A DNA stretch of 64,000 bases from an uncultured Acidobacteriota bacterium (GTDB lineage Bacteria > Acidobacteriota > Thermoanaerobaculia > Multivoradales > JAHEKO01): the NCBI GenBank assembly GCA_963713825.1, contig CAVQNG010000005.1:352001-416000 (forward strand), in the 5' to 3' direction. The translations under genes were made by a program, and so were the position numbers. Each line of letters starts with the position of its first letter. Positions within the stretch are counted from its first letter, which is position 1. Below the pieces are notes generated by a model. The model saw only the letters and a program-made list of their open reading frames with translations, searched no databases and had not been told where the DNA came from. This document shows positions 1-64,000 of the stretch, one piece after another.

Positions 1-148
1 GCAGGGCGCCTTCGAACGGCTATCCAAGGGATTCTCCGAGGAGAGTCTCCACACCTGGATGTGGGAGAATCCGGTTCGGATCCTGGGCAATCGGGACCTG
101 GTTTCGGCTGTTTGAATGCAGGCTTGGAAGGGGGGGAGGCTGAGCGGC

Positions 149-1462
149 ATGAAACAGGTAGGACCCAAAAGTAGACTTGGGGAGTGGTGCAAGCGATGCC
201 TGGGAGTCGTAGGAGCTCTCTTCCTCTGCCAACTCCTGTTCCAGCCAACCGCGTCGGCTCAGTTCACTCAGTACACGCCACCTGGCACCTTCAATGAGAG
301 CCGGGAAAGCACTGATCTCGTTCTCCAGCGCAACATCGACGAGGCCCGTTGGAAGGCAGGCCGCGTTCTGCTGGATCCTTGGTTTGGCGTGAGAGATATC
401 GGTTACGTCAGTAACGTTCAAGGCACGGGCGTCTCCGACTACACCGCCACCGCGGGAATCGGCATCCGAGGATGGCTGCCGCTCGGCTCGGAATTCACCC
501 TCGCTGCCCACTTTCTTCCAGAGTATGTCTGGTGGAAGGACCTCACGAGCCGGAACCGATGGAACGGTCGCTACGGCGTCGGGCTCTTCGGCAATCTTGG
601 ACGAACCGGCCTGGAGCTGTCGGCTACACGCGTTGATGATGCGACCTTCTTCAGCCGGGAGTTCGAGGACCGGGTCAACAACCGAGTCGACGAAGTCCTG
701 GCCAAAGTCGAGGTCGATCTGGGACGTAGCTTCAGGCTGTTCACGAGTGGAACCGTACGGTCGATCAACTACCTGCCCGATGACGAGGATGATGTCATCG
801 GGTTGAGCGCAGTCGATCGCGATGAGGGGATCTTCCGTCTTGGAGTCGGCTTCACCCTGCCGCGGGGCTTCGAGGTCGGTGTCGGGATCGAGGCCTCTGA
901 TGTCAGCTTCGATCCAGGACCTAGTGATTTTTCCAACTCGGGCCTCTCACCGCTGATCCTGGCACGCTACGAGGGGTCGTCTCTCAGCTTCGACGCGGAT
1001 ATGGCATTTCGCTCGTTGGACCCGGAAGGCAGTGGCTCCCGATTCGTCGAGTACGATGGCACTACGGGTCACCTTCAGCTGGGGTGGCGAACCATGGGTC
1101 GTTTGCAGCTCCAGCTGTTCGGCGGTAGGGACCTCGTGTATTCCTTCTCAGACCTCTGGGCCTATTTCGAGGACTCTTCGATCGGCGTCGGCTTGCGGGG
1201 AGGATTGAGCTCCTGGGCCAACGCTCGTGTCTTCGTGGAAACCGGCGACAACGAGTACACACCCATCGAATCGAGTGGCCCTTACCGCGCCGATGACTAC
1301 TCGGCCTGGGGCGGAGACATCGATTTGAAGTTCGACCGGGTGAGGGTCTACTTGCAGGTCAGCCGAACCAGCTATGACTCGAACTTCCCCGGAGGGGACC
1401 GAGACTTGACCATTTGGAGCTCCTCGATCGGACTTGGCTTCGGCAGTGGCCTGTCGTGGTGA
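149..1462 (+). CDS. Outer-membrane beta-barrel protein associated with polysaccharide export
   Basis: ATG at 149 follows a GGAGG. Signal-peptide-like segment ends ...PTASA-Q. Amphipathic beta-strand pattern rich in aromatics/Gly, C-terminal Trp. Lies directly upstream of an OPX gene. Confidence 0.65.
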   Translation: MKQVGPKSRLGEWCKRCLGVVGALFLCQLLFQPTASAQFTQYTPPGTFNESRESTDLVLQRNIDEARWKAGRVLLDPWFGVRDIGYVSNVQGTGVSDYTATAGIGIRGWLPLGSEFTLAAHFLPEYVWWKDLTSRNRWNGRYGVGLFGNLGRTGLELSATRVDDATFFSREFEDRVNNRVDEVLAKVEVDLGRSFRLFTSGTVRSINYLPDDEDDVIGLSAVDRDEGIFRLGVGFTLPRGFEVGVGIEASDVSFDPGPSDFSNSGLSPLILARYEGSSLSFDADMAFRSLDPEGSGSRFVEYDGTTGHLQLGWRTMGRLQLQLFGGRDLVYSFSDLWAYFEDSSIGVGLRGGLSSWANARVFVETGDNEYTPIESSGPYRADDYSAWGGDIDLKFDRVRVYLQVSRTSYDSNFPGGDRDLTIWSSSIGLGFGSGLSW

Positions 1463-1511
1463 TCGACTTCGCAAGATTCCCGAGCATCAGTTGGGTAGAC
1501 TTCCCTTGATC

Positions 1512-2387
1512 ATGAAGATTCGAAAGCTCGATATCTCTTGTTGGACGCTCCTGCTGGGGGCGGTCTTGGTATTGACGGCTGTGAGCTCCATTGCTCAAAC
1601 GGGCGCGACGCCGGCCGCGGATTCGAGCGTCATTATTGGCCCCGGGGATCTACTCGAAGTATCTGTGCTCGGCATCGAGGAGTTGAGCCGACGTGTGCAG
1701 GTCCTTGGTGATGGTTCCATCACCTTGCCCCCGCTCGGAAACTTCGTCGTTGCCGGCCAAACAGTTCAGCAGCTGGAGGCTACTGTGGCCAAGATGTTGG
1801 CCGACAATCGCCTGGTCAACGATCCTCAGGTCTCCATTTTCGTGGCCGAGTCGGTCGGCGGTGGAGTGTCGGTCCAAGGGGCGGTGCTCAAACCCGGCAG
1901 GTACAACCTCGTAGGCAGCAATACCCTGATCGAGGTCGTCGGTCAGGCCGGTGGTCTGGCCCACGACGCGGGCGGCCGCATCCTGGTTATGCGTGGGAGT
2001 CCCGAAATGGGCCAAGAGACCCTCGAGATCGATGTAGAGAGGCTCATGGAGGCAGGCGATGTGACGGCCAACATCAGCCTGCGCCCTGGCGACATTGTGG
2101 TAGTGCCGCGAGGTCGCAAGCTGCGGGTTTACGTCACCGGTGCTGTGAAGAGGCCTGGTGCAGTCGAGTACTCGAGTACGGAAGGGATCACGGTGCTCCA
2201 GGCAATCACCGCTGCCGGTGGCCCCACCGAACGCGCCAACCTCAAGAAAGTCACTATCAACCGCCGCCTCTCCGATGGCACGGAAGACCGCCTCCAGGTC
2301 AACGTCAAGAAGATCCAGAACGGCAAGGAGCCGGACCTACTGCTGGACCGCAACGACACGGTAGTGGTGGGGGAGTGGTTGCTTTGA
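1512..2387 (+). CDS. Polysaccharide export protein (OPX/Wza family; Poly_export + SLBB domains)
   Basis: IGPGDLLEVSV...DGSITLPPLG...AGQT..QLE (PES motif), then repeated V.V.GAV..PG.Y / AGG SLBB units. Start placed at ATG 1512, ahead of the signal peptide. Confidence 0.9.
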   Translation: MKIRKLDISCWTLLLGAVLVLTAVSSIAQTGATPAADSSVIIGPGDLLEVSVLGIEELSRRVQVLGDGSITLPPLGNFVVAGQTVQQLEATVAKMLADNRLVNDPQVSIFVAESVGGGVSVQGAVLKPGRYNLVGSNTLIEVVGQAGGLAHDAGGRILVMRGSPEMGQETLEIDVERLMEAGDVTANISLRPGDIVVVPRGRKLRVYVTGAVKRPGAVEYSSTEGITVLQAITAAGGPTERANLKKVTINRRLSDGTEDRLQVNVKKIQNGKEPDLLLDRNDTVVVGEWLL

Positions 2388-2552
2388 TGAAGGAGAGCAG
2401 TCTATTGGTGCCGTTCTCGATCCACTGTGTGGTGGGAGCGTCAGAAGATCTGCAAATTCCTCGAAGTCGTGAGTCTCCGGATTGGCTGCACATCTGGTCC
2501 CTGAGCTTGGCGCTAAAGCGCAGCAAATTGCATTCCTAGCTCAGGATAGGCA

Positions 2553-3896
2553 TTGTCCTGGATTCCCCATCTGCTTCGAACGGGCCCCAGCCAGGGCACC
2601 GTAGTCCGTGAAGTCACAACAGCATCGTTGACGCTGCTGTCAGTCCGAAGTCTAGGTCTGGCTCTGGGCTTAGTAGCCAACATCCTACTGGCGCGTTTGT
2701 TGGGCGTAGAGGAATACGGAGTTTGGGCTGTCATCATGGCAACCATTGCCTTACTCGTGATTCCTGCTTCGGTTGGACTTCCCACTCTCCTTGTAAGAGA
2801 GGTGGCGATGGCTCGTGCCAGGGATGACTGGTCAACTCTGCTGGGTGTCTACAAGTGGTCTTTGCGAGTGGCACTGGCCACCTCGCTAGCCATCGGATTA
2901 GTGTGGGGAGGTATCGCTCTTCTACTACCAATCCGTCAGGTTCTGTCTCCGCTTCTCATTGCTGCTGTGGCGTTGATGATTCCGCTTCGCTCCTTGGCGG
3001 TCGTGCAATCAGGATATCTCCGTGGGCTCAACCATGTATCCTTGTCCGCTCTACCCGAATTCACAGGGGACCGCCTTGTTTTAGTGGGCTTTCTTACCTT
3101 TGTCTACCTGTATTTGCCGGACCGGTTTTCATTGTCTACGGCGATCTGGATTCAGGTTGGAGCGGCTGCACTAACCCTGTCCTTGTTGATCGGCCTTGGG
3201 TATCGCCTAGTGCCGGCCTTATCTAGAATTGCTAAGAGCGCGAGTCAGCGATCCTCCTGGAGAAAGTCGGCATTGACATTGGCCGCGACGCAGGGTCTCT
3301 TCGAACTTCAGGCTCAGATAGACAAACTGATGATTGGCGGATTGTCCAGTCCTGGTCAGGTGGGTCTATATTCGAGTGCGCAGCGATGGGCAAGCCTCTT
3401 GGGTTTCTTGATGGTCACAGTTAATCTGGTGCTGGGACCGGTGTTCGCTGACCTACTGGCTAGAGAAGATCGGAAGGGTGCCGAACAGTTGGCGCGGAAA
3501 GCGGTACTGATTGTCTTCGCTCTTGGGTTCGTGGGGGCGATATTTTTCTGGTTGTGGGGTGAGAATTTGTTGGGTCTCTTCGGAGCGGATTTCATCGTTG
3601 GAGATAGCGCGCTCAGGTTGCTTTTGGTGGGTCAGTTGGTGAATCTAGGCGCTGGAGCCGTCGGCACAATTTTGGTCATGGCCAAAAGGGAGACTATCGT
3701 CACTGCCGCAGTGGGCATCTCTACTATCGTCAACATGCTGTTGAACCTAGCACTCGTTCGACGGTTTGGAGCGAATGGTGCCGCAATGGCCACTTCTATC
3801 AGCACGATTTCTTGGAACCTGATTCTCTTGTGGGCGGTTCGTCGGTTTCTCGGGATCAATCCCTCCATCTTTGGAGGTGCTCTATGCCGGGCGTGA
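2553..3896 (+). CDS. wzx: Wzx-type oligosaccharide flippase
   Basis: About 12 hydrophobic segments; LLARLLGVEEYG, QIDKLMIG..GQVGLYS and FGANGAAMAT are typical MOP/Wzx motifs. Confidence 0.85.
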   Translation: MSWIPHLLRTGPSQGTVVREVTTASLTLLSVRSLGLALGLVANILLARLLGVEEYGVWAVIMATIALLVIPASVGLPTLLVREVAMARARDDWSTLLGVYKWSLRVALATSLAIGLVWGGIALLLPIRQVLSPLLIAAVALMIPLRSLAVVQSGYLRGLNHVSLSALPEFTGDRLVLVGFLTFVYLYLPDRFSLSTAIWIQVGAAALTLSLLIGLGYRLVPALSRIAKSASQRSSWRKSALTLAATQGLFELQAQIDKLMIGGLSSPGQVGLYSSAQRWASLLGFLMVTVNLVLGPVFADLLAREDRKGAEQLARKAVLIVFALGFVGAIFFWLWGENLLGLFGADFIVGDSALRLLLVGQLVNLGAGAVGTILVMAKRETIVTAAVGISTIVNMLLNLALVRRFGANGAAMATSISTISWNLILLWAVRRFLGINPSIFGGALCRA

Positions 3897-4827
3897 ACTC
3901 TCTGTCCGATTTGAATCTCTTTCTTGTCGGCGCGCCGAAATGTGGTACTACCGCTATGTTCGATTTCCTCGGGGACAACATCCCGAGATTTTCTTTCCTC
4001 AGGTGAAGGAACTCCACTTTTTCGGTTTGGATCTGGAGATAGGTCCACCTGCCGCAAATTTCTCGACTAAGCCTCGGTCAGAAGAAGAGATTGCTCGGTA
4101 CTTGAGCTTCTTCGAAAGCGCGGCAAATGAGCCTGTACGGGGCGAGGGTTCGGTTTTCTATCTCTTTTCTCGCACGGCGGCTTCTGAAATCGCAAGTGCC
4201 TGTCCTAGCGCCCGGATCTTGATAATGCTCCGAAATCCAATAGACGTTGTGTGCTCTCTTCACAGCCAGTATTTGTTCGACGGGAACGAGTCTGACAAGC
4301 GCCTGGACGAGGCCCGGGGCCTGGCCGCAGACCGCTTGAAGGGTGGGAGCATTCCGCCAGGTTCTCATTTTCCTGCTGGCCTTCAATACCTAGATGTGGT
4401 CGACTTCCATACTAGAGTGGAGCGCTACATAGAGGAGTTCGGGAGAGAGAGAGTGTATGTGATACTCCTTGAGGAGTTCTCTGCAGACAATCGAACCGAA
4501 TACGAGCGAGTTCTCAGGTTCTTGGAAGTTGGAACCACGGAGATGCCCTCTTTTCGCAAGGTCAATCGGAACAAGTACGCTCGAAGTAGGATACTGAGAG
4601 ATGTCCTAAAACGTCCTCCGGCCTCATTCAAGGTGGCGGGAAGGCTACTCCCGAGAAGACTCCGCACCGAGATTAGGAAGAACCTGCTCTCTTTGAATCG
4701 AGTCGAGTCAGAACGGCTGCCTGTTGGCGGCCAGCTGCGGGAGCGTTTGATTTCCGAACTTGAACCTGGACTTGATGCTCTGGGTGAACTGCTCGAGGTG
4801 GATGTCAGATCTGTATGGGCCATCTAA
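3884..4827 (+). pseudogene. PAPS-dependent sulfotransferase, split by one frameshift (real or sequencing error)
   Basis: The frame from ATG 3884 (GGAGG upstream) gives FLVGAPKCGTT (5'-PSB loop). After the GGGG at 3971-3974 another frame continues QHPEIF..KELHFF..GEGS..Y..IMLRNPID...S (3'-PB motif). Confidence 0.8.
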
Positions 4828-5774
4828 GTCTCATCTCAGACTGCCCATTGTGTTCCGCGCAGGACAGCGAGGTGGTTGAGGAGATTTCCGTCAGCCAGAT
4901 TGCCTTGCTGTACGGCCGCTTGATTCCTGGGTATCACCTGGAAGGGACATTCAGCTCAGAGAAAATCACTCTAGCTACATGCAATCAGTGTGGCCTTGGC
5001 TACTTCACTCCGGCCCCGGAGCCCCCGACCCACCTTTACGAGGAACTCTCAAAACTCCCGTGGTACTACCGGGGTGAAAAGCCTGAGTTTGACTTCGCCC
5101 GGAGGTTTGTAAAGCCTGGCAACACAGTACTAGATGTTGGTTGTGGGGGCGCTGCGTTTGCCCAGTACCTGGCGGGGGGAAAGTACGTAGGAATAGATGA
5201 GAATCCTGACGCCGTTCGTCGCGCACGGGAGAGAGGTGCAGAAGTAGAGCAATCATCGTTGGAGGAGTTCTCAGGCCTTGGGTATTCCAACTTCGACGTA
5301 GTTTGTGCATTCCAGGTGCTGGAGCACGTGCTCTCGCCAAGCAAGTTCCTCGATCAGCTAGTTGGATGGACCAAGGTTGGAGGTGTCATCGTCATATCCG
5401 TCCCTGCTGCAGACTCGTTCGTGTCGCTGGAAGTCAATGAGCCTCTTAACCTCCCACCTCACCATCTGACATGGTGGTTTGATCGAGCCCTGAACTATGT
5501 TGCCGAGATCGAAGGTCTGGATCTGATTTGGCTTCATCATGAGAGCTTGTCTGAACAGTTTCGGGCCCGGTACTCGAGGTGCCTGGTGAACGAAGTGCTG
5601 ACGAGGGCCCACTTGAGAGAGCGTAGGATTGTTGACTCCTCTCAGCTGGGCGCTGTCGCCTTGCGCTTGTCTTCCCTGCTGGGGAGACTCGTGGAAATCG
5701 GACTGAAGAATCCCAGGTTGTCTCCTCGGGGACATTCAGTGACGGCTGTGTTTCAGAAGCCTCTACTGCCATGA
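4815..5774 (+). CDS. Class I SAM-dependent methyltransferase with N-terminal CxxC..CxxC (glycan-locus type)
   Basis: CPLC...CNQC, VLDVGCGGA, FDVVCAFQVLEHV, PPHHL motifs. Confidence 0.85.
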   Translation: MGHLSLISDCPLCSAQDSEVVEEISVSQIALLYGRLIPGYHLEGTFSSEKITLATCNQCGLGYFTPAPEPPTHLYEELSKLPWYYRGEKPEFDFARRFVKPGNTVLDVGCGGAAFAQYLAGGKYVGIDENPDAVRRARERGAEVEQSSLEEFSGLGYSNFDVVCAFQVLEHVLSPSKFLDQLVGWTKVGGVIVISVPAADSFVSLEVNEPLNLPPHHLTWWFDRALNYVAEIEGLDLIWLHHESLSEQFRARYSRCLVNEVLTRAHLRERRIVDSSQLGAVALRLSSLLGRLVEIGLKNPRLSPRGHSVTAVFQKPLLP

Positions 5775-7028
5775 GGGTCGCGCTGGTCAGCTCATTCGAT
5801 CGGCGGGGCGGGGCGGGGATAGCTGCCCACAGATTGCATTTGGGATTAAGGGCGTCCGGAATCGAGAGTCAGATGATCGTTCAGTTTCGCGATTCGGATG
5901 ACCCTTCCGTCGTTGGTCCTGTGAACAAACTGGAGAGGATGTACCAGAACGTCGGCGAAGCTGTGGATCGAGTGCCACTTGCATTGTATCGACAGAAGTC
6001 CCGGAGTCTTTCTGTCTGCAATGGCTCCCAGGCAGTGGGCGTAAGCGGATCGAGCGGAGCAAGCCTGAGATCGTCAATCTGCACTCGTTTGGAGGCGGAT
6101 TCTTGAGTTTGGGAAGCGTGGCTCGGGTTGGGGTTCCGATCGTATGGACCATGCACGACAAGTGGTGCCTTTCCGGAGGTTGCCACTTCTCCGGCACGTG
6201 TAGGGCTTATTCTGAATGTTGTGGGCGCTGTCCAATCCTCGGGAGTAGATTCTCTTGGGATCTCTCACGATGGGTTTGGAAGAGAAAGAAGCACCTCTAT
6301 TCAAGAAAACTCATCTGCTTTGTGACCCCGAGCCAGTGGTTGGGCTCAAGAGGCTCGACAGAGTTCTCTATTGGGAGGTGCCCGAGTTGAGGTTATTCCG
6401 AACGGGATCGACCTCGATCGGTTCTGTCCGGTCGAGAAACGCGCTGCCCGTGAGGTACTTGGATTGGACCCGGATTCGCCCGTAGTCCTTTTCGGTGCGG
6501 AATCTGCGGCGGTCGACGATCGCAAAGGGCACCAGTTCCTGTCGCCGACACTTGCTTCGCTGGGAGCTCTGAACCTACCGAGGCCGGTGAAGTTGCTTGT
6601 TTTCGATGCCGGTTTCGATTCGAAGGCAATGTAGAACAACCTTATGAAGTGAAATTTCTGGCCGCCTCGAAGACGATCTAGCCTTGAAGATCGCCTACTC
6701 TGCCGCAGATGTGTTTCTTTGCCCCTCGACGGAGGACAATCTGCCAAACACCGTTGTCGAGGCGATGGCCTGCGGGACCCCAACAGTTGCATTCTCTGTC
6801 GGTGGACTTCCAGAGCTTATCGATCAGGGGAGAACAGGCTATTTGGCGGAACCTTTTGATGTGCAAGATTTGGCAAAGGGTATATTGGATGTTCTTCTCA
6901 ATCCTGAGTTTGCACGCGAGGCGCGAGCAAAGGCGGTTCGTGAGTTCGATGCCAGCCTCCAGGCCAGCCGATACGATGCTCTCTTTCAGGAGTTAATTGC
7001 CAGTAGTAGTCGATCGAGCAGTGGCTGA
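5771..7028 (+). pseudogene. GT4-family glycosyltransferase broken into several frames
   Basis: Consecutive fragments read GGAGIAAHRLH, IVNLH, VWTMHD.W..SGGCH, VTPSQWL, VIPNGID, AYSAADVF..PS.EDNLPNTVVEAMACGTP. Frameshifts at about 6000, 6342, 6620 and 6660. Confidence 0.8.
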
Positions 7029-7252
7029 GCGAAGATCCCAGAAATCGATCTTCGACTCTCCTCTCGGTGAGTTATGGGATCTGGCTCCCAGTACAGAGGA
7101 CATTCGGTCACCCCGGTGGAGAACGCGCGCTCTAGTCTCGTACATTGATCAATGGCGGAGACCAGAGAAGGGACTTGTCCGACGGTGCGAGAGTCCGCTA
7201 CTTGACTTATCCAAGGTCGGTACGGCGCACCCAGTATGGAGCCGAATCTGAA

Positions 7253-8302
7253 ATGAACAAGATTAGCCTTCAGCGGTCGCTCCCGGACGACAGACCGTTG
7301 GGAGTTGGAATTGTCATTCTGAACTGGAACGGCTGGTCAGACACTATCGACCTCCTGAACAGTCTCGAAGAGGTCGACTACCAACCGCTGTCTGTTGTGG
7401 TTATCGACAATGCTTCGTCAGACGAATCTGTGAAGCGAATTGAAGAGTGGATGAGGCAAAGCCAGTCTCCCTACCGTGTTCTTCAGACTCCCAGAGACCT
7501 TCAGGAAGGGGCCTTGGAAAACACTGCATCGAAAATGGGGAGTCTTGGACCGGGTTTCAATCTCGTCTGTTCGCACACGAACCTGGGTTTTTGTCGCGGT
7601 AATAACCTCGGCATGGAGTTGGCTTTTCAGAGCGGCACAGACATTGCCGTCGTTCTCAACAATGACACCCTCGTATCCAAGGGGTTTCTTGCACCGATGG
7701 TAGACGTGGTCGAGAACAATCCAGATGTAGGAGTTGTTGGGGGAGTAATCACCTACTGCTCGGATCCGAATATCATTTGGTACGCTGGTGGAAAATTCAA
7801 CAGATTCCTAACCGCTCACAGGCTCGGAAACGGAGAACCTCTGTCGTCTCTAAAGGCGACAGGCCCGTTCGATACTGAGTGGATCAGCGGTTGCATGACC
7901 CTGATCCCCGCTTGGGTCTACGAGAAGACCAAGGGTTTTTCAGAGGAGTACTTCATCTGGAGCGAGGAGTGGGACCACTCTCTTCGTGTATCTCAGGCAG
8001 GCTATCGGCTGGTGGTTGTACCGGCTGCGAGGATCTGCCACAAGATCGGAAAGTCACTTGGGGTCATGAAGCCACTCAACTACTACTACGGTATCCGGAA
8101 CGGACTCCTGTTTCAGCGCAAGTTCCTCCCGTACTATCTCTGGTATCCATATTTTGGCTACTACCTTGTGAACAGAGCGGTTCGCTATCTCCAACTTGCG
8201 CTTGTAGGCCGGGCAGACCTGGCGGTTGCTGGATTTGCGGCGATCCGCGATTTCATTCTCGGCAGGAGTGGGATGTGGCGGGCACAAAAGCGAGACTCCT
8301 AG
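7253..8302 (+). CDS. GT2-family glycosyltransferase (RfbF/WbbL-like)
   Basis: IVILNWNG, VIDNASSD, NLGFCRGNNLG, VLNNDT, WISGCMTLI, YYYGIRN. Confidence 0.9.
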   Translation: MNKISLQRSLPDDRPLGVGIVILNWNGWSDTIDLLNSLEEVDYQPLSVVVIDNASSDESVKRIEEWMRQSQSPYRVLQTPRDLQEGALENTASKMGSLGPGFNLVCSHTNLGFCRGNNLGMELAFQSGTDIAVVLNNDTLVSKGFLAPMVDVVENNPDVGVVGGVITYCSDPNIIWYAGGKFNRFLTAHRLGNGEPLSSLKATGPFDTEWISGCMTLIPAWVYEKTKGFSEEYFIWSEEWDHSLRVSQAGYRLVVVPAARICHKIGKSLGVMKPLNYYYGIRNGLLFQRKFLPYYLWYPYFGYYLVNRAVRYLQLALVGRADLAVAGFAAIRDFILGRSGMWRAQKRDS

Positions 8303-8391
8303 GCTTTGGAAGAGATGCGTCTGCAACATATTGCTGAATCCAGAGGATCGAAAGAGCGATTGCAGGCGTCTCATCTGACGGGGGGTCCTCA

Positions 8392-9627
8392 TTGAGACGT
8401 GCCCCCTGGCTGCTATTGCCGTTTCTGTTTCTTCCTAATCTGGTGCCAGTACAAGGAACAGGCTTTGGAGATCTGGAGTTCTCGGATCTTCTGATTGGGC
8501 CGTATCTTGCACTGGTGCTGTGGCTGTTTGTGAAAAGACGCACCGGCCGACGCAGGAGTTCGAGCCCATTGGCAGGTGTACTGCCATTCGCTCTCTTCTT
8601 CTTAGCGTGGGCATTTCTCTCGACCATTACTGCTGGATTGAGGTATGGGTTCGAAGTGCTGCTTCCCGTGCAGTTCGGTCTTCTCAAACTCCTGAAGTTC
8701 TCGGTCTATGGTGTGGCCGCGTGGCTTACGGTTGGCCTAGTGAGCAATGGTCGTGATTTGACTAGATTTCTCTGGGCGATCGCAGTAGGCGCACTCGTGA
8801 TGGCAGCATCCATGAGTCTGTCAGCTCCAGGGTCGAGTGATTCTTCAATCGGCGGACTGTTCGAGTACAAGTCAGAGAACGCGGCGAGTGTGGGGCTAGC
8901 CATTCTGATCATGTTCCTTGGGGCGGCTTTCGCCGCTAACTGGGGATCCCGAAAGTGGCGGTCTGCAGCGCCGTGGGTGCTGGTTGCGGTGTTCCTGGGG
9001 TTCGCCTTCTCAGAAGGTCGCGGTGGCTGGCTGGCTGCTGCCATGGGATTGCTATGGGTCCTGTATCGCAAGGGAATGAAGCTTCGATCATGGGCAATTG
9101 TCGGGGTGGTGATAGTGGTCGGAGTTGTCGTGTATCAGAAGGTGCCAACGTTTCAAGAAGAAATGGACCGGACATTGAACCCGGCCCCCGAGTATCTTCA
9201 CCAGTATGAAGTAGGGATGATGGGAGTAGACGAAGGTGGGCGCTTTTCCTATTGGCGCCGCGAAGGAAGCAAGATACTCGATGCGCCGCTCCTTGGGCGT
9301 GGCTTCTTCAACAGGTTCCCAGGTTCCGGTCTCAATTGGACCGGAAGTCACAATTTCTGGCTTCAGATGTTTCTCGAAACCGGAGTCGTCGGCGGCCTCG
9401 TTGTGCTAACGATTTTTTGGCTCTTCTGGACACAGTCGGGCAAGTACTCGCTGCTACCCAGCGAGGCGGCGCTGGTCGCGGGATTTGTTGGAGGGATGGG
9501 AGGTGAGTACTTTTACGGCGGGATGCCCTTGTTTTCGCTAATCGTGGTCCTTGCCCCACTTGGACTCCTGACATCTGAAAGAGCCTCACGAGTAATGACT
9601 GCCCAGTGGCCGGGAGTAGGCGGCTAA
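8392..9627 (+). CDS. Wzy polymerase / O-antigen ligase-like membrane protein
   Basis: Multi-TM protein with SEGRGGWL, a periplasmic loop, PLLGRG and SHNFWLQMFLETGVVG (Wzy_C HN..L...E.G motif). Confidence 0.8.
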   Translation: MRRAPWLLLPFLFLPNLVPVQGTGFGDLEFSDLLIGPYLALVLWLFVKRRTGRRRSSSPLAGVLPFALFFLAWAFLSTITAGLRYGFEVLLPVQFGLLKLLKFSVYGVAAWLTVGLVSNGRDLTRFLWAIAVGALVMAASMSLSAPGSSDSSIGGLFEYKSENAASVGLAILIMFLGAAFAANWGSRKWRSAAPWVLVAVFLGFAFSEGRGGWLAAAMGLLWVLYRKGMKLRSWAIVGVVIVVGVVVYQKVPTFQEEMDRTLNPAPEYLHQYEVGMMGVDEGGRFSYWRREGSKILDAPLLGRGFFNRFPGSGLNWTGSHNFWLQMFLETGVVGGLVVLTIFWLFWTQSGKYSLLPSEAALVAGFVGGMGGEYFYGGMPLFSLIVVLAPLGLLTSERASRVMTAQWPGVGG

Positions 9628-9631
9628 GATC

Positions 9632-10534
9632 GTGTCCCCCAAGCCCCTTGTCTCTGTATTGATGCCTTCGCACAACTCGCGGGCCACGCTGCCGATGGCC
9701 CTGGCATCACTGGCCTCTCAGACCGTTCTGGATTGGGAGTGCATTCTTGTTGACGACGGATCGAGCGACGATTCCGGAATGCTAGTTCGGAGATTTGATG
9801 ATCAAAGGTTGAGACCTTTCCGGTTGCATGAGAACCAAGGTCGTCCGATAGCCAGGGAAATCGCCCTCGGCAAGGCAAGGGGTAAGTACTTGTGCATGTT
9901 GGATGCTGACGACTGGTACTACCCAAGAAAGCTAGAAGAGCAGTTGGAGGTTCTGGAATCAAATCCAGATCTGTCTCTCCTGGGAACTGGCATGGCCATC
10001 GTTGACTCGGGTATGGAGCTCTTGGCAATTCGAGCGGGAATGCATGACCAGAAAGGCGATTCTGAAGTTGGTCGGACATTTCTGCGGCTTGGACGCCCCC
10101 CAATATCGCATGCCACAGCGATGATCCGATGTTCTGAGATCACTCAGGCTCATTTCGATCCACAGTTCGAGGTGGCGGAGGATGTCGATTTTCTTCTTCA
10201 AGTCCTATGGGGGAGGCAATTCAGTGAGCTGCCAGAACCTCTTTACGCCTATGAGGAACCAGACGCGGCCAATGTGGATGAAATGAGACTCGCTCTTCGA
10301 AGTTTGCAGGGAGTCTTCTGGAAGCATAGAAATCTGGGTCCGTCGAGAGCCTTTCGTGAAATCGCTGTGGCCTGGTGCAAGAGCCTGATCTATTCGGTAG
10401 TGGTGCCACTTGGTCTCGGAGATCGAATTGTTCGCCGGCGATCGACTCGACCGAAAAGTAAGGAGAAGGAAGACTTCTACCGGGCGCGTGCCGAAGTTCG
10501 GCAGCTTGCGCAAGGGATGTTTGAGACAGGCTAG
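9632..10534 (+). CDS. GT2-family glycosyltransferase
   Basis: VSVLMPSHN, ILVDDGSSD, ARGKYLCMLDADD, AEDVDF. Confidence 0.9.
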   Translation: MSPKPLVSVLMPSHNSRATLPMALASLASQTVLDWECILVDDGSSDDSGMLVRRFDDQRLRPFRLHENQGRPIAREIALGKARGKYLCMLDADDWYYPRKLEEQLEVLESNPDLSLLGTGMAIVDSGMELLAIRAGMHDQKGDSEVGRTFLRLGRPPISHATAMIRCSEITQAHFDPQFEVAEDVDFLLQVLWGRQFSELPEPLYAYEEPDAANVDEMRLALRSLQGVFWKHRNLGPSRAFREIAVAWCKSLIYSVVVPLGLGDRIVRRRSTRPKSKEKEDFYRARAEVRQLAQGMFETG

Positions 10535-10591
10535 ACACGAGGTGGAGCCGGACCACCAGGCTTGGGAAAATCGTGACTTCTCGACACCGGA

Positions 10592-11779
10592 TCAGCGTCC
10601 AGGAAGTTTTTTGGCCAATCGCAGGTACTCTTCAACTACGGCGTTGTTCACTTTTCGGGAGTCAAACTTGGCGATGGCCCGCTCCTGAGCTCGAGCACCC
10701 AGGCGGAGTCGTAGCTCTGGTTGGTCGATGAGCCTTTGAAGTGCTGCAGCTAGCGCACCGGTTGTTCTGGGGGGCACCAAGAGGCCGGTTACATCGTTCA
10801 CCACAGCGTCGGAAAGGCCGGTGATTTCAGTCGCGACAGTCGGCAATCCCATGGCAGCAGCTTCTATCACGGCGGTCCCAAACCCCTCTCTGTAGCTGGG
10901 TAGACAGAGAATGTCAGATGCGCCCAGATATCGCTCGGGACTAGGTGAGAACCCGGTGCAGTGTATGCGGATGTGGCCTTCGATAGTCGACAGTGTGCTT
11001 GGTGGCAGGGGATCCAAGGCAGGCTCCAGTGGCCCTACAAGGAGCAAGTGCAAGAGACGATGGCCCTCCGCTAGTCCCTGAAACGCTTCCACGAGTTCAA
11101 CCAGTCCCTTGTCGCGGGTCAGACGGCCGACGAAGACAATTAGGAGCGCTTCCTGAGAGATGCCGAGTTCTTCTCGGACTTGCCTTCGAGAGTCCTCTCT
11201 ACTGCCGGAAGAGCCGAAGCGCTGCAGATTGACCCCGCTGATTGACCCCTGTGCCAAAACAGAAATCTTCCTGGGCTTCACAACGCCGTCATTTATAAGG
11301 AAGTCTCTTTGAGATGAACTGTCGGCATAGGTTTGTGTCGATAGAGACCCAATGAGACGATCGCAGCCCTTCAGCCCTAGCCTGGCTACTCCCGATAGAG
11401 TTTGCCAGCGTTGCCCTGTGAAAGTGTGGAGGCGGATTGGGATCCTGGAAAACACTCCGGCCAATGCAGAGAGCAGACCCGCTTTGGGTGTTGATGAATG
11501 AACAATGTCGAAGTGTCCGTCTCTCAAGACTCGCGTCAGCCTGGCAAGTGACCTGATGTCTTTGACTGGAGCAGGTTCTCGATTCATGGGGACCGAGCAG
11601 AACGGCACGTTTAGTTCTGACGCCACGCGAGATAGCCCCTTCCCATCGCCTGACACAAGAGTGACTTCAATCCCACTGTCTCGAATCGCGGCTACTTGGT
11701 CTAGAAGCAACGCCCTGAATGTGAAAGGCGAGCTGGCTACTCTTGCCAGGCGCAAAGGTCTGATCGCGTTTTGGTTCAT
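10592..11779 (-). CDS. GT4-family glycosyltransferase (CapM/PglA-like)
   Basis: DIVHSSTPKAGLL, FVGRLTRDKG, LPSYREGFG..IEAAAMGLP. Confidence 0.9.
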   Translation of the reverse strand: MNQNAIRPLRLARVASSPFTFRALLLDQVAAIRDSGIEVTLVSGDGKGLSRVASELNVPFCSVPMNREPAPVKDIRSLARLTRVLRDGHFDIVHSSTPKAGLLSALAGVFSRIPIRLHTFTGQRWQTLSGVARLGLKGCDRLIGSLSTQTYADSSSQRDFLINDGVVKPRKISVLAQGSISGVNLQRFGSSGSREDSRRQVREELGISQEALLIVFVGRLTRDKGLVELVEAFQGLAEGHRLLHLLLVGPLEPALDPLPPSTLSTIEGHIRIHCTGFSPSPERYLGASDILCLPSYREGFGTAVIEAAAMGLPTVATEITGLSDAVVNDVTGLLVPPRTTGALAAALQRLIDQPELRLRLGARAQERAIAKFDSRKVNNAVVEEYLRLAKKLPGR

Positions 11780-12037
11780 CGTAGAAGGCTGGGATCAGAC
11801 TTGCTTTCGGTCACATTTGCTACCAGCTGGTTGGAGTCTTGTCGAGGTGAGGTAGTAGAGTCGTGTTTCGAACGTTCTAGTGAGAGTATCAACTGCCGAC
11901 TCGAGTCAGATTGATTGACAATTGAGTCTCGATCGTACTCTAGCCTGGATCGGTCTTCTTCTCGATCCGTTACTCTCTTGAAGGGGTTTCGTGCCACTAG
12001 ATCAGCATCGGGAGTGTGATATCGGGAGCTCAGTGAC

Positions 12038-12664
12038 GTGAATTCCAGAGGTTTGTACGTGAGACTGGGAAAGAGGGCTTTGGACTTGAGTCTGACGTTG
12101 TTGGCGGCCCCTATTTGGATTCCTCTAGTAGTCATTCTGAGTGTCCTGATTCGGCTGACTCTCGGTTCACCGGTCTTCTTCCGGCAAATGCGGCCAGGTT
12201 TCCGGGGCGGCAAGTTCGAGATTCTCAAATTGCGGACAATGAAGGAGAGTCCTGACGTAGACGGAGAAATGATCGCGGATCAGAATCGAATGACTCGGTT
12301 TGGGAGATTGTTGCGAGGCACCTCTCTTGACGAGCTTCCTGAGCTGATCAATGTCCTGAAAGGTGAGATGAGCCTGGTAGGGCCAAGGCCTTTGCTGATG
12401 CAGTATCTAGACCGCTATACCACACGGCAGGCGCGGCGCCATGAGGTCCTCGCGGGAATCACGGGTTGGGCGCAAGTCAATGGTCGTAACGCGATAACTT
12501 GGGAAGAGAAGTTCGAGTTCGACATTTGGTACGTTGACAATATGAGCCTCTGGCTGGATCTGAAGATTCTCGGGATGACGGTCTGGAAGGTTCTGAAGGG
12601 AGAAGGGTTGAGCGCGGCGGGACACGCCACGATGCCAGAGTTCATGGGGACCCCTGATGAGTGA
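12038..12664 (+). CDS. pglC: Initiating undecaprenyl-phosphate sugar phosphotransferase (PglC/EpsL-like)
   Basis: KRALDL, F.Q.RPG, KLRTM, SLDELPELINVLKGEMSLVGPRP, GITGWAQVNGRN, D.WYV. Confidence 0.9.
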   Translation: MNSRGLYVRLGKRALDLSLTLLAAPIWIPLVVILSVLIRLTLGSPVFFRQMRPGFRGGKFEILKLRTMKESPDVDGEMIADQNRMTRFGRLLRGTSLDELPELINVLKGEMSLVGPRPLLMQYLDRYTTRQARRHEVLAGITGWAQVNGRNAITWEEKFEFDIWYVDNMSLWLDLKILGMTVWKVLKGEGLSAAGHATMPEFMGTPDE

Positions 12665-13280
12665 GTCGGTAGTAGTTATCGGAGCGGGTGGGCATGCGAA
12701 GGTTGTCCTGGCAACCCTGGAGGCACTGGGGACTGAGGTGACCGGGATCTTCGACGACAGCGCGGATCTTTGGGGAACGCAGCTTCTGGGCCACGAAGTC
12801 AAAGGCCCGGTCCAAGAGGCGCAGAGCTACGGGGCGCCGGGCATTCTGGCCATTGGCTCGAACCGCCAGCGGCAGAAACTTGCGGAGGAGCTGTCGCTCG
12901 AGTGGGTGTCAGCCATCCACCCCTCCGCTTTGGTCCACGAAACTGTGGAGGTTGGGCCTGGCTCCGTCATCTTCGCTGGAGCGATAGTCCAGCCCGAGAC
13001 GGTCATTGGTGATCACGTCATCGTCAATACGGGCGCGAGGATCGACCACGACTGCCGGATCGGCTCGTTCGCGCATATTGCTCCAGGAGCGTCCTTGGCT
13101 GGGACGGTGGCGATCGGCCAGGGAGCCCTAATGGGTATTGGGAGTTGCGCGATTCCCGGAGTGACAATCGGCGATTGGTCTGTCGTAGGGGCAGGCGCTG
13201 CCGCTGTAAGTGACCTCGATTCGCAGGTCACTGCCACCGGAGTACCCGCGAAGTCGGCTGCGGGAGACCTCTCTTCATGA
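12657..13280 (+). CDS. pglD: Sugar acetyltransferase (PglD/NeuD family, left-handed beta-helix)
   Basis: IGAGGHAKVV, AIGSN..R, IHPSA, NTGARIDHDC and hexapeptide repeats. Confidence 0.85.
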   Translation: MSESVVVIGAGGHAKVVLATLEALGTEVTGIFDDSADLWGTQLLGHEVKGPVQEAQSYGAPGILAIGSNRQRQKLAEELSLEWVSAIHPSALVHETVEVGPGSVIFAGAIVQPETVIGDHVIVNTGARIDHDCRIGSFAHIAPGASLAGTVAIGQGALMGIGSCAIPGVTIGDWSVVGAGAAAVSDLDSQVTATGVPAKSAAGDLSS

Positions 13281-14401
13281 GCCGGGTCTTTCTTTCACCA
13301 CCTCACTTGGGTGAGTCCGAGTTGGAACTCGTCAAGGGTGTTTTTGCGAGCAACTGGATTGCTCCAGTAGGTCCTGACGTGGAGGCCTTCGAGCGGGAGT
13401 TCGCGGAGACGGTAGGCGTGGGCAGTGCTGCGGCACTGTCCTCGGGAACGGCGGCGCTGCACCTCGCGCTGAAGCTCCTCGGTGTCGGGACAGGAGATCT
13501 GGTGATCTGCTCGAATCTGACCTTTGCCGCCACTGCCTTCGCAATTCACTACGTCGGGGCAGAGCCGGTATTCGTGGATTGCGACTCTTCGACTTGGAAC
13601 ATGGATCCCGGCCTTCTTGGCGAGGCTTTGGAGACCCTGGCTGGTGAGGGGACGCTTCCCAAGGCTGCGATCGTCGTGGACCTCTACGGTCAGAGTGCTG
13701 ATTGGGAGCCGATTCAGGAAGCCTGCGCCAGATTCGGTGTTCCGATTGTCGAAGATGCCGCGGAAGCTCTGGGCGCCACTTATGGAGACACTCCTCTGGG
13801 TCGTTTCGGCCAATTCGGTGTCTTCTCATTCAACGGCAACAAGATCATCACGACATCGGGTGGTGGGATGTTGGTGTCCGACGATAAGTCGGCCATCGTG
13901 AAGGCTCGCAAGTTGGCCAGCCAGGCGAGGGAGGATGCGCCACACTACGAGCACACGGAGATCGGCTACAACTACCGATTGTCCAATGTCCTGGCGGCCA
14001 TCGGGCGAGGCCAACTTCGAGTACTGGAAGACCGAGTGGCTGCGCGTCGGCGGATTTTCGACTGGTATCAGGAATTTCTTGGAGATCTGCCCGGGGTGCG
14101 ATTCATGCCCGAAGCAGAGTATGGGCGAAGCACTCGGTGGCTCACCTGCCTGACCGTCGATCCTCGCGACTTTGGGGCCGCCCGGGAGGAGATTCGCTTG
14201 GCTCTCGAGATCGACGACATCGAAGCTCGTCCCGTATGGAAGCCGATGCACATGCAACCGGTCTTTCAAGGAGCTCGAATCTTCGGCGGGTCTGTTGCGG
14301 AAGAGCTCTTTGAAAAAGGGCTTTGTCTACCGTCGGGGTCAGCGATGACGAAAAGCGAAGTTGAGCGTGTCTCGAAAATCGTCCGCGGTTGCAGTGTCTA
14401 A
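13277..14401 (+). CDS. pglE: DegT/DnrJ/EryC1/StrS aminotransferase (PglE/EpsN-like)
   Basis: SSGTAALHLAL, EDAAEALG, FSFNGNKIITTSGGG (PLP Lys), GYNYRLSN, RPVWKPMH. Confidence 0.9.
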   Translation: MSRVFLSPPHLGESELELVKGVFASNWIAPVGPDVEAFEREFAETVGVGSAAALSSGTAALHLALKLLGVGTGDLVICSNLTFAATAFAIHYVGAEPVFVDCDSSTWNMDPGLLGEALETLAGEGTLPKAAIVVDLYGQSADWEPIQEACARFGVPIVEDAAEALGATYGDTPLGRFGQFGVFSFNGNKIITTSGGGMLVSDDKSAIVKARKLASQAREDAPHYEHTEIGYNYRLSNVLAAIGRGQLRVLEDRVAARRRIFDWYQEFLGDLPGVRFMPEAEYGRSTRWLTCLTVDPRDFGAAREEIRLALEIDDIEARPVWKPMHMQPVFQGARIFGGSVAEELFEKGLCLPSGSAMTKSEVERVSKIVRGCSV

Positions 14402-14419
14402 CTGAGGGCCCGGCAATCG

Positions 14420-15631
14420 GTGCGGCAAGGACTCCGCTTCTCCCCACCTTCAATTGATGTACCCGCGGAAGTCGATTGGCTTCTTCTACGGGCTCTTGGG
14501 CGTGAGTTCACTGCCTGGGATGAAACGGGGACTCTCGATCCCAAGGGACTTTCCGAACTTGCGGGGGCAGTCGGACTACTTGGCCGAGTACGAGCTCGTT
14601 GGCCTCGTGAGAAGCTGGTTCCCGAGCTGGGTGCCGGCTTGTTGGAAGAGGCAGACAGGGCTATTCACCGGATTGCGGCGAACGAGCTGCTTCAAGAAAG
14701 GGTGTCCTCACAGATTGCCGGCATGGCCAGCGAAGAGGGAGAACCCTCCATCTTCCTGAAAGGCCTGGCGCTCCGATTGGGAGGCCATTCGATTGCGGGA
14801 GCTCGCCAAGCAAGTGACATCGATGTGTTGGTACCGCGTGACGCTGCCGAGTCTCTGTCTCGGACTCTCATCCAGGAGGGGAGCACCAAGCTCGAAATCC
14901 AGCCGCAAGAGCATCACCTTCCGCCGTTGGACCATCCGCTGGGAGCGGTAGTGGAGATTCATGTGGACCTTCGAGGGGTCAATCTGGAGGGGAGAGGAGC
15001 AGCCACAGCCGAAGAGTGCATCAGCTCAGGCCAATGCCGAGCTCTCGAAGGGTGGCCCGAGGGGACCTACATTCCGGATTCGAGCCTTTTGATGGCCCAC
15101 CTACTTGTACATGGCCTCGGACAACACGGTTTCTCACCGGGGGCATACCCATTGATACAACTCTTGGCTGACCTGCAGGATTTGGGCTTCACCGGCGAGC
15201 AGGGTGAGCGATTCATGGAGGAAGGTCTCCTCTGGATCCAGAATGAAGTCTCTCAAGAGGAAGTGGCAGGGACCAGAGATCTGTTGCGCCAGCTGGAAGA
15301 GGGCGAGAGGGCTTCCGAGATCGTGGTTAGGGACGTTGCCGCCGCCTTGATTCTCAAGCACATGTTGGCTGGATCGATGGATGCCGAGTATCGACAGTCT
15401 CTGAAGCTCTCTGCTGTTACCCGACCTTCGATCGCGCGTCCGGGTCTGACGGGTCTTCTTCGCAACATGAGTAGTGCGATCTTCTTGACGAGAGGTCAGA
15501 TCGACGTGATCTACGGACAGCCACAGACCGAGGTTGGCTATCTCGCTAGAAGGCTGTGGCGCCCCTTCGATCTCGTGGGCCGAACCCTCAAGACCTTGCA
15601 GGCCAAGAAGAAGCTTCGATTCCGCGAATAG
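14420..15631 (+). CDS. Nucleotidyltransferase family protein (NTP_transf_5; PadeN/PsmN-like)
   Basis: IFLKGLAL...GARQASDIDVLV (LKG...R...DxD) and VVEIH, followed by a helical LLVH region. Confidence 0.75.
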   Translation: MRQGLRFSPPSIDVPAEVDWLLLRALGREFTAWDETGTLDPKGLSELAGAVGLLGRVRARWPREKLVPELGAGLLEEADRAIHRIAANELLQERVSSQIAGMASEEGEPSIFLKGLALRLGGHSIAGARQASDIDVLVPRDAAESLSRTLIQEGSTKLEIQPQEHHLPPLDHPLGAVVEIHVDLRGVNLEGRGAATAEECISSGQCRALEGWPEGTYIPDSSLLMAHLLVHGLGQHGFSPGAYPLIQLLADLQDLGFTGEQGERFMEEGLLWIQNEVSQEEVAGTRDLLRQLEEGERASEIVVRDVAAALILKHMLAGSMDAEYRQSLKLSAVTRPSIARPGLTGLLRNMSSAIFLTRGQIDVIYGQPQTEVGYLARRLWRPFDLVGRTLKTLQAKKKLRFRE

Positions 15632-15679
15632 GTGGGGGAGATCGACCCTCTGCTGTAGTAGGGTTCCAGGGACCGTGCC

Positions 15680-17614
15680 ATGAACGAATCGAACGGTGAG
15701 ACGCCCCGATCGCAGCCATCCTCGCCCTTGATCGGTGAGGAGCAGGGGCGTCGGAATCAGTTTTGGTCGCGTTTCTTCTCTCGCCAGGCCCAGTTCGTCC
15801 TCGACATCTCTGTCCTTTGCATAGCCTTCGTCATCGCCTATCTGCTGCGGTTCGAGTTTCAGCTCGACACTTCCCAACTGCAGCGACTGCTGGCCCAGCT
15901 GCCGCTGGTGGTGCTAATTCAGATTGGTGCACTGGTTCTGGCCGGTGTCTACAGCTTCATCTGGCGCTACGTTGGATTGGCCGAGATGGCTTCGTTCGTG
16001 AGAGCGGCCCTCTGGTCGGGATTGATTCTCTTGGTCGGGCGGTTGGCCTTGCCATCGTCTCTCCAGATCTGGCGAGTACCTCTTTCCATCATCCTGATGA
16101 GCACGTTCTTCGGATTTGCCGGAGTCGTGACGATTCGGGTGCTCCGTCGGATCCTCTTCGAGCGCTTCGAGCAGAAACGTCGACCGGTGGAGCCGTACAA
16201 GCGCAAACAGATCTTGATGGTCGGTGCTGGCAGAGCAGGTGTTCTGGCAGCCCGCGAGATTCGCGGCCGGGGCGATATGGATGTGTGGATCAAGGGTTTC
16301 GTCGACGATGATCCACGTAAGCAGGGGGCTGTCATCCAAGGCAAGAAGGTCCTTGGGACGACGGACGATCTCCCTGAAATATGCCGATCCACGGACATCG
16401 ACCACGTCATCATCACGATTGCCCAGATCTCCAGAGAGGAGCTACGGAGGATCGTGGCGATCTGTGAGGAGATTCCCCTCAGGACTCGCATCATCCCGGG
16501 GCTCTACGAGATTCTCGAAGGGCGAGTCGGGATCACGAGATTTCGGGACATCGAGATCGAAGATCTCCTGGGCCGGGCAACCGTGCAACTGGAGCAGGAA
16601 GCGGTAGAACCGTTCATCAAGAACAAGACGGTGCTGGTGACCGGGGCGGGAGGCTCGATCGGAGCCGAGCTGTCGAAGCAGATCGCCCGGTTCGGACCCG
16701 CCAACCTCATTCTCCTGGAGCGAGCGGAGTTCGCTCTGTTTCAGATCGATCGGGAGCTCTCCATTGATTGGCCCCAGCTGAGCATTCAGCCCGTGGTGGC
16801 AGACATCTGTGACCGCAATCGGGTACGACAGATCTTCGACCGTTGGAAGCCTGAAGTGGTCTTCCATGCTGCCGCTCACAAACATGTTCCACTGACCGAA
16901 TCCAATCCTTGCGAGGCGGTGAAATCCAACACCCTGGGGACATGGATCGTGGGCGAGGTCGCGGGAGAGTTCGGCTGCGAGGCAATGGTTGTGGTGTCCA
17001 CGGACAAAGCCGTCCGTCCGACGTCGGTAATGGGAGCGACGAAGAGAGTCGCAGAGCTTGCGGTGCAAGAGCTCGACGCGCGCAATGGCACTCGTTATGT
17101 GGCTGTGCGCTTCGGCAATGTGCTGGGTTCTACGGGGTCGGTCATTCCGATCTTTCGCGAGCAGATCGAGGCGGGTGGGCCGGTGACCGTGACGCATCCC
17201 GAGATGGTGCGCTACTTCATGACCATCCCGGAGGCGGCTCAGCTGGTGTTGCAGGCTGGCGCGATGGGTGAGGGAGGCGAGATCTTCATCCTCGATATGG
17301 GAGAGCCCGTGCGAATCCTCGACCTGGCCCGGGACATGATCACGCTCAATGGCCTGGTGCCGGACGAGGACATCGAGATCGAGATCACGGGAATGCGGCC
17401 GGGTGAGAAGCTCTTCGAGGAGCTTCAGACCGACGCCGAGTCGATCGCCAAGACGCGGCATCCGAAGATCTTCATCGGGAACATCAACTCCTATCCTTCG
17501 GAGCAGATCCTTGGAGCGCTGGACCGGCTGCGTGACTTGTCTGCGGGCGGCGAAGAGGCTGAAGTTCGATCGTTCCTGAACGAGTTTCTGTCCGAGGCGA
17601 AGCTCACCATCTAG
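15680..17614 (+). CDS. pglF: Membrane-bound UDP-GlcNAc 4,6-dehydratase (PglF/CapD/WbpM)
   Basis: Four N-terminal TMs; GAGRAG, IEDLLGR, VTGAGGSIGAEL, HAAAHKHVP, STDKAV, MGATKR, VRFGNVLGSTGSV, RPGEKLFEEL. Confidence 0.92.
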   Translation: MNESNGETPRSQPSSPLIGEEQGRRNQFWSRFFSRQAQFVLDISVLCIAFVIAYLLRFEFQLDTSQLQRLLAQLPLVVLIQIGALVLAGVYSFIWRYVGLAEMASFVRAALWSGLILLVGRLALPSSLQIWRVPLSIILMSTFFGFAGVVTIRVLRRILFERFEQKRRPVEPYKRKQILMVGAGRAGVLAAREIRGRGDMDVWIKGFVDDDPRKQGAVIQGKKVLGTTDDLPEICRSTDIDHVIITIAQISREELRRIVAICEEIPLRTRIIPGLYEILEGRVGITRFRDIEIEDLLGRATVQLEQEAVEPFIKNKTVLVTGAGGSIGAELSKQIARFGPANLILLERAEFALFQIDRELSIDWPQLSIQPVVADICDRNRVRQIFDRWKPEVVFHAAAHKHVPLTESNPCEAVKSNTLGTWIVGEVAGEFGCEAMVVVSTDKAVRPTSVMGATKRVAELAVQELDARNGTRYVAVRFGNVLGSTGSVIPIFREQIEAGGPVTVTHPEMVRYFMTIPEAAQLVLQAGAMGEGGEIFILDMGEPVRILDLARDMITLNGLVPDEDIEIEITGMRPGEKLFEELQTDAESIAKTRHPKIFIGNINSYPSEQILGALDRLRDLSAGGEEAEVRSFLNEFLSEAKLTI

Positions 17615-17637
17615 TTCGCAAGGTCGAGTCCCCCAAC

Positions 17638-18066
17638 CTATTTCGATAGCAGGGGCAGGAAGCGCTCCCCGATGGCCTCCGGCTCGTTCATGGGCTTGCC
17701 GGTCAGCTCGAGCCAGGCGTGGGCCTCCAAATCGCCCCCCTGTTTCTGGACGCCGATCTTGAGCTCAGCCTCGACGCCGCGCTTGCGGAGCATTCTTTGC
17801 CGTGTCAGTGAGCGCTCGAGGCACTGCATGCGCCACAAATGATTGTTGGCTGCCGCATCGACGCACCAAGCGAGGCGAGAGTAGTCCTCTCGAGTCGCTT
17901 CCTCTGTCTGTGGTGTCTCGATGACAGGTACCCGAGCCCACGTCTCGACGGCAGGGAACGGTCGTGTTCGCAGCGCCACGCGGAACCCCAGCAGGAGTAT
18001 CCAGGCTTCCACCAGCCAGCGTCTCTCAGCCCAGGTCAGACCAAGGATCTGCTCAGTCTTGCTCAT
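17638..18066 (-). CDS. Lasso peptide leader peptidase (B2 protein, transglutaminase-like)
   Basis: 142 aa; QCLERS (catalytic Cys), LKIGV, EAHAWLE (catalytic His); coupled to a PqqD gene. Confidence 0.9.
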   Translation of the reverse strand: MSKTEQILGLTWAERRWLVEAWILLLGFRVALRTRPFPAVETWARVPVIETPQTEEATREDYSRLAWCVDAAANNHLWRMQCLERSLTRQRMLRKRGVEAELKIGVQKQGGDLEAHAWLELTGKPMNEPEAIGERFLPLLSK

Positions 18067-18325
18067 GCACGATCTCGAGGAGGCCCTGGTCGCAGAGCTC
18101 CTGCGTCAGTGATTGGAGGTCTCGCTGGAGTCGAGCACCGTCTACCTCGAACTCGTCCAGGAGGTCGAAGGCGGCTTGTTCCAGCGTCCCGTGCTTTTCC
18201 AGGGCCAGCCACATGCGTGTGCCGACGTCGTCGAGGCCAAAATAGAAGCCGGTGGAGAGGTTCAGAAGAACAGTCTCGTTCTCCAACTCTCGAAAGACGA
18301 CCTGTTCTGGTACTTTGACTCGCAC
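18053..18325 (-). CDS. RiPP recognition element (PqqD family, lasso B1)
   Basis: 90 aa; ETVLLNLSTGFYFGLDDVGTRMW...EFEVD...DL..L...GLL. GTG start with GGAGA upstream. Confidence 0.9.
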   Translation of the reverse strand: MRVKVPEQVVFRELENETVLLNLSTGFYFGLDDVGTRMWLALEKHGTLEQAAFDLLDEFEVDGARLQRDLQSLTQELCDQGLLEIVHEQD

Positions 18326-18421
18326 TGCATTCTCCGTGATCGGGTGGCGGCTTCCCGGGTAGGATAGCAGCGCATGCTGACAACATGCGGAGGACTATCG
18401 ACAGTACCGAGGTTTTGAATC

Positions 18422-19240
18422 GTGACGACAGAAGGCAAGAAGAAGGAAGTGGGAACGTGGTGGGTATCCGGCTTGCGTGTCGCTAGCGATCGCCCGCTGA
18501 TCGAAGTCGAACCGAGCAGTGACCAAGACGTGGATCTGCAAGTGCTGTTTCGGGCTGATCCGGGGAGCGAGGTCGATGTCGGAGTGCTTTCCTCGGCCGA
18601 CAGCTCAGGCGACTGGTTCAAGTTGATGGATAAGGACGCAGCGCTGGCGTGGATCCGCGCTGACGGGCGATTGGCCCTGGTCGCGGAGGGCGAGGCGTTG
18701 GTCCGCGGTTTCGATGCATTGGTTCGACGGGTCGTGCCTTTCGCAGCTGCTTTGCAGGACCGGGTTGTACTCCACGCCTCGTCGGTCCTTGCTGATGACG
18801 GTGTGCATGCGTTTATCGGTGCCAGTGGCGCTGGCAAGTCGAGCCTCGCGGAGTGCCTGGGCGATCAGGGGTTCCCCGTTCTGTCGGATGATCTGTTGCT
18901 GTGCCTACCGACCGATACCGGGATCGTGATCCCGCGCCCAGGGCAGGATGAAGACGACGAGTCGGGGCCCGCACTCGCCGCCGTCTATTTCGTCGAGCGT
19001 GAGGTGGCGCTCGACAAGATCGATCTCCAGGAGATGGCTGAGGAGGAGTGTTTCAAAGGTCTGCTGCAGCACGGTTTCGGAGAGTTGAGTGTTCCGAAGA
19101 TCTGGGCAGCCCAGTTCGAGCTCTACTCGATCATCTCGGAGCAGTGCAAAGCCTACCGGCTGCGGCTCCCCGATTCTCTGGGACGGCTCGCAGAGTCCGC
19201 TGAGACCTTGGCTCGAGGCTGGAGCCCGGTCCAAGATTGA
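18422..19240 (+). CDS. HPr-kinase-related kinase (PadeK/PsmK-like lasso tailoring kinase)
   Basis: VVLHAS...IGASGAGKSS (Walker A)...VLSDD is the HprK-like His / P-loop / DD signature. Confidence 0.8.
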   Translation: MTTEGKKKEVGTWWVSGLRVASDRPLIEVEPSSDQDVDLQVLFRADPGSEVDVGVLSSADSSGDWFKLMDKDAALAWIRADGRLALVAEGEALVRGFDALVRRVVPFAAALQDRVVLHASSVLADDGVHAFIGASGAGKSSLAECLGDQGFPVLSDDLLLCLPTDTGIVIPRPGQDEDDESGPALAAVYFVEREVALDKIDLQEMAEEECFKGLLQHGFGELSVPKIWAAQFELYSIISEQCKAYRLRLPDSLGRLAESAETLARGWSPVQD

Positions 19241-19262
19241 CCCCTTCGCCAACCCAGCCGAC

Positions 19263-21203
19263 ATGAGTGGCATCGCCGGAATCGTGCATTGGGATGGTCG
19301 CCCAGTGGCGGATGGCGATCTCGGACGCATGCTGGGGGCGATCCGCCACCGCGGGCCCGATGGCCTGGTAGGAGAGGTCACAGAGTCGGTGGCGCTCGGA
19401 CAGGCGAGGCTCGCAATGCGGGCTGAGGAGCGAGAGCACACCCAGCCGGTGTGGCTGCCAGACCGCTCTTGCGCCATCGTGGCGGACGCCAGGCTCTACA
19501 ACCGGGAAGAGCTTCTGAGCGATATGGCTGGCGCGAATCGGATCGCCGGCCCGGCTTCGGATGCTGCGCTTCTTCTCGCGGGTTACGAGCGCTGGGGCGT
19601 CGAGGTGCTTCAGCGCCTCAATGGTGACTTCGCTTTCGCCATCTGGGACTCGTCGAAACAGCAGATCTTCGCGGCTCGGGATCCGTTCGGAGCCAAGCCA
19701 TTCGTATTCTGGTCCGGCAGCGACACGTTTCGATTCGGTTCCGAGCCGAAGCAGCTCCTGATCTTCCCCGAAGTGCCGGTTGAGCCCGAGAGTCAGACCG
19801 TCGTCGAGCATCTTCTGGACTTGCCAAAGGCTCGGGAGCTGACCTTCTTCCGTGGGGTGCATCGGCTGCGGGCCGCGCACTTCCTGGTGGCTTCTGCCGA
19901 CGGCATCGCCCAGCGCACCTATTGGCACCCAGAGAGCCTCGGTCTTCTCGAGCTGTCTTCAGAGGAAGAGGCCTTCGATCGCTTTCGCGCTTTGTTCAAG
20001 CAGTCCATCGCAAGTCGACTCGGGACCGACGGGTCTGTCGGTGCGCAGCTGAGCGGAGGTTTGGACTCCTCATCGGTGGCTGCCATGGCGGCGGAGATCT
20101 ACGGCGACGCAGGCGAGGATCTGCCCCAGCTGGAGACCATTTCGGAAACCTATGCGAGTTTTCCCTGCGACGAGACTCCTTACATCGAAACGATGGCCGA
20201 GTGGCTTCCTTTTCCCTCTCGTCGGATCGATTGCTCGGAATTCGATTTCGCCTCGTCGATCGAGACGGAGGTCTGGAATGAAGATGGGCCGACCGCAGAG
20301 CTGACCCCGGACCGGACCCGGAGCAACTCCGAGGTGTTGTCGAGTTTCGATGCGCGGATCCTGATGACCGGGTATGGAGGGGATGAGCTGACCTGGGATC
20401 CGGAATGGGCTCCCGACCTGCTGAAGCAGGGTCGGGTGCTGTCGGCCTTGGAGCAGTCCTGGCAGCTGAGCCGTTTACCGGAAGAGGATGCCTTGCCGTC
20501 GATCCTCAAGAGGGCGATCGTGCAATCAATACCCGAGAGCCTGAGGGCGTCCTTGGCAGCGATACGTCCGCGAAGGACCCTGGAGTGGCCCGTTCACCTG
20601 CAGCCTGATCTGCTTCGCCCTATCGGAGATGTCGAAGAGCCCCTCGAGTCGAGGAACACGTCCTTCTCGTCTGCCCAGCGAACCGTCCTCCGATGGCTCA
20701 CCGACCCTCTGCTGTATTGGAATCTGGAACGGCTCGAACAGCGGTACGCGTTCTGGGGCGTGGAGATGAGGCATCCCTTCTTCGACAGAGGATTGGCCGA
20801 GTTGGTTCTGACCACTCCGTTCGAACGTAGGGTCGCTCCGCCCAGCAGGCGCAAGGCGCTGCTGCAAGAGGCTATGCAAGGGATCCTGCCGCCAGAGATT
20901 CTCCGGCGGCGCAGTCAGGTCGTGTTCGACTCCTACTTCCAGGAGGCCTGGCGGCAGTGGCAGCCACGTTTGAGGGCAGTGATCCACTCCTCAGATGCAT
21001 GGCTCTCTGAGCCCTATACTGATCGAGAGACAGTCCTCTCGTGGCTGGAATCACCGGCCCGGGATGAGACGATGCCGATGCGGGTGCTGTCGCAGGTCTG
21101 GGCAGCCTTGGGTCTGGAGGTTTGGCTCAGGGGCCTTGGTCGCTACTCGGCTGCGGAGTATGATGATGCATCGCAATCGCTGGGAGATGAAGACCATGCC
21201 TGA
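19263..21203 (+). CDS. Lasso peptide cyclase (asparagine-synthetase-like C protein)
   Basis: Starts MSGIAG at ATG 19263 (AsnB has MCGIAG). HRGPDG, GDFAFAIWD, ARDPFGAKP, LSGGLDSS, TGYGGDE, RHPFFD. Flanked by B1/B2 genes and a precursor. Confidence 0.88.
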   Translation: MSGIAGIVHWDGRPVADGDLGRMLGAIRHRGPDGLVGEVTESVALGQARLAMRAEEREHTQPVWLPDRSCAIVADARLYNREELLSDMAGANRIAGPASDAALLLAGYERWGVEVLQRLNGDFAFAIWDSSKQQIFAARDPFGAKPFVFWSGSDTFRFGSEPKQLLIFPEVPVEPESQTVVEHLLDLPKARELTFFRGVHRLRAAHFLVASADGIAQRTYWHPESLGLLELSSEEEAFDRFRALFKQSIASRLGTDGSVGAQLSGGLDSSSVAAMAAEIYGDAGEDLPQLETISETYASFPCDETPYIETMAEWLPFPSRRIDCSEFDFASSIETEVWNEDGPTAELTPDRTRSNSEVLSSFDARILMTGYGGDELTWDPEWAPDLLKQGRVLSALEQSWQLSRLPEEDALPSILKRAIVQSIPESLRASLAAIRPRRTLEWPVHLQPDLLRPIGDVEEPLESRNTSFSSAQRTVLRWLTDPLLYWNLERLEQRYAFWGVEMRHPFFDRGLAELVLTTPFERRVAPPSRRKALLQEAMQGILPPEILRRRSQVVFDSYFQEAWRQWQPRLRAVIHSSDAWLSEPYTDRETVLSWLESPARDETMPMRVLSQVWAALGLEVWLRGLGRYSAAEYDDASQSLGDEDHA

Positions 21204-21357
21204 CAACTATCGCGACCCGAAAAGAAACCAAAGCGGCTCGAAGACTCGCAAACCCTACAACAAGCCCGAGCTGAAGAAGCACGGCCACATGGCCGACGTC
21301 ACCCAGAAGAGCGGTAACAACTTCGACAATAGCCAACAGTGGCAGTCGAAGAAGTAG
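21196..21357 (+). CDS. Lasso peptide precursor, 53 aa; predicted core KSGNNFDNSQQWQSKK
   Basis: GGAG at 21183-21186 precedes ATG 21196, which overlaps the cyclase stop. Translation MPDNYRDPKRNQSGSKTRKPYNKPELKKHGHMADVTQ-KSGNNFDNSQQWQSKK contains YxxPxLxxxGxxxxxT. Asp at core position 7. Confidence 0.85.
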   Translation: MPDNYRDPKRNQSGSKTRKPYNKPELKKHGHMADVTQKSGNNFDNSQQWQSKK

Positions 21358-21379
21358 TAGGTCTCTCGCCGCTTGGCGC

Positions 21380-22198
21380 ATGCCTCGCACGCCCCTTACA
21401 GCACGACTCTTCTGCTTTTCCGATGGCGTTTTCCGCCAGGTCAATTCTGCGATCTTGGCCCTTTATCAGGGCTTCTGGTTGGGTTGGATGGGATCGAAGT
21501 CCCTGAACGAAGCGACTCGCCTCTACTACGCGGGACGATCGAAGTACCTGGACTCCGAGTACAACACCTCAGGCTTGAAGGACTGGGAGGCTCGTATCGC
21601 GGATCGCTACTTCAGCGACTGTCGGACCTTGCTCGTCGGTGCTGTTGGTGGCGGGAGAGAAGCGGTGGCTCTGGCCGAGAGAGGAAAGGCTGTTACGGCC
21701 TTCGAATGCTCCGCAGAACTGGCCCAGAGTGCCCGTGATGTGCTTTCCAGAGAGGGACTGATTGCCGAGGTGATGACGGTGGCCCCCAGCGAGGTGCCAA
21801 GTCTCGACACCTGTTTCGATGGAGCTGTGGTGGGCCTGGGTGGCTACATGCACATCCCGGGCAAGGCCGTCAGAGTGCGCTTCCTCCAGGATCTTCGAGA
21901 TCGGGTCGAGTCTGGAGCGCCGCTGCTACTCTCCTTCTTCACCCGCACTCCCGACTCTCGGTTCTTCCTCTGGAGCCGAAGGGTGGCCCGTTTCATTCGC
22001 CGACTTCGATTCAGCCGGGAGGAGGTGGATCTGGGGGACGCGGTGGACAGGTCCTTCGACCATCACTTCACGCAGGAAGAGATTGCCGCTGAGCTGGCCG
22101 CCGCCGGCTTCGAGCTGGTCGACTACGGCGAGGACCCGATAGGCCATGCCGTGGGCCTGGCTACACGTGTGATTCCTCGAACTGCTCCTCTTCGGTAG
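21380..22198 (+). CDS. Class I SAM-dependent methyltransferase-like protein
   Basis: [20 protein letters not shown] (motif I and acidic residue), FDGAVVG..GYMHIP. Its 3' end overlaps aceA convergently. Confidence 0.7.
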
Positions 22199-23447
22199 AG
22201 CCCTGGATGGCCGATAGAACGTCGCTCTGGGTGATGAGAGTGGTGATCAGGTCGAAGTAGCCGGCCCCCACTTCACGCTGGTGCTTGGTGGCGGTGTAGC
22301 CGCTGGTTTCGGCTGCGAACTCCTGCTCCTGGAGCTCCACGTAGGCCGCCATCTGCCGTGCCTTGTAGCCCTTGGCCAGCTCGAACATGACGTAGTTCAA
22401 GGAGTGGAAACCGGCCAGGGTGATGAACTGGAAGCGGTAGCCCATTGTCGCCAACGCGCGCTGGAACTTGGCGATGGTCGCATCGTCCAGGTTCTTTTTC
22501 CAGTTGAAGGAGGGTGAGCAGTTGTAGGCCAGGGGCTTGCCTGGGAACTTCTCGTGGATGGCGTCGGCGAACTGCTGCGCCTCGTCCAGGTCCGGATGGG
22601 CGGTCTCGCACCAGATAAGGTCGCAGTAGGGAGCGTAGGACAGGCCCCGCCCGATGGCCTGCTCCAGGCCGGCCTTGACCATGTAGAGGCCTTCGATGGT
22701 CCTCTCTTGACTGACCAGGAAGGGATGGTCGCGCTCGTCCACGTCAGAGGTGAGCAGACTGGCAGCATTGGCGTCGGTGCGGGCGATCAGCACGGTCGGC
22801 ACGCCCATGACATCGGCTGCCAGGCGAGCCGCTACCAGTTTCTCGATCGCATGGCCGGTGTGGACCAGCACCTTGCCGCCCATGTGTCCGCACTTCTTGG
22901 CGGAGGAGAGCTGATCTTCGAAGTGCACGCCCGCCGCCCCGGCCTCGATCATCGCTTTCATGAGCTCGAAGGCGTTGAGCACGCCGCCGAAGCCGGCTTC
23001 GGCATCAGCCACGATGGGCTTGAACCAATCCACGGATTCGTCGCCTTCGGAGTGGTGGATCTGATCGGCCCGCTGCAAGGTGTTGTTGATCTTGCGCACG
23101 AGGGCCGGAGCCGAATCGGCGGGGTAGAGGGACTGGTCGGGGTACATGGCCCCCGCTTCGTTGGCGTCGGCGGCGACCTGCCAGCCGGAGCAGTAGATGG
23201 CGTTCAGTCCGGCCTTGACCTGCTGCATGGCCTGATTGCCGGTCACGGCGCCCAGGGCGTTGACGAAGTCCTCCTCGTGAAGGGAGCGCCACAGTTTCTC
23301 CGCGCCGACGCGAGCCAGCGTGTACTCGATCTGCAGACTTCCCCTGAGGCGAATGACATCTTCGGCCGTGTAGGGGCGCTCGATGCCCGCCCATCGTGGG
23401 TCCTCGTTCCATTCCTTCTTCAGCTGGGCAGCTGTTGGTTGGGTCAT
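22161..23447 (-). CDS. aceA: Isocitrate lyase
   Basis: KKCGHMGGK catalytic motif, [34 protein letters not shown]. Confidence 0.97.
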
Positions 23448-23493
23448 TTCGCTTCTCCTCTCGAAATCAGATGGCTCGCTTCCTGCAGTCCGA

Positions 23494-25179
23494 TTACTGC
23501 ACCAGATCCGAGCGCATCTTCAAGAACGGGCGGAACTCGTCTTCCGTGAAGATGGCGCAGGCGTCGTCCTTCGCCTGCCTGTAACGCCCAAGCTCCGCTT
23601 CGATGATCTCTTCGTCGAGACCGAGCATGAACTCCCGAATCTCCTCTTCGATTTTCTGCAGCTCTTCGTCGAACACGCTTTGCACGAGCTCCTCGGTGAC
23701 CTCGATCCCATCGTCGAGCCTGACGCTGTTGTGCAGCCACTGCCAGATTTGAGCTCGCGAGATCTCCAGGGTGGCCAGATCCTCCATGAGGTCGTCCCAG
23801 GCGACACAGCCGATGTCCTGATTCCAACCCTTGACGTAGGCAATGCCGACGCGCACGTTCGTGCGTACGCCCTCGAGCGTCAGCGGCGGTGTGGCCTCCG
23901 GTAGTAGCTCGGGCTGGTCGTCGATATCGGGGATCACATCGAGTTGGTTCTTCTTCGGGAAGGCCGACATGGCCGGCGCGATGAAGTAGGGGTGTGACAC
24001 CCAACAGCCGTCGTGGCCGAGGGCGAACTCGAACCGCTTGTCCTCGACGACCTTCTCGGTCTGCTCCTGGCGGCGCTCGGCGGTGCTGCCGGGTGTGAAG
24101 GCAGCCATGCCACCCATGGCGAACGCGCCGTGACGATGGCAGATCTTGATCAGCCGCTTGGCGTAGTTCTCCATCCATGGACGATTCATGGAGATCGACG
24201 CGCGATCGGCAAGAACACGATCCGGATGGCCCTTCAGCGTCTTGATATCGCTGAAGATCTTGTCCCAGCGCCCGACGTTGAGACCCGTCGCATGATCCCG
24301 AAGCTCGTAGAGGATCTCTTCCATCTGGAAGGCGGCCGGCAAGGTCTCGATCAGAAAAGTCGAACGCAGCGAGCTCTTCGGCAGCTCCATCTCTTCCTCG
24401 AGGCGGGTGAACAGCGTGTTCCACCATCGGGCTTCGAGGTAGTGCTCGACCTTCGGCACATAGTATTTGGGCGTCTTGCCCTGGGCCCTGAGCACCTTGG
24501 CGGTGTGGAAGACCGCAAGGGTCAGATCCATGATGCCACCTGCCAGGGGTTGGCCGTCGACGCGGAGGTTCGACTCTTCCAGGTGCAGGCCGCGACAGCG
24601 CACCATGAGCAGGGGCATGTCCTCGGGGTCGAGTTGGTAGATCTTCTCCGGCTCCTCACCCTGGGCTGGCTTGACGAAGCTGAGAGTACCGACGGACGCG
24701 GCTGCCAGATTCTCGACGCCCTGCAGCACATTGGCCCAGGCCGGCTTCATGGAGTCTTCGAAGTCGAGCATCGCCGCATCGGCCCGATCGCCAGTCGCGG
24801 TGCGACTGAGCATGTTGATGACCATCTTGGTGTCGTTGATCGGCCCGGTGATCTCCACCCTGCGCTGGAGCAGATCTTCGGCGAGGGGAGCTATCTTCCA
24901 ATCGCCTCGTGCGATCTGTGCGACCTCTCCCTCGAGGAATCCGGGGACGCCACCCGCATCCCAGGATTTCTGACGCTCGACCCGAGCTGCCAGCAGCTCC
25001 TGACGGGCCGGCTGCAGCTCCCGGTGCAGACGCACCAAGAGAGCGGTGACTTCTGGCACGAGAATGCGCTCCGCTTGGGGATTCCAGGCCGGCAGATTGA
25101 TCTCCAGACCCTCTGATAGGCCCTTCCAGGTTATGGTTCCCGAAGTCGCGTCGCCCTTCGCAGTTCTCACCTCGGTCAT
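23494..25179 (-). CDS. aceB: Malate synthase A
   Basis: [68 protein letters not shown]. Confidence 0.93.
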
Positions 25180-25315
25180 GCTGTGTCCTCCGATTTTGGC
25201 ACCGATCCAAGTGCCTTGACGAAGCCCTTTCGGGCTAGGAACAGTCTATGGCGAAATCACACCAGTGGCAATCGGAAGCGGGGCTGAAATCGGTCCGATT
25301 CACGTCGGTCTTCGC

Positions 25316-25344
25316 TTGACATCGGGGTATCGTGGCGCTACCCT
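25316..25344 (+). promoter_or_regulatory. Sigma70-type promoter of the TetR-RND operon
   Basis: TTGACA (25316-25321), 17-bp spacer, TACCCT (25339-25344). Confidence 0.65.
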
Positions 25345-25379
25345 ACCGAACGGTCGGAAGCTCCCGACCGTTCGGTAGG
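25342..25379. promoter_or_regulatory. Probable TetR operator: perfect 16-bp inverted repeat
   Basis: CCTACCGAACGGTCGG-aagctc-CCGACCGTTCGGTAGG overlaps the -10 box and the AGGAGG of the tetR gene. Confidence 0.7.
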
Positions 25380-25385
25380 AGGTGA

Positions 25386-26012
25386 GTGTTGGTCACGGTG
25401 TCCCAAACAACGCATGAAAAGCTGCTTCTGGAGGCCACGGCGCTCTTTGCGCGTCGCGGCTACGGAGGAGCCTCCATGTCCGAGATCGCCGAGCGTGTCG
25501 GTGTGCGCAAGGCGAGTCTCTACAACTATTACGATTCGAAGGCGGATCTACTGATGGACCTTCTGGGCCGGAGTCTCGCTGCTTGGGAGATGGCGAGTCG
25601 ACCCGCACTCGAAGGGCCTGGCACTACCGAGGAGCGCCTCGGGGCCTACCTGAAGGCAGCGACGGCTTTTGCCGACCGCAACCCGCAGGCCGTGGGTATC
25701 GTACGTATGGCTGCTACCCAGGTCGGGGGCGAGTTGCGCGGCCAGGTGAACGATCTGCTGACCGAGCACGAGCAGGCTTCACGAGGCCGGGTGGTCGACT
25801 TCTTCGCTGAGGCAGTGGAGAAGGGGGAGATCGAACCGGCAGCGCCGGAAGAGCTCGCCCTCTTTCTAGCGACCTTTCTCCACGGCCTGCTGATCAGCCA
25901 GATTCTCGCCACCAGCAAAGCGCATGAATTCAAGGATCACCTTCCCCAGTTGTGGGAGTTCTTTTGGCGGGGTGTCAGCGGGAGGAAGCCCCAGATGGAG
26001 TTCGAACAATGA
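25386..26012 (+). CDS. TetR/AcrR family transcriptional regulator
   Basis: ALFARRGYGGASMSEIAERVGVRKASLYNYYDSKADL helix-turn-helix. Confidence 0.92.
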   Translation: MLVTVSQTTHEKLLLEATALFARRGYGGASMSEIAERVGVRKASLYNYYDSKADLLMDLLGRSLAAWEMASRPALEGPGTTEERLGAYLKAATAFADRNPQAVGIVRMAATQVGGELRGQVNDLLTEHEQASRGRVVDFFAEAVEKGEIEPAAPEELALFLATFLHGLLISQILATSKAHEFKDHLPQLWEFFWRGVSGRKPQMEFEQ

Positions 26013-27364
26013 ATCGTTATCTCGGTGTGATGGGAATCCTCTGCCTTCTCGCCTTGCCTGTGGCGGCTGCGGAGGAGGTTCTGGATCTGGAGCGGGCCAT
26101 CGATCTCGCTCTGCAGAACAATCCGTTCCTGAAGTCGATCGAGGAGAGGCGCCACCAGGTGGAGGCAGGAGTCAGGGAAGCCTGGGCCGATGTCTATCCG
26201 CAGGTGGCATTCCGGGGCGGCTGGAATCGCTCGCGCAACCCCTCGCTGCTCAATAGCGCGGATTTCGAAGACCTGATCGAGCTGTTTCCGGACTACAGTC
26301 CTCAGCAGCAGGACCTCTACAACCTGGGGTTCGATTTGTCGCAGCCGATCTATCACGCCGGCAAGATCGGCGCCGGGATCAAGCTTGCGAAGCTGGTCGT
26401 GGAGATCACCGACGCGCAAATAGCCTCGGCTCAACTGGATGCCGGGCTGATCGCCTCGGAGACGTACTTCCGGGTTCTGGAGTCCCGTGAGGGCTTGGCG
26501 ACGATCGAGATCCAGCGACAGGCGCGACAGGAGTCGCTGGCTGTCGTCCAGACACGATACGACCTGGGAGATGCCACCGAGCTGGAGATGCTGCAGGCCA
26601 AGGCCGCTCTGGCCGAGCTCGATCCGATCATCGACCGGGCCAGAGGCGCTGTACGGGTCGCCATTATCGATCTCAAGGCGGTGCTCAACCTCGACGCCGA
26701 TCCGAACGTGCAGGAGGTCGAGGACCCGCTGCCGGCCATGCCGGAGAAGGACAGGACACTGATGTTCGCCCTCGACACCCGGCCAGAATTCGACGATCTG
26801 GAGCTTCAATTGGACGCCTACGACAAGCAGAAGAGGATCGTCAAAGCGGACCAACTACCACAGATCGACCTCAACGGGCTCTATGGGCACACGGTTCGAG
26901 TGCCGGAGAACTGGAATGATCCGCTGTACTCCGACTGGGCCGTGGCCATCGGTCTGCGATGGGAGTTCTTCAATGGCGGGCGGGTCAAATCGCAGGTGGC
27001 GGGCCTGGAGAGCCAGAAGCAGCAGGTGGCGTGGGAGTTGGAGGCGCTGTTCAATCGAGTGGAGCAGGAGGTCGAATCTGCGATCACCGAATACTCGGCA
27101 GCTTTGTCCCAGTGGGCGGCGGCTGAGATTTCCGTCCAGGCAGCCCGCGAGGCGAGTCGTGTAGCTCGGGAGAGTTACGAAGAGGGAGTGGCCCTGCAGA
27201 CCGATTGGTTGACCGCGCAGGAGCGCGAAATCTCGGCCGAGGTGGTGCGGGTGCAGTCGTATTACGGAGCCAGGACCAGCGTCGCCCGCCTTGCCAGAGC
27301 GGTCGGCTTGCAGGCGGACGAAGTCTGGCAATTTACTGGACACGATACGGGAGAGCAACCATGA
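26009..27364 (+). CDS. TolC-family outer-membrane efflux protein
   Basis: Start overlaps the tetR stop (ATGA). Signal peptide; LDLERAIDLALQNNP, YPQV, LPQIDL and coiled-coil repeats. Confidence 0.88.
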   Translation: MNRYLGVMGILCLLALPVAAAEEVLDLERAIDLALQNNPFLKSIEERRHQVEAGVREAWADVYPQVAFRGGWNRSRNPSLLNSADFEDLIELFPDYSPQQQDLYNLGFDLSQPIYHAGKIGAGIKLAKLVVEITDAQIASAQLDAGLIASETYFRVLESREGLATIEIQRQARQESLAVVQTRYDLGDATELEMLQAKAALAELDPIIDRARGAVRVAIIDLKAVLNLDADPNVQEVEDPLPAMPEKDRTLMFALDTRPEFDDLELQLDAYDKQKRIVKADQLPQIDLNGLYGHTVRVPENWNDPLYSDWAVAIGLRWEFFNGGRVKSQVAGLESQKQQVAWELEALFNRVEQEVESAITEYSAALSQWAAAEISVQAAREASRVARESYEEGVALQTDWLTAQEREISAEVVRVQSYYGARTSVARLARAVGLQADEVWQFTGHDTGEQP

Positions 27365-28419
27365 AGCGTTGGCACGGGAAATGGATTTTGGCCCTGTTGC
27401 CGCTGTCGGTACTGATCGCCTGTGGCGGAGGTGGTGAAGCGGATTCGTCGGAACCGGTGTTGGCGCCGGCAGAGCGGGTGGCTTATGTGAGGTCTCTCGA
27501 GGTGCAACCGGAGGAGATCACGGATCTGGCGCTTTTGAGTGCCGACCTGTTGCCCTTGCGGCGGGCGACCCTGGCGGCAGAGGTGCCCGGAAGAGTCGAA
27601 GAGCTGAGAGTCGATGTGGGGGATCGCGTCCGAACGGGCCAGATTCTGGTCAGGATCGACACTCGGGCGTTGCGTCAGCAGATCGCCGAAGCGGAAGCGC
27701 TGCATGTGCAGGCCGTGGATCGATTCGAGCGGGCAGAGCGACTCTATGAGAAGCGCTCCATCACGAAAGAGCGGCATATCGATGCCGTGGCAGGTAAGGA
27801 TGTGGCCGAGGCGCGTCTGAATTCGGCGCAGCTGGCGCTCGCCAAGTCGGAGCTCAAGGCGCCCTGGGCAGGCAGCGTGGCCGCCAAACGGGTCGAGGTC
27901 GGGGACTATGCCTCGCCGGGTCTCCCCTTGTTGGAGCTCGTAGCGGTGAATCGTTTGAAGGTGAAGGCGTCGGCGTCGGCCTCCGACGTTCCCTACCTGA
28001 GCGTCGGGGCGCCGGTGACGGTCCGTGTCGATGTCTTCCCCGGTGAGGAGTGGCAGGGCAAGGTGGTTCGACTCGGTGCCGAGCTCGACTCCGATACGCG
28101 TACGCTGGTAGTGGAAGCGGAGATCGACAACAGCGAGGGCCGGCTTCGCCCGGGCCTCTTCGGGCGGCTCGAGGTGCCACGCAGGGTGCTTCCCGGAGCT
28201 CTGCTCGTGCCGCTGGCCTCGGTGGTGGACTACGAGAGCGAGAAGATCCTCTACGTGGTCGCCGAAGGTGTCGCGCAGAGGCGGACCATCGTGCTGGGCC
28301 CGACCGTTGGGGACCGAGTAGTGATCGCCAGCGGCCTCGAGCCAGGTGACCACGTCGTCGTCGGTGGCCAGCAGCAAGTGGCCGACGGACAGACGGTGAT
28401 CGAGGCGGAGGAGGGCTGA
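27361..28419 (+). CDS. RND efflux periplasmic adaptor (MFP), lipoprotein
   Basis: Lipobox LIAC; AEVPGRVEEL..DVGDRV..GQ.L, LKAPWAG, LRPGLF, GLEPGD.VV. Confidence 0.9.
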   Translation: MKRWHGKWILALLPLSVLIACGGGGEADSSEPVLAPAERVAYVRSLEVQPEEITDLALLSADLLPLRRATLAAEVPGRVEELRVDVGDRVRTGQILVRIDTRALRQQIAEAEALHVQAVDRFERAERLYEKRSITKERHIDAVAGKDVAEARLNSAQLALAKSELKAPWAGSVAAKRVEVGDYASPGLPLLELVAVNRLKVKASASASDVPYLSVGAPVTVRVDVFPGEEWQGKVVRLGAELDSDTRTLVVEAEIDNSEGRLRPGLFGRLEVPRRVLPGALLVPLASVVDYESEKILYVVAEGVAQRRTIVLGPTVGDRVVIASGLEPGDHVVVGGQQQVADGQTVIEAEEG

Positions 28420-28422
28420 CAA

Positions 28423-31400
28423 GTGCGATTGACGGAGCTATCCCTAAGCAACCGGGTGACGGTCTTCTTCCTGATGGCGGCAGTCATCTTCGCCGGTCTG
28501 ACGGCCTACCGCACGCTACCGAGAGAGTCCTACCCGGACATCGAGATACCCCTGATCATCGTTTACACGATCTATCCGGGGGCGGCGCCCGGCGACGTCG
28601 AAAAGCAGGTCACCGACCAGTTGGAGCGCGAGCTCAAAGGTCTCGAGGGGATCAAGGAGATCACCTCGACATCGCAGGAGAGCGCTTCGGTCATTACGGT
28701 GGAGTACATCTCGGGCACCGATATCGACATGGCGCTGCAGAAGGTCCGCGATCGCGTCGACCTTGCCAAACCCGACCTGCCAACGGACGCGGAAGAGCCG
28801 ATCTTGCAGGAGATCAGCTTCTCGGATATTCCGATCATCCAGGTCAATCTGTCGGGTGATGTGGGGCCAGTGGTCCTCAAGGATCTGGCCGAAGATCTGC
28901 AGGACGAGCTCGAGGGCATTCGGGGTGTCTTGAAGGTCGACCTGGTGGGCGGCCTGGAGCGTGAAGTCAGGGTCGATGTGAACCCAGAGAAATTGCGGCA
29001 GTACGGGTTGGCCCTGTCCGATGTGGTCGACACCATCGGCGACGAGAACGTCTCCATTCCAGGTGGTGACATGGATCTCGGGTCGCAGTCGTTTGCAGTC
29101 CGCGTTCCTGGTGAGGTCGTCGATCCGCTGATGATCGGTGATTTCGTGATCAAGGCCAGAGGTGGTCAGCCGATCTTCGTCAACGATGTGGCAACGGTTT
29201 CCTTCGGCTTCAAGGACAGGGACTCCTTCGCCCGCATCAACGGCAGGGAGTCGGTGGCCCTCGCGGTATCGAAGCGCACCGGTGCCAACGTCATTGAAGT
29301 TGCCGATGCGGTCAAGGAGCAGGTAGCGATCTACCAAGCCCAGTGGCCGGGTGGTGTGGAGGCGACGATCCTCGGCGATCAGAGCAAGGACATCCGCCGG
29401 ATGGTCAAGGACCTGGAGAACAACATCCTCTCCGGCCTCGTTCTCGTTGTGGTGGTATTGATGTTCGCTCTGAATTTCAGGAACGCTCTCTTTGTCGGTC
29501 TGGCGATTCCGTTCTCGATGCTCCTGACCTTTCTCGCCGTGCAGATATGGGGCGAAACGCTCAACATGGTGGTCTTGTTTGCGCTCATTCTGGCAGTGGG
29601 CATGTTGGTGGACAACGCCGTTGTCGTGATCGAGAACATCTATCGCCACATGCAGGAGGGCAAGGGCCGCATGGAGGCGGCCTCCATCGCGACCAAGGAG
29701 GTCGGGTCGGCGATCTTCTTCTCCACGTTGACGACGCTGGCGGCCTTCTCGCCACTGTTCTTCTGGCCGGACATCGTCGGCGACTTCATGTGGTTCCTCC
29801 CTTTTACTGTCTGTCTGGCTCTTACGGGTTCTCTTCTCGTCGCCTTCACGGTCAACCCGACCCTGGCGGCGACCTTCATGCGGGTCAAGGAAAAGGACCG
29901 AAGGGTCGCTGGAGACGAGCCCGATTCCGGGAACGGTTGGCAGGGCGTGATCGGTGGGTTCGTCGTCAAGATGTACAAGGGTACGCTCAGTTGGGCCCTC
30001 GACCACCGGCTGGTCGTGATCCTCGGCACTGTAGGAGCCTTTGTCGGAGTCTTCTTCCTCTTTGGCGTCTTCAATCACGGAGTGGAGTTCTTCCCCGAGA
30101 CGGAGCCCACCCAGATCATTGTCGATGTGGAGATGCCCCCGGGGACGCGGATCGAAGTGACCGACACGGTCGTCCGCGAGCTGGAGCGCCGCTTGTCCGA
30201 CCTGCCCGATGTCCGGGTGATGGCGGCAGGAACTGGAGCCGGAGCCCAGAGCGAGTTCCGCGCGGGAGGCTCGGGCAGTGGCACATCCGGGCGAATCATG
30301 CTGGACCTGTTGGACCGCGGAGATCGAGAGCAGAACTCGTTCGAGACCCTCGAGCAGGCCAGGGAGCTGGTCAAAGGAGTCCCAGGTGCGGTCATCAATG
30401 TCGACCGCCCCGAGGAGGGTCCGCCGGTCGGCGATCCAGTTTCCATCGAGTTGACCGGCGAAGATTTCGAGACCCTGGGAGCGATCTCGCGGCAGATCCG
30501 CAAGGAGATCGAAGACATCCCGGGCCTGGTGTCGCTGGACGACGACTTCGACCTGGCCCGGCCCGAGCTAGTTGTGCGCCTCGACCGGACCGAGGCCTCG
30601 AGGTTGGGACTCACCACAGCCAAAGTGGCCTCGATGATGCGCACCGCGATCAACGGGACTGAAGCTTCGACCTACCGCGATGGTGACGACGACATCGACA
30701 TCACGGTGCGCTTGCAGGAACAGTCGCGTGGATCGTTGGCCGACATCGCTCGACTCACGGTGGTGACGGAAGGCGGCAGCCAGATACCCATTTCTGCGAT
30801 AGCCAATGTCGAGCAGTCCGCATCGCTCACCAGTATTCGCCACAAGGACCACAAGCGGGTCGTGACGGTCAGTGGCAAGGTCACCACCCCAACGATGGCC
30901 GAACCCGTCCGATCCGAGGCGGTGCGCCGAATCGATGCCACTCCGGATCTGCTGCCGATGGGCTATTCGATGAGCTTCGGCGGTCAGAGCCAGGACGAGG
31001 ACGAGGCCAAGGAGTTTCTGACTTCTGCCTTCCTCTACGCCGTGCTGATGGTCCTCGGTCTCATGGTGGCGAAGTTCGACTCGATCGCTCTGCCTGTCAT
31101 CGTCATCACCACGGTCATCATGTCCATGATCGGGGTACTGCTGGGGCTCATGCTCACCGGCTTGCCATTCGGCATCATCATGACCGGTCTGGGCGTGATC
31201 TCGCTGGCCGGCATCGTGGTCAACAACGCAATCGTTCTCCTCGATTACGGGGAGCAGCTGGGGGCCACCGGCCTGCCACGGCGTGAGCTCATCATGACGA
31301 CCGGCCTACGTCGTTTGCGGCCCGTGCTGTTGACGGCCATCACCACCATCCTGGGGCTCATTCCGCTGTCCACCGGCTTCGAGTTCGATTTCACCGAGTT

Positions 31401-31614
31401 CCACTTCTCCAGTGGAGGAGAGAGCAGCCAGTGGTGGAAGGGGATGGGTGTAGCGGTGATCTTCGGTCTCGCCTTCGCCACGTTCCTGACGCTGGTGGTG
31501 CTGCCCGTGCTCTACGACTTCCTCTTGCAGTTGCGAGAGCGCAAGGCCCGGAAGAAGAGACCCCAGCCCGAGCCGGTCGAGGCCATCGGCGAAGAGCGGG
31601 AACAGGTGGCCTGA
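28423..31614 (+). CDS. RND efflux permease (AcrB/AcrD/AcrF family)
   Basis: 1063 aa; YPGAAP.DVE, GMLVDNAVVVIENI, GIVVNNAIVLLD, RLRPVLLTAITTILG. Confidence 0.95.
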   Translation: MRLTELSLSNRVTVFFLMAAVIFAGLTAYRTLPRESYPDIEIPLIIVYTIYPGAAPGDVEKQVTDQLERELKGLEGIKEITSTSQESASVITVEYISGTDIDMALQKVRDRVDLAKPDLPTDAEEPILQEISFSDIPIIQVNLSGDVGPVVLKDLAEDLQDELEGIRGVLKVDLVGGLEREVRVDVNPEKLRQYGLALSDVVDTIGDENVSIPGGDMDLGSQSFAVRVPGEVVDPLMIGDFVIKARGGQPIFVNDVATVSFGFKDRDSFARINGRESVALAVSKRTGANVIEVADAVKEQVAIYQAQWPGGVEATILGDQSKDIRRMVKDLENNILSGLVLVVVVLMFALNFRNALFVGLAIPFSMLLTFLAVQIWGETLNMVVLFALILAVGMLVDNAVVVIENIYRHMQEGKGRMEAASIATKEVGSAIFFSTLTTLAAFSPLFFWPDIVGDFMWFLPFTVCLALTGSLLVAFTVNPTLAATFMRVKEKDRRVAGDEPDSGNGWQGVIGGFVVKMYKGTLSWALDHRLVVILGTVGAFVGVFFLFGVFNHGVEFFPETEPTQIIVDVEMPPGTRIEVTDTVVRELERRLSDLPDVRVMAAGTGAGAQSEFRAGGSGSGTSGRIMLDLLDRGDREQNSFETLEQARELVKGVPGAVINVDRPEEGPPVGDPVSIELTGEDFETLGAISRQIRKEIEDIPGLVSLDDDFDLARPELVVRLDRTEASRLGLTTAKVASMMRTAINGTEASTYRDGDDDIDITVRLQEQSRGSLADIARLTVVTEGGSQIPISAIANVEQSASLTSIRHKDHKRVVTVSGKVTTPTMAEPVRSEAVRRIDATPDLLPMGYSMSFGGQSQDEDEAKEFLTSAFLYAVLMVLGLMVAKFDSIALPVIVITTVIMSMIGVLLGLMLTGLPFGIIMTGLGVISLAGIVVNNAIVLLDYGEQLGATGLPRRELIMTTGLRRLRPVLLTAITTILGLIPLSTGFEFDFTEFHFSSGGESSQWWKGMGVAVIFGLAFATFLTLVVLPVLYDFLLQLRERKARKKRPQPEPVEAIGEEREQVA

Positions 31615-31684
31615 ACCACGGCTCGATCGGTCCCGGAGGAGGGGTGGCTGTCCCCACCCCCACGAGGTACCATCGGTCCCTACC

Positions 31685-33724
31685 GTGGTGACGATCGAAC
31701 GCAGTACGAGTCGGTGGCGACGGGGGATCCTGAAGAATGGGGTCCCTGCGGCGCTGGCTCTCGGTCTCGTGGCCTGTGGTGGCCAATCCGCAGACGAGGC
31801 TTCGATCGAGCCACCGACGCAAGAAACTCCGAGCGGGCGAATCGAGCCGGTTCCCCTGGCTTCGGTCCAGGTCCTGGATACCTTCTGGAAACCTCGGATG
31901 GAGACCAATCGGCGGGTCACCATCCCACACATCCTGGAGCAGAACGAGGCGACCGGCCGGGTCGACAACTTCCGGAGGGCTGCGGGTCTCCTCGAAGGAC
32001 CCTACCTGGGTCGCCGGTTCAATGACACTGACGTCTACAAAGCGATCGAGGCCGCCAGCCTCAGCCTTATCCGGAGTCCCGATCTGGAGCTCGAGGCGCG
32101 CCTGGACGAGCTGATTGCTCTCATTGCAGCGGCGCAGGAGGAGGACGGGTACCTGTTCCCGGCCCGGACAATCGACCCGGAGAATCCGGCGCCCGGTGTC
32201 GGCCCCGAGCGCTGGATCTACGTGGCCGTTGGCAGCCACGAGCTCTACAACGCCGGGCATTTGATCGAGGCAGCCGTTGCCCACAATCAAGCCACAGGCA
32301 AGCGAACCCTGTTGGAGGTAGCCACTCGCTTCGCCGACCGGATCGATCGAGACTTCGGACCGCAGGCTCGCCGGGACATCCCGGGCCATGAGGAGATCGA
32401 GCTTGCCCTGGTCAAGCTGGCGGACCTCACCGGCGAGTCCCGCTACTTCGATCTGGCACGGTTCTTTCTGGACCAACGGGGAGGTGCCCATGACGGGGAG
32501 CTCTACCCCGAGGGCACGGACTTTGCCATCTACAACGATCGTCTCTACAAACAGGACCACCGAGCTGTTGCGGAGCAATCCGAGGGCGTTGGGCACGCGG
32601 TGCGGGCGGCGTACCTCTACGCCGGCATGGCCGACGTCTCGGCACGATCGGAAGCTCCAGGCTACGGGGAAGCTCTGGATCGCATTTGGCTGGATGTCGT
32701 CGGAAGCAAGCTCTATTTGACAGGCGGCATCGGTTCGCGCGACACGGTGGAATCGTTCGGCGACAGCTTCGAGCTGCCCAACCGGACCGCCTACACCGAG
32801 ACCTGTGCCGCGATCGGCAACGGTCTCTGGAACCATCGGATGTTCCTGTCGACTGGCGAGGCCCGCTACCTGGACGTCATGGAGAGAACTCTCTACAACG
32901 GTGCGCTGTCGGGCGTTTCGGCCAGTGGCGACGCCTTCTTCTATACGAATCCGCTGGAGTCCGCAGGCGGAGTCGGTCGCAGTGAGTACTTCGATGTGGC
33001 GTGCTGTCCGGCCAATCTGGCGCGACTCGTGGCTCAGATCCCCGGGCTGATCTATGGCAATCGGGACTCCGAGATCTTCGTCAATCTCTACGTCGCAAGC
33101 ACGGCAAGCTTGGAACTGCCGGATGCGGGGGGCGTGGTGCTCGAGCAGGACACGATCTATCCATGGGATGGGACCGTACGGTTGCGCTTGAGCCTCGAGA
33201 GGCCCGCAGCGCTCGACATCCATCTGCGGATTCCAGGATGGGCCAGGGATCTGGCCTCAACGACCGATCTGTACCGGTTTGCTGGAGCGGCGGGGGCCGA
33301 GCCGTCGATTCGGGTCAATGGGGAGGTCGTCCCAGGGTCGCCGGCTCGCGGCTTCGTGATGCTGAGCCGAACCTGGAGGAGTGGAGATGAGATCGTGCTC
33401 GAGCTGCCGATGCCGCCGCGCCGGGTACTCGCCCATGCGGCCGTCGTCGAGAACGAAGGGAAGGTCGCATTGCAGCGCGGGCCTGTCGTCTACGCCGTCG
33501 AGGAGATGGACCACGAAGGGAGTGTTCTCGACCTCGAACTCCCCTTTGACGCGGCGTTGGTCGCCGAGTACGAGCCGGAGCTTCTCGGCGGCGTTGTAGT
33601 CATTCGAACGGCGGCGGTGCGGGCCGGTCGAAGAGTGCCCCTGACGGCGATCCCGTACTTTGCGTGGGCCAACCGGGGCGATGGGGAGATGGTGGTTTGG
33701 ATGCGGCAGGCCGGTCCGGGATGA
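31685..33724 (+). CDS. GH127 family glycoside hydrolase (beta-L-arabinofuranosidase-like), probable lipoprotein
   Basis: Lipobox LVAC; HELYNAGH, GHEEIELAL, GHAVRA, YTETCA, ACCPAN, LRIPGWA, ALQRGP, IPYFAWANRG. Confidence 0.9.
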   Translation: MVTIERSTSRWRRGILKNGVPAALALGLVACGGQSADEASIEPPTQETPSGRIEPVPLASVQVLDTFWKPRMETNRRVTIPHILEQNEATGRVDNFRRAAGLLEGPYLGRRFNDTDVYKAIEAASLSLIRSPDLELEARLDELIALIAAAQEEDGYLFPARTIDPENPAPGVGPERWIYVAVGSHELYNAGHLIEAAVAHNQATGKRTLLEVATRFADRIDRDFGPQARRDIPGHEEIELALVKLADLTGESRYFDLARFFLDQRGGAHDGELYPEGTDFAIYNDRLYKQDHRAVAEQSEGVGHAVRAAYLYAGMADVSARSEAPGYGEALDRIWLDVVGSKLYLTGGIGSRDTVESFGDSFELPNRTAYTETCAAIGNGLWNHRMFLSTGEARYLDVMERTLYNGALSGVSASGDAFFYTNPLESAGGVGRSEYFDVACCPANLARLVAQIPGLIYGNRDSEIFVNLYVASTASLELPDAGGVVLEQDTIYPWDGTVRLRLSLERPAALDIHLRIPGWARDLASTTDLYRFAGAAGAEPSIRVNGEVVPGSPARGFVMLSRTWRSGDEIVLELPMPPRRVLAHAAVVENEGKVALQRGPVVYAVEEMDHEGSVLDLELPFDAALVAEYEPELLGGVVVIRTAAVRAGRRVPLTAIPYFAWANRGDGEMVVWMRQAGPG

Positions 33725-34872
33725 GTAGCTCCAAAGACAACCAGGCTTCCTCGTCCTCTTCCGAGGGTTGGATCAAGGCGACCTATGCGCTGAGTCTGGC
33801 GCCGGGAGAGTCTCCGGAAGCGAAGGCGAAGGCTCTCGCATTCGAGCAGACGGTGGAGCTCCCCCCGGAGTCCGTGTCCGATGAACTGGTGGCGAGCGTC
33901 GTGGGTCGGGTGGAGCGTCTCGAACGGGGCGCGGGTGATCGATGGCTGGCGACCCTCTACTTCAGGTCGAGCTTGGCGGGTGGGAGTTTCTCCCAGCTGA
34001 TGAATCTGCTGTACGGCAATATGTCCCTGCTTTCCGGGGTTCGCCTACTGGAAGTGGAGTGGCCGGACGACCTGCTGACCCGGTTTCCCGGACCGAGATT
34101 CGGGCTCGAGGGGCTACGAGACCTTTGCGGCGTGGAGGCCCGACGTCCTCTGACCTGCGCGGTGTCCAAACCTCTGGGCTTGTCGGCTTTGCAGCTGGCC
34201 GACCTGGTGAGCCAGTACGCACGGGCGGGCATCGACATCATCAAGGACGATCACTCTCTGGCCGATCAACCCGACGCTCCCTTCCGCGAACGGGTAGCCC
34301 TGTGCCAGCGGGCCGTGGAGGAGGTCAATCGGTCGGAAGGTACGACGGCCGCCTACTTTCCCAGCTTGGGAGGGGGTGGCCAGGAGCTGCTGGACAACTT
34401 CCACTTCCTGCGAGAGTCAGGCTGTCGTGGAACCGTGGTGATTCCGTTCTATCTTGGACTGGACACGGTCTCCGGACTGGCATCGGAGTCGGAGCTGGCC
34501 CTGCTGGCCCATCCTTCCGGCAGTGGCGTCTTCTTTGCCGAGGAGCACGGCGTGGCTCCCGAGGTGTACCTCGGCCAGTTGCTCCGGATGGCTGGCTGCG
34601 ATGCGGTGATCTATCCGCACGCTGGTGGTCGTTTCGGCATGGACACCCAAACAGCAGGCGCCATCAGCGCGAACCTACTGGCTGACTTGGGGAGCCTACG
34701 GCCTTCGGCACCGGCTCCGGGTGGCAGCTTCGATCCGGCCGCGCTGGCTGAATGGTTCGACGTTTACGGCCCCGACAGTCTCTTCGTGGTCGGCGGCGCT
34801 GTAGCGTGTGCCGACGATCCCCAGAAGGCTGCCGGAATGCTGGTTTCGAAGGTTCGCGAGGCCTTCGTCTAG
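33721..34872 (+). CDS. RuBisCO-like protein (form IV)
   Basis: EQTVE, NLLYGNMSL, FPGPRFGLEGLR, KPLGLS, GIDIIKDDH, LAHP. ATG 33721 overlaps the GH127 stop. Confidence 0.88.
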   Translation: MSSSKDNQASSSSSEGWIKATYALSLAPGESPEAKAKALAFEQTVELPPESVSDELVASVVGRVERLERGAGDRWLATLYFRSSLAGGSFSQLMNLLYGNMSLLSGVRLLEVEWPDDLLTRFPGPRFGLEGLRDLCGVEARRPLTCAVSKPLGLSALQLADLVSQYARAGIDIIKDDHSLADQPDAPFRERVALCQRAVEEVNRSEGTTAAYFPSLGGGGQELLDNFHFLRESGCRGTVVIPFYLGLDTVSGLASESELALLAHPSGSGVFFAEEHGVAPEVYLGQLLRMAGCDAVIYPHAGGRFGMDTQTAGAISANLLADLGSLRPSAPAPGGSFDPAALAEWFDVYGPDSLFVVGGAVACADDPQKAAGMLVSKVREAFV

Positions 34873-34890
34873 AGCGATCCGCCAACGACA

Positions 34891-35310
34891 ATGTCGAGAT
34901 CTTCCCATCGGTGGTACCTCTATCTGTTGGCGCTCGCTATGGTGATCGTCTGGTTCGTGAGCAACAGGGCGGCAGAACGGTTGCCGCTGCTCGTCATCTC
35001 CGGCCCCACTGACCTCGAGACCTTCGCGATCGCCAAGGAGGATGGCGAAGTGCTCTGGTCCATCGCCGCCAGCGAGCCGAGGACGCTCAGCCGAATCGAG
35101 TATGGCTCGGTGCCTGCGGGCTTTCACCAAATGGTGCCCGCAGGCAACGAACCGCCGCGCTCGCTGATCGCCGGCGAGTGGCTCGAATGCGAGACGGTAA
35201 CCGGAGATGGGGTCTTCATCCACCAGGGTCTGGCTACCGGGCCGGAGACCTTCAACCCCGTGACCAGCACGATGTCGCTGGTCGGATCCGAAGCTAGGCC
35301 GTCGGACTGA
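34891..35310 (+). CDS. Hypothetical membrane-anchored protein
   Basis: 139-aa ORF with an N-terminal hydrophobic helix; fills the gap between the RLP and ABC-F genes. Confidence 0.55.
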   Translation: MSRSSHRWYLYLLALAMVIVWFVSNRAAERLPLLVISGPTDLETFAIAKEDGEVLWSIAASEPRTLSRIEYGSVPAGFHQMVPAGNEPPRSLIAGEWLECETVTGDGVFIHQGLATGPETFNPVTSTMSLVGSEARPSD

Positions 35311-37222
35311 GTGAAGCGAGCTCTTCCTCGACCTCAGCCCATTCCTGCATGAGCTCTTCGACGCGCGAGGTGAGGCGCTTCTGCTCTTGCTCGAGTTTCT
35401 TGACCTCGGCCGCTGGGGTGCGGTCGAAGTACTGGGGATCACAGAAGATCTCGTTGATGTCGTGAACTCGAGACTCCGCCTTCTCGATGGCGGCCGTCAG
35501 CTCGTCTCGTCGTCCGGCCAGCTTGCGGAGCTCCTTGGCATCGTCCGAGGTTCCGCCCTCGGCCCTGCGAGCTTTTCTCTTCCGTTTCTCTCTCTTGACC
35601 TTGAGAGCGACGGCATCGGAATCGAGATGGTCGTCGCCACACTTGGCGACGTACTCCTCGTAGGTGCCTTCGAAGGCCTGCAATCCCTGCGGCGTGATTT
35701 CGACGATGCGGTCGGCCAGCTCCGAGACGAACCAGCGATCGTGGGAAACGAAGAGCAGGGTTCCCTCGTAGGCCTTGAGCGCGACGACCAGCGCCTCGAT
35801 GGCCTCGAGGTCGAGATGGTTGGTGGGCTCGTCGAGAATCAGGACGTTGGGTTCCTGCACGGACAGGCGGGCAAAGAGCAATCGGGCGGCCTCGCCTCCG
35901 GAGAGACTACCCAAGCGCTTCTCGACTTCCTCCCTGGAGAAGAGCACCAGGGCCAGGCGAGAGCGCACGAAGCCGATCGTCTCCCCGGGACACAGCTCCC
36001 ACAAGCTCGCTTCGACGGTCTGTTTGTCGTTGGTGAGCTGCTGACGGTGGTCCTGGGCGAAGTACCCTTTGTGGGTCTCGTATCCCCACTCCGTTTCGCC
36101 GGCATCAGCCTCGACCTCGCCCATGGCGATCTTGAGCAGCGTCGATTTGCCGATGCCGTTGGGGCCGATGATGGCCACCCGCTCACCGCGCCGCACCGTA
36201 AGAGACACATTCTCCAGGACCTGGTTGTCATCGTAGGCCTTCGAGATACCGTCGATTGCCAGCACCTCTTTGCCACTCGGCCGTTGCTCGTGAAAACGGA
36301 ACTTGGGGTAGCGGCGTGAGCTCTCGGCCAGGGGCTCGAGCTCGTCCTGGCGCTTTTCGATCAAGCGGAGCTTGCTCTGCGCCTGACGCGCCTTGGTCGC
36401 TTTGGCGCGGAAGCGATCCACGAAGACCCTGTGGTGAGCGATCTCCTTCTCCCGCTTCGCGAGCTCCTTTTCCATCCGCTCCCGGTCGCCCTGCTTGGAC
36501 TGGTCGAACTGGCTATAGTTGCCGGAATACAGACGCACGGTCTCGTAGTCGACGTCCAGGATGTCGGTCGAGACATTGTCGAGGAAGCGGTGGTCGTGGG
36601 AGATGACGATGACGATGCCGGGGAATTCTTGCAGGAACTTCTCCAGCCAGCGGATGGAGAGAATGTCGAGATGGTTGGTCGGCTCGTCGAGCAAGAGAGC
36701 GTCGGGGCTGGAAGCCAGCACTTGAGCCAGCAGTACCCTGAGCTTGAAACCGCCCGACAGGGTGCCGAGCGCATCGTGATGCACCTCGGCTGGAATCCCG
36801 AGGCCCTCCAGGATCTCCGCAGCCTGTGCTTCGACGCTGTAGCCGTCGTTGCGCAGGATGATGTCCTCGAGCTCGGAGTAGCGCTCGGCGTCGAACGACT
36901 CTTCGGCCCGGCTGAGGATCTCTTCCTTCTCGGCCATAGCGCGCCAGAGAGCTTCGTTGCCCATGAGCACGACGTTGAGGATGGGCTCGGTGTCCTGAAG
37001 GAACTGGTCCTGCCGCAGAACCCCGAGCTTGAGACGCTTCGGGATCGAGATCGTGCCGTCGCTGGGGAGCTCATCGCCAGCCAGGATCTTCATCAGGGTC
37101 GACTTGCCGGAGCCGTTGGCCCCGACCAGGCCATAGCTCTGACCCGGGTTGAGCTGGAACGAGACGCCGGTGAAGAGGGTCTGCGGGCCGAAAGATTTGG
37201 CCAGATTCGACACGGAAATCAT
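35294..37222 (-). CDS. ABC-F family ATPase (YbiT/Uup-like ribosome-associated)
   Basis: Two ABC domains (GANGSGKST..LSGG..LDEPTNHLD; GPNGIGKST..LSGGE..LDEPTNHLD), no TM segments, C-terminal coiled coil. Start at ATG 37222. Confidence 0.92.
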   Translation of the reverse strand: MISVSNLAKSFGPQTLFTGVSFQLNPGQSYGLVGANGSGKSTLMKILAGDELPSDGTISIPKRLKLGVLRQDQFLQDTEPILNVVLMGNEALWRAMAEKEEILSRAEESFDAERYSELEDIILRNDGYSVEAQAAEILEGLGIPAEVHHDALGTLSGGFKLRVLLAQVLASSPDALLLDEPTNHLDILSIRWLEKFLQEFPGIVIVISHDHRFLDNVSTDILDVDYETVRLYSGNYSQFDQSKQGDRERMEKELAKREKEIAHHRVFVDRFRAKATKARQAQSKLRLIEKRQDELEPLAESSRRYPKFRFHEQRPSGKEVLAIDGISKAYDDNQVLENVSLTVRRGERVAIIGPNGIGKSTLLKIAMGEVEADAGETEWGYETHKGYFAQDHRQQLTNDKQTVEASLWELCPGETIGFVRSRLALVLFSREEVEKRLGSLSGGEAARLLFARLSVQEPNVLILDEPTNHLDLEAIEALVVALKAYEGTLLFVSHDRWFVSELADRIVEITPQGLQAFEGTYEEYVAKCGDDHLDSDAVALKVKREKRKRKARRAEGGTSDDAKELRKLAGRRDELTAAIEKAESRVHDINEIFCDPQYFDRTPAAEVKKLEQEQKRLTSRVEELMQEWAEVEEELASLSPTA

Positions 37223-37296
37223 GGAACGCGAGAGAATACCATGTGGCAGAGTCGGATTGGCTTGGCCCGAAGGTTGCTTACTAGTAAATAGAAACC

Positions 37297-39711
37297 ATGT
37301 CTGCAAGACGATCCAAACGCCGGTCTTCGAAGCGTCGGCGACGTAAAGGCAAGAGCAGCGGCCGCTGGCGCCGCCGATTCCTCGGGCTCCTGTTGCTTCT
37401 GGCCGTGGCTGGGACAGCGTGGCTGGTCTGGCCATTCTGGCAGCTCGCGGGACAGTTCGAGAATCGGGCGGTCAAGCAGCCCTCGAGGCTCTATGCACGG
37501 TCCCACCGCTTGATGGTAGGTCGCAGCGAGGACCCGGCCAACTTGATCGGCGAGCTGGAGGACCTGGGGTATCGCCGCCAGAACGGCGGGGCCCTGGATA
37601 GCGGTGAGTTCGCCTGGGATGGCAGAACCCTCGGGGTCCATCTGCGCTCCCTACCGACGCCCTATGGATGGAACAAAGGGGGCGGCCTGGAAGCCCGATT
37701 CTCTGGCAAGCATCTCGAATCCCTGATCTGGCGGGGCAACGCGGTCCAGGAGGCCGACCTCGAGCCTCCCTTGCTCTTCTCCTTCTATGGACCCGATCGC
37801 CAGGAGAGACGGCCGGTGGCGCTCGATGTTCTGCCGGATCACTTGGTTCTAGCTGTCCTGGCCGCGGAGGACGCGGGTTTCTACGAGCATCCGGGCCTCT
37901 CTCTCACGGGCATCGCACGAGCCGCGTGGGTGAACGTTCGCGGCGGTGGCATTCGACAGGGTGGCAGCACACTGACCCAGCAGCTGGTCAAGAATCTCTT
38001 CCTGACGCAAGACCGTACCCTGGCTCGCAAGGCACGGGAAGCAGCCCTGGCGTTGCTCATCGACTGGCGATTCGACAAGCGCAAGATCCTGGACGCGTAC
38101 CTGAACGAGATCTACTGGGGCGCCAGTGCTGGAATCAATCTGATGGGGGTCGGATCGGCGGCTTGGGCCTACTTCGGCAAGGAGCCAGAGCGGCTCGATC
38201 TCTGCGAGTCGGCCGTCCTGGCCGGCATGATCTCTTCTCCAGGAGGCTACTCGCCCGTCTCGCGTCCCGAGAAATCGCTCGAGCGGAGAAACTGGGTTCT
38301 GGGGCGGATGGGAGAGTTGGAGTGGCTGGCTCCCGACCGCATGAAAGAAGCACTGGAGGAACCACTGTGCGTGGCGCCGCAATCGGTCGGCACTCGGCAC
38401 GCAGCCTACTTCAGGGATCGCGCGGAGTCGGAGGTGCGGCGTCGATTCGGCGTTGGCGAACTGGCGGACAAGGGCTACCGGGTGATGTCCACCCTCGACC
38501 TCTGGGACCAGGTAGCGGCGGAGGCGATGGTCGACTGGGGCCTCCAGTCGCTGGAAGAGGGCTGGGAAAAGGACCGCAAGTCGAAGGGGGCGCTGCAGGC
38601 GGCCCTGGTGTCGCTGGACCCCCGAACAGGAGAGATCCTGGCCTACGTCGGTGGCCGTGACTATGGCTCCAGCCAGTTCGACCGGGCAGGAAGCGCCGAG
38701 CGACAGGCGGGAAGCGCTTTCAAGCCGGTCATCTATGCAACGGCGTTCGAGGATCGGGTCGCAGTGCCGTCGACCATGTTGGAAGACGCACCACTCACTG
38801 TTGCCCTGGCGGCTGGCAAGGAGTGGGCACCGCAGAATTCCAACAGCCAATATCGTGGTTGGGTGAGCGTTCGCACCGCTCTCGAAGACAGTCTCAACGT
38901 GCCGACGGCCCGCCTTGCCCTGCAGGTCGGTCTTGCGAGGATCGTCCAAATGGCCAAGGCCATGGGCATCAGCACGCGCCTGCAGCCGGTGCCGGCCTTG
39001 GCTCTGGGCGCCTTTGAAGTGACGCCCCTCGAGTTGGCGTCGGTCTACTCGGTGGTGGCTGCGGGCGGTGTCCGACGTGAGGTGCACGGGATTCGTGGGC
39101 TGCTCGATCCGGAAGGTCAGCCGGCGGAGGGGCGACCGCTGGACCCCGCGCAACGGGTGATCTCGCCGCAGGCGACCTTCCTGCTGACCTCCGTGATGCA
39201 GGGAGTCCTCGATCGTGGGACCGCTTCCAGCGTCCGAGCCCAAGGGCTGGACGCGCGCTTGGCTGGCAAGACCGGCACGACCAACGATCGCCGGGACAGC
39301 TGGTTCGGCGGGTTCTCCTCGGACCGGGTATCCCTTGTCTGGGTCGGCTATGACGACAACTCCACGACCCGCTTGTCCGGGGCTCGCGCCGCCTTGCCGA
39401 TCTGGGCGCGGTTTTCCTGGAAGGTGGCCCCGACCGGCGGCTACTCGCTCTTCCCACAACCCGAGGGCATCACGTCGGCCGTCATCGATCCGTTGAGCGG
39501 CGAGCTGGCGACCGATGACTGCCCCGAGGTGCTGACCGAGGTCTTTCTTGCAGGGACGACTCCCACCGAAGTGTGCAGCCTGCACGGCCGCTGGCGCCGC
39601 GACCCTGCCTGGCAGACCGCTTCCGAACAGCCCGTCGAAGGCAAGAAGCGCTGGCGCTGGTTGCGCAAGGTCTTCGGCAAGGACAAGACCAAGAAGACCA
39701 AGCCCGACTAG
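37297..39711 (+). CDS. mrcB: Class A penicillin-binding protein (PBP1b-like)
   Basis: AEDAGFYEHPG, GGSTLTQQLVKN, RKARE (glycosyltransferase); GSAFKP, SLN, KTG (transpeptidase); UB2H-like region after the TM. Confidence 0.88.
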   Translation: MSARRSKRRSSKRRRRKGKSSGRWRRRFLGLLLLLAVAGTAWLVWPFWQLAGQFENRAVKQPSRLYARSHRLMVGRSEDPANLIGELEDLGYRRQNGGALDSGEFAWDGRTLGVHLRSLPTPYGWNKGGGLEARFSGKHLESLIWRGNAVQEADLEPPLLFSFYGPDRQERRPVALDVLPDHLVLAVLAAEDAGFYEHPGLSLTGIARAAWVNVRGGGIRQGGSTLTQQLVKNLFLTQDRTLARKAREAALALLIDWRFDKRKILDAYLNEIYWGASAGINLMGVGSAAWAYFGKEPERLDLCESAVLAGMISSPGGYSPVSRPEKSLERRNWVLGRMGELEWLAPDRMKEALEEPLCVAPQSVGTRHAAYFRDRAESEVRRRFGVGELADKGYRVMSTLDLWDQVAAEAMVDWGLQSLEEGWEKDRKSKGALQAALVSLDPRTGEILAYVGGRDYGSSQFDRAGSAERQAGSAFKPVIYATAFEDRVAVPSTMLEDAPLTVALAAGKEWAPQNSNSQYRGWVSVRTALEDSLNVPTARLALQVGLARIVQMAKAMGISTRLQPVPALALGAFEVTPLELASVYSVVAAGGVRREVHGIRGLLDPEGQPAEGRPLDPAQRVISPQATFLLTSVMQGVLDRGTASSVRAQGLDARLAGKTGTTNDRRDSWFGGFSSDRVSLVWVGYDDNSTTRLSGARAALPIWARFSWKVAPTGGYSLFPQPEGITSAVIDPLSGELATDDCPEVLTEVFLAGTTPTEVCSLHGRWRRDPAWQTASEQPVEGKKRWRWLRKVFGKDKTKKTKPD

Positions 39712-39712
39712 A

Positions 39713-40332
39713 GGGTTGAGGCGCCCGGCTCACCGCCGGGCGTTCTTTGAGGGCTTGGGGTTGAGGCGGCTGTCGCTAGCTCCAGCCGATCCTTGGGGCT
39801 TGGGTCCTGGGTTCTGTTCAGATGACTACGATCTCGTTGAGGTCCTTCCAGTTGGTCTGTAGGCGCTGACACCTGTTCGTTGTGGAGAGGGTCCGACGTG
39901 GGGCCCCCAGGGGGCTATCCTCCCTTCCACAGCATACAACCCCCTGGAGGTCCCACGCCGAACCCTCCTCGACTGGAGAGACCTCGCACATGGCCTTGCA
40001 CCGTTCTTAGACGAGGATCCACCAAGGGGTCTCCTGAGTCTGCGGCCTGCCCGTCGCAGACTGAGTAGCCGGCGCCGTCCTCCTGCGAACCACCCGGGCG
40101 GAACTCCACAGGAAAGTGACTACCTGCCAAGTCTCCCAAGCCCCCCAAGCCCCCAAGGATCGGTCGGCGAAGTCCCCGAGCGCCTCACCCCCAAGCCCTC
40201 AAGGAACAGCCGGAAGGAACGCCCGGCCGCTTTCACCCCCCACTGCCCCAAAGATCCGCTGGCAGAGAGCCAGCGGCCTCAACCCCAAGCCCCTAAGGAT
40301 CGGCTGGGAGGTACGACCGGACGCCTCAACCC
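39713..40332. repeat. Composite intergenic inverted-repeat element, copy 1
   Basis: Begins GGGTTGAGGCG and ends CGCCTCAACCC. Contains ~46-bp units in opposite orientations at the two ends. 39713-39816 matches 45236-45339 at 94/104 by manual alignment. Confidence 0.8.
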
Positions 40333-40417
40333 CACTGCAGCGCTGTGTCGCAAAGACACAGCGCGATAAGCTAGAGGGCTTGCCGGAAGACGGCAGGACC
40401 ACGGAAAGACACTATTG

Positions 40418-43276
40418 ATGCGCCGCAAGACAGCGATCGAGGTCCAGGGGGCGAGGACCCACAACCTCAAGAGCATCGACTGCCGGATTCCACACGGCAA
40501 GGTGACCGTTGTGACGGGACCTTCCGGCGCCGGCAAATCGTCGCTGGCGTTCGACACGGTCTTTGCCGAGGGGCAGCGGCGCTTCGTGGAGTCGATGTCC
40601 ACCTACGCTCGACAGTTCCTGGATCTGATGGAACGGCCGCCGGTGGAAGAGATCCGCAACATCCTCCCGGCCGTGGCGATGGAGTCCTGCAACGCGGTGC
40701 GCAATGCCAGATCGACGGTCGGCACGATCACCGAGGTCTACGACGTATTGCGCCTCCTCTACACCCACCTCGGTGAGGTCTTCTGTCAGCACTGCGAGGA
40801 GCCGGCTCGGACATTCACGGCCGCGGAAGCGGCGGCAGAGATGGCGGAAGGTGCCGTAGGCGAGAGGTTTCTCCTCGTAGTCCGCCTACCGAGGCCGTCG
40901 GGTGAAGCGGATCTGGCGCTTCGGGAGCTGATACGACAGGGCTTCGGGCGACGTCTGGAAGGCGATGAAGTGATTCGCATGGAGTCCACTGCAAGCTGGC
41001 CCAAGTCGTTGGATCCCCTGCCGCTTGTGCTCGGCAGGTTCCAGGCCAAGGAAGAGGCCACTGCGCAGGTGGCGGCGGCTGTCGAAGAGGGCTACCGCCT
41101 CAACCGGGAGCGCGTGGAAGCTCGCGGCGAAGCCGGATTCAGGTACGTGAAGTACTACGGCCCCAGCCTGATGTGCTCCACGTGCGGCGAGCTGATTCGC
41201 AAGCCGGAGCCGGCGTTGTTCTCGTTCAATTCGCCGCTCGGGGCCTGCCCCAGCTGTCAGGGCTTCGGGCGGGTCATCGGCATCGACCGCCAGAGGGTCA
41301 TTCCGGATCCGGTTTGGACCCTGGAGGAGCGACCCATCGCGCCCTGGAATACTCCGGCCTACGAGGAGCTTTACAAAGAGCTCTTCGCTGCCTGCGCTCA
41401 GGAAGGCATTCCCCTCGATGTCTCTTGGTGCGATCTTCCCGAGGAGGCGCGTGCTTTCGTCTGGTCCGGAAAGGGAGATTTCGTCAGTCTGGAGGCCTTC
41501 TTCGCCTGGTTGGAGCGCCGCTCCTACAAGGTTCATGTGAGGGTCTTGCTGGCGCGCTACCGTGCCTATGATCCTTGTCCGGACTGTGGCGGGACCCGTC
41601 TGCAGCCCGCGGCGCTCCGGGTCCGCCTCGAAAGCCAGACCCTGCCGCAGCTGGCGCAGCGCAGCATCGAGGATTTGAGGAGCTGGCTGGCGGCTCGAGA
41701 GTGGACCGATCGCCAAAGGGAGGTGGCTGGGCACCTTCTGGAGGAGCTCGACGACAGGGTCGAGTTTCTGCATCGAGTGGGATTGGACTACCTCTCCCTG
41801 GACCGCCAGGCCCGCACCCTTTCTGGTGGTGAGGCCCAGCGTATCCATCTGTCGGCGGCTCTCGGCTCGGGCTTGACGAGCACGCTGTATGTGCTGGACG
41901 AGCCGACGGTGGGGCTTCATCCGCAGGACAGCAGTCGCCTGGTCGATCTCCTGGTCGCTCTCTCCAATCGTGGCAACACCGTTCTGGTGGTCGAGCACGA
42001 CCGGACCCTGATTCAGGGCGCCGACCATGTCATCGATCTGGGCCCGGCCGCCGGCGAGCATGGTGGGGAAGTGATCGCCGAGGGGAATCTACAGACCATC
42101 CTGGACTCCGAGGCGTCGCTGACAGGTGCCTATCTCCGCGAGCGCCCTGCAACTCCCGCCCGCCGCCATATGGCTCGCTTCCGTCGAGAGCACGGCCAGG
42201 TGTCTCTGGCCGAGGAGGTGGCCTCGAAGCCGCGTATCGAGATCCGCGGAGCGCGGGCCCACAATCTTCAGGGCGTCGACGTCGAGGTGGCTCTCGGATC
42301 GATGGTGGCCGTTACGGGTGTGTCGGGTTCAGGCAAGTCGACGCTGGTCAAGAACGTCCTCCACGACAACTATCAGCGCGGCAGGGGAGTCGTCGATGTG
42401 GACCCGGGTGAGTGTGAGGAGTTGGTCGGTCTCGACCAGGTCTCCGACGTCGTTCTGGTCGATCAGCAACCACTGGGTCGGTCGGCGCGCTCGATTCCCG
42501 TCACCTATATCAAGGCCTACGACGAGATTCGCAAAGTCTTCGCCGCGACGACGGCCAGTCGCAAGCGCGGTATCAAGGCCGGCCACTTCTCCTTCAACGT
42601 CGAGGCCGGACGGTGCCCGGTCTGCAAAGGAACCGGCGCTCAGGAAGTGGACATGCAGTTCATGGCGCCGGTGACCGTGGTTTGCGACGAGTGCCAGGGA
42701 CACCGCTTCAAACAGGAGGTGCTGGCCGTCACCTATCGGGGGCTCAACATCGCCGAGACGCTCGAGCTGTCGGTGGAAGCCGCACTGCGCCATTTTGGCG
42801 ACCGCAAACGGCTCTGCCGTCGTTTGCAGTCTCTGGCGGATGTCGGGTTGGGCTATTTGCGGTTGGGCCAGCCGACTTCGACGCTATCCGGCGGGGAGGC
42901 CCAGCGCCTCAAGTTGGCGAGCTTTCTGGACCGCCCGACTGCCGGCAAACCTCGCTTGTTCCTGTTCGACGAGCCCACCACCGGTCTCCATATGTCGGAC
43001 ATCGATCTGCTGTATCAGACGCTTCGCAAACTGGTGCGAAGAGGCGACGGCGTAGTGGTTGTAGAGCATAGTCTCGACTTGATCTCGAAGGCCGATTGGA
43101 TCATCGACCTGGGGCCGGGAGGGGGCGTGCATGGTGGCAAACTGCTGTTCTCCGGCCCTCTGGAGCCGTTCCTGGACGAAATCGAAAGCCCGACGGCTGT
43201 CGAATTGAGGGGACACTTGCAATGGCGGTCCGATCGAGACGAGAGCGAGGAGGGAGCTGACGATGCCCCCGCCTAG
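40418..43276 (+). CDS. uvrA: Excinuclease ABC subunit A (UvrA family)
   Basis: GARTHNLK, GPSGAGKSSLAFDT..AEGQRR, FSFNSPLGAC..C.G.G, LSGGEAQRI, second GVSGSGKST, LSGGEAQRLKLA. Confidence 0.92.
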   Translation: MRRKTAIEVQGARTHNLKSIDCRIPHGKVTVVTGPSGAGKSSLAFDTVFAEGQRRFVESMSTYARQFLDLMERPPVEEIRNILPAVAMESCNAVRNARSTVGTITEVYDVLRLLYTHLGEVFCQHCEEPARTFTAAEAAAEMAEGAVGERFLLVVRLPRPSGEADLALRELIRQGFGRRLEGDEVIRMESTASWPKSLDPLPLVLGRFQAKEEATAQVAAAVEEGYRLNRERVEARGEAGFRYVKYYGPSLMCSTCGELIRKPEPALFSFNSPLGACPSCQGFGRVIGIDRQRVIPDPVWTLEERPIAPWNTPAYEELYKELFAACAQEGIPLDVSWCDLPEEARAFVWSGKGDFVSLEAFFAWLERRSYKVHVRVLLARYRAYDPCPDCGGTRLQPAALRVRLESQTLPQLAQRSIEDLRSWLAAREWTDRQREVAGHLLEELDDRVEFLHRVGLDYLSLDRQARTLSGGEAQRIHLSAALGSGLTSTLYVLDEPTVGLHPQDSSRLVDLLVALSNRGNTVLVVEHDRTLIQGADHVIDLGPAAGEHGGEVIAEGNLQTILDSEASLTGAYLRERPATPARRHMARFRREHGQVSLAEEVASKPRIEIRGARAHNLQGVDVEVALGSMVAVTGVSGSGKSTLVKNVLHDNYQRGRGVVDVDPGECEELVGLDQVSDVVLVDQQPLGRSARSIPVTYIKAYDEIRKVFAATTASRKRGIKAGHFSFNVEAGRCPVCKGTGAQEVDMQFMAPVTVVCDECQGHRFKQEVLAVTYRGLNIAETLELSVEAALRHFGDRKRLCRRLQSLADVGLGYLRLGQPTSTLSGGEAQRLKLASFLDRPTAGKPRLFLFDEPTTGLHMSDIDLLYQTLRKLVRRGDGVVVVEHSLDLISKADWIIDLGPGGGVHGGKLLFSGPLEPFLDEIESPTAVELRGHLQWRSDRDESEEGADDAPA

Positions 43277-43343
43277 CTGCCGCCGGCTGGCGGCACGAGC
43301 CTTGCACGATGATCCGAACAGGTCTTAGGATGCGAGAGTAACG

Positions 43344-44303
43344 ATGCCGATTGAGCCGATCGACTACCGTCCTACCCCTACGTGGGTGCGAGTTCTTGGA
43401 GTTGCAGCGGCAGTCTTTCTGGGATTGGTGTTTCTCGTCGCCGCCTGGGGCAAGGCTCTGGATCCGGTCGCGTTCGTCGAGCAGATCCGGACCGAAGGGC
43501 TCGACTTTTTCGGCCTGGCCCAAGCGATGGCCTTCTTCGCCCTGGGGCTCGAGATCGCACTGGGCCTGGCCCTGGTGACGGGCCTGCGGCGCTGGTGGGT
43601 TCTGGTGCCGACCGCGGTGCTGGTGGCTTTCTTCCTGTTTCTGACTGGCCGAGCCTACTGGCGCTTCGAGAATGGCTTGATCGATGAGACCGAGGCCTGC
43701 GGCTGCTTTGGCAACTTGCTGAACCGGACCCCAAAAGAGGCCTTTTGGCAGGACCTGGGGCTGCTGGTGGTACCCCTGGGCCTGAGCCTGGTCGGTCGTC
43801 CCAAGGGTGGCCCCTTCCCGAAAGGGCGTCTGGCGCTGATCGCCGCCTTGACGGCGGCGGTCCTCGTCCTAGCGTGGAAGGCCCCGGATCTTCCGCTCGA
43901 CAATCTGGCCACCCGTTTGAAGCCGGGAGTCGAGGTCAGCGAGATCTGCGCGGGGAGCGACGAGAATCCCGAGCAGCTTTGTTTGGATGCCCTGGTCAGC
44001 GATCTGACCCTGGGGAGGCACTGGGTGGTCCTCTCGGACCTTCAGGAGCCGGCCTTCCTGGAGGCGATACCACGACTCAATGAAGGGAGCACCTCGCAGC
44101 CGGAGGCTGGAGTTTGGGTTCTGACGGCTGCCTCGACGGAGACAGTGAGTACTTTTCAGTGGACTCAGGCCCCGGCCTTTGTCGTCCAGGAGGTGCCGTA
44201 TGCCATGCTGAGACCGCTCTTTCGGAGGCTTCCCCGGTCCTTTCTGGTGGAGGATGGTGAAGTCATCGAAACGGTCTCCGATTTGCCTCCCGAGGCGTTT
44301 TAG
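43344..44303 (+). CDS. MauE/DoxX family redox membrane protein
   Basis: TM helices with LGLVFLVAAWGKALDP, EIALG and CGCFG motifs; degenerate thioredoxin-like C-terminus. Confidence 0.75.
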   Translation: MPIEPIDYRPTPTWVRVLGVAAAVFLGLVFLVAAWGKALDPVAFVEQIRTEGLDFFGLAQAMAFFALGLEIALGLALVTGLRRWWVLVPTAVLVAFFLFLTGRAYWRFENGLIDETEACGCFGNLLNRTPKEAFWQDLGLLVVPLGLSLVGRPKGGPFPKGRLALIAALTAAVLVLAWKAPDLPLDNLATRLKPGVEVSEICAGSDENPEQLCLDALVSDLTLGRHWVVLSDLQEPAFLEAIPRLNEGSTSQPEAGVWVLTAASTETVSTFQWTQAPAFVVQEVPYAMLRPLFRRLPRSFLVEDGEVIETVSDLPPEAF

Positions 44304-44334
44304 GGCAGGCTATGGCGCATTCTGAAACGAGGGA

Positions 44335-45216
44335 ATGAAGATGAGAAGAGTTTTCGAGTCCAGAAAGAGACTTTCAATCAGCATCTCAGAGGCTTCGCGT
44401 GAGCCTCTAGGAGCGGTGGTTTCAACGGTTCTGGTCATGGCTGTGCTGATGACTTTGGCAGCCGGCCCGATTCTGGCGGCGGGACCGCCGATCTTCGGCT
44501 TCGAGCCGGTGGGCTTTCAAGTGACGCTGAACGGCAAAGAACTGCAGGGCATCGAGGTCTACCAGGCCCAGTCGGCTGGCGCGTTCTTGATCCTCTCCGA
44601 GGAGTTGGGCGCCCCCGTCCTCCTTCGTATGCGCGACGGACAAGTGGAGACGTTGGACCTGATGAAGGTGAATCACAATGCCAACGGCACGGTGGACGTG
44701 CTGGCCGGAGCCACCCTGGCAGCTCAAGGTGGATTCCAGGTCAACGCCGATCGCACCGGAGTCATGTTCATGGTCGGAGGGCAGACCGCCGAGCTGAAGG
44801 AGAAGCCCCCCCTTCTGGGCTCCCAGCAGGCTGCTGGCCTCAAAGCCTACGATCCCCACTACGAACGGACGGCCGAAGCCTATTCGCCGTCAGACCCGAT
44901 TGTCGAGAAGTTGCGACAGCAGGACCAAGACGTCAAGGTGTCGGTTTTCTTTGGCACCTGGTGCGGCGCCTGCAAGCAGATGGTGCCACGCATCATCGCC
45001 GTGGCCGACCGCCTCGAAGGGTCGAAGATCACCTTCGACTTCTACGGCCTGCCGCCTGGCATCGCCGGTGACAAAGAGGCAGGACGGATGGGCATCGAGG
45101 CCGTGCCGACCGGTGTCGTCTTCGTCGACGGCAAGGAAGCCGGACGCATCTCCGGCAACGGCTGGCGGGTCCCCGAGCTGGCGATCAACAATCTATTAGT
45201 CAACGGGCAGAGCTGA
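44335..45216 (+). CDS. Exported thioredoxin-family protein
   Basis: Hydrophobic N-terminal segment; FGTWCGACK and VPT cis-Pro loop. True start may lie downstream. Confidence 0.8.
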   Translation: MKMRRVFESRKRLSISISEASREPLGAVVSTVLVMAVLMTLAAGPILAAGPPIFGFEPVGFQVTLNGKELQGIEVYQAQSAGAFLILSEELGAPVLLRMRDGQVETLDLMKVNHNANGTVDVLAGATLAAQGGFQVNADRTGVMFMVGGQTAELKEKPPLLGSQQAAGLKAYDPHYERTAEAYSPSDPIVEKLRQQDQDVKVSVFFGTWCGACKQMVPRIIAVADRLEGSKITFDFYGLPPGIAGDKEAGRMGIEAVPTGVVFVDGKEAGRISGNGWRVPELAINNLLVNGQS

Positions 45217-45234
45217 TCCCCACCCACCCTCCCA

Positions 45235-45745
45235 GGGGTTGAGGCGCCCGGCTCACCACCGGCCGTTCTTTGTGGGCTTGGGGTTGAGGCGGCTGTCGCT
45301 TGCTCCAGCCGGTCTCTGGGGCTTGGGCCTTGGGTCCTGAACAGACGATGATCTTCGTGTGGAGGCCCGTCCGGGTGGTCCGCAGGCGGACGGTGGCGGT
45401 TACACAGACTTTGACGGGGGACCGCCACCTCGTCTCGTCATCGCGCCCCGTCTCCTGTGCCCTATGAAGGATCCTGCGCCGCGCTCGACTCGGCGCCCCC
45501 TGTCGAACCACCCGAACGAACCTCTGGCACCGATGAACGCAGTAGGGGCTCAGGGGCGTAGGGGGTGGCGAGTCAGCCGATTCAATCTTGATGTGTGTCG
45601 AAGGTGGTAGATCGGGCCATGGGTCTCCCTCGTCGGAGGGGCATGGTCGGGTGAGGCCGCAGACGAGGGAGATCCCTGGTCCGATCGGCCGTCTCAACCC
45701 CATGCTCCAGGACGGATGAGTGGGCAGGGACGGCCACCGCAACCC
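45235..45745. repeat. Composite intergenic inverted-repeat element, copy 2
   Basis: Starts GGGGTTGAGGCG; inverted degenerate units CGTCTCAACCCC (45690-45701) and CACCGCAACCC near the end; shares two segments with copy 1. Confidence 0.75.
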
Positions 45746-47032
45746 TCAAGGCGAGCCGAGGGGGCGCCCGGTCAGTGCCTCGAAGGGGTGGATGCCGCCG
45801 TTGTGCCAGGTGGCGTCGGCGGCTTGGAGGTCGCCTGGGGTGGCGCATCGACTGATGCCGAGGGACTCGAGCGCGGGTCGCAGACGCCAGGCGGCGTCAC
45901 CGGCGAGCGCCGCACCCTGCAGGCGGCCGGCCCACGGCGCCAGAATTTCGGGCAGCTCTCCCAGGTTCTCGATCGGGTGGATTCTGATGGTTCTCATACC
46001 TGGTGATGGCTGAAACTCCATTTGAGGCTCGACCACGACGCTGCCAACCTCGATGGGCAGAGCCGCCGTGTGCAGGCCCCGCAGAGCAGCCTCCATACGA
46101 ATCTGCTGGACCCCGGCTGCGACCACGGGATCGGGTGGCCCAGGGGGCATCTCTCTGGCAGCGGTTGCCAGTTTGTCAGCAAGAGCTTGTGCCAGGCCGA
46201 CGGCGTCAGCAGCCGTGTAGATGGCTTGGATCGAGAGACACCCCCGCTGGTCGAACAAGACGATGTCTCGGGCCAGACCTTGGGCAACAGAGCTCGCTCC
46301 GACGTCGGAGCCGAGCACGGCAAGACTGGTCTTCGGACCGTAGGCGTAGACCTTGTCGGGGGCGCGCCGTTCGAGTGACTCGATGGCTGCGGTCTCTCCA
46401 TAGACGAGGAGCCGGCCTGCGGCCTCGAGCACAGGGGCTTCTAGAGCCGGGTCTCCACCTGGCCAGGTGATGGCGCCGATCGCCTCGCCCAGCAGCGACT
46501 TCCTTTGCGTCAAGGCTCGGACGAAGGCCGGCGTGAAGAGTGGCTCGGAGCTGGGCGACTTGAGGAGCATAGGCCTGCGCAGCAGGAGGGCCGGAAGTAG
46601 AGACTGAACCGCGAGGCCTGGGAGGTTCGAGGACAGGATCGCCACGAGGGGTGACGGGCCCCGTTCTGCTGTCCTGGCCTGTGCGACCAGCTCGAGGACG
46701 GCTGGTCCTCTAACGCCCCCGAGGACGACTTCCAATGCTGCTTGTAACCCAGCCGGTGACAGGCCAGAAAGTCTGGTCATGGCCGGGTCCAGCGCTCGGC
46801 GCTCGTCAGACTCGGGGTCGAGAAAGACAGCCACCGTCTCCTCCCAGGCGGCAATGATCTCGACATCCTGTAGCTCGTTCAAGGCTTCGACGCCGAGCGT
46901 TGACAGATGCCCCATCAGTCGTTCGAGCTCGGCTGGGCTCCAACGAGCCGAAGTGAAGCCGATCCCCTGCGCCTCGATCGCCGTCACCGACGATGGGCTG
47001 ATGGAGGGAGGCACAGCAGCGTCATGAATCAT
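45746..47032 (-). CDS. LuxC-like acyl-CoA/acyl-protein reductase
   Basis: SSNLP, LLKSPSSEP, YGPKTS, DIVLFDQRGCLS (catalytic Cys context of LuxC). Confidence 0.78.
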   Translation of the reverse strand: MIHDAAVPPSISPSSVTAIEAQGIGFTSARWSPAELERLMGHLSTLGVEALNELQDVEIIAAWEETVAVFLDPESDERRALDPAMTRLSGLSPAGLQAALEVVLGGVRGPAVLELVAQARTAERGPSPLVAILSSNLPGLAVQSLLPALLLRRPMLLKSPSSEPLFTPAFVRALTQRKSLLGEAIGAITWPGGDPALEAPVLEAAGRLLVYGETAAIESLERRAPDKVYAYGPKTSLAVLGSDVGASSVAQGLARDIVLFDQRGCLSIQAIYTAADAVGLAQALADKLATAAREMPPGPPDPVVAAGVQQIRMEAALRGLHTAALPIEVGSVVVEPQMEFQPSPGMRTIRIHPIENLGELPEILAPWAGRLQGAALAGDAAWRLRPALESLGISRCATPGDLQAADATWHNGGIHPFEALTGRPLGSP

Positions 47033-47060
47033 GGTTCGTCCCAGTCCCTCAAACTCGAAC

Positions 47061-47100
47061 AGGTCCCTAAGCCCCTAGGCCCCTAAGCCCTCGAGCCCCT
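47061..47100. repeat. Degenerate 8-bp tandem repeat (5 units, ARGCCCCT-like)
   Basis: aggtccct aagcccct aggcccct aagccctc gagcccct. Confidence 0.7.
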
Positions 47101-47116
47101 TGCCCCAGCAAGGGTC

Positions 47117-48160
47117 TCAGACTTCAGTCAGCTCTTCCACCGTCAGCGAGCAACCCCGCAGCTCGGCTCCCGCTGCCCGTCCAGTCAGTCGGACGCCGCC
47201 GTCCTCGGCCATCCCGAGATCTTCGGTCAGCAGATGCACGGCCGAGCTGAGATTCGCCAGGTCGAAGAGGGCGATCAGGCCCTCCTTGCCCGGGGTCTGC
47301 TCGGCGAGTGTTGTCGGCTCGAGAATGCGGCATCTCACCCAGTGGGGTGGAACGAACAAGTCGGTGTCTCGGCCGACCAGGGCCTGGGTGTAGAGCTGAC
47401 TCGTGAGCTCCGTCATGCCGTATTCACGGACCACGGAGGAGGTTGCGATGCCGAGCCTCTCCGACAGGCGAGCGAGAAGATCGACTCGAGATACCTCCCG
47501 GGTACGGCCTTTGTAGCCCCCGGTCTCGAAGACGACGCTGCCGGCAGGCAATCGAAACCGTAGGTCGAGTCTCTCGAGGGCCTCGAGCAGAGTAGCCAAG
47601 GCAAAGGCCGTCGTCAGGAGGAGTGTCGCTCTGCCATCGCGCTGACGGGCCGCCAGGAACGATCGGGCCTTGGTGGCGTCCAAGCCCCGATTGCCGAACG
47701 CGGTCGAGCTCTCGGGCGCGCCGTGCTGGGCGAGCACGTGGTCGATCATGAACGAGAGGCTGGAATCGGGAGCCTGAGACCGAGTCGGAATCAGGGAGAG
47801 CATCGGGGGCCGGGTCATGGTCCCGAGGCAGGCCGGGGCGAAACTCGCATCGATGGTGGCGCGATACAGATCCGGGAAGCCATGCCTGTGCACACTTCGC
47901 GGCCCACCCGAGGTGCCGCTGCTGCGGAAAGTCTCCTGGGCCGGCGCCGCAGCGAGATCCATTGTCTTGAAAGCCAGCGTGGGCACCATCGGCACGTCGG
48001 ACCAATGAGCGACCTTGCCGGGGATCGCGTCGTGCTTTTCACAGAGGCGCCGCAGAGGTTCGATGTGCTCGAACTGATAGGCGAAGGCCTCCAAAGCCAG
48101 TTCCTCGAAGTTCGCGGTGGCCGATTCGGCGAGGTACTGGGTGATCTTTGAAGCCAACAT
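47117..48160 (-). CDS. LuxE-like acyl-protein synthetase
   Basis: FEELALEAFAYQ, FRSSGTSG, FETGGYKGR, EYGMTELTSQ, DLAN, TEDLG, GRAAGAELRGCS. Start placed at ATG 48160. Confidence 0.82.
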   Translation of the reverse strand: MLASKITQYLAESATANFEELALEAFAYQFEHIEPLRRLCEKHDAIPGKVAHWSDVPMVPTLAFKTMDLAAAPAQETFRSSGTSGGPRSVHRHGFPDLYRATIDASFAPACLGTMTRPPMLSLIPTRSQAPDSSLSFMIDHVLAQHGAPESSTAFGNRGLDATKARSFLAARQRDGRATLLLTTAFALATLLEALERLDLRFRLPAGSVVFETGGYKGRTREVSRVDLLARLSERLGIATSSVVREYGMTELTSQLYTQALVGRDTDLFVPPHWVRCRILEPTTLAEQTPGKEGLIALFDLANLSSAVHLLTEDLGMAEDGGVRLTGRAAGAELRGCSLTVEELTEV

Positions 48161-48316
48161 CCCGCCGATTCTGCCATGAGGAGCGGCCAACAGGACGTCC
48201 GAGCCGTCTGGCCGGGTCCTGCGTGGAGCCGGAACAGGGAGGCGTGCCTTCTGGTAGAGTGCGGCAACTCGAGCCCAGAGCTCACAATAGAGAAGCACTT
48301 CAGGAGTCGGCAGAGA

Positions 48317-48685
48317 ATGGCTGAGACGTTTCCCTACCCCTACAAGGTCGAGGTCGACAAGGCACCTCGAGCCCGCGCTCCGAAGCAGGTTGCCGTCATC
48401 GACCAGACCGGTTGCACGGGCTGTGAGGCCTGCCTCGCCTTTTGCCCCGTCGACTGCATCGAGATCGTTGCCGGTCCGGAGCATCCCGATTTCATGAAGC
48501 TGGTCGAAGTGGATCTCGAGCGCTGTATCGGGTGTCAGCTCTGTGCCCGCTATTGCCCCTGGGAGACCATCGACATGTGGTCCTACGACGAAGGGGTCGA
48601 AGCCGCTCCAACCTTGACCATCCGTTCCTTGCTCTACAACTACGATCCGGAGCAGATGCACGAATCTGCGGAGAGCCGTGGCTGA
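48317..48685 (+). CDS. 2[4Fe-4S] ferredoxin
   Basis: CTGCEACLAFCP and CIGCQLCARYCP; ATG 48317 follows AGGAG. Confidence 0.88.
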   Translation: MAETFPYPYKVEVDKAPRARAPKQVAVIDQTGCTGCEACLAFCPVDCIEIVAGPEHPDFMKLVEVDLERCIGCQLCARYCPWETIDMWSYDEGVEAAPTLTIRSLLYNYDPEQMHESAESRG

Positions 48686-48896
48686 AAAGGCAGGGCCAGA
48701 CCCGTCCCCCGGATTCGATCCCGAGCTGGACGCCGCGCTCAAGAAGGTGCTGCAGGTGATCTATAGGGAGCATCCCTTGAGCCCCAACCAGATCCTGGTC
48801 CTGAGCTCGGAGCTGCAGCGCATCGGGGTCCATCGGCTCGTCGAAGGACATCTGGACAAGTACCGCCAGCGCCACCTCGACGCCGAACCGGACTAG
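48678..48896 (+). CDS. Small hypothetical protein
   Basis: 72 aa; GTG start overlaps the ferredoxin stop with GGAG upstream; high-GC3 codon usage. Confidence 0.55.
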   Translation: MAEKAGPDPSPGFDPELDAALKKVLQVIYREHPLSPNQILVLSSELQRIGVHRLVEGHLDKYRQRHLDAEPD

Positions 48897-48998
48897 CCAC
48901 CCCCATCTCGAGAGCTCGAAAGCTGGAGATTCAGGATAGCGTTGGAGCCACGTCGCAGCGCAGGGTTGGGCCGCGCCGTGGGTTCCAGGAATGTGGTG

Positions 48999-49601
48999 AT
49001 GCCGAACGTTCTCTTGGACGACACCAGCGAATCGGACTGGCAGCTGCTGTCCAGGACGGCTGAAGGTGAGGAAGATGCCTTCAGACAGTTGGTCGAGCGC
49101 CACCAGGATCGTCTGGTCGGGCTCTGTCAGCGGTTGCTCGGGGATCGCGAGGAAGCCCTGGATGCCGCTCAGGAGGTTTTCCTCAAGACCTACGGGAAGG
49201 CTGGCTCGCTGCAGCCGAAGGGTGAGCTCTTCACCTGGATGTATCGAGTGGCCACCAACCACTGCCTGAACCGAATCCGGCGTCGCAAGCTGGCTCAGTT
49301 CCTGTCTCTGACCCCCGATCCAGGCGCCGAGGCCGCGAGCCTGGAGCCGGTCGATAACGCGCCGGACGCCCTCGCCACCCTGGAGAGTAGGCGTCGCTGG
49401 CGGCAGACACTCGAAGCGATCGGGGCATTGCCGGAGAGCCAGAGAGTCGTGCTCATCCTGGCTCGATTCGAGGGTCTTCCCTATCGGCAGATCGGCGAGA
49501 TTCTGGGCATCTCGGAAGGAGCGGTCGAAAGTCGGCTCTTCCGGGCCATGCGACACCTCAAGGGGGCACAGGAATCTGCCTCTCTGGGGGTTTCAAGATA
49601 A
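48999..49601 (+). CDS. ECF sigma-70 factor
   Basis: AFRQLVERHQ, DAAQEVF, TWMYRVATNHCLN, EGLPYRQIGEILGISEGAVESRLFRA. Confidence 0.92.
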   Translation: MPNVLLDDTSESDWQLLSRTAEGEEDAFRQLVERHQDRLVGLCQRLLGDREEALDAAQEVFLKTYGKAGSLQPKGELFTWMYRVATNHCLNRIRRRKLAQFLSLTPDPGAEAASLEPVDNAPDALATLESRRRWRQTLEAIGALPESQRVVLILARFEGLPYRQIGEILGISEGAVESRLFRAMRHLKGAQESASLGVSR

Positions 49602-49612
49602 GGGCAACGACG

Positions 49613-50053
49613 ATGGATCGAAAGACAGAACAACAACTGCTCCGACTACTGGTGGGCGAGCTTTCCGACGAAGCAGCCCAGAACCTGAGGCTGCGCCTGG
49701 AAAATGAGAGCGAGCTGCAGCACGCCTTCACCGTGTTGCAGGAGCGCTGGCAGACCCTCGAGCTCCCACCTCTCGAGACGGTGCATCCGAGCTTCACGAG
49801 TCGCGTCGTCCGCCAGGCCGTGACAGGACCTTCGTTCGAAGCTGCAGGCCTGGGTCGTTCTTCCCCCCTCTGGGCTCGGGCGACTGCCGCTGTAGCCCTG
49901 GCGGGCGGCATCCTCGTGGGCGTATTGCTGGCGAGTCCATCGGACACAGACGAATGGGCTGGCTGGAGTGCCATCGAGCAGACACAAGCCGAGGTTTACT
50001 GGGAGACGCTGAGTGCATCTTCGGACAATCTCGTGCGGGAGGACCTGCGATGA
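49613..50053 (+). CDS. Putative anti-sigma factor (single TM)
   Basis: Follows the ECF sigma gene; N-terminal LL..GELS helical domain and one TM segment. Confidence 0.65.
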   Translation: MDRKTEQQLLRLLVGELSDEAAQNLRLRLENESELQHAFTVLQERWQTLELPPLETVHPSFTSRVVRQAVTGPSFEAAGLGRSSPLWARATAAVALAGGILVGVLLASPSDTDEWAGWSAIEQTQAEVYWETLSASSDNLVREDLR

Positions 50054-50559
50054 AGCCGATCTGGCTGTGGATTGCCCTGTTGCTGTCGGTCGGCGTCAAT
50101 CTCGGCGTCTTGGCCACCGTCGGCACAACGCACTTGCGCGAGCCTGCCCGGTGGGAACGCGGCGCAAGAGAGGAGCGACCGCCGGTTGCGCGAGTCGCCG
50201 ATCGCCTCGGGCTCGAAGGTGAGAGCCGCGACGCGTTCATCCTGATCCAGAACGAGTTCTTTGAGGGCATGCAAGAGAGTCGTGAGGAGCTGGAGGACCT
50301 ACGGCATCAGCTCCGGCAGGAGTCGATGGCCGACAGTCCCGACCAGGCTGAAGTGGACAGGCTGATCGCGGAGATGGGGTTGGCCTACGCTCGGTTGGAT
50401 CGGGTGTTTGTGGACAACGTCCTGAAGAGCCGCGAGGTTCTGGATCCCGCCCAGGAACGAGACTATCTGAAGTTCTTGGAGAGGCTACAGCAACGGGGTC
50501 GTTCCGGCCACAGGAGACCGGAAGGTCCTCCCAGATCGCCAGTTGAGCGGCGACCATGA
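50050..50559 (+). CDS. Periplasmic heavy-metal sensor / Spy-CpxP-ZraP-like protein
   Basis: N-terminal TM (LLLSVGVNLG), coiled coil, PDQAEVD, and VLDPAQ (LTxxQ-like). ATGA coupling to the previous gene. Confidence 0.72.
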   Translation: MKPIWLWIALLLSVGVNLGVLATVGTTHLREPARWERGAREERPPVARVADRLGLEGESRDAFILIQNEFFEGMQESREELEDLRHQLRQESMADSPDQAEVDRLIAEMGLAYARLDRVFVDNVLKSREVLDPAQERDYLKFLERLQQRGRSGHRRPEGPPRSPVERRP

Positions 50560-50560
50560 A

Positions 50561-50608
50561 AAGGGCCTAGGGGTTTAAGGGCGTGGGGGTGTAGGGGTCT
50601 AGAGGCCT
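50561..50608. repeat. Degenerate 8-bp tandem repeat (6 units, ARGGGYNT-like)
   Basis: aagggcct aggggttt aagggcgt gggggtgt aggggtct agaggcct. Confidence 0.7.
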
Positions 50609-50713
50609 GGTCGTCGGCTCGAAATTTGCAAATGCACAGATGCAAGAAGCGCAGCGGCTTGATAGTCTGCGCGAACTTTGCGATTAAGGAAGGGATAATA
50701 AAAGGAGAATTCG

Positions 50714-51403
50714 ATGGATCAATTCAGGAAAATGAAGGTTGCAATGGCACTCGGGCTGGTCTTGATGGCGCTGCAGCTGGCGGGCGTCGCCACAGCCTGG
50801 GGGCAGGACGAGTACGACAACTGGATCGCTCGGGGCCACTACGTGCATGTCTGGCCGAGCTCGGACACGCTACGGGTAGAGAATCCCCCCGGCCAGAATC
50901 CCCCCGTTTTCACCGAGTTCTGGGCTGATGGCGGCAACGGTTTCAATGGCGAGCTCGAGTACCTGGTGCGGCCGAACATCGGAGTGTGGGCTGGCTTGAC
51001 CTTCGACAACATGAAGACCAATCTGAAATTGGAGCAGGGTGACATCACCGCGTATGCCAATGACAGAGTCGACCTGAGGCAGATCAACATTGGCGGCAAC
51101 TACCACTTCATGCCGAGCGGTCGATTCGACTTCTACGCTGGAGTGCTGCTTTCCTGGGTGGGCTACAGCTCATCGACCTTCAATTTCAGTGAAGTGGATT
51201 ATGACTATCAGGTGAAGTACGACGACGAGCTGTCCTGGGGTCTGAGCGCAGGCGTCGATATTCCCTTTGGGCAGAACACCTCGTGGTTCGGGTCGGCCCA
51301 GGTCAGGTACATGTTCCTGGCGTTGGAGGGAGACAACAACATCTACGCCCTCACCGTAGATCCGGTACAGGGGTTCTTCGGCATCGGCTACAGCTGGTGG
51401 TAG
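50714..51403 (+). CDS. OmpW-like small outer-membrane beta-barrel
   Basis: AAGGAG RBS, signal peptide, NYHF.P...FDFYAG, terminal VDP....GIGYSWW. Confidence 0.72.
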   Translation: MDQFRKMKVAMALGLVLMALQLAGVATAWGQDEYDNWIARGHYVHVWPSSDTLRVENPPGQNPPVFTEFWADGGNGFNGELEYLVRPNIGVWAGLTFDNMKTNLKLEQGDITAYANDRVDLRQINIGGNYHFMPSGRFDFYAGVLLSWVGYSSSTFNFSEVDYDYQVKYDDELSWGLSAGVDIPFGQNTSWFGSAQVRYMFLALEGDNNIYALTVDPVQGFFGIGYSWW

Positions 51404-51437
51404 AAGCGGCCGGTGTCCCTGCGGGACAGGCCGCGAC

Positions 51438-51762
51438 GGATGAGGCGGTCGTCGTACCTCCGACCGACCCTTGAGGGCTTGAGGTTGAGGCGACCTGCGC
51501 TTCGCGCGGTCGATCCTTGAGGCATTGGGCCACTGGGGCACTGAGGCAGTGAGGGCAAGTCCAAGGGCTTAGAGGCGTAAGGGCTTAGGGGGGTGACGTG
51601 GCGGGGCTCTCGATGCACCCTGTTCATCTGAGTCCAGATAACGGTTCAAGGTCGGGGCCCCTGGACCCTCAAGCCCTCAAAGGCCAGCCGAAGGAACGAC
51701 GGCTGGTTCAACCCCCAAGCCCTCAGAGACCAGCCGGGAGGTACGACCGGACGCCTCAACCC
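51438..51762. repeat. Composite intergenic inverted-repeat element, copy 3
   Basis: Forward units (TTGAGGGCTTGAGGTTGAGGCG) on the left, inverted units on the right. 51736-51762 is identical to 40306-40332 (27 bp). 8-mer repeats at 51563-51594. Confidence 0.78.
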
Positions 51763-51798
51763 TTGAGGACCAAGCCCTGGGCTTGGGGCCGAAAAGGT

Positions 51799-51822
51799 GT
51801 GGCCCCACAGAAGTGGGGCCAC
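51799..51822 (-). terminator. Possible intrinsic terminator hairpin between convergent genes
   Basis: GTGGCCCCAC-agaa-GTGGGGCCAC is a perfect 10-bp stem; on the minus strand it is followed by ACCTTTT. Confidence 0.4.
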
Positions 51823-51890
51823 GGTGGAGGGATGAGGGAGAAGGGGGAACAACCCTCCTGATCGTTTGGTCTGGTCGGGGGGGCGGAACG

Positions 51891-54359
51891 TTACAGGTTG
51901 CGAGCTCGGGCTGAAGGCTCCGGGGCAGAGGCTGGCGCTCCACCAGCCGTTGCCGAGAAGAACTCCTTCGCCGCTTCCCCGGGCAACCCGGTCAAGCCCT
52001 CGGGACCCTCTGATGGGAGCCAATCCTCGGGCAGGTGATCCCGATAGGGTGAGACCAGAAACCGCTCGTCCAATAGAGCGATCACCCCGGTATCTCCGGC
52101 GGATCGAATCAGGCGACCGGCGGCCTGGACCACCCGGGTCATGCCTGGTACCACGAAGGCGTACTCGAAGCCCCGTTCGAAGCGCTCATCGTAGTAGCGC
52201 TTCAGGAGCTCCTGCTCGAGGCTGACCGCAGGTAGGCAGGGGCCGACGATAGCCACGGCCTTGAGCATCTCTCCTGGATAGTCCACCCCTTCCGCGAAGA
52301 CCCCTCCTGCCACGGCCAGGAGCAGAACGTCGCCGGCCAGGGCTGAACGGAGACCCTCGAGGATCTCATCGCGCTCGCGATCGGTACCCGCGGACCGTTG
52401 AATGATTACCCTCTTGCTCTTCAGCCTGAGCCGTTCTGAGACCTCGTTCAGGAACTGATAGCTCGGAAACAGGGCGAGACAGTTGCCAGGCACTTCTTCT
52501 GCGAAGGCCGCCAGGTTGTCGGCGATGCGGGGGTAGTTCTCCGGCCGCTTGCGCCAGAGCGTGGCCACGCTGTCGTCGATCACGAGTCGCCGGTTCTCGG
52601 GTGGAAAGGGGCTCGGCACCGACAGGCTGGCGGTTCGTTCCGGGTCGAAACCGAGCAGGTCTCGATAGAACTCAGTGGGAGACAGTGTCGCCGACAGCCC
52701 GATGGCGGAGTGGGTTCGATTCAGGACCTGACCGAGGAAGGCGCTCGGATCTTTGCAGAGCACCTTGAGGGTGCCGCCTTCGGATGCGGTTTCGACACAG
52801 TGGCTGAAGGCCTCGCCTGTTGATAGCACGAGGCCATCGAGGAACCGCAGCTGGCAGAAGTAGAGATCCACGAAAGGATCGTCCGGTCGGAAGCTCGAGG
52901 TCTCCTTCCGGTGCTCGAGATAGTCGATGAAGGTCTCGTCGAAGGCCGGGCGCAAGGCCCAGAGCTCGGCCTCGGGCAGCTGGGCTTCGGTGGCCCGCGC
53001 CGACCCGGTGACCTCTTCCATGGCCATGTCGACGGTGCGATCGATCAGGTCGCCGAGGTCGCGGCAGAGCTTGCTGGCCGCACGGTGGACGTCGCTGGAA
53101 CCTCTCTGCATGAATTCGAGCGCCGCTCTGGCCTGCCGGGAGGACAGGGAGGGGCTGTAGTAGTCGCGCCCGCGTCCGACGAGGTTGTGGATCTCGTCGA
53201 TGATCAGGATGACATTGCTCAGGTCGTTCTCGGCGTGGAACTGGCTCAAGCCTACATAAGGATCGAAGGCATAGTTGTAGTCGCAGACCACGACCTGGAC
53301 TTTCGAGGTCAGCTCGAGGCTCACTTCGAAGGGGCAGACTTCCGCTTGCCCTGCACTCTCGAAGATCCTGTCGGGAAGTAGAAGGCCGCTCTCGGCCATC
53401 AGCTCGGGCACCAGCCCCGATCCGTGAAGCTTGGAGTAGTACTCCTTGGCGAAGCGGCAATACTCCTCGTGGCACAGCAGCTGATCGTTGGCGCACATCT
53501 TGGCCTTGGCACGGAGTCGCAAGGAGTGGAAAGCGTTGTCGCCTCCTGTGAGGAGCTCGAGGACCTGAGTGGCCATCTCCTGCTGCAGGGTCTTGGCCGT
53601 CAGCACAAAGATCTTCTTGTCGCTGGCCAGCGCATATCGCAGGGCGGGTAGCAGCGCCGCTACGGTCTTACCGATGCCGGTTGGGGCCTCGACCAGGAGG
53701 TGGTCGCCCTGCAGCAGTGCCTGCTCCACGGAGTCGAGGATGATCTCCTGTCCTGGTCGTTCTGCCTCGTAGGGGAAGACCAGCTTCTCGGCCGCTACGC
53801 GCCTTCGTGCCAGGGAGGCCTTTTGGGAATCGAACTCCCTGAGCAGCCCGTTGATCCGCTTGCGAACGGCCCCATCCATCGCCGCGAAGCTGAAATCGAG
53901 GGCTTCATGGTCGACGTTCTCGGTGCCGATCTCGATCCACACCAGCTCCGCTCCGACCTTTCGTTCACCACCGCGCTGCAGGATCCAGGCATAGAGCAGG
54001 GCCTGTTTGGAGTAGATCTCTCGGAGCGCGTTGGAGGGCCGAGAGCCCCGCCGCAGAGATTTGATCTCCTCGACGATCACCGTTTGGTCGGGATCTCGCC
54101 TCAGCCCGTCGATGCGGCCATGAACGGTGATCTCCCAGCCGCGATGCGAGAAGGTCGAGGAGATGGAAACCTCCCGCTGGTAGGCGGGATCGGCAGCCAA
54201 GGCCGCTTCCTGATAACGGCTGTGGATCGCCTGTCCCAACCAGAGACGCTCGTGGCCGCCTCGATTGGCAAATCCCAGGTGCCGAGCCAGGGAGGCGTCA
54301 ACGAGGTCTCCGACCGAGAGCTCCAACGTCAGGTTCGAAGAGTCGAAGCGCGGCGGCAT
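51891..54359 (-). CDS. XPD/DinG-family Fe-S helicase with N-terminal PD-(D/E)XK (Cas4/RecB-like) nuclease domain
   Basis: GQAIH..GRIDG..EEIKS..QALLYA, then RPGQ, EAPTGIGKT, a four-Cys cluster (MC..C...C...CPFE), IDEIHNL, SAT, EGVD, QAAGRLIR. Confidence 0.88.
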   Translation of the reverse strand: MPPRFDSSNLTLELSVGDLVDASLARHLGFANRGGHERLWLGQAIHSRYQEAALAADPAYQREVSISSTFSHRGWEITVHGRIDGLRRDPDQTVIVEEIKSLRRGSRPSNALREIYSKQALLYAWILQRGGERKVGAELVWIEIGTENVDHEALDFSFAAMDGAVRKRINGLLREFDSQKASLARRRVAAEKLVFPYEAERPGQEIILDSVEQALLQGDHLLVEAPTGIGKTVAALLPALRYALASDKKIFVLTAKTLQQEMATQVLELLTGGDNAFHSLRLRAKAKMCANDQLLCHEEYCRFAKEYYSKLHGSGLVPELMAESGLLLPDRIFESAGQAEVCPFEVSLELTSKVQVVVCDYNYAFDPYVGLSQFHAENDLSNVILIIDEIHNLVGRGRDYYSPSLSSRQARAALEFMQRGSSDVHRAASKLCRDLGDLIDRTVDMAMEEVTGSARATEAQLPEAELWALRPAFDETFIDYLEHRKETSSFRPDDPFVDLYFCQLRFLDGLVLSTGEAFSHCVETASEGGTLKVLCKDPSAFLGQVLNRTHSAIGLSATLSPTEFYRDLLGFDPERTASLSVPSPFPPENRRLVIDDSVATLWRKRPENYPRIADNLAAFAEEVPGNCLALFPSYQFLNEVSERLRLKSKRVIIQRSAGTDRERDEILEGLRSALAGDVLLLAVAGGVFAEGVDYPGEMLKAVAIVGPCLPAVSLEQELLKRYYDERFERGFEYAFVVPGMTRVVQAAGRLIRSAGDTGVIALLDERFLVSPYRDHLPEDWLPSEGPEGLTGLPGEAAKEFFSATAGGAPASAPEPSARARNL

Positions 54360-54423
54360 GGGCGGAGTATAAGGGCTCTATCGCTGTTGCAACCGTCAGA
54401 GTCCTGGGTTACGCTGATCTGTC

Positions 54424-55437
54424 ATGCCTACTAACGAAGGACCAGGAAAAACCGTCGTCGAATTCCCCAAAGTGCCGAAGCTGCCAAAGCTGCCGGCGGG
54501 GGGAGTCCAAATCGTTGTCATAGCGATCATCGTCCTGATTGTGATCTCGTCGAGTGTTTATACGATCGAGCCGGAGGAAGTCGGCGTCGTCGTTCGGCTC
54601 GGCAGATACAACGGCACCACAGATCCCGGCCTGCACTTCAAGCTGCCTCTTGGTGTCGACAAGATCTTCAAGGTTGCAGTGCAGCGCCAGCTCAAGCAGG
54701 AGTTCGGCTTCCGGACCCTCGAGCCTGGGGTGCGCAGCCAGTTCACCACGGCCGGGCTGCAGGACGAGTCCAACATGCTGACCGGAGATCTCAACGCGGT
54801 CGTGGTCGAGTGGGTGGTGCAGTATCGGGTCGTCGATCCGTACAAGTACCTCTTCAGGGTGCGAGAGGTGGAGGAGACCTTCCGCGACCTCAGTGAAGCG
54901 GTAATGCGCAAGGTCGTGGGCGATCGGACCGTCAACGAGGTCCTGACGGTTGGTCGCCAGGAGATCGAGGATCTGGTCAATCTGCAGCTGCAGGAGCTTT
55001 GCGATCAGTATGAGACCGGCATCAGGGTAGAGCAGGTCGTCCTCCAGGACGTCAATCCACCAGACCCGGTCAAGCCTTCCTTCAACGAAGTGAACCAGTC
55101 CGAGCAGGAGCGCGAACGGATGATCAACGAAGCGCAGTCGGAATACAACAAGATCATTCCGCGGGCCGAAGGCGAAGCCCGCCAGACGGTGCAGCAGGCC
55201 GAAGGGTACGCGATGGATCGTGTGAATCGAGCCCAGGGTGACGCGGCGCGATTCAATTCGATGTACACGGAATACCGCAAGGCACCAGGAGTCACTCGCA
55301 CGAGGATCTACCTCGAAACAATGGAGAAGATCCTGCCTCTGGCGGGGCGTAAGGTGATCCTGGACGAGGAGCTCGAGGGGGTGCTCCCATTGATGAACCT
55401 CGATGGCACGACCCGACAGCAGGGAGGTGGCCAGTGA
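54424..55437 (+). CDS. hflK: FtsH protease modulator HflK
   Basis: GVVVRLG, PGLHFKLP, MLTGDLN, LQDVNPP, IIPRAEGEA, TRTRIYLETME. Confidence 0.93.
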   Translation: MPTNEGPGKTVVEFPKVPKLPKLPAGGVQIVVIAIIVLIVISSSVYTIEPEEVGVVVRLGRYNGTTDPGLHFKLPLGVDKIFKVAVQRQLKQEFGFRTLEPGVRSQFTTAGLQDESNMLTGDLNAVVVEWVVQYRVVDPYKYLFRVREVEETFRDLSEAVMRKVVGDRTVNEVLTVGRQEIEDLVNLQLQELCDQYETGIRVEQVVLQDVNPPDPVKPSFNEVNQSEQERERMINEAQSEYNKIIPRAEGEARQTVQQAEGYAMDRVNRAQGDAARFNSMYTEYRKAPGVTRTRIYLETMEKILPLAGRKVILDEELEGVLPLMNLDGTTRQQGGGQ

Positions 55438-56366
55438 CGCGCATCGTCCCCGTCGTCCTCCTGGTGCTACTCGTCGTGGTGTTCGCCAACGCCGCCTTCA
55501 TCGTCAACGAGTGGGAGCAAGTGATCATCACCCAGTTCGGTCAGCCGGTGCGAGATCCCATCGTTACGCCGGGTCTGAAATTCAAGATCCCTTTCATCCA
55601 GAAGCTGCATCGATTCGACAGGCGATTCCTGGAATGGGAAGGGTCCGTCGCCGAGCTACCCACGAAGGACAAGGTCTTCATCCTGGTGGACGGCTACGCC
55701 CGCTGGAGGATCAGCGATCCCCTTCTTTTCTTTCAACGCCTGAGAAACGAGATGGGTGCGCAGTCCCGACTCGACGACATTCTGGATGGTGAGACCCGCA
55801 ACGCCATCGCCAAGCACGAGCTGCTGCAGGTGATTCGCTCGACGAATCGGGTGCCAGAGGTCGACGAAGCCATGCCCGAGCTGGAGGGGCATCTGGAAGA
55901 AATCAGCGAGGGCCGTGGGGACATCAGACTGCAGGTTCTCAAAGCGGGCCAGGAGAGAACCGCCGATCTCGGGATCGAGGTGCTCGATGTGCAGTTCAAG
56001 CGCATCAACTACGGCGAGCAGGTTCTACAAGATGTCTATCAGCGGATGACCTCCGAGCGCAGTCGAATCGCCGAGCGTTTCCGTTCTGAAGGTCAGGGCG
56101 AGAAGGCCGGGATTCTGGGTGACATGGACCGCGAGCTCAAGCGAATCCAGTCGGAGGCCTATCGGGAGGCCGAGGGCATCCGCGGCAAGGCCGATGCCGA
56201 GGCAACCGACGTCTATGCCCAGGCCTACAATCAGTCGGACGATTCCCGTCGGTTCTACGAATTTCTCAAGACCATGGAGACTTTCGAAGCGACGGTCGAT
56301 GCTGAAACGCTGTTGATGCTGTCGACGGATGGCGACTTCTACCGATATCTCAAGGGAAGCCAGTAG
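55434..56366 (+). CDS. hflC: FtsH protease modulator HflC
   Basis: IITQFG, PGLKFKIPFIQ, ARWRISDP, RMTSERSRIAERFRSEG, FYEFLKTME. Confidence 0.93.
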   Translation: MTRIVPVVLLVLLVVVFANAAFIVNEWEQVIITQFGQPVRDPIVTPGLKFKIPFIQKLHRFDRRFLEWEGSVAELPTKDKVFILVDGYARWRISDPLLFFQRLRNEMGAQSRLDDILDGETRNAIAKHELLQVIRSTNRVPEVDEAMPELEGHLEEISEGRGDIRLQVLKAGQERTADLGIEVLDVQFKRINYGEQVLQDVYQRMTSERSRIAERFRSEGQGEKAGILGDMDRELKRIQSEAYREAEGIRGKADAEATDVYAQAYNQSDDSRRFYEFLKTMETFEATVDAETLLMLSTDGDFYRYLKGSQ

Positions 56367-56472
56367 CAGCTGCGACAACCGCCTTTCTGAGTCGACCCTT
56401 CCATAGCGGAGTAGATTTCCCAGAGGGTATCCTCTTGGCTGCACGAGTCGGTCTGCGGACTGGCAAGAAGAC

Positions 56473-57945
56473 ATGTACACAGCGCTCAACAGGTTTCCAG
56501 GAGCTCGCCGGGCCTTCTGGTGGTCTCTCTGTCTGTTGCCCTTGCACCTGGGGTTGGCGACAGGGTCGAGAGCCGAGCTTCGGACGGACCTCAATGAGTC
56601 GGTGAAAGCTGCCAGGCAGGTTTCCAGGGCCATGAGCGTGCAGGTCGTCGAGCTCGGCTCGGGCGAGGAGATCTACTCCTACAATGCCGATGAGCTGCGC
56701 ATCATCGCCTCGAATACGAAGCTGTTGACGACGGCGGCCGCCTTCGACACTGTCGGTCCGGGGTTCTTCTTCGAGACCAACGTCTTGTGGCGAGGCGACC
56801 GAAGTGATGGTGGGCTACAGGGTGATGTCGCCGTGCTGGGTGGAGGCGATCCCAACATCTCGGGCCGTCACTACGGCGGGGATCCCCTGGTCGTCTTTCG
56901 GCAATGGGCCCAGGAGTTCAAGCGCTTGGGGGTTCATAGGATCGAGGGGGATCTCTTTCTCGTCACCGGGTTGTTCGAGCCGCCGCTCGTCCATCCGGAC
57001 TGGCCGCGGGACCAGTTGCACCGGTGGTACGAGGCGCCGGTTGCCGCCCTTTCCTTCAGTGACAACTGTGTCCTCGTGCGGATCTGGCCCGGCCAGGCGC
57101 CGGGGGAGCCGGCGCGGGTCGAGATGATTCCGGATCTCGGCGTCCTGCGTGTCGAGAACACGGCCAGAACCACCGATTCTTCGAAGCGGCACAAGGTCGT
57201 AGTCGATCGACGCAACGGCAGCGACTTGCTCCAGGTCTCGGGCTCGATCTATCGCCGCGCGGCGCCAGTCGAGAGCTGGATCACCGTGCCGGATCCGGTG
57301 AGCTACTTCGGAGTGGCCCTCAAGGCGGCCTTCGAGGAGGAGGGTGTCGAGCTCTTGGGCGGCCTGCGACCCACCATGCGACTGCCCTCCGGTCAATGGC
57401 GCTGGGTTACCGGCCATCGGTCCGACCTGATGACCACCAGCGAGGTGATCAACAAGCGGAGTCAGAACTTCTTCGCCGAGAGCCTGTTGAAGGTCATGGG
57501 AGCGCGGTTGTGCGGCAGCGGCAGTTGGCAGGCCGGGCGCCAGGTGGTCGAGGAGTTTCTGTCGAGGGTTGGGATTCAACCGGGTGAGTATCGACTCGCC
57601 GACGGTTCGGGGATGAGCCGTGGCAACCAGTTCTCCGCCCGTCAGATGACGACGGTGCTGCGGTACATGTTCGATCATGAGAAGGGCAAGGAGTTCCTGC
57701 TCACCTTGCCGTACAGCGGTGAAGAGGGTCTGCGCTGGGAGGGCCGCTTGGCGGCAGAGCCTTACCGTGGCAACATCTTCGCAAAGACCGGCTCGCTGCT
57801 GGGAGTCTCGACGTTGTCCGGGTACGCCAAAGCGCGGTCGGGAAAGATCTATGCCTTCTCCATACTCTGCAATCGGACCACCGGCAACTGGGGGGCGGGG
57901 AAGGCGCAGGATCGGATCTTGCGAGTGCTGGTGGATCAGGGGTGA
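56473..57945 (+). CDS. dacB: D-Ala-D-Ala carboxypeptidase/endopeptidase (PBP4, peptidase S13)
   Basis: ASNTKL (SxxK), GGGDP, SQNFFAE (SxN), DGSGMSR, AKTGSL. Confidence 0.9.
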   Translation: MYTALNRFPGARRAFWWSLCLLPLHLGLATGSRAELRTDLNESVKAARQVSRAMSVQVVELGSGEEIYSYNADELRIIASNTKLLTTAAAFDTVGPGFFFETNVLWRGDRSDGGLQGDVAVLGGGDPNISGRHYGGDPLVVFRQWAQEFKRLGVHRIEGDLFLVTGLFEPPLVHPDWPRDQLHRWYEAPVAALSFSDNCVLVRIWPGQAPGEPARVEMIPDLGVLRVENTARTTDSSKRHKVVVDRRNGSDLLQVSGSIYRRAAPVESWITVPDPVSYFGVALKAAFEEEGVELLGGLRPTMRLPSGQWRWVTGHRSDLMTTSEVINKRSQNFFAESLLKVMGARLCGSGSWQAGRQVVEEFLSRVGIQPGEYRLADGSGMSRGNQFSARQMTTVLRYMFDHEKGKEFLLTLPYSGEEGLRWEGRLAAEPYRGNIFAKTGSLLGVSTLSGYAKARSGKIYAFSILCNRTTGNWGAGKAQDRILRVLVDQG

Positions 57946-57973
57946 GAGCCAGAGCGCTCAGGAGTGACAAGCC

Positions 57974-59215
57974 GTGACATCGAATGACCCGAGAGTCGTC
58001 GACTACAACCGCCTGATCAAGAACGTCGAGCACCTCGTCGAGGCGATCGAAGATGCCGACGACGTCGCGGCGACCATTCACATGGTCGCGGAGGCCGTGA
58101 TTGCACAGTTCAAGGATCAATTGGGTCTTTTCGGGGGCAGAATCTATCGACGGGAGGGTGACGAGTTCGTTCTCCAGGGTACCTTCGGTGAGGCCAAAGA
58201 GGTGCCGGAGGGTCTTCGAGTCTCGGCGACCTACGGACCGATTCGGGAGTTGATTAAGAAGCGGACCCTCTACATGAAAGAGGATGACCCGCTGCTGGAT
58301 CCAGACCTGGAAGCCGATCTCGGAGTCGAGCAATTCGTCGCCATCGAAGTCGGGGATCAGGAGTACATCCTCTCCTTCAATGTGACTCCGGGCTACGACA
58401 AGAGCAGCATCCTGTTTTCTCTGGGAATTCTGCGCCACAGCATCAACCAGAAGATCCGTCAGGAGAAGATGGCGGATGTTCTACGGGAAGCGCGTCGTAT
58501 CCAGGCTTCGATCCTGCCTCGCGGCAAGCCCGATTTCGCGGGTTTCGACATCTGTGGTCGAACCGAACCCATGGAGACGGTCGGTGGCGATCACTTCGAC
58601 TTCATCTCCATCACGGACAAGGTCATGGGGCTGGCGATCGCCGATGTTTCAGGGCACGGTCTGCCGGCAGCACTCCAGGTGCGAGACATCTACATGGGGC
58701 TGCGCATGGGCCTGTCCCGTGACTTCAAGATCGTTCGCACAGTGGAGCGCCTGAACGAGATCATCAATCTGAGCACACTGACGAGTCGGTTCGTCTCCAT
58801 GGTATACGGCGAGCTCGAAGTCAGCGGCAACTTCGTCTATGTCAATTGCGGGCACCCGCCGCCATTCCGTCTCGCCGCCAACGGCGAGCAGAAACTCTTG
58901 GAACGAGGTGGGATCGTTCTCGGTCCGATTTCGGACGCCACCTACGAGCGCGGCTTCGTCAAGGTCAGGGCGGGGGATCTGCTGGTCTTCTATACCGACG
59001 GCATCGTCGAAGCTACGTGCAGTGAGGCCGGAGGCGAGCCCGAGGAGTTCGGTCTCGAGCGACTGATCGAAGTCGCCAGGGACCATCAGAGCGACTCGGC
59101 CGGCCAGGTCGTACAGGCGATCTTCGATCGACTCGAGGCGTTCTGTGACGGGGCGCCGGCGGAGGACGATCGGACGGTGGTTGTGGTCAAGAGGCCGCCC
59201 GAAGGTCAGCCATAG
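57974..59215 (+). CDS. SpoIIE/RsbU-like PP2C phosphatase with N-terminal GAF-like region
   Basis: ARRIQASILP, VGGDHFD, ADVSGHG, NCGHPPP, YTDGIVEA, DDRTVV. Confidence 0.9.
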   Translation: MTSNDPRVVDYNRLIKNVEHLVEAIEDADDVAATIHMVAEAVIAQFKDQLGLFGGRIYRREGDEFVLQGTFGEAKEVPEGLRVSATYGPIRELIKKRTLYMKEDDPLLDPDLEADLGVEQFVAIEVGDQEYILSFNVTPGYDKSSILFSLGILRHSINQKIRQEKMADVLREARRIQASILPRGKPDFAGFDICGRTEPMETVGGDHFDFISITDKVMGLAIADVSGHGLPAALQVRDIYMGLRMGLSRDFKIVRTVERLNEIINLSTLTSRFVSMVYGELEVSGNFVYVNCGHPPPFRLAANGEQKLLERGGIVLGPISDATYERGFVKVRAGDLLVFYTDGIVEATCSEAGGEPEEFGLERLIEVARDHQSDSAGQVVQAIFDRLEAFCDGAPAEDDRTVVVVKRPPEGQP

Positions 59216-59255
59216 GCCTGTCAACCTCCGACGACTCTGCTGACAGCGATCGACG

Positions 59256-59948
59256 TCAATCGGTGCGCAGCTCCACGATCTCGAGCTCTTGCCGGAGCTT
59301 GACGAGACAGCGGGCTGGGTAGACTCCCGAGCGGAGCTGGACCCCGGGATAGATCTGGCTGCCACGGCCGACAATGACCCCTGGGAACAGCACGCAGTTG
59401 CATCCCGTCAGGACTCCATCGCCGAGCACAGCGCCGAGCTTGCGCCGTCCCGTGTCCAGTAGGGCATCGCCATAGGGGATCACGACTGAGCGTCCATCAT
59501 GGCGCAGGTTCGAAAGCACGCTACCGGCACCGAGATTGACGCCGCTGCCAAGAATCGAGTCGCCCACGTAGCTCAGGTGAGGCGCTTTGGCCCCAGCCAG
59601 AAAGATGGACCGTTTGACTTCCGTGTTGGCGCCTACGACGCAGTTGTCTCCGATCCAATTCCCGCCTCGTAGGTAGGCACCGGTGCGAATCACCACGTCG
59701 CGCCCAATGTAGATCGGTCCTTCGATCAGCGCGCCCGGCTGAATGCGCGCGCCGGGCCCGATGACGATTCGATCTCCCAAGAGGTGCACCTCGGGTGACA
59801 GTGGGCTGTCGATGGCACTGGAGGGTAGCCCTTCGAGGGCCTGGTCGAGGCCCGTCCCGAGCAGATCCCAGGGGGCGTCGGGATTGTAGGTCTCCTGAAA
59901 GCTCGGCGGCAGATCGGTGAAGAGCGGCGGCAGCGGGGAAGAATTCAT
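59256..59948 (-). CDS. GlmU C-terminal-like hexapeptide acyltransferase
   Basis: IEGPIYIG, GAYLRG, TEVKRS, APHLSYVGDSILG..VNLGAG, TGRRKLGA, GCN. Confidence 0.8.
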   Translation of the reverse strand: MNSSPLPPLFTDLPPSFQETYNPDAPWDLLGTGLDQALEGLPSSAIDSPLSPEVHLLGDRIVIGPGARIQPGALIEGPIYIGRDVVIRTGAYLRGGNWIGDNCVVGANTEVKRSIFLAGAKAPHLSYVGDSILGSGVNLGAGSVLSNLRHDGRSVVIPYGDALLDTGRRKLGAVLGDGVLTGCNCVLFPGVIVGRGSQIYPGVQLRSGVYPARCLVKLRQELEIVELRTD

Positions 59949-59992
59949 CCAACGATTATAGGGCCGACCTGGGCTGTAGACTTGGCCGTGTC

Positions 59993-60616
59993 ATGGGGCG
60001 ATACCGAACCCTTCCCAGGAAGTTCTTCCGACGCCCGGCCGAGGAGGTGGCGCCCGATCTGCTGGGTCGTTTCGTTGTCCGCGATTTCGAGGGCGAGCAG
60101 CTGGCGTTGCGAATCGTCGAGGTGGAGGCCTACCTGGGGGCCCGTGACCGGGCGAGTCATGCCTGGCGTGATCGTCGGACCGAGCGCAACGAGAGCCTCT
60201 TCGAAGCCGGGGGAGTGGCCTATGTCTATTTCATCTACGGCATGCACTTCTGCTTGAACGCGGTGACGGGCCCAAGAGGTCACGGCGCTGCCGTGTTGCT
60301 GCGCGCCGGCGAGCCTGTGCGCGGGGCCGCGGTCATGATCGAGAATCGGCAGTGGAAACGGACCCCTCGTCCCGGTGATCTCGCCGGCGGCCCTGGCAAA
60401 CTGTGCCAGGCCCTGAAGGTCGATCGCGCCTTCGATGGGTCCCCGCTGTGGCGCGGCGATCTGAGAGTCACCGCGGGCGAGCCGCCGACTGCGGGCGAAG
60501 TCGTCACCGGCCAACGGATCGGTATCGACTACGCCGGAGAGGCAGCGAAGTGGCCGCTACGCTTTGCGATGCGTGGTAATCGGCACGTTTCCCGGCCGCT
60601 GCCCTGGTCGAGGTAG
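59993..60616 (+). CDS. mpg: DNA-3-methyladenine glycosylase (MPG/AAG family)
   Basis: RIVEVEAY, ASHA, AYVYFIYGMHFCLN, AVLLRA, GPGKLCQAL, RIGI. Confidence 0.92.
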   Translation: MGRYRTLPRKFFRRPAEEVAPDLLGRFVVRDFEGEQLALRIVEVEAYLGARDRASHAWRDRRTERNESLFEAGGVAYVYFIYGMHFCLNAVTGPRGHGAAVLLRAGEPVRGAAVMIENRQWKRTPRPGDLAGGPGKLCQALKVDRAFDGSPLWRGDLRVTAGEPPTAGEVVTGQRIGIDYAGEAAKWPLRFAMRGNRHVSRPLPWSR

Positions 60617-60633
60617 CGAGACACTCGAGGGGA

Positions 60634-61779
60634 TCAGCTCTTTGGTGGATCCAGAGAAATGTGGCCAGCCTGGGACAGCTTCCAGAAAAGCACCTGCGCT
60701 TCGAGCGGCGGCACCGGCGTGATCTTCAGGATGGTCTGAATATCGTAGGTCCCGTTGACTCGCGTCAGGATGAAGCCCTGTTGGGGTGAGATGTCCAGGC
60801 TGTCGAGGGCGGTCGGGTCACAGTCGAGCGCCGGCACGGCCTTCATTTCGATGCCATCCTGTCGGATGGCGATGACGATTCTCTTCTCTGCCGCTTCGAC
60901 GGTCTTCTTGATGCGGTTGCTGTCGGGCTCGAGGTTCTGTGCCGCTCTCATGTGTCGGAGGGCGCGGCTGAACTCGCGATTCTCGATGTGCTGATCCGCG
61001 ATGCGCAGCAAGGCATCGGCATCGACAGTGTCATCGTGGTTGTTGGCCTGCGGCGCCTGTGGGGCTTCGACCGTCATCTGGCGTGGTCGGACAATCTTGA
61101 GAGTGCCCGCCCGGATCTGCTCGTACAGGACCCTGCAAACGTGAAACTCGCCGGAGTGCGTCTGCAGACCAATCTCCTGGATGGTGCGGTCGTCATCGAC
61201 CAGGGCGAGGATTTTCTCTACGCCGGGATCCCGTTCGGCGCTTCGCAACTCGCGGATGGCGACAGGAATAGCACTATTGTTCGGAATCCTGGCGCGAATC
61301 TGCTTCCATTCGTCGACTCTCTGATGGCCTTCCAGAACGACCGCGGTGACGCTCAGGGCCAGAGGCCACATGTGGTAGTCAGGCAGGTCGCCATCAGCGA
61401 AGCGGAACTCCCCCTCTGGCCAAGTGAAGATCTCGTAGATGCTCTCCTCGGCTTTGAGGCGCAGCATGCGGTCGAGGTCGGTCTCCGAGATGGCGCCGAT
61501 CGTCAGCAGGATCTTGCCGAGGAGCATCTTGTTTTCTTCCTGCATCTCCATGGCCTTGGCGAGGGTGAGCTCGTCGATGAACCCATGGCTGACCAGGAAG
61601 TGCCCGAGGTACTCTTTCGGGTCGCTGGCGGCGGAAGAGACGATCGTCCCCTCCTCGAAGAAGATCTGCTTTTCGACTTTGCCGTTGTTGATGTGCAGAG
61701 TCCCGCTCTTGCGGCCCTGAGAGAGCCACTGCAGAAGCTCGGCGAGCTCCATCGTCTTTAAATTACCAGTGATGCTCAT
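60634..61779 (-). CDS. DUF4388 domain protein with TPR-like region
   Basis: MSITGNLKTMELAELLQWL....KSGTL...IFFEEG...W.EGEFRF (DUF4388 pattern); TPR-like helix pair near the C-terminus. Confidence 0.75.
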   Translation of the reverse strand: MSITGNLKTMELAELLQWLSQGRKSGTLHINNGKVEKQIFFEEGTIVSSAASDPKEYLGHFLVSHGFIDELTLAKAMEMQEENKMLLGKILLTIGAISETDLDRMLRLKAEESIYEIFTWPEGEFRFADGDLPDYHMWPLALSVTAVVLEGHQRVDEWKQIRARIPNNSAIPVAIRELRSAERDPGVEKILALVDDDRTIQEIGLQTHSGEFHVCRVLYEQIRAGTLKIVRPRQMTVEAPQAPQANNHDDTVDADALLRIADQHIENREFSRALRHMRAAQNLEPDSNRIKKTVEAAEKRIVIAIRQDGIEMKAVPALDCDPTALDSLDISPQQGFILTRVNGTYDIQTILKITPVPPLEAQVLFWKLSQAGHISLDPPKS

Positions 61780-61881
61780 GGCGACTGCGCCCGCTCGATT
61801 ATAGGCACGGTTCGCTACGCTACTCAGTGGAAGCAGTCACCCTCTGGTGGAGCCCGCAACAGGCCGTTTTCGGGCTCGGTC

Positions 61882-62865
61882 CTATTGGAAGTGGACCGGG
61901 GTGTGAACGTCCTCCCGATGGATCGTGTCGACGAACCGGATGAGGCCTCTCGACAGCGACATGTAGAGGCTGTGGGTTCGAAAGCCCTTGCCGAAAAAGC
62001 GCACGCCACGCAGAAGCTGCCCGTCCGTGACCCCACTGCAGCAAAAAAGGAGGTCTTTGCCAGGTGCCAGCTCCTCGGTACTGTAGATCTTATCGAGGTC
62101 GGTGATGCCCAGCTTGTCCGCGCGGGCTTGCTGCTTATCGTCCAGGGGCGTCAGTCGAGCCTGGATCTCTCCTCCCAGGCAGCGCATGGCGGCCGCGGTG
62201 ATAACGCCTTCGGGCGCTCCGCCGATCCCCATCACCGCATGGACTCCGGTGCCTCTGACAGCTGCCGTGATGCCAGCGGACAGGTCGCCATCGCCAATCA
62301 GATTGATGCGAGCCCCTGCCTCGCGGATATCGCTGATCAGCTGACGATGGCGTTCCCGCTCCAGGACGACAACCGTGAGGTCTTCGATGTCTCTTTCGAA
62401 GGAGTCGGCAATCTGCCTGAGGTTCTCGGCCACGGGTGCATCGAGATGCACCTTGCCCCGGGCTGTCGGCCCGACGACGATCTTGTCCATATAGATGTCC
62501 GGTGCATGCAGCAGGCCGCCCCGCTCCGAGGCCGCCATGACGGCAATCGCACCGGCGGTGCCGAAAGCGCAGAGGTTCGTACCCTCCAGGGGATCGACGG
62601 CGAAGTCGACGCCTACCGCATCCTCCTGACCCTTACAGGCTCCGACCTCTTCGCCGACGAAGAGCATGGGCGCTTCGTCTCTCTCACCTTCTCCGATGAC
62701 GACTCGTCCGGCGATCTCGAGCTCGTCGAGGGTCCTGCGCATTGCCTCGACCGCGACTCGGTCGGATTCGTTGCGGTCTCCCCAGCCCATGGTTTGGGCG
62801 GCGGCGACGGCGGCCTCTTCAGTGACCTTGATAAACGCCAGTTCGAAATCGGTGTCTACGGACAT
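61882..62865 (-). CDS. glpX: Class II fructose-1,6-bisphosphatase
   Basis: [53 protein letters not shown] 62865 has AGGAG upstream. Confidence 0.95.
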
Positions 62866-62897
62866 GGGGAGTCTCCTGGGTTTGAAGTCGTTCGCGC

Positions 62898-64000
62898 TCA
62901 AGGGTTCTCGATAGGTGGATTGTAGGACGGGATGCCAGTGATTGTCTCGCCGATCACCAGGCCATGGATGTCGTGCGTTCCCTCGTAGGTGTAGACCGAT
63001 TCGAGGTTCAGCATGTGGCGGATGACGGGATAGTCATCGACGATGCCGTTGGCGCCGAGAAGCTCTCGGGCCAGGCGTGCACACTCGCGCGCCACCCAGA
63101 CGTTGTTGCGCTTCGCCAGCGACACATGGAAGTGTTTGAGCCTACCCCTGTCCTTGAGTTGGGCCGCCTGGTAGGCGATGAACTGACCCTTGGTGATCTC
63201 GCTCACCATCCAGACGAGCTTTTCCTGCACGAGTTGATGGGATGCCAACGGCCGACCGCCGAACTGGACCCGGTTCTTGGTGTACTCGAGGGCGGTGTAG
63301 TAGCACTCCATAGCGGCTCCGAGGGCTCCCCAGGCGATGCCGTATCGGGCCTCGTTGAGGCACATCAGGGCATTCCTGACTCCTTCGGTCTTCGGGAGGA
63401 GATTCTCGGCCGGGATGCGGCAGTCGAGAAAGCCCAGCTCGGAGGTCACAGATGCCCGAAGAGAGAACTTGCCGTGCTGGTCACGAGCCGTGAACCCCGG
63501 AGTTCCTTTTTCCACCAGGAAACCCCGGATGCCTTCCTCCGTTCGCGCCCAGACCACTGCCACATCGGCCAGAGAGCCGTTGGTGATCCACTGCTTGGCA
63601 CCGTTGAGGACCCAGGAGTCCCCATCCCGTTGGGCGGTGGTTCGCATACCACTCGGATTGGAGCCGTAGTCGGGTTCGGTCAATCCGAAGCAGCCGATGG
63701 CTTCGCCCGAGGCCAGGGCCGGAATCCAGCGATGCCGTTGCGCCTGGGAGCCGAAAGTGTAGATCGGGTACATCACCAGGCCGCTTTGCACGGAAGCGCA
63801 GCTTCGCAGCCCGGAGTCGCCCCGCTCCAACTCCTGCATGACGAGCCCGTAGGCAACGCCTTTGAGTCCTGGGAGCCCGTACTCGTCGAGGCTGGCGCCG
63901 AAGAGTTGCAGGTCGCCGATCGCGGGGATCAGCTCGATGGGGAATCGAGCCTCGCGATGGCACTCTTCGATGATCGGTTTGACTCGAGCCTCGACAAACG
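62898..64000 (-). CDS. Acyl-CoA dehydrogenase (glutaryl-CoA dehydrogenase-like); 5' end lies outside the window
   Basis: [65 protein letters not shown]. The frame is open to the window edge. Confidence 0.88.

Follow-up and report, generated by a model that had tools for sequence, protein, structure and literature searches.

A lasso peptide cluster abutting an exopolysaccharide locus in a Thermoanaerobaculia genome, with a nucleotidyltransferase as the probable link

Pfam, NCBIfam and ORF searches of a Thermoanaerobaculia metagenome-assembled genome revealed a lasso peptide gene set (leader peptidase B2, the leader-binding protein B1/RRE, an HprK/PEPCK-fold kinase, a lasso cyclase, a 53-aa precursor and a methyltransferase) that abuts an exopolysaccharide (EPS) locus, in which a PF14907 nucleotidyltransferase (NTase) gene is placed between pglE and pglF (Table 1). 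The two transcription units probably form one functional system joined through this NTase, on which the glycan block and the peptide machinery would then hinge. The best explanation as a whole, to which we give an even chance, is that the two units work as one pathway in which the pgl-encoded NTase acts on the lasso precursor. If it does so, the locus of the window (the whole analysed stretch of 64,000 nt) may combine peptide chemistry with that of sugars.

Table 1 Features of the window with positions, strand and the basis of each assignment
Feature	Position	Strand	Basis
448-aa protein without family match, probable outer-membrane component of the EPS export machinery	116..1462	+	Kept next to Wza in relatives
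Wza-like polysaccharide exporter	1434..2387	+	Poly_export 69.8 bits; SLBB_2 80.8 bits
Wzx-type flippase	2553..3896	+	Polysacc_synt 66.4 bits
Weak sulfotransferase-like protein	3871..4827	+	Sulfotransfer_3 23.2 bits (cut-off 27); Sulfotransfer_1 19.1 bits (cut-off 22)
Class I methyltransferase, glycan locus	4815..5774	+	Methyltransf_23/31/11, 55-57 bits
GT4 glycosyltransferase, split into fragments here	5771..7028	+	Glycos_transf_1 on fragment 6684-7028
GT2 glycosyltransferase	7145..8302	+	Glycos_transf_2 50 bits
Wzy-type polymerase or ligase	8392..9627	+	Wzy_C 56 bits
GT2 glycosyltransferase	9632..10534	+	Glycos_transf_2 99.8 bits
GT4 glycosyltransferase	10592..11779	-	Glycos_transf_1 110.7 bits
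PglC-type small phosphoglycosyl transferase, initiating enzyme	12038..12664	+	Bac_transf 205.9 bits
PglD/NeuD-type sugar N-acetyltransferase	12657..13280	+	PglD_N 52.2 bits; TIGR03570 205 bits (cut-off 160.8)
PglE/DegT-type sugar aminotransferase	13277..14401	+	DegT_DnrJ_EryC1 309.4 bits
NTase	14420..15631	+	PF14907 59.9 bits (cut-off 31.2)
PglF-type membrane-anchored UDP-sugar 4,6-dehydratase	15680..17614	+	Polysacc_synt_2 386.6 bits; CoA_binding_3 47 bits
Lasso leader peptidase B2	17638..18066	-	NF033537 89.9 bits (cut-off 33); Transglut_core3 84.6 bits
B1/RRE, PqqD-family leader-binding protein	18053..18325	-	PqqD PF05402 54.7 bits
Divergent intergenic region, 96 bp, between the RRE-B2 and kinase-cyclase operons	18326..18421	.	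Gene coordinates
HprK/PEPCK-fold P-loop kinase	18422..19240	+	TIGR04352 30.8 bits, E 1.5e-7 (under cut-off 200)
Asn-synthase-like lasso cyclase	19263..21203	+	NF033535 347.5 bits; Asn_synthase 142.5 bits
Precursor peptide, 53 aa	21196..21357	+	Translation; start overlaps cyclase stop codon
SAM methyltransferase, module-specific	21380..22198	+	Methyltransf_25 24.1 bits (under cut-off)

A preliminary description had placed the lasso genes 23 bp past pglF and an NTase inside a pglC-D-E-F-like block, and both placements were recovered: 23 bp separate the stop codons of the convergent genes pglF (17614) and B2 (17638), and the NTase gene is predicted to be co-transcribed with the pgl genes, convergent to RRE-B2 and with no operon link to the lasso set. 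Contigs from three of four sediment or salt-marsh metagenomes, one of them from a strain ~5% divergent, bridge the junction (17614-17638), which rules out an assembly artefact. Chance adjacency of lasso and glycan genes would be uncommon: the 10 kb surroundings of core glycan markers make up 2.9% of the genome, and those of all glycan markers 7.4%.

The first unit would be the end of a Wzx/Wzy-type EPS locus with a conserved PglC-PglD-PglE-NTase-PglF block, predicted to serve a 2,4-diamino-sugar of the bacillosamine type. Among the upstream genes named in the preliminary description, Wzx, Wzy and the Wza-like exporter were matched, whereas the sulfotransferase, although present, is the weakest call, with both Pfam scores under the curated cut-offs; its target is probably the glycan, and in G515 the EPS locus has a homologue (27% identity) placed between its Wzx and GT2 genes. 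The 448-aa protein gave no match in Pfam and NCBIfam searches; its homologues (30-37% identity) stand beside Wza/Wzc in four loci (L123, L125, L126 and L128) and recur in many of the 20 sampled NTase loci described below. The fragmented GT4 gene has an intact copy (418 aa) on the duplicate contig C32. As to the GT4 gene upstream of PglC, synteny in L127, L139, L140 and L155 places a GT4 immediately 5′ of PglC in the same direction. The order PglC-D-E-NTase-(epimerase)-PglF recurs in G017, G515 and G026, and the NTase follows PglE or PglD in these three genomes and in G023, where the order PglC-PglD-NTase-PqqD-PglF puts an RRE gene within the pgl operon. A kinase-PqqD-cyclase set stands 3 kb past PglF in G026.

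The second unit would be a split-B, kinase-type lasso cluster made up of two divergent operons, RRE-B2 and kinase-cyclase-precursor-methyltransferase. The intergenic region between them is presumed from the gene layout to be the promoter region; a consensus scan found no sigma-70-like site in it. The RRE gene overlaps B2 by 14 nt, and its product scores 42.7-43 bits with the lasso_PqqD models, under their cut-offs. Genome G000 has just two clear PqqD-type RREs, that of the window and one on contig C3, which belongs to a self-contained cassette with its own NTase. The P-loop of the kinase (G133-S140) is invariant, and its structure model (pLDDT 81.5) matched PEPCK (E 2.6e-7) and HprK/P chains (E 1.4e-5) in Foldseek. 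For the cyclase, NF033535 is the best family, yet its score stays under the cut-off of 525; the protein starts with Met-Ser-Gly, while glutamine-hydrolysing enzymes start with Met-Cys-Gly. The precursor leader matches YxxPxLx3Gx5Tx exactly (Y21-P24-L26-G30-T36), the core begins at K38, and the peptide is conserved in all six genome-derived modules found via enzyme homology. Judged by its sequence, the precursor is unusual: the core conserves Lys1, the predicted ring acceptor Asp7 and Ser/Thr2, Ser2 being its sole conserved hydroxyl, and the peptide ends in Lys-Lys without a C-terminal Ser; therefore, the acceptor site of paeninodin and pseudomycoidin is absent. Homologues of the methyltransferase (35-52% identity) are located 3′ of the precursor in L018, L019, L020, L053, L107 and L136. 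A Pfam scan found no ABC exporter dedicated to the lasso cluster of the window.

We compared 20 loci of the NTase clade, one per genus, with 19 control regions on the same contigs, using a 10 kb radius. A core glycan marker was present at 18/20 NTase loci and 2/19 controls, whereas a PqqD-type RRE HMM match (8/20), a kinase HMM match (7/20), either of the two (8/20) and a glycan marker together with an RRE or kinase (7/20) were seen at no control (0/19 each). As far as gene neighbourhoods can tell, the NTase, RRE-dependent peptide machinery and glycan loci are linked repeatedly and not by chance. The NTase even sits inside lasso operons of the same family in two relatives, abutting WecA-type transferases: G510 has an NTase-cyclase-precursor-kinase operon with B2 and RRE opposite, adjoined by WecA and GT4 genes and located at the same ICL-malate-synthase site as the cluster of the window, and G015 has PqqD-kinase-cyclase, NTase, an MT-like gene, an ABC exporter and B2, adjoined by WecA and WecG.

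The NTase itself has an intact DxD motif (D133 and D135) that is invariant across 47 sequences and a structure model of pLDDT 91.2 whose best folds are MenT1, ANT(2'')-Ia, LnuA and TM1012. A three-chain model of NTase, RRE and precursor scored 0.86 (runs 0.87, 0.86 and 0.85), compared with 0.00 for the best of three controls. The score mark is reached by 116/157 solved complexes and 2/215 mismatched pairs, a calibration that differs from our model in its alignments, which here were made by us, and in the number of chains, and the score expresses model confidence rather than a measurement. The runs share at least 47% of contacts, with a partner pLDDT of at least 79. NTase residues 59-94, 126-127, 132 and 174-177 contact RRE 10-30 and precursor 29-36, the stretch right before the core, which in the model adjoins D133/D135. 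In this model the NTase docks on the lasso RRE together with the leader, and we put its being a working part of the lasso pathway at slightly better than even.

In the proposed pathway, the leader would be bound by the RRE, as its motif suggests, and the HprK-fold kinase would phosphorylate Ser2 of the core, by analogy with BsfK acting on Ser3. The model places the pgl-operon NTase on the RRE-leader complex, its DxD site close to where the core begins, and by analogy with PsmN the enzyme may then convert the phospho-Ser to a sugar joined by a phosphodiester. The donor of this sugar or glycan would come from the NTase's own locus, in view of its conserved residence there. B2 would cut off the leader, the cyclase would close the Lys1-Asp7 ring and the methyltransferase would add a methyl group. 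A glycan link of the lasso peptide is plausible, and that the product bears sugar or glycan supplied by the locus of the window is possible but falls somewhat short of even; that it is attached to the polymer or to a lipid-linked unit instead of occurring as a free phosphoglycopeptide is very doubtful.

The two units could instead be independent neighbours, with the NTase a glycan-pathway enzyme that, for example, nucleotidylates or decorates an EPS-repeat sugar, the lasso peptide free and at most phosphorylated and methylated, and the adjacency explained by a variable surface or secondary-metabolism region in which both reside. We regard this as rather unlikely, although several observations fit it. 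The preliminary description had proposed linkage of the lasso clade to glycan loci across relatives as a test, and this expectation largely failed: in four of five informative relatives (G023, G515, G036 and G922) the kinase-cyclase-precursor-methyltransferase module has neither adjoining glycan genes nor an adjacent NTase. The NTase clade is ~20 times more widespread than the lasso clade of the window (156/300 genomes of the order, against 7/300 for the kinase clade), and 12/20 NTase loci lack an RRE or kinase within 10 kb, having glycan genes or nothing else. Its presence in five of the seven kinase-clade genomes is not above the base rate of the family (32/44), and it therefore has a role that does not depend on the lasso module of the window. 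G017 carries the pgl-NTase block but lacks a kinase of the window's clade, the junction is convergent, and the nearest solved folds belong to ANT(2'')-Ia and LnuA, which transfer NMP to the hydroxyls of sugars. Against mere neighbourhood speak the RRE or kinase genes beside the NTase clade and their absence from the controls, the NTase within the lasso operons of G510 and G015, the PqqD gene in the pgl operon of G023 and the docking model, whose best control scored 0.00. The peptide-glycan reading of the preliminary description is partly supported: the recurrent NTase/RRE/glycan linkage and the predicted docking favour it, and the position of the lasso module away from glycan genes in most relatives speaks against its strong form.

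The strong form of that reading would have the NTase activate the phosphopeptide for transfer to a lipid-linked repeat, to the Wzx/Wzy polymer or, via a PglC/WecA-type phosphotransferase, to undecaprenyl phosphate. PglC-type or WecA-type initiating transferases do lie close to the NTase in the window and in nine other loci (L127, L139, L140, L155, L145, L146, L151, L138 and L053), Wzy_C-type genes flank it in L123, L125, L141 and L142, the lasso cluster has no ABC exporter of its own, and the chemistry would, in our view, fit an NDP-activated phosphodiester transfer. Such a surface conjugate is nevertheless improbable: we know of no precedent for flipping or polymerising a unit with a 16-residue knotted peptide, the clusters of G015 and G510 have ABC transporters, as expected for a secreted free peptide, and in most relatives no glycan genes adjoin the lasso module. 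There is a slighter chance still that the NTase acts on the RRE-bound peptide by sugar-free chemistry, such as nucleotidylation only, its residence in the EPS locus reflecting co-regulation, e.g., of a peptide that serves as a capsule signal or regulator. The intact DxD motif in an NTase fold, the docking on RRE and leader, the EPS regulators Wzc (a tyrosine kinase) and CpsB (a phosphatase) in many NTase loci and a CpsB gene immediately 5′ of the kinase in G005 are consistent with this, but PsmN, the only characterised relative of this type, leads to hexose addition, and the placement of the NTase tightly between PglE and PglF, both sugar-nucleotide enzymes, points to a substrate link and not solely a regulatory one.

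The proposed glycosylation of the phosphorylated precursor by the pgl-encoded NTase can be set against several known systems. The Campylobacter-type Pgl pathway leads via PglF, PglE, PglD and PglC to di-N-acetylbacillosamine, and the same four enzyme families are found in one block in the window, where, however, the NTase separates PglE from PglF, an oligosaccharyltransferase was not seen and the surroundings are a Wzx/Wzy EPS locus. Xanthomonins are lasso peptides with a seven-residue ring that starts with Gly and is closed on Glu7; in the window, the ring would likewise be closed at position 7, with Lys1/Asp7 as the conserved pair.

The background invoked by the preliminary description, on kinase phosphorylation, PsmN-type NTases and NTase/sulfotransferase genes in lasso clusters, is backed by PMC8498205, PMC10368454 and PMC11912497, on which the following comparisons draw. 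In the paeninodin type, the linear precursor is the substrate of an HprK-like kinase, with cyclisation following, and some clusters carry NTase and sulfotransferase genes, the NTase sometimes being fused to B2; unlike the window, these are Firmicutes systems in which a C-terminal Ser is (poly)phosphorylated, with no glycan locus reported to be involved (PMC8498205). Davasins resemble the proposed product in being glycosylated lasso peptides tailored by an enzyme of polysaccharide-type ancestry, but IgtG, a membrane protein of the GT2/deacetylase type, modifies a Ser of the mature lasso peptide directly, and phosphate, kinase and NTase are lacking from the system as described there (PMC11912497). 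The bsf lasso cluster of Bradymonas sediminis (BsfK, BsfN), like that of the window, is of the split-B type, comes from a Gram-negative host and has a kinase, an optional N gene and a YxxPxL motif at -17 to -12; BsfK, aided by B1, phosphorylates a ring Ser (Ser3). The bsf core has Gly1...Asp8 with Ile at -2, compared with Lys1...Asp7 and Thr at -2 in the window, and the bsf cluster, unlike that of the window, includes an ABC exporter and has unrelated genes on its borders (PMC10368454). Similar in gene content, going by description rather than by PsmN/PsmK sequence, is pseudomycoidin of Bacillus pseudomycoides, whose cluster also combines a kinase (the HPr-kinase homologue PsmK) with a PF14907-type NTase, PsmN, which is essential for putting one or two hexoses on the phosphate (PMC8498205, PMC11912497) and whose activity in vitro was never shown (PMC11912497). 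There, according to the same sources, the acceptor is the C-terminal Ser, the NTase gene lies inside the cluster and no glycan locus is reported, whereas in the window the precursor offers Ser2, the NTase is encoded in the neighbouring pgl operon and a glycan locus adjoins the lasso set.

The lasso genes follow directly on the end of a Wzx/Wzy-type polysaccharide locus in the source genome (G000; 5.4 Mb in 38 contigs), and the coordinates agree with the preliminary description, which had placed the lasso set 23 bp from the end of pglF and a PF14907 nucleotidyltransferase (NTase) inside the pgl block. The GC content rises from 54-55% in the variable glycosyltransferase part to 58.5% in the pgl block, and it reaches 60-62% in the lasso genes and beyond them. 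A promoter and terminator scan of 11700-22400 returned one promoter-like and three terminator-like sites, fewer than in shuffled sequences. Downstream (22161-31614), the glyoxylate shunt genes for isocitrate lyase and malate synthase are convergent with the lasso methyltransferase and overlap it by 38 bp, and beyond them come a TetR regulator and the genes of an RND efflux system (OEP, HlyD, AcrB). Members of the 90%-identity cluster of the isocitrate lyase are listed at NCBI as Thermoanaerobaculia MAGs, as are more distant homologues of the NTase.

Features of the polysaccharide and lasso loci in the window
Feature	Position	Strand	Remarks
Wzx/Wzy-type polysaccharide locus		+	Unnamed 448-aa protein, Wza, Wzx, weak sulfotransferase-like gene, methyltransferase, GT4/GT2 genes, Wzy
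PglC-PglD-PglE-NTase-PglF	12038-17614	+	End of polysaccharide locus
B2	17638-18066	-	Stop codon 23 bp past pglF
PqqD-type RRE, 90 aa	18053-18325	-	Precedes B2, overlap 14 nt
Divergent spacer, 96 bp			Between RRE-B2 and kinase
Kinase	18422-19240	+	
Cyclase	19263-21203	+	
Precursor ORF, 53 aa	21196-21357	+	Start inside cyclase stop codon
Methyltransferase	21380-22198	+	Convergent overlap with end of isocitrate lyase gene

The pglF-B2 junction is bridged by contigs in three of the four sediment or salt-marsh metagenomes examined. Contig C32 of the same genome (31.3 kb) duplicates positions 343266-374590 of C5, the contig that carries the window at 352001-416000, with 99.5-99.9% identity, and over window positions 1-22590 the two copies are 99.5% identical, with 113 differences of which 43 are indels. 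Clustered indel errors hit different genes in the two copies: a GT4 gene (5771-7028) is fragmented in the window but whole in C32 (418 aa), and NTase and PglF are full of frame-breaking indels in C32 but undamaged in the window. Given this identity and the error-like indels, C32 was rejected as a genuine second copy of the locus and is treated as assembly redundancy.

The families Polysacc_synt_2 (PglF), DegT (PglE), PglD_N with hexapeptide (PglD) and Bac_transf (PglC) occur together, PglD also scoring above the cut-off of TIGR03570, and this combination is that of a predicted Pgl-type diamino-sugar block. The sulfotransferase-like gene gave weak family matches, and its homologue in genome G515 lies between Wzx and GT2; a function as a lasso tailoring enzyme is unsupported.

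Among the lasso proteins, B2 matches the transglutaminase-like leader peptidase family NF033537 (89.9 bits, cut-off 33) and the RRE matches PF05402 (54.7 bits, cut-off 23.4). The best family of the putative Asn-synthase-like macrolactam cyclase is the lasso cyclase model NF033535 (347.5 bits, under the cut-off of 525), and its score against asn_synth_AEB is likewise under the cut-off (245 against 267); as the protein starts Met-Ser-Gly, with Ser in place of Cys2, it lacks the glutaminase nucleophile. For the kinase, Pfam gave no match and TIGR04352 a weak one (E = 1.5e-7, 30.8 bits against a cut-off of 200), a score on which its assignment to the NCBIfam 'HPr-rel-A system' (HprK-related kinase A) was rejected, and the RRE gave no match to TIGR04353, the PqqD of that system. 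A P-loop is present in the kinase and invariant across 10 homologues; a search of PDB sequences with the kinase profile returned mostly P-loop matches, HprK appearing just at E ~0.003. The structural matches of its AlphaFold model (pLDDT 81.5) are PEP carboxykinases and HprK/P chains, which share one kinase fold, and P-loop, TIGR04352 match and model together point to an HPr-kinase homologue in the lasso cluster. No ABC_tran match, and hence no ABC exporter (D), was found among the genes at 12038-25179. Leader, Asp7, RRE and B2 are all present, as in split-B lasso clusters, and the predicted product is a lasso peptide.

The precursor ORF reads MPDNYRDPKRNQSGSKTRKPYNKPELKKHGHMADVTQKSGNNFDNSQQWQSKK, and its residues 21-37 fit the leader motif YxxPxLx3Gx5Tx exactly (Y21, P24, L26, G30, T36). 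Applying the register of BsfA, in which Tyr, Pro and Leu stand at -17, -14 and -12 (PMC10368454), predicts a core of residues 38-53, with Lys1, Ser2, Gly3 and Asp7, and leaves a Thr at -2. Six kinase-cyclase-precursor-methyltransferase modules were collected via kinase or cyclase homology and not via the peptide (the window and genomes G023, G036, G010, G315 and G515). All six genome-derived precursors carry Lys-Ser/Thr-Gly-x3-Asp after Thr-x, and thus Asp7; none ends in Ser (the window precursor ends Lys-Lys), and Ser/Thr2 is the sole core hydroxyl in two. Across the 17 listed cores, position 2 is Ser or Thr in 16 and Ala in one. To our knowledge, Lys is residue 1 of no characterised lasso peptide, and a precursor family with Lys1, Ser/Thr2 and Asp7 would broaden the range of sequences known for lasso cores. 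In the Bsf system the kinase BsfK modifies Ser3 of the core and requires the RRE to do so (PMC10368454), which by analogy makes Ser2 the natural candidate for the phosphate acceptor of the window precursor.

A metagenome pattern scan that fixed Lys1, Gly3 and Asp7 beforehand yielded 44 loci, almost exclusively short precursor-type ORFs; the conservation of these three residues carries no weight because the search pattern set it, and the scan is uninformative on adjacency because most contigs are too short and many long ones have no lasso enzymes nearby. Short ORFs with a lasso-type leader and a Lys-x-Gly-x3-Asp core (loci L059, L076, L086, L087 (~10001-10072), L060, L061 and L097) have no lasso enzyme within ~7 kb and look like orphan precursors. 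One such subfamily always lies between glutathione S-transferase and methylpurine-DNA glycosylase genes, and another occurs on low-GC contigs beside Por-secretion-tail proteins.

A glycan-linked, phosphoglycosylated lasso peptide had been proposed from the window; in related genomes, homologous lasso clusters proved largely unlinked to glycan loci, adjacency of the module being clear in one of five fully informative relatives. Close relatives of the window's kinase (the kinase clade) occur in 7 of 300 genomes of the order, in 5 of 401 in a class sample and in one further genome in a phylum sample. In the latter, the kinase HMM at E<=1e-8 matched 119 of 401 genomes, mostly through generic HprK-like proteins, and because just G315 exceeded 150 bits the threshold was moved to E<=1e-22; a contig scan with patterns from the kinase alignment matched 600 stretches, among which a single one, in a Promineifilum MAG, was a relative and the patterns otherwise picked up generic P-loops. 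In G315 an NTase of another PF14907 branch precedes the module, and after the module come the RRE, a WecA-like transferase, epimerases and glycosyltransferases. The 5-kb contig of G005 has CpsB immediately ahead of the kinase, and an MBOAT acyltransferase lies near the module of G922. No glycan genes stand beside the module in G023, G515 or G036:C41, nor within 3.7 kb upstream of it in G010; the G002 contig is too short to show its neighbours. These contexts count against a glycan link specific to the window's lasso clade. B2 is unlinked to the module in G023, G036 and G315.

B2 homologues are found elsewhere in several genomes (G023:C5:2566049, G036:C2:228048, G315:C27:109495 and G017:C95:14861), alone among housekeeping genes in G023 and G017 and paired with a PqqD gene in G036. 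At the locus of the congener G005 (L106, G005:C26, 3425-4971), a CpsB/CapC-type PHP phosphatase precedes the lasso kinase by 20 bp in the same orientation, with neither RRE nor B2 between them.

The NTase, encoded in the pgl operon 2.0 kb from B2, has D133 and D135, which are kept in 47 of 47 aligned sequences. The nearest folds to its model (pLDDT 91.2) are MenT1, ANT(2'')-Ia, LnuA and TM1012, enzymes that transfer NMP to a hydroxyl; a PDB sequence search with the NTase profile gave no meaningful match. An HMM of 47 sequences, which defines the NTase clade, finds it in 156 of the 300 genomes from the order, mostly in single copy. It occurs in five of the seven kinase-clade genomes, compared with 156/300 in the order and 32/44 in the family, and because this co-occurrence is not enriched, the idea of a dedicated tailoring enzyme of the window's lasso clade was dropped.

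The genes and gene order around the NTase reveal a conserved residence of its clade in glycan operons. Nine of the first 13 NTase loci outside the window lie in glycan loci, two do not (L124, L129) and two are cut by contig ends (L130, L119); an RRE HMM match was found in six. In a sample of 20 NTase loci, hand-picked on long contigs at one per genus from related genomes and scored together with 19 control regions taken from the same contigs at distances of 40-200 kb, using for both a marker panel taken partly from NTase loci, a core glycan marker lay within 10 kb in 18/20 loci and 2/19 controls, an RRE HMM match in 8/20 and 0/19, a kinase HMM match in 7/20 and 0/19, and a glycan marker together with an RRE or kinase in 7/20 and 0/19. 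The sample supports an association of the NTase clade with glycan, RRE and kinase genes in the order.

The order GT4-PglC-PglD-PglE-NTase-PglF or a near variant recurs in G017, G515 (Wzx, sulfotransferase and GT2 inserted ahead of PglF) and G026 (an epimerase ahead of PglF, and a kinase, a PqqD fusion protein and a cyclase 3 kb past it), and G023 has PglC-PglD-NTase-PqqD-PglF, with the RRE gene within the pgl operon 312 kb from the lasso module. The clade also keeps repeated company with RRE/kinase genes and lasso operons. In G015, PqqD-kinase-cyclase, NTase, a methyltransferase-like gene, an ABC exporter and B2 adjoin WecA and WecG, and in six loci (L123, L124, L128, L141, L143 and L144) PqqD, an HprK-like kinase and a radical-SAM/SPASM enzyme replacing the cyclase lie near the NTase. 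In G510, from the window's family, the NTase heads an NTase-cyclase-precursor-kinase operon with B2 and RRE opposite; genes for a WecA-like transferase, an epimerase and GT4 flank the locus on one side and, as in the window, isocitrate lyase (85% identical to the window's) and malate synthase on the other. The precursor core differs, so one chromosomal site is occupied by distinct lasso cassettes in the two genomes, a pattern suggestive of the replacement of cassettes at a conserved EPS-NTase-lasso hotspot.

The G510 cassette (L145, G510:C4, 8078-19901; compared with window 12038-25179) encodes a core starting with Leu and with Glu at position 9, its own kinase type, a two-component system and an ABC-2 exporter. 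In L124 (G261, 6712-10546) and L134 (G315:C27, 8696-12314), a cassette of PqqD, radical-SAM/SPASM, HprK-like kinase or B2-like, and PF14907 genes adjoins subtilase and beta-propeller proteins of giant size (1700-2100 aa); in L123, L128, L141 and L143 this type of cassette sits inside EPS loci.

Structure prediction of the NTase, as the scored partner, with RRE and precursor gave three-chain scores of 0.87, 0.86 and 0.85, and 0.00 in all three controls; the scores express model confidence and are not a measured quantity. In the calibration, whose set-up differed from ours in that we used custom alignments and three chains, 116 of 157 solved complexes attained such a score, as did 2 of 215 mismatched pairs. 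The runs share at least 47% of contacts, with a partner pLDDT of at least 79, and the predicted interface joins NTase residues 59-94, 126-127, 132 and 174-177 to RRE residues 10-30 and precursor residues 29-36. As the latter are the leader end, the start of the core lies next to D133/D135 in the model. The NTase is thus predicted to dock on the RRE-leader complex, and we know of no solved NTase-RRE complex that the prediction could have memorised. G000 has two clear PqqD-type RREs, the lasso RRE and one in a cassette on contig C3. Should the EPS-locus NTase depend on an RRE, the one of the lasso cluster, at a distance of 2.4 kb, would be its obvious partner.

The C3 cassette (G000:C3:1329631-1332401; L108, 3631-6401) is self-contained: it encodes a PqqD of 86 aa, an ORF of 82 aa whose start resembles a Tat signal, an HprK-related kinase (78 bits against TIGR04352) and its own PF14907 NTase (162.6 bits), and it contains neither cyclase nor B2.

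In many genomes the NTase clade occurs without the window's lasso clade, where it would either serve several peptide cassettes or have a glycan role of its own. It is mainly on account of this spread that we retain the explanation that NTase and lasso cluster are independent neighbours, an explanation we regard as unlikely with the RRE and kinase genes beside the clade and the predicted docking also in view. In the reading that we prefer, and hold about as likely as not, the kinase would phosphorylate Ser2, the NTase would act on the phosphopeptide, the pgl/EPS pathway would supply the sugar donor and the ring would be closed between Lys1 and Asp7.

A far more speculative extension, to which we assign a very low probability, is a relay of kinase, NTase and phosphotransferase that attaches ribosomal peptides to envelope glycans. 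The HprK-fold kinase would yield phospho-Ser2, the RRE-guided EPS-locus NTase would turn the phospho-Ser2 peptide into an NDP-peptide, and the peptide-phosphate would be moved to undecaprenyl phosphate or a repeat-unit sugar, either by a phosphotransferase of the PglC or WecA type or by the NTase. Lasso peptides, and radical-SAM peptides in other genomes, would then be phosphodiester-linked decorations, caps or primers of exopolysaccharides, and the NTase clade, in about half of the order's genomes, would mark a general peptide-on-polysaccharide system.

Kinase/NTase lasso systems form the known background of this locus (PMC8498205, PMC10368454, PMC11912497); a full-text literature search, with subscription journals outside its scope, found no paper linking lasso or PqqD/kinase/NTase cassettes to polysaccharide loci. 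If peptide and glycan are joined, the product would be a new kind of bacterial surface glycoconjugate and lasso peptides would gain a role besides that of diffusible antibiotics; the locus and its relatives define a small gene set for reconstitution. In paeninodin and pseudomycoidin the phosphate acceptor is a C-terminal Ser, a feature that the window precursor does not share. For PsmN-type sugar addition to phosphorylated lasso peptides, PMC11912497 describes the mechanism as unsolved, with no in vitro activity reported and the true substrate not known. The residence of the NTase clade in sugar-nucleotide/EPS operons, near initiating phosphoglycosyl transferases, together with the predicted RRE docking, offers a concrete lead on the PsmN question and points to UDP-diamino-sugars and lipid-linked units as candidate co-substrates.

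Follow-up and report, generated by a model that had tools for sequence, protein, structure and literature searches.

At positions 21196-21357 (+ strand), the DNA stretch analysed here (64,000 nt, referred to as the window) carries a real, conserved lasso-type precursor gene within a complete cluster, as confirmed by sequence comparison. We lean towards the reading that the cyclase of this cluster joins the epsilon-amine of the first core residue, Lys1, to the carboxylate of Asp7, and that the neighboring methyltransferase (MT) probably caps the N-terminal alpha-amine freed in this way. Closure through the side chain is favoured because relatives keep the same spacing of lysine and aspartate (K-x5-D) at shifted registers.

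The precursor gene

The precursor ORF encodes 53 aa, comprising a 37-aa leader (21196-21306, + strand) and a core of 16 aa, which ends with the stop codon (21307-21357, + strand). In the list of open reading frames it did not stand alone but formed the end of a 120-aa ORF. A sequence-only reading of the window had called that longer ORF spurious and placed the real start at ATG 21196, and both claims held. A GGAG ribosome-binding site (RBS; 21183-21186, + strand) lies 9 nt 5′ of this ATG, and the ORF overlaps the stop codon of the cyclase gene (TGA, 21201-21203) by 8 nt. Five non-self homologues, with 68-85% identity, were all called at 53 aa. The 65-aa and 120-aa readings from upstream starts were disfavoured on account of the RBS spacing and these homologues.

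The orthologue in locus L110 showed 11 synonymous and 6 non-synonymous codon differences, and 13 of the 18 changes were at third positions. Its RBS region was identical, and the same upstream region was also found in L109. In the same-genus orthologue L006, the GGGAG/RBS and the ATG were kept despite an earlier cyclase stop. The ORF, whose conservation the sequence-only reading had left to be checked, is thus conserved. When the six frames of the 5.4-Mb genome were searched with a regular expression for the leader, 30 matches were obtained, eight of them with a stop within 40 aa; only the precursor ORF and a second copy of it, on contig C32, adjoin lasso genes. A leader profile gave the precursor 34.4 bits and the next genome match 13.1 bits, a comparison that is partly circular because the profile was seeded in part with the precursor's own leader. 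NF033528, the independent NCBIfam model for lasso precursors, matched weakly (E = 0.0012, 18.8 bits, cut-off 33).

Translation bore out the proposed leader register. With the core starting at Lys38, Tyr21 falls at -17, Pro24 at -14, Leu26 at -12, Gly30 at -8 and Thr36 at -2, which gives the YxxPxLxxxG motif and the Thr(-2) of lasso leaders. The codon of Lys1 is at 21307-21309 and that of Asp7 (Asp44 of the precursor) at 21325-21327. Asp7 is the sole acidic residue of the core, as had been claimed, and lies within positions 7-9, where lasso precursors carry Asp or Glu. The C-terminus is Lys-Lys. The predicted mass of the cyclic core is 1876.88 Da, or 1890.90 Da with one methyl group. One RNA run (X1, share 0.05) had no contig over the precursor and is uninformative on transcription either way; two further runs of unrecorded kind covered the stretch, with variant alleles, and are likewise uninformative on transcription. 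A promoter and terminator scan gave nothing above shuffled sequences.

The cluster and its surroundings

Genes for a B2 leader peptidase, an RRE protein, an HprK-like kinase, the cyclase, the precursor and a SAM-dependent MT form the cluster, which lies at the end of a polysaccharide locus. The transglutaminase-like B2 peptidase (17638-18066, - strand; PF13471) matched NF033537 with 89.9 bits (cut-off 33), and its Cys and His-x-Trp motifs are visible in the translation. The B1/RRE leader-binding protein of the PqqD family (18053-18325, - strand) matched PF05402 with 54.7 bits (cut-off 23.4). Both proteins therefore scored above their cut-offs. The HprK-related kinase (18422-19240, + strand; TIGR04352, E = 1.5e-7, below cut-off) has a visible His, Walker A Lys and Asp-Asp; a motif for HprK-like kinases has been described (PMC9266682, in excerpt). 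This kinase is likely a tailoring enzyme.

The 646-aa lasso-type cyclase (19263-21203, + strand) has the asparagine-synthetase fold (PF00733, E = 3e-41). Its best NCBIfam match, NF033535, reached 348 bits, under the cut-off of 525. At its N-terminus Ser replaces the glutaminase Cys, and the ATP motif SGGLDSS is intact. The class I SAM-dependent MT (21380-22198, + strand) matched PF13649 weakly and belongs to an unnamed family. The upstream polysaccharide locus contains an NTP_transf_5 nucleotidyltransferase (14420-15631, + strand; PF14907, 59.9 bits). It is a common companion: the protein cluster with a PF14907 representative spans 34 of 87 loci. No ABC exporter was adjacent to the precursor cluster. 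The 41 ORFs of window positions 1-33700 included no Pfam match to a clostripain-like transpeptidase and no ATP-grasp ligase.

Lys1 and Asp7 as a family trait

We collected cores from MT-anchored loci, namely the best 80 of 99 from the main search plus additional loci. Among the 45 de-duplicated cores obtained, 24 were Lys1/Asp7. Asp7 was present in 24 of 25 de-duplicated Lys-first cores; L040 has Lys1/Glu7. Comparatively, 48 control cores chosen by leader alone included none with Lys1 and none with a sole acid at position 7, whereas 26 had a sole Asp8 and three had K-x5-D. Both Lys and Asp were invariant in all 12 aligned homologues, position 2 is an invariant Ser/Thr, and Thr(-2) was found in 23 of the 24 Lys1/Asp7 cores. 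By these sequence comparisons, Lys1/Asp7 is a conserved family trait.

A cyclase-anchored search, which was blind to the core, had as its three best matches outside the genus loci that were all Lys1/Asp7. They all showed the order kinase-cyclase-precursor-MT, with the MT directly downstream. The 15 weaker loci of this search had no MT match within 1.5-kb flanks. In the cyclase tree, the Lys1 cyclases were on a side of their own (support 97, 20 of 21 rows). A pattern search for Lys1 precursors matched 31 of 401 Bacteroidota genomes, and no lasso genes were found at the 30 loci checked.

The sequence-only reading had asked whether K1, D7, W12 and S14 are conserved. The first two are, but the others are not kept family-wide. 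A Trp anywhere in the tail occurred in one of 24 cores, so the proposed Trp12 plug is not a family trait, although 9 of 12 close homologues have Trp at position 12. Similarly, Ser14 was found in only 5 of 24 cores, and one of the 24 Lys1 cores had a C-terminal Ser. The window core has a tail of 9 residues and 23 of the 24 Lys1/Asp7 cores have tails of 8-12, lengths that are compatible with threading.

K-x5-D at shifted registers

Sixteen of the other 21 MT-anchored cores had K-x5-D at a shifted register, its Lys lying between core positions 3 and 14. The mean over 2000 shuffles was 1.6 and the maximum 6; this test is post hoc because the spacing was first noticed in loci that were later counted. 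Alternative spacings (2-5 and 7-10) were found in 1-3 of the same cores each. Among 19 de-duplicated cores without any Asp or Glu at 7-9, 12 carried K-x5-D (shuffle mean 1.6), and a normal N-terminal ring is therefore impossible in these 12. Two loci with such cores, L061 and L161, had cyclases scoring 754 and 866 bits (NF033535 cut-off 525) and an intact B2. In L061, which comes from Elainella saxicola E1, the pair is Lys5/Asp11. An acid at 7-9 was also present in 7 of 19 shifted cores, and these could close normally.

Out of sample, K-x5-D without an acid at 7-9 was found in four cyanobacterial genomes (G067, G097, G109 and G218) selected by NF033528. None of the four, whose completeness is not given, had an MT match. 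The spacing is therefore not solely an MT-recognition motif, and the MT as the sole cause of K-x5-D was rejected.

No cyclase residue sharply separated Lys1 and shifted cores from canonical ones; the best difference was 0.5. Cyclases of shifted cores lay in parts of the tree other than those of Lys1 cores. As read from the tree, K-x5-D occurs with several cyclase lineages.

The methyltransferase

The MT had 110 homologues at E ≤ 1e-10 and matched no Pfam or NCBIfam family above its cut-off. Structure matches of the predicted model (pLDDT 95.8) were those of a generic Rossmann MT. The top match was 3h2b (Z 20.3). NRMT1 (Z 18.6, rmsd 3.9, 205 aligned), NTM1 and CypM (Z 17.8, rmsd 3.1, 190 aligned) were within the top 20 rows, not above unrelated MTs. 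Neither the fold nor the atlas pointed to a specific chemistry, only to a generic class I MT.

The MT family co-occurs with K-x5-D precursors. In a kinship-aware test of this association, there were five independent pairs, of which about 2.5 went the same way and none the opposite way; the result was not significant (median P = 0.25) and the test was underpowered. The MT also adjoins canonical cores (Gly1/Asp9 in L032 and Ala1/Asp9 in L100) and Lys-free cores (L093, L101 and L104). In the MT tree, 34 of 91 rows lacked a cyclase, B2 and RRE in their vicinity; of the 38 genomes with an MT and no precursor found nearby, 22 had no B2 match. As such MTs have no lasso genes nearby, capping of the alpha-amine cannot be the sole role of the MT. 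Six of 125 small ORFs beside orphan MTs had K-x5-D, and none of them was precursor-like.

A proposed ring through the lysine side chain and its alternatives

The pathway we favour would begin with the RRE binding the leader and B2 cleaving after Gln37, as the motif and the genes suggest and as is known in other lasso systems. Given its fold and intact ATP motif, the cyclase would then adenylate Asp7. The nucleophile would be the Lys six residues upstream of the Asp, to which the register-independent spacing points. The sequence-only reading had proposed a Lys1-Asp7 macrolactam and mentioned in passing that the isopeptide bond could even involve the side chain of the Lys. Its lasso-type precursor, register and conserved Lys1/Asp7 are supported; closure through the alpha-amine is not the reading we prefer, and the passing remark has become the best-supported one. 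The support for an epsilon ring is all comparative. The window core with its Lys1 offers both amines, and the argument for the epsilon-amine is borrowed from the shifted cores.

A ring from the Lys epsilon-amine to Asp7 would have 26 atoms. Closure from the alpha-amine gives 25 atoms with Asp8, 26 with Glu8 and 22 with Asp7; the 25 atoms of an 8-residue lasso ring agree with a figure legend (PMC13352647, in excerpt). Because a 26-atom ring is similar to the common 8-residue rings, ordinary 8-ring cyclases could accept it, and this would explain K-x5-D in several cyclase lineages. The MT would methylate the alpha-amine, which would protect it and possibly steer closure to the epsilon-amine. This is the weakest step, and taken alone it falls somewhat short of probable. 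Threading of the ring by the 9-residue tail is possible, and Trp12 is a putative plug in the window subfamily; the invariant Ser/Thr2 may be the target of the kinase. It is doubtful, on present comparisons, that these clusters represent a widespread lasso branch, in which a Lys side chain would be stapled to Asp(+6), the ring threaded, an N-terminal arm of 0-13 residues left free, and the alpha-amine blocked by a dedicated MT that switches the nucleophile.

It is also possible that the product is an ordinary lasso peptide of class II that has a 22-atom alpha-amine Lys1-Asp7 ring and that the cores with shifted K-x5-D are a different case. Lys1 would then be kept as the target of the MT (epsilon-N-methylation), for the P1′ preference of B2 or for activity. 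The standard register with its Thr(-2), the separate lineage of the Lys1 cyclases and the MT directly downstream in 3/3 cyclase-anchored Lys1 loci all suit this explanation. In the parts of the sources available, the fusilassin pathway tolerates substitutions at position 1 (bioRxiv 2020.11.25.399105), huascopeptin has an alpha-linked Gly1-Asp7 ring (cited in PMC12427821), and RODEO/LassoPred assigns ring 7 to Lys1-Asp7 cores. We nevertheless consider it rather unlikely. It does not account for the reappearance of the same MT family and the six-residue spacing in cores that allow no canonical ring (12/19), or for Asp7 being fixed in 24/25 Lys-first cores while it is the sole acceptor in 0/48 controls. 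Textbook cyclase chemistry and the fixed spacing could both be accommodated if all K-x5-D cores lost 2-13 residues, by a second cut or by aminopeptidases stopping at Lys, and then formed an alpha-amine Lys1-Asp7 ring. However, the residues preceding the shifted Lys share no Thr(-2) motif or other common pattern, and the canonical Thr(-2) site remains present upstream. Among 46 hand-chosen neighbor proteins from 13 loci there was no common extra protease; L095 had one M16 pair. A Gln at the N-terminus tends to cyclise, losing its amine. Gln was the first residue in 10 of 19 shifted cores, compared with 2 of 48 controls, and such cores would resist trimming. In addition, non-specific trimming would have no reason to halt at Lys unless the Lys were already cross-linked. 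Trimming is thus improbable.

We regard as least probable of all that no ring is formed, the cyclase being impaired or acting elsewhere (e.g. on polysaccharide) and the product being a linear peptide that is methylated or phosphorylated, similar to the LPP family. Linear RiPPs with RRE, HprK kinase and NTP transferase are described in capsule loci (PMC13381572, in excerpt), and the window cluster has neither an adjacent exporter nor a cyclase above the NF033535 cut-off. This cyclase also has Gln552 at a column where 16 of 20 Lys1-clade rows have Lys. However, L006 (73% identical), L109 and L110 also have Gln552, which is therefore old, and Lys is likewise missing at this column from 6 of 20 cyclases of the canonical group. 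The cyclase gene is full length with its ATP motif intact, and the invariance of Lys and Asp in the aligned homologues also argues against a linear product.

Relation to known systems and earlier records

Clusters of the paeninodin/pseudomycoidin type have the same gene set (HprK-like kinase, NTP_transf_5, split B1/B2) and leader motif, and they occur within capsular polysaccharide loci (PMC9266682, PMC13381572, both in excerpt). The His-Lys-Asp-Asp motif of their kinase is also found in the window cluster. However, their kinase targets a C-terminal Ser, whereas the window core ends with Lys-Lys, and the window cluster lacks an adjacent ABC exporter. The excerpts of these two descriptions mention neither K-x5-D nor such an MT family. 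Huascopeptin and the xanthomonins, which have 7-residue rings, resemble the window core in the acceptor at position 7 and the short core, as far as the available descriptions go; huascopeptin, in the same descriptions, closes through the alpha-amine of Gly1, whereas the window family has an invariant Lys1 with a second amine.

An isopeptide bond of a Lys epsilon-amine is described for the class V lasso peptides lariocidin B and gelatinamin A (PMC13178200, in excerpt). There, it links Lys2 to the C-terminus through a clostripain-like transpeptidase and is added to an alpha-amine/Asp8 ring. The window cluster has no such peptidase, and the proposed bond would link the Lys and Asp side chains through the cyclase itself. 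Graspetides and microviridins also have side-chain-to-side-chain Lys-Asp/Glu lactams on ribosomal peptides. According to partial sources, they use ATP-grasp ligases, whereas the window cluster encodes a cyclase of the asparagine-synthetase type together with RRE and B2. A SAM enzyme beside a RiPP precursor is likewise known for the C-terminal O-MTs StspM/LasF, the aspartimide-forming PIMT and the N-terminal MTs CypM and NRMT1; the Z-scores of NRMT1 and CypM against the window MT fall in the range usual for MTs in general.

The RODEO/LassoPred table (PMC12214591, supplementary file 3, available in part) lists at least 16 Lys1-Asp7 cores as ring-7 predictions. In it, Asp7 is present in 16 of 17 K-[S/T/V]-[G/D] cores that follow lasso-type leaders, and one Lys-first row has Asp8. 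Among these are Mesorhizobium and Verrucomicrobiota cores identical to those of loci L038, L103, L047 and L055; L038 is from Mesorhizobium prunaredense and L103 from M. delmotii. Bacteroidota are also represented by Lys1 rows. The models assign Lys-first cores an alpha-amine ring-7 and cores of the Q-x-K type a ring-9, in rows without a name or PDB id. The table lacked six probe strings that had been taken from other K-x5-D cores and from the window subfamily. The sequence-only reading called Lys1 atypical for lasso cores, but Lys1-Asp7 cores had already been recorded. By sequence they are recorded and unstudied, and the new point is K-x5-D at shifted registers.

Reviews and papers, as far as their available text goes, define the lasso ring by a bond from the N-terminal amine. 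The literature searched, which lay outside subscription journals and was partly in excerpt, contained neither a natural lasso peptide starting with Lys nor a lasso cyclase that makes a Lys-Asp ring. A Lys1 variant of fusilassin has reportedly been made in vitro. If closure through an internal Lys side chain is true, it would be a new ring type and would break the class definition of an N-terminal macrolactam. The N-terminus would be free for fusion or display, giving a scaffold extendable at both ends. The mining rule of an acid at 7-9 after the cut would mis-assign some clusters and miss others, and a large unnamed MT family would gain a candidate function. If the alpha-amine of Lys1 closes the ring instead, the product would be the first natural Lys1 lasso peptide with a 22-atom ring within the literature searched, a modest new member. 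Clusters with K-x5-D were also found in cultured hosts (Mesorhizobium and Elainella) and are hence directly testable.

Precursor gene and gene cluster

The sequence-only reading had proposed a 53-aa precursor at 21196-21357, and its description held. The start ATG at 21196 has GGAG 9 nt upstream and places the first 8 nt of the ORF over the end of the cyclase gene. Leader residues stand at -17, -14, -12, -8 and -2 relative to Lys38 (core Lys1), and Asp7 is the sole acid of the core. All five non-self homologues (68-85% identity) were called at 53 aa, and six of the seven cluster representatives matching at E<=0.001 were short precursors. Compared with its orthologue in L110, the precursor showed 11 synonymous and 6 non-synonymous codon changes. 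A second copy on contig C32 of the same assembly matched at every one of the 4,990 bases compared. Judged by its conservation, the ORF is a real gene.

The cluster has two divergent arms. The minus-strand arm carries the leader peptidase B2 (17638-18066) and the leader-binding RRE (18053-18325). The plus-strand arm comprises an HprK-like kinase (18422-19240), a full-length cyclase with an intact ATP motif (19263-21203), the precursor and, last, a SAM-dependent methyltransferase (MT, 21380-22198). The top family of the cyclase was NF033535, at 348 bits below the cut-off of 525. Duplicate aside, the genome has a single B2, a single MT of this family and a single strong precursor match. A Wzy-type polysaccharide locus including an NTP_transf_5 gene lies 5′ of the cluster; isocitrate lyase and malate synthase genes lie 3′. 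The precursor is real and lies within a complete lasso-type cluster, which would operate like a paeninodin-type system. The term lasso peptide would by definition depend on the ring nucleophile and threading.

The Lys1/Asp7 family

We searched 61 related genomes with the cyclase, without using the core sequence. The top match (L006) was from the same genus, with a contig end within the leader; the next three (L007, L008 and L009) all had a Lys1/Asp7 core and the order kinase-cyclase-precursor-MT. At 15 weaker loci, 11 precursors were found, every one Gly-, Ala- or Leu-first, and none of the 15 had an MT match in its 1.5-kb flanks.

A second set was anchored on the MT (alignment A2; best 80 of 99 confirmed genome loci kept), with precursors located by a leader-only profile. 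L068 (which repeats the L027 stretch), L109 (almost identical to the window), L067 (matches weak and spurious) and cores below 10 aa were removed, and second-cluster cores in L031, L048 and L055 (three) were assigned to the no-MT set. De-duplication of cores more than 70% alike left 45 MT-locus cores, 24 of which were Lys1/Asp7, including the window's own, three from the cyclase search and one (L111) from the precursor search. These have Ser/Thr2 in 24/24 and Gly3 in 22/24, with positions 4-6 varying freely; named records belong to Acidobacteriota, Pseudomonadota, Verrucomicrobiota, Chloroflexota and Actinomycetota. Lys came first in just one other core, that of L061, where the Lys-Asp pair is Lys5/Asp11. 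At another locus, L040, Lys1 is combined with Glu7 and Thr(-2) is missing. Control cores were chosen by the leader model NF033521 alone (55, or 48 once de-duplicated; two unpublished genomes excluded); among the 48, none was Lys-first, none had its sole acid at position 7 and 26 had a sole Asp8.

The sequence-only reading had singled out four core residues as worth a conservation check. Lys1 and Asp7 recur throughout the 24 family cores; Trp12 (9 of 12 close homologues; Trp in 1/24 family tails) and Ser14 (5/24) were not family-wide. In L031, L047, L048 and L055 the Lys1/Asp7 cluster adjoins a second, canonical-type lasso cluster whose own cyclase is of another lineage.

Lys-Asp spacing is conserved independently of register

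By sequence comparison, the conserved trait is the Lys-Asp spacing, not the register. Among the 21 remaining MT-locus cores, 16 had Lys and Asp exactly six apart (K-x5-D), with the shifted Lys at position 3, 4, 5, 6, 7, 10, 11, 13 or 14 after the Thr(-2) site. In 2000 rounds of shuffling within each core, the count averaged 1.6 and never exceeded 6, against 16 observed, and the eight other spacings occurred 1-3 times; this test is post hoc, because the pattern was first spotted in the same loci. K-x5-D was found in 3 of 29 no-MT cores. There were three control cores with K-x5-D: two were Lys2/Asp8, and only L203 (Lys9/Asp15) lacked an acid at positions 7-9. The L203 genome is one of 2/51 control genomes with an MT match, which is split and about 250 kb away. 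Shifted cores were Gln-first in 10 of 19 cases, versus 2/48 controls.

In the MT and no-MT sets together, 19 cores lacked Asp/Glu at 7-9, K-x5-D being present in 12. The other seven comprised five without a cyclase in the fetched DNA and two with Asp10. Among the 12, the DNA in view at L046 contained no cyclase, and that at L076 a cyclase fragment only. L061 and L161 have cyclases well over the NF033535 cut-off and an intact B2, so textbook machinery adjoins cores unable to form the textbook ring. As an out-of-sample set, 221 cyanobacterial genomes were searched with NF033528, with matches in 14; four (G067, G097, G109 and G218) had K-x5-D cores without a 7-9 acid, and none of these four had an MT match.

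The first core acid of L165, L169 and L247 is at position 10, and 10-residue natural rings are possible there. L171 and L176 (G227:C9 and G115:C42), and also L119 and L123, are cyanobacterial lasso-leader precursors whose cores start with Gln, are rich in Gly/Thr and have no acid at 7-9. Both L171 and L176 are accompanied by B2, RRE, kinase and NTP transferase, with glycosyltransferases at L171 and no cyclase within 15 kb; these are candidate linear glycosylated RiPPs.

Cyclases and methyltransferases

In a quickly built tree of 70 cyclase rows, 20 of 21 Lys1/Asp7 cyclases fell on one side of a 97-supported branch (L050 lay outside, on a long branch), and shifted K-x5-D cyclases were interspersed among canonical ones. 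Actinobacterial members are short cyclases without the N-terminal domain. At least three cyclase types are thus associated with K-x5-D. No cyclase column cleanly marked both K-x5-D groups. Residue 552, at the column that we take to be the catalytic Lys of asparagine synthetase, is Gln in the window cyclase, L006, L109 and L110, Arg in L111 and Lys in 16/20 clade rows; Lys is also missing in 6/20 canonical rows. One cyclase, at L174 (G218:C12), lies beside five tandem RRE-like matches.

MT and motif agreed in 58 of 65 cyclase rows (both 36, neither 22; motif only 5, MT only 2). A kinship-aware test, however, found only five independent pairs; none ran in the opposite direction, and the median p was 0.25. 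The MT accompanied all 24 Lys1/Asp7 cores, in part because it was the anchor by which most of them were found. Two observations speak against a role of the MT in capping the alpha-amine: its predicted structure (pLDDT 95.8) is a generic class I fold, and it also adjoins canonical (L032, L100) and Lys-free cores (L093, L101, L104), where a C-terminal ester would suit better. Of the 91 MT-tree rows, 34 had neither a cyclase nor B2 or RRE in the vicinity. In 38 genomes no precursor was located near the MT, and 22 of these genomes lacked a B2 match. A well-supported Acidobacteriota clade (L065, L066, L069, L070, L072, L073, L078, L082, L085, L086, L090 and L092) had no precursor nearby and no B2 match in the 11 genomes searched. 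An M28 peptidase gene adjoins the MT in another subclade (L079, L080, L084, L094 and L101), and in the related L104 three precursors are rich in Gly and Gln-first, with zero acids.

Ring closure

The sequence-only reading mentioned a Lys side-chain isopeptide in passing. The register-independent spacing now makes it the likelier chemistry, and we lean towards a ring in the window peptide closed through the Lys epsilon-amine. B2 would cut after Gln37, the cyclase would adenylate Asp7 and the epsilon-amine would attack the activated Asp. By our count, alpha-amine rings have 22 (Asp7), 25 (Asp8) or 26 atoms (Glu8), and a Lys(epsilon)-Asp(+6) ring has 26, so a Lys placed six residues before the Asp stands in for the alpha-amine at the most frequent ring size. 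A figure legend in PMC13352647 gives 25 atoms for the 8-aa ring; a passage of PMC12427821 gives 22-23, with which our count disagrees. Such mimicry would let various cyclases adopt K-x5-D with their existing active sites. Capping of the freed alpha-amine would be required, either as pyroglutamate in Gln-first cores or by methylation. With Lys as residue 1, the two amines would compete, and the MT is present; with the alpha-amine far from Asp, the MT can be absent.

An ordinary alpha-amine ring, as the ring is defined in the consulted parts of PMC13352647, PMC12427821, PMC12214591 and bioRxiv 2024.12.31.630886, is rather unlikely for the window peptide. Trimming to the Lys followed by alpha-closure is improbable; no Thr(-2)-like motif preceded the Lys in shifted cores, and no protease was common among the neighbour proteins scanned. 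That no ring forms at all seems more improbable still.

Relation to published predictions

Supplementary file 3 of PMC12214591 was probed by core prefixes. Among the rows so retrieved, K-[S/T/V]-[G/D] cores with a lasso-type leader had Asp7 in 16/17 and Asp8 in 1/17; two more such cores had long non-lasso leaders, a mixed picture came from six rows with different Lys prefixes, and three Q-x-K cores had Asp9, again six apart. The Lys-first and Q-x-K rows retrieved were all modelled as alpha-amine rings and none was named. The Lys1/Asp7 core by itself is thus an already known prediction. Class V lasso peptides differ in having a transpeptidase-made bond from Lys to the C-terminus (PMC13178200, in part). 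The portions consulted also describe lasso MTs and the tailoring of a C-terminal Ser by kinases and nucleotidyltransferases (PMC9266682), capsule-locus clusters and linear relatives (PMC13381572), and position-1 tolerance (bioRxiv 2020.11.25.399105); those of PMC8498205 contributed nothing on Lys1. Neither a natural Lys1 lasso peptide nor a Lys-Asp ring made by a lasso cyclase turned up in the open-access literature searched. The side-chain ring is directly testable.

Other features of the window and genome

Positions 1-22590, covering the polysaccharide locus and lasso cluster, are 99.5% identical to G000:C32:8735-31331. Differences, including small gaps, are concentrated in the 4-8 and 14-18 kb intervals, and 17826-22590 has none; the duplicate is probably a strain haplotype or assembly duplicate. 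A GT1 glycosyltransferase region (5771-7028) is seen only as short ORFs (111, 95 and 114 aa) and differs by gaps between the C5 and C32 copies, possibly through a frameshift or sequencing error. A TetR regulator and an RND efflux set (OEP, MFP, AcrB-like) occupy 25386-31614, with the glyoxylate-shunt genes between them and the lasso cluster, and no evidence links the set to peptide export. Dispersed repeats at about 45200-45750 and 39700-40050 have dozens of copies (78-95%) on several contigs. At G000:C3:1329607-1332434 another RRE is accompanied by an HprK-like kinase and NTP_transf_5, with no B2, cyclase or precursor match nearby; this group may represent a linear RiPP or a remnant. At G000:C11:45434-47768, an asparagine-synthetase-like gene lies in two overlapping frames.
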